Shown: positions 1 to 20,000 of the stretch, piece by piece
How positions within the stretch are numbered: the stretch's first letter is position 1
How the letters are laid out: every line of letters begins with the position of its first letter
Source of the DNA: an uncultured virus (IMG/VR IMGVR_UViG_3300044266_000359)
Lineage: Duplodnaviria > Heunggongvirae > Uroviricota > Caudoviricetes
Reading direction: 5' to 3' (one strand)
DNA: 20,000 nucleotides
Virus record (IMG/VR): IMGVR_UViG_3300044266_000359
Translations under genes and position numbers: made by a program
Notes under the pieces: generated by a model
Databases searched by the model: none
What the model saw: the letters and a program-made list of their open reading frames with translations, nothing else
Told to the model about the DNA's origin: nothing

Positions 1-309
1 AAATGGAAGCCTACTATTTCAGTAGATTTGACCATTGTGGGTTTTGAAGAAGGTACCGGTCGTAACGAAAACCGACTTGGTGCTATAATTTGTGAAGGAG
101 TTGACAATGATCGTAACATACGAGTTAATGTTGGTAGCGGTTTTAGTGATAGCGATCGTGATGAGTATTGGTCCGGAAGGGATAGCCTGCTTGGGCACTT
201 GGTTGAAGTCCAAGCTGACGCAGTTACGCAAAACCAAGACGGATCATACAGTTTGAGGTTCCCCCGATTCCTACGTTTCCGTGATTTTGAAGCAGGCGAA
301 AAGTTGTGA
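1..309 (+). CDS. lig: ATP-dependent DNA ligase, C-terminal OB-fold part (5'-truncated by the window)
   Basis: Frame is open from base 1: KWKP (motif V-like), then GFEEGTGR...LGAIIC...VGSGFSD...SLRFPRFLRFRD (motif VI), typical of phage ATP-dependent ligases. Confidence 0.92.
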   Translation, partial: KWKPTISVDLTIVGFEEGTGRNENRLGAIICEGVDNDRNIRVNVGSGFSDSDRDEYWSGRDSLLGHLVEVQADAVTQNQDGSYSLRFPRFLRFRDFEAGEKL

Positions 310-533
310 GACGCTGGGACGAGGATTCAGATCTGTGGCTGTTTACCATGTCAGAGTTTCAACAGCTTCCTGATGGTATTGTGCTAGAAAGCATCGATGG
401 CAAAAAAGCAGTAAAAGGTCTGGATCGCATCGGCCACGATCAACGTGCTAGGTATATTGCTTGGGGAATACGAGATCCTTTCAATCATGAACTAGGGCCA
501 TTGTTTACAAAGTTTGTGTTAGAAACAAAATGA
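306..533 (+). CDS. hypothetical phage protein (75 aa)
   Basis: GTGA overlap with the ligase stop and ATGA overlap with the next ORF, consistent with translational coupling. Confidence 0.7.
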   Translation: MRRWDEDSDLWLFTMSEFQQLPDGIVLESIDGKKAVKGLDRIGHDQRARYIAWGIRDPFNHELGPLFTKFVLETK

Positions 534-994
534 AGAAAGTCTACTATGAAAAGATCGGGCGCAAATATGTGCCTGTTAGCGAGTACGATGGCGATTATCA
601 TCTGAGTTTTCCTAAAGGTAATCACCTTGTTATGTGTTATCCTGGTGGCTCCTCACGTAGGTTCAACGTCGAACCTGCCCTGGCTCCAATGATTGCTGCC
701 GGCCGCTTTGCTGAAGACAAAATGTGTGAAGCTGTTTATGAGGCAGCTTCCATGCATCGCCAAGAGCACCAAGGCACAGAGCTAACCCCCGAGCAACTTT
801 GCGCCTGGCGCAATTTTGAAAAAGTCATGGGCGAGCGTGGCAAGTATGTGCAATTCAAAAGCACACACGACATTGTAGGAGCTGGACTTCGGGTGTTGGA
901 AAAAGAAGCCGCTGAACTCATGACACACCCAGCAGTTCGTGACGCCTACGAACAGTTCCAAGCAGTTTGCAAATTGGTTAAACAAACCAGTTGA
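530..994 (+). CDS. hypothetical phage protein (154 aa)
   Basis: Long ORF coupled to the upstream gene by ATGA; no motif recognised. Confidence 0.8.
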   Translation: MKKVYYEKIGRKYVPVSEYDGDYHLSFPKGNHLVMCYPGGSSRRFNVEPALAPMIAAGRFAEDKMCEAVYEAASMHRQEHQGTELTPEQLCAWRNFEKVMGERGKYVQFKSTHDIVGAGLRVLEKEAAELMTHPAVRDAYEQFQAVCKLVKQTS

Positions 995-1018
995 CATCTA
1001 CGCAATCTGTTGTATAAT
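991..1018 (+). promoter_or_regulatory. sigma70-type promoter
   Basis: TTGACA (991-996), 16-bp spacer, TATAAT (1013-1018); both hexamers match consensus exactly. Confidence 0.8.
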
Positions 1019-1022
1019 CGCT

Positions 1023-1180
1023 AGGCATGGTCCAGGAGGTTGTGCTGCTCAATGGAGAAAGCGGAAACGATTGGTAACCTAGGTCCGCTAGAACCCGTGG
1101 CAAGTGAGCGTAAGTCACAGAGGTGAGACACTGTCTTGGAGAAATCCAAAACCCAGGCTGGTACCCTGGGGAGTATGCCT
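1023..1180 (+). ncRNA. putative structured non-coding RNA (~158 nt)
   Basis: Starts at the expected TSS. The ends pair (AGGCAU 1023-1028/AUGCCU 1175-1180; UCCAGG 1031-1036/CCUGGG 1165-1170). Internal hairpins: AGCGGA/UCCGCU (1060-1089), GUGA-G-C-GUAA-G-UCAC (1104-1118) and UUGGA-GAAA-UCCAA (1136-1149), the last two with GNRA tetraloops. Confidence 0.6.
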
Positions 1181-1210
1181 TAAAGAACTAAACAGTGAAA
1201 GGAATGAAAC

Positions 1211-1519
1211 ATGTCTGTTGAAATTGCGGTTTCTGCGTTGAGTATGCCGCAGTCCCTCGACTCTCTTAAATTGGAAACGCCCTTGACCATGCACCGTGTT
1301 GTTTTCGAAATCTCGTCAGTTGAAACATGGTACAAGATAATGGCCGAAGCAAGAGTGCAATTCGGCAAGAACTGGCGTGCTCAACCCAGAGTCAAGCGCA
1401 GACTCACCAGCTGGAGGAACACCACTCTAAAGGTTTGGTTTGAAGTGCCAGACTCGACTTTTGCAACCTGGTGTGCAGTTAAATTGGGTGTTCAAGCTGT
1501 GGGAGTAGTCAATAAATAA
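1211..1519 (+). CDS. hypothetical phage protein (102 aa)
   Basis: ATG preceded by an AAGGA Shine-Dalgarno; no family recognised. Confidence 0.75.
   Translation: MSVEIAVSALSMPQSLDSLKLETPLTMHRVVFEISSVETWYKIMAEARVQFGKNWRAQPRVKRRLTSWRNTTLKVWFEVPDSTFATWCAVKLGVQAVGVVNK
1511..1518 (+). promoter_or_regulatory. T4-late-like promoter box (AATAAATA)
   Basis: Ends 5 nt before the SD-less ATG at 1524. Confidence 0.5.
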
Positions 1520-1523
1520 ATCT

Positions 1524-2960
1524 ATGTTTCTCTCATGGTTAATGATGGGCGTGGCACTGAGTCTCAGTGTTATCGCCGCTTTTTATAGTATAGCAGGTTT
1601 GGCTGCTATTTTTGCCGCGGCGGTGGTTCCTATTGTGGTAATGGGAACAATATTAGAAGTCGCCAAGCTCACTGTCACAGTTTGGTTACACGAGTACTGG
1701 CCACGGTGCCGATTCCTTATGAAGGCATACCTGGTACCTGCGGTGGCATTGCTTGCTTTTATTACCAGTATGGGTATATTTGGATTTCTAAGCAAAGCAC
1801 ACAGTGACCAGGGCATGGTGTCAGGTGACGTGCAAGCCAAGATTGCCATTTACGATGAAAAAATTCAAACCGAACGGGAGAACATTGATGCAAATCGCAA
1901 GGCGCTTAAACAACTTGATGAGGCAGTGGACCAAGTTATGGCACGCTCAACAGATGAAAAAGGGGCCGATAAGGCCGTGGCAATACGGCGAGCCCAGCAA
2001 AAAGATCGCGCTCGTTTACTTGAAGAAATTAGCAAGAGCCAATTGCGGATTACCGCACTCAACGAAGAACGAGCTCCAATTGCGGCGGAAGTACGAAAAG
2101 TGGAGGCCGAAGTGGGCCCTATCAAGTATATCGCCGCCTTGGTGTATGGGGATAACACCGATGCAAACATTTTAGAACGGGCAGTGCGTTGGGTCATAAT
2201 TATTCTAGTAATTGTATTTGACCCATTGGCAATTATGATGCTGTTGGCTGCAACCGAAAGCTTCAAGTGGGAGAAAGAGCCGCCTGTGGCAGAAACTGTA
2301 GTTGATGATGACAAGATTCGAGAAACTGCCAAAGAGCAAGAGCCCGAAATACCAGCGGAGCCTGTGCCCGAAGTTGAAAAGTCTTGGCAAGAAAAGTATC
2401 CATATCTCACTAAACCTTTTGTGCATTTCAGTAATACCAAACCGGTAGTCTATTCGGGCAATCCTGCAGAGTTTCAACAACCTTGGCCGGAAGAGAAAAA
2501 ACAAGAGTTGGTCAAGGTAATGAAGGATATTTTCCCGTCGGACGATTGGTTAGACGGCGAAGAGCATGGTTCAGATGAAGAAAAGCAAGCCATAAGAGAA
2601 TGGAAAGCGGCTAATCCTGAACTCACAGTAAAAGCACAGCGAGAACTGCTGGCACGTGGTGAAATTACCGAACTACCTTGGGCAAGAAAACCCAATTCAA
2701 CTTTTGGATTTGTGTTTCCTTGGAGCCCAGAAAAAGGCGACACATTTATCAAAACAGATGTGGTGCCCAATGCAATGTACAAGTTTAACGGAACTCAATG
2801 GATGGCCGTTGACAAATCTGTGTTAGACAGTTATACTCATGATACTGCATACATTGATTATCTTATCTCCAAAATATCATCAGGTGAATATGATCCTGAG
2901 CTATTGTCTGAAGACTTGCGTGATCAAGTAGCTGAACGTATCAAACAAACTGACGCATGA
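1524..2960 (+). CDS. membrane protein with N-terminal TM helices, coiled coil, further TM helix and soluble C-terminal domain
   Basis: 478-aa ORF: hydrophobic N-terminal ~90 aa, heptad-rich segment, TM segment WVIIILVIVFDPLAIMMLLAA and an acidic/Pro linker. Confidence 0.85.
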   Translation: MFLSWLMMGVALSLSVIAAFYSIAGLAAIFAAAVVPIVVMGTILEVAKLTVTVWLHEYWPRCRFLMKAYLVPAVALLAFITSMGIFGFLSKAHSDQGMVSGDVQAKIAIYDEKIQTERENIDANRKALKQLDEAVDQVMARSTDEKGADKAVAIRRAQQKDRARLLEEISKSQLRITALNEERAPIAAEVRKVEAEVGPIKYIAALVYGDNTDANILERAVRWVIIILVIVFDPLAIMMLLAATESFKWEKEPPVAETVVDDDKIRETAKEQEPEIPAEPVPEVEKSWQEKYPYLTKPFVHFSNTKPVVYSGNPAEFQQPWPEEKKQELVKVMKDIFPSDDWLDGEEHGSDEEKQAIREWKAANPELTVKAQRELLARGEITELPWARKPNSTFGFVFPWSPEKGDTFIKTDVVPNAMYKFNGTQWMAVDKSVLDSYTHDTAYIDYLISKISSGEYDPELLSEDLRDQVAERIKQTDA

Positions 2961-4192
2961 AAACAACTGAAAATTTAGATAACTGTAGTTTTTGTGGAAA
3001 ACACAAAGATCAAGTAGTTAAGCTCATTGTGGGCGCCGAAGTTGCAATTTGCAACGAGTGTGTGGACTTGTGCCAGACTTTGCTAGAAGATGCACCTGTT
3101 GCCAAAGCTGACAAAACGCCCGGTGCGCTTGATCCTAGAGAAATCAAACGTCACCTTGACGAGTATGTGATTGGGCAAGACCAAGCAAAAATTGTTCTCA
3201 GTGTAGCAGTTACCAACCACTACAAACGAATCAACAACAAAGAAAAACAAACCGAAGTCGAAAAAGCCAACATCCTCATGCTTGGTCCCACAGGATCAGG
3301 AAAAACACTGCTGGCCAGAAGCGTGGCCAGATATTTGGATGTGCCGTTTGTTATTGCAGACGCCACCAGTTTGACTGAAGCAGGATATGTGGGTGATGAT
3401 GTTGAGAGTTTGATCAGTCGGCTGTACGCAGCTTCTGGATTCGACGTTGAAAAAACACAGCGTGGTATTGTGTTTGTGGACGAAATTGACAAAATCAGCA
3501 GAAAAAGCGAAAGCACAAGTATTACCCGAGACGTGTCGGGCGAAGGCGTGCAACAGGCCCTGCTCAAGTTGGTTGAAGGCACCAAGTGCAGAATTCAACC
3601 AACTGGTGGTCGTAAACATCCAGGCGGGGACATGATCGAAATAGATACCACTGACATTCTGTTCATAGCAGGTGGTGCTTTTGTGGGCCTGGATAACATT
3701 GTTAAAAACCGTATCAAAGGCACCAGCATTGGATTCCAAGCTGAAGTCAACCAAGATACTCCTGGCAAATTAGACATGGTCACGCCCGACGATTTGGTAC
3801 GCTTTGGGTTGATTCCTGAGTTTGTGGGCAGATTCCCCAGTTGGGTAGCATTGCAAGAGTTAACGTTGGAAGATCTCATTTCCATTCTAACTGAAGTTAA
3901 AAACTGCTATGTTGATCAGTATCAATGGTTATTTGACCAAGATCAAGTTGCACTGACATTCGAAACTGACGCACTCAAACGCATAGCTGAAAATACCATC
4001 AAAAACAAAACTGGCGCCCGTGGGCTGCACAGTGAACTGGAGCGTGTGTTATTGCCGCACATGTTTAACTTGCCACGCTATCGAGACAGCGAAATCAACA
4101 GCCTTACAATCACTCAAGACCTGGTAAATAATCCTGTAGAACTAAAGGGATTACATGAACAAGTTGCGAGGAAGGTCAGTACTGGTCACTGA
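2957..4192 (+). CDS. clpX: ATP-dependent Clp protease ATP-binding subunit ClpX
   Basis: C4 zinc domain CSFC...CNEC, Walker [13 protein letters not shown] pore loop, Walker [22 protein letters not shown] loop, IGF loop and GARGL sensor II. Confidence 0.97.
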
Positions 4193-4379
4193 CGACAACA
4201 TAGAAAAAGCTCTGCGTAAGTTCAAAAAGAAAATCCAAAACTCGGACATTCTTAACGAGCTACGCAAAAGAGAGCATTACGTTAAACCTACCACCAAGCG
4301 CAAACTCAAACGTAGCGCGGCTAAAAATCGCTGGCGTAAAAAGCTGGACGATCAAGCATTGCCCAAGAAGCTATACTAA
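4155..4379 (+). CDS. rpsU: 30S ribosomal protein bS21
   Basis: 74-aa basic protein: NIEKALRKFKKK...ILNELRKREHYVKPTTKRK is the bS21 signature. Confidence 0.92.
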   Translation: MNKLRGRSVLVTDDNIEKALRKFKKKIQNSDILNELRKREHYVKPTTKRKLKRSAAKNRWRKKLDDQALPKKLY

Positions 4380-4618
4380 TGTACGTGGAGTTCAAGCTAC
4401 CCGAATCTATTGCTGGTGCGTCATTATTGTTGCTTCGTCGTAGCATACTTGATTGGTCCGAAAAATACCAAATTCCTTACACTGAAAAAACCATAAAATA
4501 CACTTACCGCGTGTGTTTTGATAAAGACGAGTCTTATAGTTTTTTTGCAATGACCTATCCACAGACCCGGCACTTTCTCCAATATCGCATTGTGTCTGAC
4601 CTAAATAATAAAATATAA
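4379..4618 (+). CDS. hypothetical phage protein (79 aa)
   Basis: TAATG coupling to rpsU. Confidence 0.75.
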   Translation: MYVEFKLPESIAGASLLLLRRSILDWSEKYQIPYTEKTIKYTYRVCFDKDESYSFFAMTYPQTRHFLQYRIVSDLNNKI

Positions 4619-4645
4619 TTTGATTTCGTGTATAATAAATAACAA

Positions 4646-4695
4646 TGTAGCGCCGATGGTCGGGCTACAAAATTAATCTTGCTTTTCGAAGGAGA
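4646..4695 (+). promoter_or_regulatory. two-hairpin ROSE-like RNA thermometer leader of dnaK
   Basis: Hairpin 1 is UGUAGC-G-CCGA-UGG-UCGG-GCUACA (4646-4669). Hairpin 2 is UCUU-G-CUU-UUCG-AAG-GAGA (4677-4695), which hides the SD and carries the ROSE UUGCU motif with a bulged G. It is preceded by TAATAAATA (4633-4641). Confidence 0.75.
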
Positions 4696-4700
4696 ACACA

Positions 4701-6587
4701 ATGAGCAAAGTAATCGGTATCGATCTGGGTACCACAAATTCATGCGTAGCCGTGGTTGAAAACGGCAATTCCCGAGTAATTGAAAACAGCGAAGGTGCTA
4801 GAACAACTCCTAGTGTTGTTGCTTACACCAGCGACGATGTGCTGGTCGGTGCAAGCGCCAAGCGTCAAGCAATTACCAATCCCAAAAACACCATTTACGC
4901 AGCCAAGCGATTGATCGGACGCAAGTTCCGCGAAGATGCAGTGCAGAAGGACATCAACTTGATGCCGTATAGCATTGTGGAAAATGACAATGGTGATGCT
5001 TGGGTTCAAGCTGGCGATCGCCGACTGGCACCTCCACAAATCTCTGCAGAAGTTCTGCGTAAAATGAAAAAGACAGCAGAAGACTATCTTGGCACAGAAG
5101 TCACACAAGCTGTTATCACTGTCCCTGCTTACTTCAACGACAGCCAACGTCAAGCTACCAAAGATGCTGGACGTATCGCTGGACTAGAAGTATTGCGTAT
5201 TATCAACGAGCCAACTGCGGCTGCACTAGCATACGGCGTTGACAAAGCCGATAAAAAGGATCGCAAGATTGCTGTGTACGACTTGGGCGGCGGCACGTTT
5301 GACGTAAGCATCATTGAAATCGCCAACATTGACAATGAAAAGCAAATCGAAGTATTGAGCACCAACGGAGACACCTTCCTGGGCGGTGAAGACTTTGACC
5401 AGCGCATCATGGACTTCTTGGTCGACGAATTCAAGCGGGATACTGCTGTGGACTTGACCCGAGACGTACTGGCCTTGCAACGCTTGAAAGAAGCTGCTGA
5501 AAAAGCCAAGATTGAACTGTCAAGCAGCACTGCTACAGACGTCAACTTGCCTTATGTCACTGCTGATGCTAGTGGTCCCAAGCACATGAACATCAAGCTC
5601 ACTCGTGCCAAACTAGAGAGTTTGGTGGACGAGTTGATCCAACGCAGTATTGAACCTTGCCGCATTGCAATGAAAGATGCCGGTGTCACTGCTGATGAAA
5701 TTGATGAAGTTATTCTTGTTGGTGGCCAAACTCGCATGCCCCGAGTACAAGAAGCTGTGGAAAAACTGTTTGGCAAAGCACCGCGCCGGGATGTTAACCC
5801 TGACGAAGCAGTGGCTGCAGGCGCTGCTATTCAAGGAAGTGTGTTGGCCGGTGACCGCAAAGACGTGTTGCTGTTGGATGTTACACCGTTGAGCTTGGGC
5901 ATTGAAACCATGGGTGGTGTGTTTACTAAAATCATCCAAAAGAACACAACCATTCCTACCAAGGGCACACAAACATTCAGTACTGCTGAAGACAATCAGC
6001 CTGCTGTGACCATCAAGGTTGGACAAGGTGAGCGTGAGCTGTTCAAGTACAACAAAGAACTTGGTTTGTTTAATCTAGACGGTATTGCTCCTGCACCACG
6101 TGGCATGCCGCAAATTGAAGTTACCTTTGACATTGACGCCAATGGCATTATGCATATTTCGGCCAAAGACAAAGGCACCGGCAAAGAAAACAAAATCACT
6201 ATCAAGAGTGACTCAGGCTTGAAAGAGGATGAAATTCAACGCATGGTTCGTGAAGCTGAAGACAATGCCGAAGCTGACAAGAAACAAGTTGAATTGATTC
6301 AAGCTCGCAACACCGCAGAAGGTACGTTGCATGGGTTCCGCAAGGACTTTGATGCCTACAAGGATCAGGTCACAGAAGAAGAACGCAACCGAGCTGAACA
6401 AGCACTTCAAGATCTTGACACTGCTATTGGCGGTGATGACGTTGAGGAAATCAACGCAAAAACAACAGAATTGTACCAAGCTATCGGTCCTATCACCGGT
6501 AAAAAGTACGAAGCCGAGCAAAAGGCCAAAGCGGAATCCGAGAAAAAGGATGATGATGTGGTCGATGCCGAAGTCAAGGCTGCTTGA
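4701..6587 (+). CDS. dnaK: molecular chaperone DnaK (Hsp70)
   Basis: [47 protein letters not shown] and [13 protein letters not shown] motifs; C-terminal DDVVDAE. Confidence 0.99.
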
Positions 6588-6602
6588 TTTCGATAAGTAA
6601 AA

Positions 6603-6657
6603 ATACAGGTGCCGATGGTCGGGCCCGTATAACAAAGTCAACTTGCTTTATAAGGAG
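6603..6657 (+). promoter_or_regulatory. two-hairpin ROSE-like RNA thermometer leader of hsp20
   Basis: Hairpin 1 is AUAC-A-GGU-G-CCGA-UGG-UCGG-GCC-C-GUAU (6603-6630). Hairpin 2 is CUU-G-CUU-UAU-AAG-GAG (6642-6657). It is preceded by ATAAGTA (6593-6599). Confidence 0.78.
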
Positions 6658-6664
6658 AAATGAC

Positions 6665-7108
6665 ATGACTAAGACTTTAACACTACGCACATTCGATATC
6701 CCACAAATGCACAAGTTTGGGATTGGATTCGACAACATGTTTGATGAACTCATGCGTGTTACATCACAACAACAAACCAATTATCCTCCACACAATGTGA
6801 TCAAAACAGGTGAAAACACCTTGATCATTGAAGTGGCTGTGGCTGGCTTTGCCGAAGGCGAAATTGACATTCAGGTGGAGAAAAACTTGTTGACAATTCG
6901 TGGCGAGCAGGCACGTGAAACAGATGCCAGTTGGGAATTTTTGCATCGCGGAATTTCCAGCCGTGATTTTAGCCAAGCTTTTACTTTGGCCGATCACGTG
7001 GAAGTAAAAAGCGCCAGCATTACCAACGGCATTTTGAGTGTGTTTTTGGAACGCAAGATTCCAGAAGAAGCCAAGCCAAAGAGTATTGCTATTACCTACA
7101 ATAAGTAA
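6665..7108 (+). CDS. ibpA: small heat-shock protein, Hsp20/IbpA family (147 aa)
   Basis: IGFDNMFD, NYPPHNV, IEVAVAGF, FLHRGIS, NGIL and the C-terminal IAI (IxI) motif. Start moved to ATG 6665, 7 nt after AAGGAG. Confidence 0.95.
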   Translation: MTKTLTLRTFDIPQMHKFGIGFDNMFDELMRVTSQQQTNYPPHNVIKTGENTLIIEVAVAGFAEGEIDIQVEKNLLTIRGEQARETDASWEFLHRGISSRDFSQAFTLADHVEVKSASITNGILSVFLERKIPEEAKPKSIAITYNK

Positions 7109-7122
7109 TATAATGTAAATAC

Positions 7123-7146
7123 AGCAGTGGGAATGGTCCCACTGCT
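7123..7146 (+). promoter_or_regulatory. perfect 10-bp hairpin in the clpS leader
   Basis: AGCAGTGGGA-ATGG-TCCCACTGCT with no U-tract, just after GTAAATA (7115-7121). Its apex GA-AUGG-UC resembles hairpin 1 of the dnaK/hsp20 leaders. Confidence 0.6.
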
Positions 7147-7163
7147 ACAACAAGGATAATAAA

Positions 7164-7478
7164 ATGGCACAGTCAGATACACGTACCAAAATCAAGCCTA
7201 ACGAAGCTGTCAAAGAGCCACCGATGTTCAAGGTAGTTTATATCAATGACAATCAGACCAGCATGGAATTTGTGATTTCCAGCTTGGTTGATTATTTTGA
7301 TTACCGCATTGAAACTGCTGAACAAATCACCATTGACATTCACGAAACCGGCTCTGCTGTGGTAGCTGTGTTGCCTTATGAAATTGCCGAGCAAAAAGGC
7401 ATCGAAGTTACTCTCAATGCACGAGCACAAAGCTATCCGCTACAAATCAAACTTGAACCCGATGGCGTGGGTCAATAA
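7164..7478 (+). CDS. clpS: ATP-dependent Clp protease adaptor ClpS
   Basis: PPMFKVVYINDNQTSMEFV...IHETGSAVV...YEIAEQK...YPLQIKLEP. Confidence 0.93.
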   Translation: MAQSDTRTKIKPNEAVKEPPMFKVVYINDNQTSMEFVISSLVDYFDYRIETAEQITIDIHETGSAVVAVLPYEIAEQKGIEVTLNARAQSYPLQIKLEPDGVGQ

Positions 7479-8266
7479 TCAATTGTAATGCGCTTGGGGT
7501 GATACACCCAAGTTGACCACGGCGAACCACTGCGACCACGACAGTTATTCACATAACGAATATTGTCGTGCGTCTGGTCTACGCTGCCATGGTAGTGACC
7601 AAAGCACCAGGTGTGTATTTTCTTTTCAGAATCTGCTGCCAATACATGTTGCATATAACGATTGCCCATGGTATTGAATTTCAACGATCCCACTAGATTG
7701 ACGTCGTGGTTGATCAGCACAGGGTTGGGCACAGTGTGAGTGGCAACCACAATCTTTTTAACGTCAATATGTGTTTGCAAGCGTTTGATTGAACCGATCA
7801 TGTAGCTGGCATCGTTTGTACTCATCTTACGTATGTTTTCTATTTCGTTTAGGCCATAGAATTCTTTTTCTGCGTACCATTGGGCAGATTGATCGGGGTC
7901 TGTAACACCATCAAAGTCAAACCCCCACCAGCCGTTGGTTCCAATAATGGCCACACCGTCTACCACTACCACATTGTCTTGTAGATAAACAACATTGTGT
8001 ACCGCAGTAACACGATCCACCAAGTCACGATAGCTGTGTCCTAGATCTTGCATGTGGTTGGAGTGTTCGTCGTTGCCGTCGATATAAAACACAGCTTGAT
8101 AGCATTTGCCCAAGTGTGTGAGTGCTTCGATCAGCCGGTCTCGGTCCTTGGCAACGTCTCCTACTACCAAACAGTGGGCGCTGGTGCTGCGGTCAGTCCA
8201 GTCAAACGTTTCTTGCCAAGTATCTATGTGTAAATCAGAAATTAAATCAAAAGTAAATTGCATCAT
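7472..8266 (-). CDS. calcineurin-like metallophosphoesterase
   Basis: Motifs SDLH, VGD, GNDE (canonical GNHE), THTVP and FGHYH in the expected order. Confidence 0.88.
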   Translation of the reverse strand: MMQFTFDLISDLHIDTWQETFDWTDRSTSAHCLVVGDVAKDRDRLIEALTHLGKCYQAVFYIDGNDEHSNHMQDLGHSYRDLVDRVTAVHNVVYLQDNVVVVDGVAIIGTNGWWGFDFDGVTDPDQSAQWYAEKEFYGLNEIENIRKMSTNDASYMIGSIKRLQTHIDVKKIVVATHTVPNPVLINHDVNLVGSLKFNTMGNRYMQHVLAADSEKKIHTWCFGHYHGSVDQTHDNIRYVNNCRGRSGSPWSTWVYHPKRITIDY

Positions 8267-8289
8267 ACATATTTAGAAGGATTTTTATC

Positions 8290-8655
8290 ATGCATATAAT
8301 TTTTGGCGATGCCATAAAACACATACCCAATAGTTATACAGTATTGGAGTTAGATACCATACGTATAGAACCTGACAACCAAGAATTCAAGACCTACTGT
8401 GTGATTGAAAAAATTCCTTTGGCTGAGTTTCCTGTTGCAGAAATAAATCAAAAAGTTCATGCAGATTTGATACAACACTACAAGCAGCAGGACTGGCAAT
8501 TTTGCGAAGATGCAATCTCTGTACTGTACGGAAAATGGGACGGAGAAATAGATAGTTTTTATGACGACTTGAGCCGACGAATCAACGAGTATAAAAACGT
8601 CAAGTTAGAACCCAGCTGGGATGGCACACTGGTGCGTTCTATAAATACTCAATGA
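8290..8655 (+). CDS. hypothetical protein resembling the C-terminal tail of class III adenylate cyclases
   Basis: AAGGA SD; ELDTI...KTY followed by a helical YKQQDW...FY...WDG segment. Resemblance judged by eye only. Confidence 0.6.
   Translation: MHIIFGDAIKHIPNSYTVLELDTIRIEPDNQEFKTYCVIEKIPLAEFPVAEINQKVHADLIQHYKQQDWQFCEDAISVLYGKWDGEIDSFYDDLSRRINEYKNVKLEPSWDGTLVRSINTQ
8640..8647 (+). promoter_or_regulatory. T4-late-like promoter TATAAATA
   Basis: Exact T4 late consensus, 4 nt before the SD-less desaturase ATG. Confidence 0.65.
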
Positions 8656-9362
8656 CAGAATTAATTGCAACCCTAGTAATGACGCACATTACCATTGCTT
8701 GTGTTACCTTGTATTTGCATCGTAGCCAAGCTCATCGCAGCGTGACCTTTCACCCAGCGATAGCACATTTCATGCGTTTTTGGTTGTGGCTCACAACAGG
8801 CATGGTTACCAAACAGTGGGTGGCCATACATCGCAAACACCATAGATACAGTGATCGATCAGGCGACCCGCACAGTCCATTGGTGTATGGTATCCGCAGA
8901 GTTTTCTTTCAAGGAGCAGGTTTATATCATGAAGCAAGCAAAGATCGTGTTATGGTTGACGCATACGGTGCTGGTACTCCTGCTGATTGGATGGAGCGCA
9001 ACGTATACAGTGCTCACTCCAGACTTGGCATTGGCCTTCTCTTTTTGTTCAACGTTGCCGTTTTCGGTTGGGTCGGCGCCTTAATATGGTTGGTACAAAT
9101 GGCGTGGATTCCGTTTTGGGCAGCGGGAGTGATTAACGGCCTAGCACATTGGTGGGGATATAGAAATGGTGAAACTAGAGACAACAGTAGAAATATTAGT
9201 CCCATTGGTATTATCATCGGTGGTGAATGCTTACATAATAATCACCATCTTGACCCTGCTAGTGCCAAACTGAGCCGACGTTGGTTTGAGTTTGATATTG
9301 GTTGGATGTATATTGTTATTTTGCGTTCAGCGGGGTTGGCAAAGGTTACCCAGGCAAAGTAA
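8652..9362 (+). CDS. membrane fatty acid desaturase (delta-9-like)
   Basis: Three His boxes (HRSQAH, HRKHH, HNNHH), plus DPHSP, INGLAHWWG, FDIGW and TM segments. Confidence 0.93.
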   Translation: MTELIATLVMTHITIACVTLYLHRSQAHRSVTFHPAIAHFMRFWLWLTTGMVTKQWVAIHRKHHRYSDRSGDPHSPLVYGIRRVFFQGAGLYHEASKDRVMVDAYGAGTPADWMERNVYSAHSRLGIGLLFLFNVAVFGWVGALIWLVQMAWIPFWAAGVINGLAHWWGYRNGETRDNSRNISPIGIIIGGECLHNNHHLDPASAKLSRRWFEFDIGWMYIVILRSAGLAKVTQAK

Positions 9363-9542
9363 CTTGAACTGTTCCATTTGATCCTGCGCTTCTACCACAG
9401 CACCCATCCAGAACCATTGATCCAGCATGGATTCCACAAACAGGTCCATGTACCAGTTAAACAATGGGCTGTTGAGCCAGGGCTCTGATTGTTGGACCAG
9501 CAGGCGGTTCCACGCCTGCCCTAGTTGATAAAACTCATACAT
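9327..9542 (-). CDS. hypothetical protein (71 aa, Trp-rich)
   Basis: Coupled by TGATG to the small upstream ORF; overlaps the desaturase tail-to-tail by 36 nt. Confidence 0.55.
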   Translation of the reverse strand: MYEFYQLGQAWNRLLVQQSEPWLNSPLFNWYMDLFVESMLDQWFWMGAVVEAQDQMEQFKLLCLGNLCQPR

Positions 9543-9628
9543 CAGCTTGATTTAGTAGGGGTAATAGGTGCGGGCTTGTTGCCATTGAATGGCGGGTTTT
9601 TGGGTGGATTATGTTTGAACCAACTCAT
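9542..9628 (-). CDS. 28-aa Pro/Lys-rich peptide MSWFKHNPPKNPPFNGNKPAPITPTKSS (not in ORF track)
   Basis: ATG lies 5 nt after a perfect TATAAATA on the minus strand, and the stop overlaps the next ATG (TGATG). Confidence 0.55.
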   Translation of the reverse strand: MSWFKHNPPKNPPFNGNKPAPITPTKSS

Positions 9629-9633
9629 GCTGG

Positions 9634-9641
9634 TATTTATA
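9634..9641 (-). promoter_or_regulatory. T4-late-like promoter TATAAATA
   Basis: Reads tatttata on the + strand. Confidence 0.65.
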
Positions 9642-9711
9642 TGTGACGTTGTGATTTTTTCAGGCCAGTGTAAAATAGCGATAAATTATTCTATTACATT
9701 AAGGAACATTC

Positions 9712-10953
9712 ATGAAAAAAATCGGGTTTATTGGGATTGGCAAGCTAGGCTTAGACTGTGCTGAAGTAATGGCTGAAAAGCATGAAGTTCGCGGATATGA
9801 CATCTATCCACGAACCAGTGATTCAGTAAAAGTCTGTGACATCAGCGAGCTGGTCAATGAAAGCGAGTGGATTTTTATCGCAGTCCCAACACCACATGCC
9901 GAAGGCTATGATGGAAGTGTGCCAAGCTCGCACATGGAACCACGTGACTTCGGACACGACGCTGTGATTGACGCAATCAAGAACGTAAACAAGTATGCTA
10001 CATCTCCTAAAAAGGTTGTGCTGATTTCTACAGTGCTACCGGGCACAACACGCAAGCACTTTTATCCTTTGCTGGACAAGCAACATCAGTTCTTGTACAA
10101 TCCCTACTTGATTGCCATGGGATCAGTAAAATGGGACATGGCCAATCCTGAAATGGTCATGATTGGTACAGAAGATGGCAACCCCAATGCTCTGGCCGGT
10201 GAGTTGATTGATTTGTACAAAACCATGATGCAAAACAATCCACGCTATGAAATTGGTACCTGGGACGAGTGCGAAGCAATCAAGATTTTCTACAATACCT
10301 TTATTTCAGCCAAGGTTGGTCTGGTCAACATGATTCAAGACTTTGCCATGCGTATTGGACACATCAACGTTGACGTTGTGACCAATGCTCTAGCTCGAAG
10401 CACCATGCGTATCATGGGACCCAAGTACATGACCGCAGGCATGGGCGATGCAGGCGCTTGCCACCCACGTGACAACATTGCTCTGCGTTGGTTGGCCAAA
10501 GAGTACAATTTGGGCTATGACTTGTTTGACACAGTGATGCATGCCAGAGAAATCCAAGCCAAAAACTTGGCCATGTTCTTGGTGGACTTGAGTGTGATGA
10601 ACGACAACTTGCCCATTGCCATTCACGGCAAAGCATACAAGCCCGACGTTCCCTACTGCATTGGTAGCTACAGCACCTTGGTTGGACACTATGTTGAACA
10701 AGAAGGTAAATCGGTTGTGTACGTCGATCCCTTGGCCGATGATCCAACCAACGTGGTTGAAAAGGTTGGTGGACCTGCAATCTTTTTATGGGCACATGAT
10801 CGCAAGATCACTTACGAATACACTGGTGACCAACCCGAAACTCAACCTTATTGTGAAATCCTCCCAGGATCCATTATTGTTGACCCTTGGCGCAAGCTGA
10901 AATCGGGCAACGGCATTGAAGTTATTCATTACGGTAACACCCGTCAACAATAA
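9712..10953 (+). CDS. UDP-glucose/GDP-mannose dehydrogenase family protein
   Basis: Rossmann GIGKLG, IAVPTP, STVLPGTT, catalytic Lys region EAIKIFYN, catalytic Cys in GMGDAGACHPRD and GKAYKP. Confidence 0.92.
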   Translation: MKKIGFIGIGKLGLDCAEVMAEKHEVRGYDIYPRTSDSVKVCDISELVNESEWIFIAVPTPHAEGYDGSVPSSHMEPRDFGHDAVIDAIKNVNKYATSPKKVVLISTVLPGTTRKHFYPLLDKQHQFLYNPYLIAMGSVKWDMANPEMVMIGTEDGNPNALAGELIDLYKTMMQNNPRYEIGTWDECEAIKIFYNTFISAKVGLVNMIQDFAMRIGHINVDVVTNALARSTMRIMGPKYMTAGMGDAGACHPRDNIALRWLAKEYNLGYDLFDTVMHAREIQAKNLAMFLVDLSVMNDNLPIAIHGKAYKPDVPYCIGSYSTLVGHYVEQEGKSVVYVDPLADDPTNVVEKVGGPAIFLWAHDRKITYEYTGDQPETQPYCEILPGSIIVDPWRKLKSGNGIEVIHYGNTRQQ

Positions 10954-10954
10954 C

Positions 10955-10983
10955 TTGACAAATAAACCCAATACGTGTATAAT
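10955..10983 (+). promoter_or_regulatory. consensus sigma70 promoter of uvsE
   Basis: TTGACA-17 bp-TATAAT; the ATG follows 6 nt later. Confidence 0.85.
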
Positions 10984-10989
10984 TACACT

Positions 10990-12009
10990 ATGACTACACG
11001 TATTGGCTTTTGCTGCAAATGGCTCGATGACCCTGCTGAAACTGCAGGCCGTAAACCCACGTCTGAGAGCCGTGACCTAAATGGACGTTCCACTACCATG
11101 CGTTGGCTCCGTGAACATGCGGACGAAGCCGAACAACGCCAGTGGGACATTATGAACCACAATGCCCGTGCGGCTCTGCTTATGGTAGAACGTGTGGGCA
11201 CACTGCCTCCTGAACGCAGAATGGTGCGTCTGGGTAGCGAAATGCTACAAGGCTACACAGAACCTTCATGGATAGATTGGTGGCAACGACGTGAAATACA
11301 AGATCACTGTGAACGAATCTTTGCGCCGGTTGGAGACGCTGCTCGGCGTCTTGGTGTACGGCTATCCTTCCATCCAGGGCAATTTTGTGTACTGGCAAGC
11401 GAGTCGGATGAAATCGTGGAGAGATCCATACTCGAGTTTGAGTATCATACAGACATGGCGCGGTGGATGGGATTTGGCCATGACTTTCATGATTCGGGAT
11501 TCAAGATCAACGTACACTTATCGGGCAAAGGCGGTCCTGCTAAGTTTTTGCAGACGCTGAAACGTCTGTCACCTGAGGCTAGAAACCTTATCACTATCGA
11601 AAACGACGAGATGTCAAATGGGCTTGATACTACTTTACTTGTGGCTGAGCATTGTGCTCTTGTGCTGGATATTCATCACCACTGGGTCAAAACAGGCGAA
11701 TATATCGACCCCGCGGACGCTCGTGTTCAGCGGGTTCGTGAGTCTTGGCGTGGTGAGCGTCCTGTACTCCATTTTTCTACTAGCCGCGAAGATATTTTGG
11801 TTGACCATGATCCAAACGTTCGACCAGACCTTGCTGCTCTTATTGCTGGAGGTCATAAAAAACAGCAACTCCGGGCACACAGTGACTTCTATTGGAACCA
11901 TGCTGTGAACGACTGGGCCTTGAGCTTTGCTGATCGCTTTGACATACAATGCGAGGCCAAGGGCAAGAACCTAGCAAGTGAACAGATCTATGAACGACTT
12001 ATTGGTTAA
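10990..12009 (+). CDS. uvsE: UV damage endonuclease (UvsE/UVDE family)
   Basis: RIGFCC, RLSFHP, ENDE, DIHHH, RAHSD and EAKGK motifs. Start moved to ATG 10990 because the GTG at 10975 lies inside the promoter. Confidence 0.92.
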   Translation: MTTRIGFCCKWLDDPAETAGRKPTSESRDLNGRSTTMRWLREHADEAEQRQWDIMNHNARAALLMVERVGTLPPERRMVRLGSEMLQGYTEPSWIDWWQRREIQDHCERIFAPVGDAARRLGVRLSFHPGQFCVLASESDEIVERSILEFEYHTDMARWMGFGHDFHDSGFKINVHLSGKGGPAKFLQTLKRLSPEARNLITIENDEMSNGLDTTLLVAEHCALVLDIHHHWVKTGEYIDPADARVQRVRESWRGERPVLHFSTSREDILVDHDPNVRPDLAALIAGGHKKQQLRAHSDFYWNHAVNDWALSFADRFDIQCEAKGKNLASEQIYERLIG

Positions 12010-12277
12010 TACCTTTAGTTGGATACGAGATGATTTCCGGTCTTATCCTACTAGGTTTGTTGTTGAGTTGCTTGCTTGGGCTATTAGCATTGGGTGCAGT
12101 ATTACTATGGCTCTTACTGTCCCCAACCCACCCTTACTCACCTTATATCCTATTTGGATCTCTGGTTGCGCCATGTATGCTTGGGCTGCTTATACTAGGA
12201 AATCATTTGGCATGCTGGTTAACTACCTGCTTCTTGTGACCATTGATTCAGTTGGCCTATTTAGGATGCTTATGTAA
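11990..12277 (+). CDS. small membrane protein (about 3 TM helices)
   Basis: 95 aa from ATG 11990, strongly hydrophobic; overlaps the end of uvsE. Confidence 0.78.
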   Translation: MNDLLVNTFSWIRDDFRSYPTRFVVELLAWAISIGCSITMALTVPNPPLLTLYPIWISGCAMYAWAAYTRKSFGMLVNYLLLVTIDSVGLFRMLM

Positions 12278-12349
12278 GCAGATATTTCTTTCGTTTAGTT
12301 ACCATAAGTAATAGGTACTCAAGTACGCTATACTCTAAGGTGAACAATA

Positions 12350-13801
12350 ATGATAAGAACTATCACTGCGGGGTTACTTGCCGTTTCAATGGCCGGAGCC
12401 GTTTCCGCACAAACTCTAATTAATCAAAGCTCTATATCCAGTGGATATGGATCTGCTAGCTTAATAGATACCAACAGTACTTCTAACTCAGTTAGTACTG
12501 TTAATACCACAAATACCAGCACAGCTACGACTAACAGCACCGCTACCAGTACTGTTACGTCCACCAACGTAAACACCAACAACAACGTAAACAGTGGTGC
12601 TGTGACTTATACCAACAACAACGTAAACAGTGGGTCGGTAACCTATACCAACAACAACGTTGCGTCGGGGGAAGTAACATACAACAACGTAAACAGTGGC
12701 ACAGTGAATTACAACAACACAAATACCAGCACTGCCACAAATACTAACAACAACACAAATACCAGCACAAGCACCAATACAAACACAAACAACAACACAA
12801 ATACCAACACCAGTACCAGCACTGCTACAAACACCAACAATAACACAAATACCAGTACCAGTACCAATACAAACACAAACAACAACACAAATACCAACAC
12901 AAATACCAGCACATCAACCAACACCAACAACAACACAAATACCAACACTAGTACCAATACAAACACCAATACAAACATAAACACCAATAACGGTACTATG
13001 AATTACAACAACACCAACACAAGCACAGCCACTAACACAAACAACAACACCAGTACCAGTACTGCAACTAACACAAACAACAACACCAGTACTAGCACCA
13101 ACACAAACACCAATAACAATACCAACACATCAACTAGTACCAACACAAACACCAATAACAATACAAGTACCAGTAACAACGTGAACACTAACACAAATAC
13201 CAGTACTGCTACAAATACTAATACCAACAACAATACCAATACCAGTACAAGTAACAATGTGAATACAAACACCAATACGTCGACTAGCACCAGTACAAGT
13301 AGTAACAACAACGTCAACCAAAACGTACAAACTGGAGACATGACCAATCGTAATATTAACGATACTACAATTACACAAAAGATTATTCAGCCTCCACCAA
13401 CTGCTATTGCTCCAATGATGATGAGCGGCGGCAACCAAGACCTGTGTACAACTGGCACATCCAGTGCTGTACAAACACAAATCTTTGGTGTGTCAACAGG
13501 CGGTACAGTACGTGACTTGAATTGTGAACGTTTGAAGTTGAGCAAGACATTGTTTGATATGGGTATGAAAGTTGCTGCCGTTGCTACAATGTGCCAAGAC
13601 AAGCGTGTTTGGGATGCTATGATGGCTGCAGGAACACCTTGCCCATACGAAGGCAAGATTGGTGAACAGGCCAAGGCTGCATGGGAAGCAAACCCAACCA
13701 AGGTACCACCTGAACCAGAAAAGGAAGTGAAAGATGACACTTATCAGAAAGTTGGCTTTGGTGCTCTTATTGGCATCTTGGTTAACAAGTGGTTCAACTA
13801 A
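12350..13801 (+). CDS. secreted protein with long Asn/Thr/Ser repeat region and Cys-containing C-terminal domain
   Basis: Signal peptide ending AVSA-Q, ~250-aa N/T tract, then PPPTAIAP...DLC...NCERLK...MCQD...GTPCP and a hydrophobic tail. Confidence 0.88.
   Translation: MIRTITAGLLAVSMAGAVSAQTLINQSSISSGYGSASLIDTNSTSNSVSTVNTTNTSTATTNSTATSTVTSTNVNTNNNVNSGAVTYTNNNVNSGSVTYTNNNVASGEVTYNNVNSGTVNYNNTNTSTATNTNNNTNTSTSTNTNTNNNTNTNTSTSTATNTNNNTNTSTSTNTNTNNNTNTNTNTSTSTNTNNNTNTNTSTNTNTNTNINTNNGTMNYNNTNTSTATNTNNNTSTSTATNTNNNTSTSTNTNTNNNTNTSTSTNTNTNNNTSTSNNVNTNTNTSTATNTNTNNNTNTSTSNNVNTNTNTSTSTSTSSNNNVNQNVQTGDMTNRNINDTTITQKIIQPPPTAIAPMMMSGGNQDLCTTGTSSAVQTQIFGVSTGGTVRDLNCERLKLSKTLFDMGMKVAAVATMCQDKRVWDAMMAAGTPCPYEGKIGEQAKAAWEANPTKVPPEPEKEVKDDTYQKVGFGALIGILVNKWFN
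12575..13320 (+). repeat. coding tandem repeats: three 36-bp units plus one shortened unit (TNNNVxSGxVTY), then degenerate NTNNNTNTSTST-type units
   Basis: Units start at 12575, 12611, 12647 and 12683. An AC-rich low-complexity tract follows, with variable synonymous Thr/Asn/Ser codons. Confidence 0.9.
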
Positions 13802-15722
13802 CAGCCAAGAACTAGTACCTGGTCAAGTTTATAACACACAAAACTTGACCAATAACTCTACTTCTGCCAGTTCTACTACTGGAACTTGGCAGAACGTTGG
13901 TTTGTGGAATCAGGGATTGCCATGCTGGGCACCAGGCGGGCCCACCTATTGCGGACCAAAACCTTATTTCAATAACGGTAGTGTGAACTTTTCCTATGGC
14001 ACCACTGACTTGAATCAAGTAGTGAACATTGCTGCGGCATTGCCTACCAGCAGCACTGGATTGAGAGTTAATGGTTTCAATTTTGGATTCACTGCTAAAA
14101 ACGGCAATGGCTGGGACGATGGTCGCCAAGACTATCTTGCAGCCTATGTTAAATTCCGTGACACTAGTGGGGCTGTGGTTGCCAATTACGACTACTCCGG
14201 CAGTACCAATCGCCAATACAACTGGACCACATTTAATTTTAGTGAGACATTTACTACACCTTATGCTGCCAAAGATTTGAGCACAGCGCAATACGGGTTT
14301 GTTGGAAGAGACAACAACTTCTGGGCCGGACCATACGGACCTGAAATCCAAGGAATAAATTTCAGTTTGAAATATTCAGTAGACCCTTGTGTGAAAGATC
14401 CGCTGTCAAGCCCAACCTGTTCAGGCTTCTTGGACGCATTGAGTAAAACAACTGGTGCAACCTCCACTTCGGCAACAACTACCACAGCTTCGCCTGCCAC
14501 AGTGGCAGCAACTACAACAACTGAAACACCAGTTACAACAACTACCACAACAGTATCTGGACCACCACCTTCTGCGGTTTCTGCTGATTTGTTGTCTAAG
14601 ATTGTGGAAAGCAATCGAACTGCTAATGCAGCCTCTGCGGCCAGCATTACAGCCGCCACAAATCTAAATGACAAATCTTCTGTGGCAGCATTTGCGCTGT
14701 CAGTGATTGCAAAAAATGCAGCCAATGACCGAGCAATACAAGAAAAAGCAGTAGGAGATGCAATAGCTTCTGCCAATGCGGCTGCAACAGCAGCAGTTGA
14801 GCAGGCACAAGCAATTGCATTGACTCAAAGTCTAGCCAGTGCAAACACTGCCAATAGACTTGCTGGAGCTGCGGTTGCAAGCAGTGGTCCAGCGCCTGGC
14901 GTTAATACTGCTGCATCAGTTCCAGCAGCTGGAGTCAATAATGCGGTGACAGGTCCAGCACCTGGTGCTACTATTGCAAATAATGCCACTGTGGTGACCA
15001 ATAACACAGGTGCAATACAAACTGGCAACAACAATAATATCACAGCACAGAACAGTTTACCATTGCTAGCCCCAGCACCTGCACCGGTTGTGGAAAACAC
15101 TGCACCAACGCAATCAACTGCGCCAGTAGTTCAAACAGCAGTGGTGCAAAATAACAATGTTTCCTTGCCAAGTACTACGCCAGTTGTAGCCAGTTTTGAG
15201 CTGTTACCGCCATCGATCTCAACTGCAACACAACCTGTGACATCAAACCCTGCACAAGGATTAAACGTAGCAATAACATCTACACCATTTACGCCTGCAC
15301 CAGTTTTTGTTTCACCGGCGCCAGTTTTTGTTTCACCAGCGCCAGTAATTGAATTGCCAAAATTCAAAGAAGTCGAAAGCAGTCGTAACATAGACATGAG
15401 CTCACCCACTGACTTTGTTGCTGGATATGTAAACACCAAACACAACCTAAATGACATGCAAGCCACAACAAACGCACCAGCAGTGAACAGCAAAGCACAA
15501 GACAATGATGCTGCCGGTGGCGTTACTATTGCAGCCATTGCAAAAATGCCACCAGGATACGATCTATATACGTCACTGTCAATTAGAGATGCAAACTTCT
15601 ACAAGCCAGAAGAGTTGTATCGTGGACAAAAGACTGTGGACAATGTTAGATTACTAAGAGGTTTGACTGGAGCTAGTGATAGAGTCCATCAAGAAATGGT
15701 TGATAGCCAATATAACAAATAA
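13734..15722 (+). CDS. secreted protein with N-terminal aromatic beta-rich domain and long Ala/Thr/Pro low-complexity stalk
   Basis: Signal-like N-terminus; W/Y/F/G-rich domain ending FWAGPYGPEI...VDPCVKDPLSSPTCSG; overlaps the upstream gene by 68 nt. Confidence 0.85.
   Translation: MTLIRKLALVLLLASWLTSGSTNSQELVPGQVYNTQNLTNNSTSASSTTGTWQNVGLWNQGLPCWAPGGPTYCGPKPYFNNGSVNFSYGTTDLNQVVNIAAALPTSSTGLRVNGFNFGFTAKNGNGWDDGRQDYLAAYVKFRDTSGAVVANYDYSGSTNRQYNWTTFNFSETFTTPYAAKDLSTAQYGFVGRDNNFWAGPYGPEIQGINFSLKYSVDPCVKDPLSSPTCSGFLDALSKTTGATSTSATTTTASPATVAATTTTETPVTTTTTTVSGPPPSAVSADLLSKIVESNRTANAASAASITAATNLNDKSSVAAFALSVIAKNAANDRAIQEKAVGDAIASANAAATAAVEQAQAIALTQSLASANTANRLAGAAVASSGPAPGVNTAASVPAAGVNNAVTGPAPGATIANNATVVTNNTGAIQTGNNNNITAQNSLPLLAPAPAPVVENTAPTQSTAPVVQTAVVQNNNVSLPSTTPVVASFELLPPSISTATQPVTSNPAQGLNVAITSTPFTPAPVFVSPAPVFVSPAPVIELPKFKEVESSRNIDMSSPTDFVAGYVNTKHNLNDMQATTNAPAVNSKAQDNDAAGGVTIAAIAKMPPGYDLYTSLSIRDANFYKPEELYRGQKTVDNVRLLRGLTGASDRVHQEMVDSQYNK
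15300..15346 (+). repeat. 21-bp tandem duplication (PVFVSPA x2)
   Basis: ccagtttttgtttcaccggcg / ccagtttttgtttcaccagcg followed by ccagt. Confidence 0.9.
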
Positions 15723-15737
15723 TAAAAGGAGCCAGAA

Positions 15738-16325
15738 ATGGGAGAGGAAATCAAAGACTTAAACAAGGAAGTCGACAAATTAGAAGAAGCAGCCAAAAAG
15801 TACGCTAGCAAGGACACAGTGATCAGCATTGGTGGGTATGAATTCACGCCGGCCAAGCTCATGGTAGCATTTACGTTAGCCAGTTCACTGCTAGGCGGTT
15901 TGTATGGTGCGTTTGAAGTGTACAAAGACTACATAGGCATGAAGAAAAAGATTGCTGAATACACAGCACCAGACCTGTCAGGATTTGACAAACGTCTGGC
16001 CGTGATTGAAGAAAACAGTCAAAAAGCGTCGGACTACACTCGTGATATCAAAACTGATTTGAAGAGTGACATTCGCCGCAATGAGTCAGTCACAGAACAA
16101 GTGGAACGCAGTGTCAAACAAGCACAGCGCGAAACTGAACAAGAGATGCGTCAAGCACGCAAAGATGTGCGTGAAGACCTGGACAAGGCACGCAATGAAG
16201 TCAATGCTATCCGCAAGGAAATGGCAGAAGCACGTAGAGAAATTTCACGTGAAGTTGAGCAACTCAAACGTGAAGTAGATGGCAAGATTCAAAAGGCCAT
16301 CGACAATCCCTTGGCTAACAAATAA
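15738..16325 (+). CDS. single-TM coiled-coil protein
   Basis: AAGGAG SD; TM LMVAFTLASSLLGGLYGAF followed by 11-residue-periodic charged helices. Confidence 0.85.
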   Translation: MGEEIKDLNKEVDKLEEAAKKYASKDTVISIGGYEFTPAKLMVAFTLASSLLGGLYGAFEVYKDYIGMKKKIAEYTAPDLSGFDKRLAVIEENSQKASDYTRDIKTDLKSDIRRNESVTEQVERSVKQAQRETEQEMRQARKDVREDLDKARNEVNAIRKEMAEARREISREVEQLKREVDGKIQKAIDNPLANK

Positions 16326-16477
16326 TGTATACCACTTACTTCTTAATAGGGTTTGTTACATCGTTTGGATGGTGGTCAGCAGGCAAAGTACAAAAGTCAG
16401 TTGACAACACTGTTGTTGAAATAAGGGTTGAAACCAAGACAGTTGCACCTGCCAAACCAACGACCGATGCAAAGTAA
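16325..16477 (+). CDS. 50-aa membrane-anchored protein MYTTYFLIGFVTSFGWWSAGK... (not in ORF track)
   Basis: TAATG coupling to the upstream gene, fills the gap to the next ORF, hydrophobic N-terminus. Confidence 0.7.
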   Translation: MYTTYFLIGFVTSFGWWSAGKVQKSVDNTVVEIRVETKTVAPAKPTTDAK

Positions 16478-16483
16478 AATGCC

Positions 16484-17035
16484 ATGGTCGATCCTATTTC
16501 CATTGGCGCAGCGTATCTAGTTGCCAAAACAGCAGTAGGTGGAATCAAGGAAGCTATTAGGCTTGGAAAAGACGCTGGTGAAATAGCCGGCGAAATTTCC
16601 AAGTTTTTTCATTCTGCAGTCACAGTAGAAAAGGCTGCTAAAAAAATTGACGCTGACCGCGTGGTCAAGATGAAGCAGGATGTCAAGAAAGGCGACCTCA
16701 AAGGCTATTACGAACTCACAGCCGAAGCTATGGACATTGCCATCAAGGCCGAAGAAGTCAAACGATTTGAAGAAGAAATCAAAGATACGCTAATATGGTC
16801 CGGACGTGGACACATTTACTATACCATGGTAAGTGAACGCAATAGAATGGAAGCTGAACAGGCCCGAGCCATTGCTCTTGAAGAACTAGAGCAAGCTAGA
16901 ATAGAACAAGAAAAGCAACATCAAAAAGAAATGACACGAGACTTGATGTGGTGCGCGGCTGCTATAACACTAACCGGCTTGTTTCTCTGGTGGGTGGTTG
17001 ATTTTATGATAACCAAAAAAATGGGAGTTGTTTGA
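16484..17035 (+). CDS. helical protein with C-terminal TM anchor
   Basis: MVDPISI N-terminus, coiled coil and TM LMWCAAAITLTGLFLWWVV. Confidence 0.82.
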   Translation: MVDPISIGAAYLVAKTAVGGIKEAIRLGKDAGEIAGEISKFFHSAVTVEKAAKKIDADRVVKMKQDVKKGDLKGYYELTAEAMDIAIKAEEVKRFEEEIKDTLIWSGRGHIYYTMVSERNRMEAEQARAIALEELEQARIEQEKQHQKEMTRDLMWCAAAITLTGLFLWWVVDFMITKKMGVV

Positions 17036-17053
17036 CAACCCCCATTGCGTAGA

Positions 17054-17401
17054 TTACTCTTTGGCTTTTTTAGCACGAGGCTTAGCCGGAGCTTTCATAG
17101 CTGCTGGCTTTTTTGCGGCTGCTTTTTTAGCTGCTGGCTTTTTAGCAGGTGTTTTTGTTTCTGTCTTGGCTTCTACTACCGGAGCAGGATTGGCAGGATG
17201 CTTGTTCCACTCTTCTGCAGTCAAACTGTGTAGTCCCACACAATAACCAGACGGGCTACGACCGCAGCCGCACTTGGTTGGTTCTACCTTTGTGGTAGGT
17301 GCTTCGGCAGCAGGTGTTTCTACTTTGTAAGGCGCAACAGAGTCATTCTGGGCCGGGTGACCTTTTCGGTTTAATATAAAATCAAATAATGTTTTGAACA
17401 T
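17054..17401 (-). CDS. protein with CDGSH-like Cys3His motif and histone-H1-like Ala/Lys/Pro tail
   Basis: AGGAG SD; CGCGRSPSGYCVGLH (17228-17272); tail PAKKPAAKKAAAKKPAAMKAPAKPRAKKAK. Confidence 0.82.
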   Translation of the reverse strand: MFKTLFDFILNRKGHPAQNDSVAPYKVETPAAEAPTTKVEPTKCGCGRSPSGYCVGLHSLTAEEWNKHPANPAPVVEAKTETKTPAKKPAAKKAAAKKPAAMKAPAKPRAKKAKE

Positions 17402-17418
17402 TTGGTTCTCCTCGGGGG

Positions 17419-17427
17419 TATTTATTA
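17419..17427 (-). promoter_or_regulatory. T4-late-like promoter TAATAAATA
   Basis: Lies just upstream of the SD of ORF 17054-17401. Confidence 0.55.
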
Positions 17428-17452
17428 GTGACCATTCACTACAAAAAACTTA

Positions 17453-17481
17453 TTGCACTGCACAAAAAAATCATATATAAT
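17453..17481 (+). promoter_or_regulatory. sigma70 promoter with overlapping PhaR-type operator
   Basis: TTGCAC-17 bp-TATAAT. TGCACTGCACAA (17454-17465) fits the PhaR consensus TGCRNYGCASMA, recalled from Bradyrhizobium work. Confidence 0.65.
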
Positions 17482-17486
17482 AGTAC

Positions 17487-17537
17487 ATAGGACGCTGAAT
17501 AGGTCGGGTCCTATAGTAGACTTGCTTACTTAAGGAG
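17487..17537 (+). promoter_or_regulatory. third copy of the two-hairpin ROSE-like leader
   Basis: AUAGGAC-G-CUGA-AUAGG-UCGG-GUCCUAU (17487-17514) and CUU-G-CUU-ACUU-AAG-GAG (17521-17537). Confidence 0.72.
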
Positions 17538-17543
17538 AAAATT

Positions 17544-17825
17544 ATGTTTACACTAGACGCAACCATCGACGCCGTACAAAACGGTAAAAAACAATTCGTT
17601 AACACTTTCGTTCCAAACGAAAGCGTAAAAGAAACACTGAATAATTTCATTGACGCCCAAGCCGAATACACCAAGGCTGCGGTCAAAGTCGGACAAGACA
17701 CAGCTACCAAGTTGGCTAGCGAAATGACCAAGGCCATTGGCGAAGCTGCCAAGTTTGACTACACCAAGTTTGGCGAAGGCGTAATGAAGGCCTATGACAA
17801 CTTGGCCAAAGCCACTAAAAAGTAA
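17544..17825 (+). CDS. small amphipathic helical protein, putative phasin-like (93 aa)
   Basis: The ORF itself is solid (AAGGAG SD, terminator). The phasin-like call is inferred from Ala/Lys-rich amphipathic helices and the PhaR-type box. Confidence 0.55.
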   Translation: MFTLDATIDAVQNGKKQFVNTFVPNESVKETLNNFIDAQAEYTKAAVKVGQDTATKLASEMTKAIGEAAKFDYTKFGEGVMKAYDNLAKATKK

Positions 17826-17845
17826 TACCTAAGTATTATCCGTAC

Positions 17846-17872
17846 AAGCCCCTGTTTTAGGGGCTTTTTTTT
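17846..17872 (+). terminator. Rho-independent terminator
   Basis: AAGCCCCT-GTTTT-AGGGGCTT with a T-run to 17872. Confidence 0.9.
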
Positions 17873-17874
17873 GG

Positions 17875-17903
17875 TTGACCAGTAATTCCCGTTTTGTTAT
17901 AAT
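17875..17903 (+). promoter_or_regulatory. sigma70 early-type promoter, copy 1
   Basis: TTGACC-17 bp-TATAAT with extended -10 (TGt). Confidence 0.85.
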
Positions 17904-17909
17904 TTGAAC

Positions 17910-18119
17910 ATGGAAACACTAGCAAAACAAATTTTTCAAGAGAATCCCATCATTGCATCCGAGAGCATGTTGCTGAGTCTGGGGTTTGAACGTATGCGAA
18001 AAGAACAAGGATCCAAGGCTGCTCGTTATTACTTTTGGTATGACGAGGACTTCCCTGCAGACTATGTCAGTGAGTACTTTTGGCTGCAACGTCAGGTTCG
18101 AATCGGGGTTGACCAATAA
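17910..18119 (+). CDS. hypothetical phage protein (69 aa), probably leaderless
   Basis: ATG 6 nt after the -10 box; no SD. Confidence 0.7.
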   Translation: METLAKQIFQENPIIASESMLLSLGFERMRKEQGSKAARYYFWYDEDFPADYVSEYFWLQRQVRIGVDQ

Positions 18120-18137
18120 TTCCCATTTTGCTATAAT
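18109..18137 (+). promoter_or_regulatory. sigma70 early-type promoter, copy 2
   Basis: TTGACC-17 bp-TATAAT with extended -10 (TGc); 29/32 identical to copy 1 including flanks. Confidence 0.85.
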
Positions 18138-18146
18138 TACACTACT

Positions 18147-18305
18147 ATGAAGCCCATACAGTTTACACTGCCGCCTGTTAAGGAACGTCGACACCGTGCT
18201 CTATTCGATCGCGACTTGCCGTTCCGCGGACGTGTGGAAAAAAGCAAAACTGAGTATCAACGCAAACCCAAACATCGAGGCCGAGATGATAACCTTCACT
18301 CCTGA
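18147..18305 (+). CDS. 52-aa basic protein resembling alternative ribosome-rescue factor ArfA (not in ORF track)
   Basis: MKPIQFTLPPVKERRHRALFDRDLPFRGRVEKSKTEYQRKPKHRGRDDNLHS, directly behind a consensus promoter. It shares the AL..D..FRxRVEKxK...YxRKxKH pattern with ArfA. Confidence 0.65.
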   Translation: MKPIQFTLPPVKERRHRALFDRDLPFRGRVEKSKTEYQRKPKHRGRDDNLHS

Positions 18306-18504
18306 ACAAGAACAGTTCATGCAACTAACCCAAACTCGTTCGTACTATCAAGGTATGCGCGAAGGTGTTGAGTTATATGCACACTGGCGGGACGGTGTAC
18401 AGTATGTGGGTACCACTGGCCGCACTCTCAAGCAAGCTCTTGCTGATATCAACAGTGAAGAAGCACAGAGCATGGCTCGTTGCGATCGATTGAAGGTGAT
18501 ATGA
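18286..18504 (+). CDS. hypothetical phage protein (72 aa)
   Basis: Start moved to ATG 18286 after GAGG; ATGA coupling to the next ORF. Confidence 0.72.
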   Translation: MITFTPEQEQFMQLTQTRSYYQGMREGVELYAHWRDGVQYVGTTGRTLKQALADINSEEAQSMARCDRLKVI

Positions 18505-18827
18505 GCAACTCTAAACGCAGAAGCCACTCTAAGCGCAAAACCACGCGAGTACGAGTTGCCCAGGCTGAGTCCGTCGATTGGTGGACCGAGCCCAACATTG
18601 AATTCAAAAAGCACGAGCTCATTCCACGGACCAAAGATGTTTTTGGTGAGCCCGGAATCCAAGCAGGCCGTCGTTGGTTCTACAAAACCAATCGTGAATA
18701 TTTCTACAATCGAACGCCAACACTCAACGGTGGCTGGGTGAGCGTTTCCAGAACGCGAATGTTTCTTGACTTCTATTTCAAACGTCCAGAGGATGCCACA
18801 TGGTTTCAACTAAAGTGTATGGGCTGA
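18501..18827 (+). CDS. hypothetical phage protein (108 aa), basic N-terminus
   Basis: AAGGTG SD and ATGA overlap. Confidence 0.75.
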   Translation: MSNSKRRSHSKRKTTRVRVAQAESVDWWTEPNIEFKKHELIPRTKDVFGEPGIQAGRRWFYKTNREYFYNRTPTLNGGWVSVSRTRMFLDFYFKRPEDATWFQLKCMG

Positions 18828-19057
18828 TTGCAGCCTTGGTGTTGACCACAGCTGGTTGCACTACCAATCGTGCTCCGCCTGTTGATGTGAGACTCGTCCC
18901 TAATGATTGTGTTAACCGCCAACTGATAATAAACTATCTCAGTGAGCAAGCCGCACTGCCCCGCGGAACCCTTGAAAGCCAACAAGACTATGAACGTACT
19001 CGCGCAGAAATTCGTCAACGTATTTGGACCATGCGTTATTATTGCCAGCCTGTGTAG
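18800..19057 (+). CDS. putative lipoprotein
   Basis: Hydrophobic stretch followed by the lipobox TAGC. Confidence 0.72.
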   Translation: MVSTKVYGLIAALVLTTAGCTTNRAPPVDVRLVPNDCVNRQLIINYLSEQAALPRGTLESQQDYERTRAEIRQRIWTMRYYCQPV

Positions 19058-19280
19058 TGGTTGTGCAACAGGAACACCCAGCCGCGTGGCCATTGATCCC
19101 TATGACTTGAATTACTTTCAACCTGATTGCAGTCAAAAGGCACAGCAAATTGCATTTTTACAAAGTCTCCGCCGCAGTCCTGAAGATCGAGCATTCACGC
19201 TCAGTGGCTGGTTTGGTGTGGACGATCAAGTAAACTGGACCATTAACTCTCACATACTGTATCTCAAACAATACTGCTAA
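18990..19280 (+). CDS. putative lipoprotein (start uncertain)
   Basis: VIIASLCSGC lipobox-like segment; the following DC..K...I.FL pattern resembles the upstream lipoprotein. Confidence 0.62.
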   Translation: MNVLAQKFVNVFGPCVIIASLCSGCATGTPSRVAIDPYDLNYFQPDCSQKAQQIAFLQSLRRSPEDRAFTLSGWFGVDDQVNWTINSHILYLKQYC

Positions 19281-19840
19281 TGAAAAAATTATTGTTATTG
19301 ATTGCCTTGCCTGCTGTGGTTTCAGCGCAACAATGCGTGTTGCAAGACCGTACAGTGACTCGAGGTACTGTAGTCATCCAAGAGCGCAGTGAAATGCGAG
19401 CCGAAGTGGTACCAGCGTTTAACGGTGGCCGCAAGTGTATGGCCAGCTTTCGAGTACGAATTGGTGGCGAATGGCACAGCGCATTTGGTGAATACGAATG
19501 GCCTGGCGACCGACCCAGAGAAGAAGCCTGTGCTGTGGCTGTGAAACGTGCTGAAGATTCTGTGCGCGAGCGTGTGAGCCGGACTCAAGTTGTGACAGAA
19601 AAGACGTTGATTTGTTCAGACAATCCGGACCACCAAACCTTGCGGTCCATGAATCCTGGAACTATTGGCAAACTCAGCCAGTTCCGACCCCATCCTGATT
19701 TACCTCGTGAGTTTTGGCATAACGGTGCCCCATGCAGGTTCTTTTTGGATAGCACCTATACCGGATCCGATGTAAGGACTTGGCAAGGTGTGATTTGTAA
19801 GCTACAAGACTCAAATTGGGTAGTGGTTGACAAATTTTAA
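19280..19840 (+). CDS. secreted Cys-containing protein
   Basis: Signal peptide MKKLLLLIALPAVVSA-Q, six Cys, TAATG coupling. Confidence 0.82.
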   Translation: MKKLLLLIALPAVVSAQQCVLQDRTVTRGTVVIQERSEMRAEVVPAFNGGRKCMASFRVRIGGEWHSAFGEYEWPGDRPREEACAVAVKRAEDSVRERVSRTQVVTEKTLICSDNPDHQTLRSMNPGTIGKLSQFRPHPDLPREFWHNGAPCRFFLDSTYTGSDVRTWQGVICKLQDSNWVVVDKF

Positions 19841-19855
19841 TTTTGGTGCTATACT
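19827..19855 (+). promoter_or_regulatory. sigma70 promoter
   Basis: TTGACA-17 bp-TATACT with extended -10 (TGc). Confidence 0.8.
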
Positions 19856-19887
19856 ACATTATCCTCAACTAACCTGAAAGGTTTGAA

Positions 19888-20000
19888 ATGAAAGTTTATC
19901 GTTTGTTACTTGTTGCAGTCACTGCCAATTTGGTTGCCTGCGCCAGCGCCCAAAAAGCTGAAACTGTGGTTGCTCCGCAACCGGTTGCATCGGCACCGGC
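19888..20000 (+). CDS. putative lipoprotein, 3'-truncated by the window
   Basis: GAAAGG SD; MKVYRLLLVAVTANLVAC lipobox. Confidence 0.72.
   Translation, partial: MKVYRLLLVAVTANLVACASAQKAETVVAPQPVASAP

Follow-up and report, generated by a model that had tools for sequence, protein, structure and literature searches.

Natural RNA homo-oligomers have been described as rare, as far as the available parts of two reports go (PMC12286853, PMC12990946). Among them, OLE forms a dimer, whereas ROOL and GOLLD form nanocages and are encoded in phages and prophages; all three display elaborate covarying folds, and their symmetric kissing loops are recognised by switching palindromes, palindromic tetranucleotides that switch being the signature of the intermolecular loops of OLE and GOLLD shown by cryo-EM (available part of PMC12286853). 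OLE, ROOL and GOLLD are 550–833 nt long, and ARRPOF RNA from a Fusobacterium plasmid is a pseudoknotted homodimer of 255 nt with a kissing loop, for which the available part of the source describes no overlap with a start codon (PMC12990946).

Here, an RNA of about 270 nt carried by giant freshwater phages is described, which lies at positions 1025..1292 of the plus strand in a window of 20,000 nt (the whole stretch of DNA analysed) from an uncultured virus of the Caudoviricetes. Like OLE, ROOL and GOLLD it has an elaborate covarying fold and, like ROOL and GOLLD, it is encoded in phages; furthermore, the trait by which members of the OLE, ROOL, GOLLD and ARRPOF group are recognised, loop palindromes conserved via compensatory switching, was found. 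In size and in the presence of a pseudoknot it resembles ARRPOF RNA, from which it differs by its phage origin and its overlap with a start codon. With 231–304 nt among its homologs it has about half the size or less of OLE, ROOL and GOLLD and, unlike these, it overlaps a Shine-Dalgarno sequence, a start codon and 16–27 codons, and no tRNA was found in the 88-kb contig. The Rfam covariance models of OLE, ROOL, GOLLD and ARRPOF gave no match.

Folds over the Shine-Dalgarno sequence and the AUG that compete with ribosome loading are well known from the alpha-operon and rpsO operators and from the leader of the MS2 maturation gene. Compared with these, the present RNA is far larger and has a movable start codon, palindromic loops and no known ligand. 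Sponges of the CsrB/RsmZ type expose several GGA motifs in hairpin loops, whereas the GGA triplets that an earlier note on this DNA had pointed out, six within 1025-1210, are all located in or at the ends of stems, leaving the hairpin loops of the model without any. 6S RNA (RF00013) shares the pairing of the 5' and 3' ends and a strong promoter, but it is a rod of 160–200 nt with a central bulge between two helical arms (available part of PMC8414754), in contrast to the multibranched RNA of 231–304 nt described here, which has a pseudoknot and an ORF overlap and lacks a central bulge.

A literature search, with most subscription papers outside its scope, returned no description of this RNA. 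The candidates of a viral RNA screen are intergenic and at most 151 nt long according to the available part of that source, and a fragment of the RNA up to this length may be among them (PMC10690425). Since a third of the RNA lies inside a gene, it is missed by screens restricted to intergenic DNA. From these comparisons, our verdict is that it most probably represents a new RNA family, which would work like the ornate self-assembling RNAs, belong to none of them and enclose a translation start.

Extent and covarying fold of the RNA

The earlier note had proposed a self-contained structured RNA of 158 nt behind a consensus sigma70 promoter in the longest gap of the window. Promoter and gap were borne out: TTGACA-16-TATAAT at 991..1018 (+) matches the sigma70-type consensus perfectly, a score of 12/12 that only one other of the window's 33 promoter-like sites reaches, and the gap 995-1210 is with 216 nt the longest, provided that ORF 18942-19280 is counted. 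A promoter-driven structured RNA is therefore present; its length, closing stem, self-containment and likeness to 6S RNA had to be revised. The 158-nt unit folds no better than shuffled sequences (z -0.57), whereas the true span, with a start placed 6 nt after the -10 box and an extent given by covariance model R1, is 1025-1292, so that the fold enters ORF 1211. This model covers the window from 1025 to 1294 over its full length, and folding of 1025-1294 gave a z of -2.15.

The 5' strand of P1 (1025..1036) pairs with 1281-1292, corresponding to codons 24–28 of ORF 1211, and closes a multibranched fold with two multibranch junctions. Arm A (1041..1119) is composed of P2 (1041-44:1116-19), P3 (1047-51:1105-09), P4 (1052-55:1095-98) and P4b (1060-65:1084-89), and its segment GGCA (1099..1102) forms a pseudoknot with 1176-1179. 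It is followed by the 5' strand of helix X (1123..1129), of which 1125-28 pair with 1262-65 in the most conserved core. The P5 domain (1129..1197) contains a closing helix, a GAAA hairpin (1138-47) and a second hairpin (1152-70), and inside it the conserved AAAAC (1148-52) faces GGAGUA (1170-75), an internal element which we take to be loop-E-like. The segment 1199..1216 includes the Shine-Dalgarno sequence AAGGA and the AUG at 1211, with GGA 1201-03 pairing to UCU 1214-16 as P7, and the P6 hairpin (1217..1261) lies entirely within codons 3–17. At the 3' side, the core C.CUU..A.....AACG.C (1263..1281) is conserved at the nucleotide level beyond the need of the protein. All these elements are on the plus strand, and the RNA thereby holds the Shine-Dalgarno sequence, the AUG and the first 27 codons of ORF 1211. 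In both types compared, 28 positions are at least 90% conserved, most of them at one junction.

The fold was tested on 75 near-type sequences with a mean identity of 65%, left from 88 after dropping those at least 97% alike. A model of 69 pairs is paired in 92.2% of 5040 cells, compared to 82.3% after shuffling and 28–43% with slid partners, controls that favour the model since it was read from the first 24 sequences; 48 of the 69 pairs change on both sides, and the model also holds in 52 sequences found later. An all-pairs scan (36,046 pairs) is more sparing, with one significant pair under a simulated null and three under substitution shuffling, namely 1126-1264, a P5a pair and 1078-1083. 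Among 78 proposed pairs, 12 reached E<0.05 under both shuffling nulls, several of them from one or two events.

Support differs between the helices. Pair 1126-1264 of helix X ranks highest under all nulls, and the helix is paired in 75/75 near-type, in 19/19 distant sequences (with compensatory changes) and in 208/208 instances among the sequences found later. For P1, six compensatory events on the tree affect 1030-1287, 617 of 624 instances are paired in the sequences found later, and the four outer pairs form in 19/19 distant sequences with a change from U-A to G-C. Three pairs each are significant in P6 and, in a two-set test, in P3, whereas P2 is weaker (82.8% paired). The outer pair of P7 (RNAalifold, n=75) appears as A-U in 40, G-U in 19 and U-A in 16 sequences, and P7 is paired in 156/156 instances among the sequences found later. 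The pseudoknot is paired in 99% of cells and in 208/208 instances among the later-found sequences, with few compensatory changes, none of its pairs being significant in the covariation tests. Without guidance, RNAalifold recovered P1, P6, helix X and the three base pairs that cover the Shine-Dalgarno sequence, but not P2, P3, most of P5 or the pseudoknot. The single-sequence minimum free energy fold of the window (-85.3) lies 20 kcal/mol below the covariation model (-65.1 without the pseudoknot), with which it shares only P1 and two hairpins.

Covariation in homologs supports P1 as the closing stem, both multibranch junctions and P7, but not the closing stem proposed before (1025-29:1174-78). 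Although 99.2% of its 375 cells pair in the near type, none of the five pairs changes on both sides, and among 19 distant sequences three of these positions are able to pair in just 4, 6 and 2. The existence and conservation of the hairpins GGA-GAAA-UCC (1138-47) and CCCAGG/CCUGGG (1152-70) were confirmed, the latter as a part of the main fold and not as the alternative it was taken for. GGUCCGCUAGAACCC, said to recall 6S RNA, is located in a variable arm, and this motif as a search pattern returned only the window's own sequence. In Rfam (4227 families) neither 6S RNA nor any other family matched window 1025-1250 at E<=10 or 20 homolog loci at E<=5, including RNase P RNA, group I and II introns, tmRNA, T-box and known riboswitches, and ARAGORN detected no tmRNA; the new class mentioned as a further alternative in the earlier note is in line with this. 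Presumed likenesses to RNase P, a group I intron, T-box and segments of 16S and 23S were all dropped; the helix order found does not fit the ones to RNase P, T-box or rRNA motifs.

Distribution, setting and the overlap with ORF 1211

Homologs were collected along several routes. A search with ORF 1211 gave 7 loci, and a pattern from the hairpin at 1148-1170 gave 33, in all of which the ORF begins 35–41 nt past the pattern; one of these loci is truncated at the edge of its contig and another lacks an internal piece. With a protein profile, 186 relatives were obtained (80 kept); further searches gave, with a distant protein profile, 176 (80 kept), with a 3' pattern, 116 matches and, with a 5' pattern, 90 matches in metagenomes, comprising 83 homologs and 7 non-homologs. 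The model of the untranslated part matched 79 of the 81 loci examined, the two missed being L115, which has no upstream DNA, and L007, later recovered by the covariance model; the near-type covariance model found 26 other loci over their full length at E<=8e-10. Altogether, 164 distinct homologs from viral and metagenome contigs fall into a near (about 256–280 nt), a long (283–304 nt) and a short-arm (231–255 nt) subtype. The RNA is single-copy in the genomes checked, and a search of the window's genome for a second copy found none. Annotated phage records gave no informative match with DNA or protein queries.

Some individual loci deserve mention. In GTDB genomes, one of five pattern matches is the RNA (L325) and the remaining four fail the model; L325:364-633 is a full-length copy on a contig of 39 kb, from a MAG bearing the title Haliscomenobacter sp.; this contig is probably a binned phage piece and gives no host assignment. 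In L019, X and P1 have lost their 3' strands to an in-frame deletion of ~16 codons (about 1259-1400), which is either a natural variant or an assembly error. Four loci (L210, L230, L262, L139) carry an extra 12–15 nt between P1 and arm A, including a further palindrome-like stretch. In the long type, the GNRA hairpin is replaced by a longer loop (L117-L123, L129, L134, L147, L149), which can form at least 5 bp with the stretch preceding the 3' strand of P5 in 14/15 sequences compared to 124/210 in a cross control, so that a second pseudoknot is only a lead.

The window belongs to a virus record of 88.5 kb, and relatives with the same locus are near-complete phage genomes of 343–364 kb. It encodes a DNA ligase, ClpX, bS21, DnaK, Hsp20, ClpS, a desaturase, UDP-glucose dehydrogenase and UvdE. 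The same gene follows the RNA, on the same strand, in 33/33 loci, and its body follows in 60/60 metagenome loci with enough downstream DNA. Directly behind ORF 1211, a gene for a membrane-anchored protein (1524..2960, +) is present in 51/51 loci, followed by ClpX (2957) and bS21 (4155). OLE has been proposed to bind RpsU, according to the available part of the source; a link to bS21 was rejected here, since bS21 is also present in the RNA-less genome (5/5). A -10-like hexamer stands 5–9 nt ahead of the RNA start in 106/113 homologs by a permissive pattern, being TATAAT in 81, and a TTGAC -35 element occurs in 81/89 near-type but only 4/17 long-type sequences.

Elsewhere on the plus strand of the window, further near-perfect sigma70 promoters (11–12/12) are found at 10955-10983, 17875-17903, 18109-18137 and 19827-19855, one of which precedes the UvdE gene. 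ROSE_3 thermometer-like matches at 6603-6670 and 17486-17549 (+), directly 5' of the Hsp20 gene and of ORF 17544, score 23.4 and 29.6 bits and are thus below the gathering threshold of 43. A 483-aa ORF (12350-13801, +) shows extreme AT/GC skew, contains an extended low-complexity tract of Asn/Thr/Ser and gave no Pfam match.

Most of the sequencing runs in which a minor part of the stretch is represented are metatranscriptomes from aquatic, freshwater or riverine sources. RNA-library contigs from four studies, derived from relatives 80–100% alike, cover the RNA. Among the 11 contig pieces listed, loose ends included, all fall within about 1035-1285 and none extends into the ORF body, four stopping at about 1269-1285. 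These spans faintly hint at a discrete RNA; the contigs come from relatives and are broken at strain variants, and therefore cannot give ends, strand or level. A scan of the window found no intrinsic terminator behind the RNA. In RNA-bearing types, the 10 nt that follow P1 contain a mean of 5.7 and 6.2 U, compared to 3.7 in the one RNA-less clade.

ORF 1211 (1211..1519, +) encodes 102 aa, of which residues 1–27 lie within the RNA. An AAGG-type Shine-Dalgarno sequence and an AUG are located inside the RNA in 141 of 164 sequences, and in 140 of these 141 the distance from the AUG to the RNA end is a multiple of three (78, 81, 84 or 90 nt). No in-frame stop occurs in 104 unique overlap segments, and the reading frame that the RNA overlaps is under selection. 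At the same time, variants in the overlap are not concentrated at third codon positions (32/28/26 alleles) and 81/81 segments use CUU for one Leu codon, which indicates that the RNA shapes these codons. The position of the start codon differs among the subtypes. Sequences of the long and of the short-arm type have their AUG 48 nt from the RNA end, at the position of codon 12, so that the start codon is within the fold in every subtype and the overlap amounts to 16–27 codons. That the RNA core is kept while the start codon moves is unlike the prediction for a fixed switch at a ribosome-binding site.

Residues 1–27 of the protein are predicted to be unstructured and residues 28–99 to form a ferredoxin-like domain with a basic helix. 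The best fold match (Z 7.0, rmsd 2.8, 69 aligned) is generically ferredoxin-like, Pfam and PHROG gave no match, and protein family, atlas and fold searches returned no named function; by its size, the product appears too small for a reverse transcriptase, which, or else a nuclease, would be expected next to an RNA of the retron or OMEGA type.

In ten loci, a short protein starts directly behind the -10 box with neither the RNA nor the N-terminal extension. One such genome, 91% complete, has no RNA anywhere and keeps the gene order, and this lineage retains the ORF 1211 homolog with its basic motif as well as the following gene. The RNA-less loci cluster together (89/84) within a branch that also contains the long type (98/97), for which loss of the RNA is the simplest reading on a tree with few columns and rough support. 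In L418:4381-4401, the gene starts about 7 nt past the -10 box, so that in this lineage the mRNA is leaderless.

Palindromic loops and readings of the locus

The apical loop of arm A (1066..1083, +) carries two self-complementary hexamers, 1068-73, which is self-complementary in the window via G-U pairs, and CCUAGG at 1078-83, and is a predicted intermolecular kissing site. The 3' palindrome is perfect over 6 nt in 42 of 59 distinct near-type loops compared to 2.2 expected from shuffled loops, and occurs in 7 kinds. The palindrome 5' of it, which has no fixed alignment columns and was scored on extracted loops, is present in 34 of 59 near-type loops (6.0 expected) in 10 kinds, and most long-type loops also carry a palindrome. 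The pair 1078-1083 ranks third in the all-pairs scan, with E=0.28 under the simulated null. A coarser count gave 39/57 against 15.3 expected, and two control windows reached 30 and 32 of 57, probably due to conserved palindromes elsewhere in the RNA. Since control windows nearly match the count, and the sequences are related and thus not phylogenetically independent, weight is placed on the switching between palindromes and not on their number. The inner pairs of the palindrome are impossible within one strand, so that they are most simply explained by contact between two separate molecules, and we infer by analogy that the RNA may dimerise through this loop.

The reading that we favour, with moderate confidence, is that of an ornate phage RNA which dimerises with itself and which, once folded, precludes translation of the ORF that it overlaps. 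Here, a host-type sigma70 promoter would yield a transcript with two mutually exclusive fates. In the first, the transcript would fold into the ornate RNA of ~270 nt, P1 clamping +1 to codons 24–28, P7 covering the Shine-Dalgarno sequence and P6 and X locking codons 3–18, so that translation would not occur. Two copies would then pair via the palindromic loop of arm A into an RNA-only dimer, or a larger assembly using both palindromes, and might function in trans as structural RNAs of the OLE, ROOL, GOLLD or ARRPOF kind, with the discrete RNA released by trimming or stopping right behind P1. In the second, kinetically competing fate, a ribosome would load before the 3' helices form, read the ORF and melt the fold, leaving the transcript as an mRNA. 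This reading draws on the covarying fold, which holds in sequences found later and in the other loci matched by the near-type model, on the switching palindromes, on a core that is kept although the start codon shifts, on an N-terminal extension that is predicted to be unstructured, lacks third-position bias and is missing in the ten loci that lack the RNA, and faintly on the spans of the RNA-library contigs.

The most serious rival, a leader function for ORF 1211 that the earlier note already listed, is compatible with dimerisation but regarded as the less probable of the two: a translational switch (of the operator, riboswitch or thermometer-like kind) that would act mainly in cis on ORF 1211, the membrane protein, ClpX, bS21, DnaK, Hsp20 and ClpS, and whose OFF fold would be stabilised when a protein or ligand binds the conserved P1/P2/X junction or when RNAs kiss at high transcript level. 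The RNA is fixed at +1 before the same gene, as is typical of cis elements, and the pairing of the Shine-Dalgarno sequence is maintained by compensatory change; together with the start codon inside the fold in all subtypes, the high conservation concentrated at one junction and the move of the RNA-losing lineage to a leaderless start, this argues for such a switch. The fixed position, the covarying cover of the Shine-Dalgarno sequence, the missing terminator, the lineage that lost the RNA and kept both genes, the thin all-pairs covariation and the deviating interior of the minimum free energy fold all count against the self-dimerising RNA. The shifting start codon speaks against the switch, as does the search for a covarying ON structure, in which the sole candidate, 1025-29:1174-78, lacks covariation and fails in the long type. 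In addition, size, pseudoknot and two palindromes appear to be more than the cover of a ribosome-binding site needs. A variant that joins both ideas, a self-counting transcript whose copies, on building up during infection, kiss via both palindromes and lock the Shine-Dalgarno sequence and first codons, turning the mRNA into an RNA scaffold, is considered rather unlikely.

Other readings carry much less weight. It is improbable that the RNA is a ribozyme (self-processing, intron-derived or RNase P-like) cutting or maturing the operon transcript: size, long-range closing stem, pseudoknot and invariant junction core are ribozyme-like, but Rfam gave no match for the window or the 20 homolog loci, apparently nothing is spliced out since the reading frame is unbroken through the 3' third, and the RNA-library contigs contain no joints. 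Slightly less probable still is a dedicated ribonucleoprotein assembled from the RNA and the ORF 1211 product, whose ratio the overlap would fix. Strict linkage and a small ferredoxin-like fold with a basic helix can be cited for it; the basic motif is, however, kept in the RNA-less lineage and the fold matches are generic. The 6S mimic or CsrA sponge of the earlier note, suggested by the strong promoter and the six GGA triplets, is barely credible given the lack of an Rfam match, the multibranched fold of 270 nt and the placement of the GGAs in stems.

Meaning for RNA oligomerisation

Should the self-counting transcript be real, it would represent a dose-sensing form of translational control, exerted through homo-oligomerisation of RNA at the head of a phage gene run for ClpX, bS21 and DnaK. 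The known ornate RNAs have no established function, and the overlap with a start codon would here provide a direct readout. With its natural variants (long, near, short-arm and RNA-less) and swappable palindromes, this small family may therefore become a target for cryo-EM and reporter studies of RNA oligomerisation.

Follow-up and report, generated by a model that had tools for sequence, protein, structure and literature searches.

The window analysed here is a 20,000-nucleotide stretch of an uncultured Caudoviricetes virus (IMG/VR IMGVR_UViG_3300044266_000359) whose contig of 88,493 bases is about 25% complete as a phage genome. Three genes on its plus strand are each preceded by a leader of common architecture. 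These are dnaK (4701..6587; 628 aa; Pfam HSP70 E 7.8e-256, NCBIfam DnaK above cut-off), hsp20 (6665..7108; 147 aa), which profile searches assign to the class A (IbpA-type) small heat shock proteins (sHsps), and gene 3 (17544..17825), which encodes a 93-aa all-helical phage protein. The leaders lie at 4646-4695, 6603-6657 and 17487-17537, as reported in a first-pass annotation of the same DNA. The motif CTTGCTT-N2-6-AAGGAG occurs three times in the window and in none of 200 shuffles, and a search of the whole contig allowing one mismatch found no leader copy beyond these three.

Each leader is predicted to form two hairpins. Hairpin 1 spans 4646..4669 before dnaK (bulged G 4652; -12.3 kcal/mol at 37 C), 6603..6630 before hsp20 (bulged G 6611; -9.3 kcal/mol at 37 C) and 17487..17514 before gene 3 (bulged G 17494; -11.9 kcal/mol at 37 C). 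Hairpin 2, located by motif search together with folding or the Rfam match described below, pairs UUGCU to the Shine-Dalgarno element (SD) at 4678..4694, 6642..6657 and 17521..17537. Its bulged G residues (4681, 6645 and 17524) and the distances of 6, 7 and 6 nt from AAGGAG to the ATG (4701, 6665 and 17544) agree with the annotation. For hairpin 1 the claimed fold and bulged G were confirmed, while the outer stem of the hsp20 copy contains one A-C mismatch. What relatives conserve is the core around the bulge and not the inner CCGA/UCGG sequence, which the annotation had listed among the shared features of hairpin 1. Of 168 leaders, 133 were anchored by means of the core only, and their outer stem is 73% paired compared with 48% in column shuffles (maximum 53%). 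Pairs were counted by script, because hairpin 1 fell out of register when 65 leaders were aligned with MAFFT. The many pair types, the G-U pairs and the one-sided bulge indicate a structure formed in RNA, and on these grounds a DNA-level operator at hairpin 1 was rejected.

The proposed ROSE-like identity was borne out by comparison with Rfam. ROSE_3 matches the leaders of gene 3 (29.6 bits, E 0.014) and hsp20 (23.4 bits) from end to end, both below the gathering cut-off of 43; the dnaK leader was absent from the Rfam matches. None of 14 control genomes contained a ROSE_3 match above cut-off. The remaining eight of ten Rfam matches were weak and belonged to unrelated families, and a weak third ROSE_3 match at contig position 29025 was set aside as lying inside a reading frame. 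The hallmark of ROSE elements is a U(U/C)GCU that pairs with the SD and leaves a G bulged out, and the available text on the two-hairpin Pseudomonas element describes it as a tested thermometer (PMC3669281). All three copies show this pairing in their last hairpin, and their hairpin number lies in the range of two to four expected of the class, as does a stable upstream member, hairpin 1 being at -9 to -12 kcal/mol. Location before a small heat shock gene applies to one of the three copies, and to 14 of 29 two-hairpin matches in 15 large phage records. The motif is conserved before homologous genes in relatives, and the postulated small, dedicated set of leader-bearing genes was recovered as hsp20, dnaK, the phasin-like gene and groES.

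Hairpin 1 is no novelty, since by sequence comparison it corresponds to the opening hairpin of Rfam's ROSE_3 model. The leaders resemble Pseudomonas ibpA ROSE_3 (RF02523; PMC3669281, in its accessible parts) in their two hairpins, in the UUGCU/SD pairing with a bulged G, in the bulged-G first hairpin of the Rfam consensus and in the site before a class A sHsp gene. Unlike that element, they are phage-borne, score below the cut-off, also precede dnaK, groES and the phasin-like gene, have TAAATA or TATAAT boxes in place of sigma32 promoters, possess a weaker SD hairpin and include A-bulge variants among relatives. Directly 5' of the dnaK leader, a promoter-like TATAAT/TAAATA box (4631..4641) probably acts as a promoter. 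TAAATA is found 5' of the stem in 89/133 anchored homologous leaders and in 16/3539 background windows. This box, like a PhaR-type box before gene 3, had been overlooked in the annotation, whose statement that neither CIRCE nor a sigma32 promoter is visible agrees with our contig search. No CIRCE-like site was found in the contig at up to 3 mismatches, and none of 28 sigma32-like matches lies within 250 nt upstream of any leader.

We then considered the leaders as pure RNA thermometers, in which hairpin 2 melts with temperature, hairpin 1 aids folding or shields the 5' end, and the bulge has no protein reader. This explanation is favoured by the ROSE hallmark and by targets that are mostly chaperones, and Pseudomonas hairpin 2 by itself is reported to act as a thermometer both in vitro and in reporters (PMC3669281, available sections). 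The folding model places the zero point of the hairpin 2 core's free energy at about 20-25 C, which is plausible for surface water. On the other hand, the energy model gives hairpin 2 marginal stability, none of six folds has it in the centroid structure, and the predicted opening of the SD is shallow and not distinct from that of the contig's other AGGAG genes, in a model that omits non-canonical pairs. A G bulge and an A bulge have equal cost in this model.

Comparison of the two hairpins revealed a single shared core, consisting of a Y·G pair, a bulged purine and a C-G pair. The ibpA and ibpB leaders of E. coli contain it too. Of 281 unique leaders, 213 have G and 37 have A as the bulged base of both hairpins (G/G and A/A); in shuffles the bulge letters were random. 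Hairpin 1 keeps this core although its melting cannot free the SD. Moreover, the bulge letter switches at dnaK and hsp20 together, the SD bulge being A in 17/17 dnaK leaders that adjoin an Hsp20 with Thr at the position equivalent to residue 54 of E. coli IbpA. Melting alone explains neither the core in hairpin 1 nor the joint switch of two genes. The stems and loops around the bulges vary between sites of one genome.

The phage Hsp20 has IbpA as its best NCBIfam match (120 bits, below the cut-off of 212). Its Tyr40, Ala60 and Arg100 align with IbpA Tyr34, Ala54 and Arg93, so that it has the aromatic residue and the arginine expected of an IbpA-type protein; this arginine is found in 166/175 phage Hsp20 proteins. 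The positive charges expected at IbpA positions 97 and 98 are replaced by Gln104 and Ala105. Of 175 relatives, 142 have Arg or Lys at position 97, whereas a positive residue at position 98 is rare. The structure model of Hsp20 reached a pLDDT of 70.9, and the 13 PDB sequence matches included no sHsp-RNA structure. Ala60 (codon 6842..6844) belongs to the A-G doublet, which is reported in 97% of class A sHsps, column 54 being otherwise nearly fixed (PMC2850924, as far as its available text goes).

We found that the residue at position 54 tracks the bulge letter: Ala accompanies a G bulge, Thr and Ile accompany an A bulge, and Ser and Val occur mostly with G, some being mixed. Residue 54 is Ala in 156/158 G-type Hsp20 proteins, while the 17 A-type proteins have Thr (15) or Ser (2). 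Starting from the residue, the SD-hairpin bulge is A in 38/38 cases of Thr54, Ile54 leaders are A/A in 4/4 cases, and 11/53 Val54 leaders have mixed bulges, Val being mostly G/G. Starting from the leader, 162/165 A-bulge hsp20 leaders accompany a non-Ala54 protein; the exception is one Ala54 phage lineage (3 leaders), whose SD hairpin has a bulged A. A second exception, with Thr54 and a G bulge, comes from a gammaproteobacterial genome that has a single Hsp20 match. Two other rules were rejected, namely that Ser54 means A (44/55 Ser leaders are G/G) and that any beta-branched residue means A (Val is mostly G/G). In a bacterial scan of at least 120 loci, Ser54 bacteria, mostly Bradyrhizobium, had G in the SD hairpin and C in the upstream hairpin in 86/104 unique leaders parsed, with some hairpins missed by the parser. 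Ser54 is not always mixed, because one Ser54 case (L180) has all-A bulges.

An AU test rejected a single A-type clade (p 1.8e-38). Judged from the sequence phylogeny, at least two switches to A are independent; two are clear, and there may be up to about five. Switch events are few, because most A-type sequences fall in one Thr clade. Column 54 is the only Hsp20 alignment column that is disjoint in both switches, where 2 and 12 columns are disjoint, so that an overlap of one column is by itself not very unlikely. A nested series leads from Val with G/G through Val with mixed bulges to Ile with A/A. All eight cultured phages examined, one of them infecting Prochlorococcus, combine G/G leaders with an Ala-Gly Hsp20. 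Tracking of residue 54 by the bulge in separate lineages is also left unexplained by melting alone, and we consider a pure thermometer unlikely.

The annotation had remarked in passing that the sHsp itself may bind the leader. The co-variation of residue 54 and bulge is now the best comparative evidence pointing that way. Our preferred reading, to which we assign a probability of roughly 60% from sequence comparison and the E. coli analogy, is that the leader, on a short ROSE scaffold, is a translational operator read by Hsp20 and probably still assisted by heat. Transcripts would probably begin a few bases 5' of hairpin 1. By comparison and folding, this stable hairpin displays the bulged purine between Y·G and C-G, and hairpin 2 has the same core but is weak and includes the SD. 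By analogy with E. coli IbpA, a free Hsp20 oligomer could bind both cores and keep hairpin 2 closed. Unfolded protein, whether caused by heat or by the burden of phage protein synthesis, would draw Hsp20 into aggregates; hairpin 2 would then open, aided by warmth, and Hsp20, DnaK and gene 3 would be translated. Residue 54 of the A-G doublet, which co-varies with the bulge and may contact it, would set or permit the base preference, Ala matching G, Thr and Ile matching A, and Ser and Val being permissive.

A reader other than the phage Hsp20, such as host IbpA or some host or phage RNA-binding protein, with residue 54 merely following lineage or host, would also account for the concerted switch, which requires one reader without naming which. 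The contig's low completeness leaves room for such a protein, and the residue-54 rule has exceptions. Two candidates, RegA and DnaK, were ruled out as they are missing in many carriers: RegA is absent from 8/8 relatives' records (with two positive controls), dnaK is absent from 8/10 records searched, all of which carry the hsp20 leader, and no dnaK motif was found within 2.6 kb at 79 Val/Ile loci. Furthermore, cyanophages retain the leader on hosts reported to have no class A sHsps, Prochlorococcus being described as lacking sHsp genes (PMC3827213, in the text available), and the near fixation of column 54 outside these lineages speaks against a passive marker. We regard a different reader as improbable. 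Least likely is an inherited module for 5' stability or SD tuning, copied from hsp20 to other genes and free of specific regulation, with repeated copying inside a genome as the source of the concerted changes: hairpin 1 at the inferred 5' end, the stabilising role suggested for the first Pseudomonas hairpin (PMC3669281, whose accessible text leaves its conservation unexplained) and the presence of the leader in only about half of close gene-3 homologues would suit it, but the differing stems and loops within one genome argue against block copying, and a link to residue 54 would not be expected from copying.

An Hsp20-read operator would parallel the self-repression of E. coli IbpA, which is reported to act on ibpA, ibpB and rpoH (bioRxiv 2020.04.20.050740, in its available parts, for the first two; PMC10474464; PMC10410725). 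Common to both are a class A sHsp with Tyr34 and Arg93 or their equivalents and, in our comparison, the twin bulged-G core, which the E. coli ibpA and ibpB transcripts have in their leaders. E. coli IbpA is said to need Arg97 and Lys98 as positive charges (PMC10474464, accessible sections), whereas the phage Hsp20 has Gln and Ala there. In E. coli, dnaK and groES leaders are reportedly unrepressed and reached through sigma32; here the element sits directly on dnaK. The available portions of these sources leave open how IbpA recognises its target RNAs, and describe neither an RNA determinant nor a role of Ala54 (bioRxiv 2020.04.20.050740; PMC10474464; PMC10410725). The phage data predict that the recognised base is the bulged purine, with its preference set by residue 54. 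Our literature search, thin on subscription papers, turned up no account of ROSE-type leaders in front of phage hsp20 or dnaK and none of a link between bulge and residue.

Structured 5' leaders over the SD are already familiar in phages, lambda cIII being a known phage RNA thermometer. SPbeta blyA and a Caudoviricetes sigma70 leader are thermometers of the fourU class (PMC11182007). All three are single-gene cases, unlike the ROSE-type set on phage chaperone genes found here. More tentatively, and with somewhat less than even confidence, we suggest that ROSE elements before class A sHsp genes in general are sequence-specific sHsp operators, in which the A-G doublet reads the core and residue 54 chooses G or A; phages would use this for a chaperone regulon independent of sigma32, and a switch to an A code in some lineages would have given orthogonal protein-RNA pairs, perhaps insulated from a G-reading host IbpA. 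If so, a textbook class of RNA thermometers doubles as an operator for a protein, the phages' own chaperone circuit senses aggregation and does without sigma32, and orthogonal repressor-leader pairs exist in nature. If the thermometer reading alone holds, a ROSE-like element on phage chaperone genes is a modest extension.

The remaining target, gene 3, had been called phasin-like. The label is likely right, with all family cut-offs missed. Gene 3 itself matched no phasin profile in Pfam or NCBIfam. Among relatives, 7/150 proteins scanned match Phasin_2, the only recurring family (E 1e-4 to 8e-3), and TIGR01841 also appears, both below cut-off. The model is helical (pLDDT 86.7), and a fold search returned PhaP 5IP0 (Z 7.1, rmsd 1.9, 69 aligned) at rank 20 amid unrelated helices, an unspecific match. 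No match was found among cultured phages, nor any relative with a solved structure; named Atlas clusters at 0.84-0.87 are leads only. Upstream, a PhaR-type palindrome (17450..17466) overlaps a weak -35 (17453-17458), 17 nt before TATAAT (17476-17481). It matches the Bradyrhizobium consensus exactly and the Ralstonia 17-mer with one mismatch, so a PhaR box at the promoter, as expected for a phasin gene, is present by sequence match. Its core lies 5' of 9/29 gene-3 homologues and in 5/1254 background windows. A consensus palindrome over the -35 of a gene for a small helical protein recalls the PhaR-phaP circuit of PHB-storing proteobacteria (PMC6201568; PMC12849132), from which this locus differs in being phage-borne, in a protein below every phasin cut-off and in joining a PhaR-type box to a ROSE-type leader, a combination not described in the accessible text of these papers. 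Host PhaR may act on the DNA as an additional gate for gene 3. A terminator-like hairpin (17846..17866) follows the gene.

The three leaders, upstream of dnaK (4646-4695), hsp20 (6603-6657) and gene 3 (17487-17537), lie where the first-pass annotation had placed them, and inspection of the sequence confirmed the architecture that it described, a first hairpin followed by a hairpin that pairs the Shine-Dalgarno sequence (SD). The SD-hairpin pattern occurs three times in the window versus zero times in 200 shuffles, with no further copy in the 88,493-base contig, a virus record that is about 25% complete. The assignment to ROSE-like elements was supported: the leaders of gene 3 and hsp20 align to Rfam ROSE_3 across all 69 model positions, with scores of 29.6 and 23.4 bits that lie under the cut-off of 43. 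The bulged first hairpin is already part of the ROSE_3 consensus. The RNA class is a known one. Folding predicts a stable hairpin 1 at 37°C (−12.3, −9.3 and −11.9 kcal/mol). Hairpin 2 is marginal, its core reaching zero free energy near 20–25°C in the energy model, which assigns equal cost to a G or an A bulge in this hairpin. In a ROSE stem, the G is bulged out according to a crystal structure and paired according to an NMR structure (PMC11342760). The hsp20 start shares bases with an out-of-frame ATG-ACA-TGA at window 6660-6668; lying 2 nt past the SD, this ATG is probably too close to it for use.

Both hairpins contain a common unit, in which a purine bulges out between a Y·G and a C-G pair and Y-R follows; in E. 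coli, the leaders of ibpA and ibpB carry the identical core in their upstream and SD hairpins. Among 281 unique leaders, the bulged bases of hairpins 1 and 2 were G/G in 213 and A/A in 37. Hairpin 1 was unparsed in 20 of the rest (mostly a minimal UUCG form), seven parsed as C or T, and mixed parses were rare (A/G 3, G/A 1); by eye, the C/T and mixed cases were mostly parse errors, with one A/G being real. Shuffles gave a strong hairpin in 82 of 1405 cases, with mixed bulge letters. Where a contig has dnaK as well as hsp20, the bulges of the two leaders switch in concert, and the surrounding stems differ. When leaders were anchored on the core alone, the outer stem of hairpin 1 was 73% paired (column shuffles: 48%), and individual positions showed as many as six pair types (133 of 168 leaders; the other 35 lacked the core under this rule). 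In many A-type and some G-type leaders (L159, L191, L194, L198, L465, L502 and others) a third small hairpin, its 5-bp stem rich in G/C and its loop 3 nt long, sits between hairpins 1 and 2.

Absence of the motif before homologous genes would have refuted the proposed phage regulon; the leader is conserved there. A motif scan of viral contigs gave at least 120 loci, most of those listed preceding hsp20 and some dnaK, groES or gene 3. At loci picked by protein (80 dnaK, 80 hsp20, 34 gene 3), the leader is kept before nearly all dnaK and hsp20 genes; under a strict pattern the SD hairpin was present in 47 of 52 unique hsp20 leaders. Of 29 unique regions upstream of gene-3 homologues, only 6 have the leader, chiefly those of close relatives. 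Fifteen large phage records, one of which had no SD-hairpin match, yielded 41 matches. Hairpin 1 accompanied 29 of these, before hsp20 (14), gene-3-like genes (9), dnaK (5, with hairpin 1 of one taken from a separate parse) and groES (1); the 12 others stood before other genes or none, 11 without an upstream hairpin and one with a weak non-core hairpin. All eight cultured marine phages examined carry a G/G leader before hsp20. These counts describe a small, specific set of genes. Besides dnaK and hsp20, the window encodes clpX, bS21, clpS, a desaturase and uvdE, and the contig carries what we take from translations to be T4-like replication genes. As clpX, bS21 and clpS (window 2957-4379 and 7164-7478) flank dnaK-hsp20 without a leader, the element covers chaperones, not protease genes. 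Two large secreted-looking proteins (window 12350-15722), one containing a long Asn/Thr repeat, the other Ala/Thr/Pro-rich, had no informative Pfam match. Three phage genes resembling queD (L685, L695, L705) share a different conserved leader roughly 95 nt ahead of the start codon; it combines a short stem with an A-rich tail and had no Rfam match up to E 0.5.

The bulge base follows one Hsp20 residue. At the alignment column equivalent to IbpA Ala54 (Ala60 in this phage), 156 of 158 G-type proteins among 175 full-length Hsp20s have Ala, and the 17 A-type ones have Thr (15) or Ser (2). This residue is part of an A-G doublet, which shows 97% conservation among class A sHsps and is located within the dimer interface (PMC2850924). 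Since the first A-type set formed one clade, three further searches were made. Searching by Thr/Ser codon only gave 93 unique viral leaders, a set overlapping the discovery clade, and three more without a start. With Thr54, the SD-hairpin bulge was A in 38 of 38 (in hairpin 1, A in 31, with 6 unparsed and 1 other), as it was in 17 of 17 neighboring dnaK leaders; with Ser54, leaders were G/G 44, A/A 2, mixed 4 and other 5. Searching by A-bulge leader only gave 179 unique viral and metagenome sequences, from which seven not before hsp20 and seven with an overlapping G core and Ala54 were left out (of the latter, five cannot fold in the A register and two could). The remaining 165 encode Thr (143), Ser (9), Ile (6), Val (4) or Ala (3); three Thr54 rows have G in hairpin 1 by parse only. 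Searching by Val/Ile codon only gave 57 unique leaders and one without a start: Ile54 was A/A in 4 of 4, and Val54 was G/G 35, mixed 11, G with a U-A inner pair (by eye) 6 and unparsed 1. All 83 Ala54 leaders at protein-picked loci were G/G, one label being corrected from the alignment.

In a 98-row tree built without column 54, A/A requires seven changes, of which strong branches force at least four; the Ile group is nested in mixed, then G/G Val proteins. With five long-branch rows left out, a single clade for the Thr and Ile groups was rejected (AU test, p = 1.8e-38). Column 54 alone is disjoint from sisters in both groups, which have 2 and 12 disjoint columns. Independent switch events are few. 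One exceptional phage lineage has an SD-hairpin A despite Ala54, and its hairpin 1 is non-standard. A bacterial scan (at least 120 loci, mainly Bradyrhizobium Ser54) contained, among the loci listed, one usable Thr54 case; it has a G bulge, and its genome has no second Hsp20 match. Bradyrhizobium-type Ser54 leaders (L563-L681) have a highly conserved upstream hairpin in which a bulged C replaces G.

In E. coli, oligomers of IbpA repress translation of ibpA and ibpB via the leaders of these genes, a repression that needs the stem-loops and is relieved as aggregates titrate IbpA (bioRxiv 2020.04.20.050740); the dnaK and groES leaders of this species are reportedly not acted on (PMC10410725). The two-hairpin element of Pseudomonas acts as a thermometer via hairpin 2, its conserved first hairpin being described without an established role (PMC3669281). 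The phage leader may combine the two layers, in that a weak SD hairpin is also clamped by protein, Hsp20 being the reader; from the sequence comparisons we give this reading a probability of roughly 0.6. IbpA Arg93, near Tyr34, is required for RNA binding (PMC10474464); equivalents of Arg97 and Lys98 are missing in this phage's Hsp20. RegA, DnaK or a host sHsp as reader fits less well: RegA was found in two controls but not in eight related records, dnaK in two of ten records searched, with all eight others having the hsp20 leader, and the hosts of cyanophages reportedly have either no sHsp or class B sHsps (PMC3827213). With Hsp20 as the putative reader, the weight of the finding lies in a testable recognition code, bulge base and residue 54, rather than in the thermometer label. 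Neither ROSE-type leaders of phage chaperone genes nor a link between bulge and residue were described in the literature searched, and the available portions of PMC9004378 and PMC11182007 cover neither.

Gene 3 (17544..17825, +), which the first-pass annotation called phasin-like, belongs to a phage family with 395 close homologues and has an all-helical predicted model. Among 150 proteins scanned (149 of 150 distant relatives and one divergent case), seven matched Phasin_2 below cut-off and no other family recurred; all five Phasin_2-matching relatives re-scanned matched TIGR01841 weakly. The promoter region matches one published PhaR consensus exactly (PMC6201568) and another with one mismatch (PMC12849132), and the PhaR core precedes 9 of 29 homologues versus 5 of 1254 background windows. 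A phasin-like identity is probable. Outside the window (G000:C1:65952-65968, on the whole contig), a small gene on the minus strand, itself with a strong SD, is preceded by a second palindrome of PhaR type together with a TAAATA box. At L709:1237-1503 (-), a divergent, helical-looking 88-aa protein, unmatched to gene 3, has both a two-hairpin leader and a PhaR-type core; another small gene family may therefore have acquired the combination as well.
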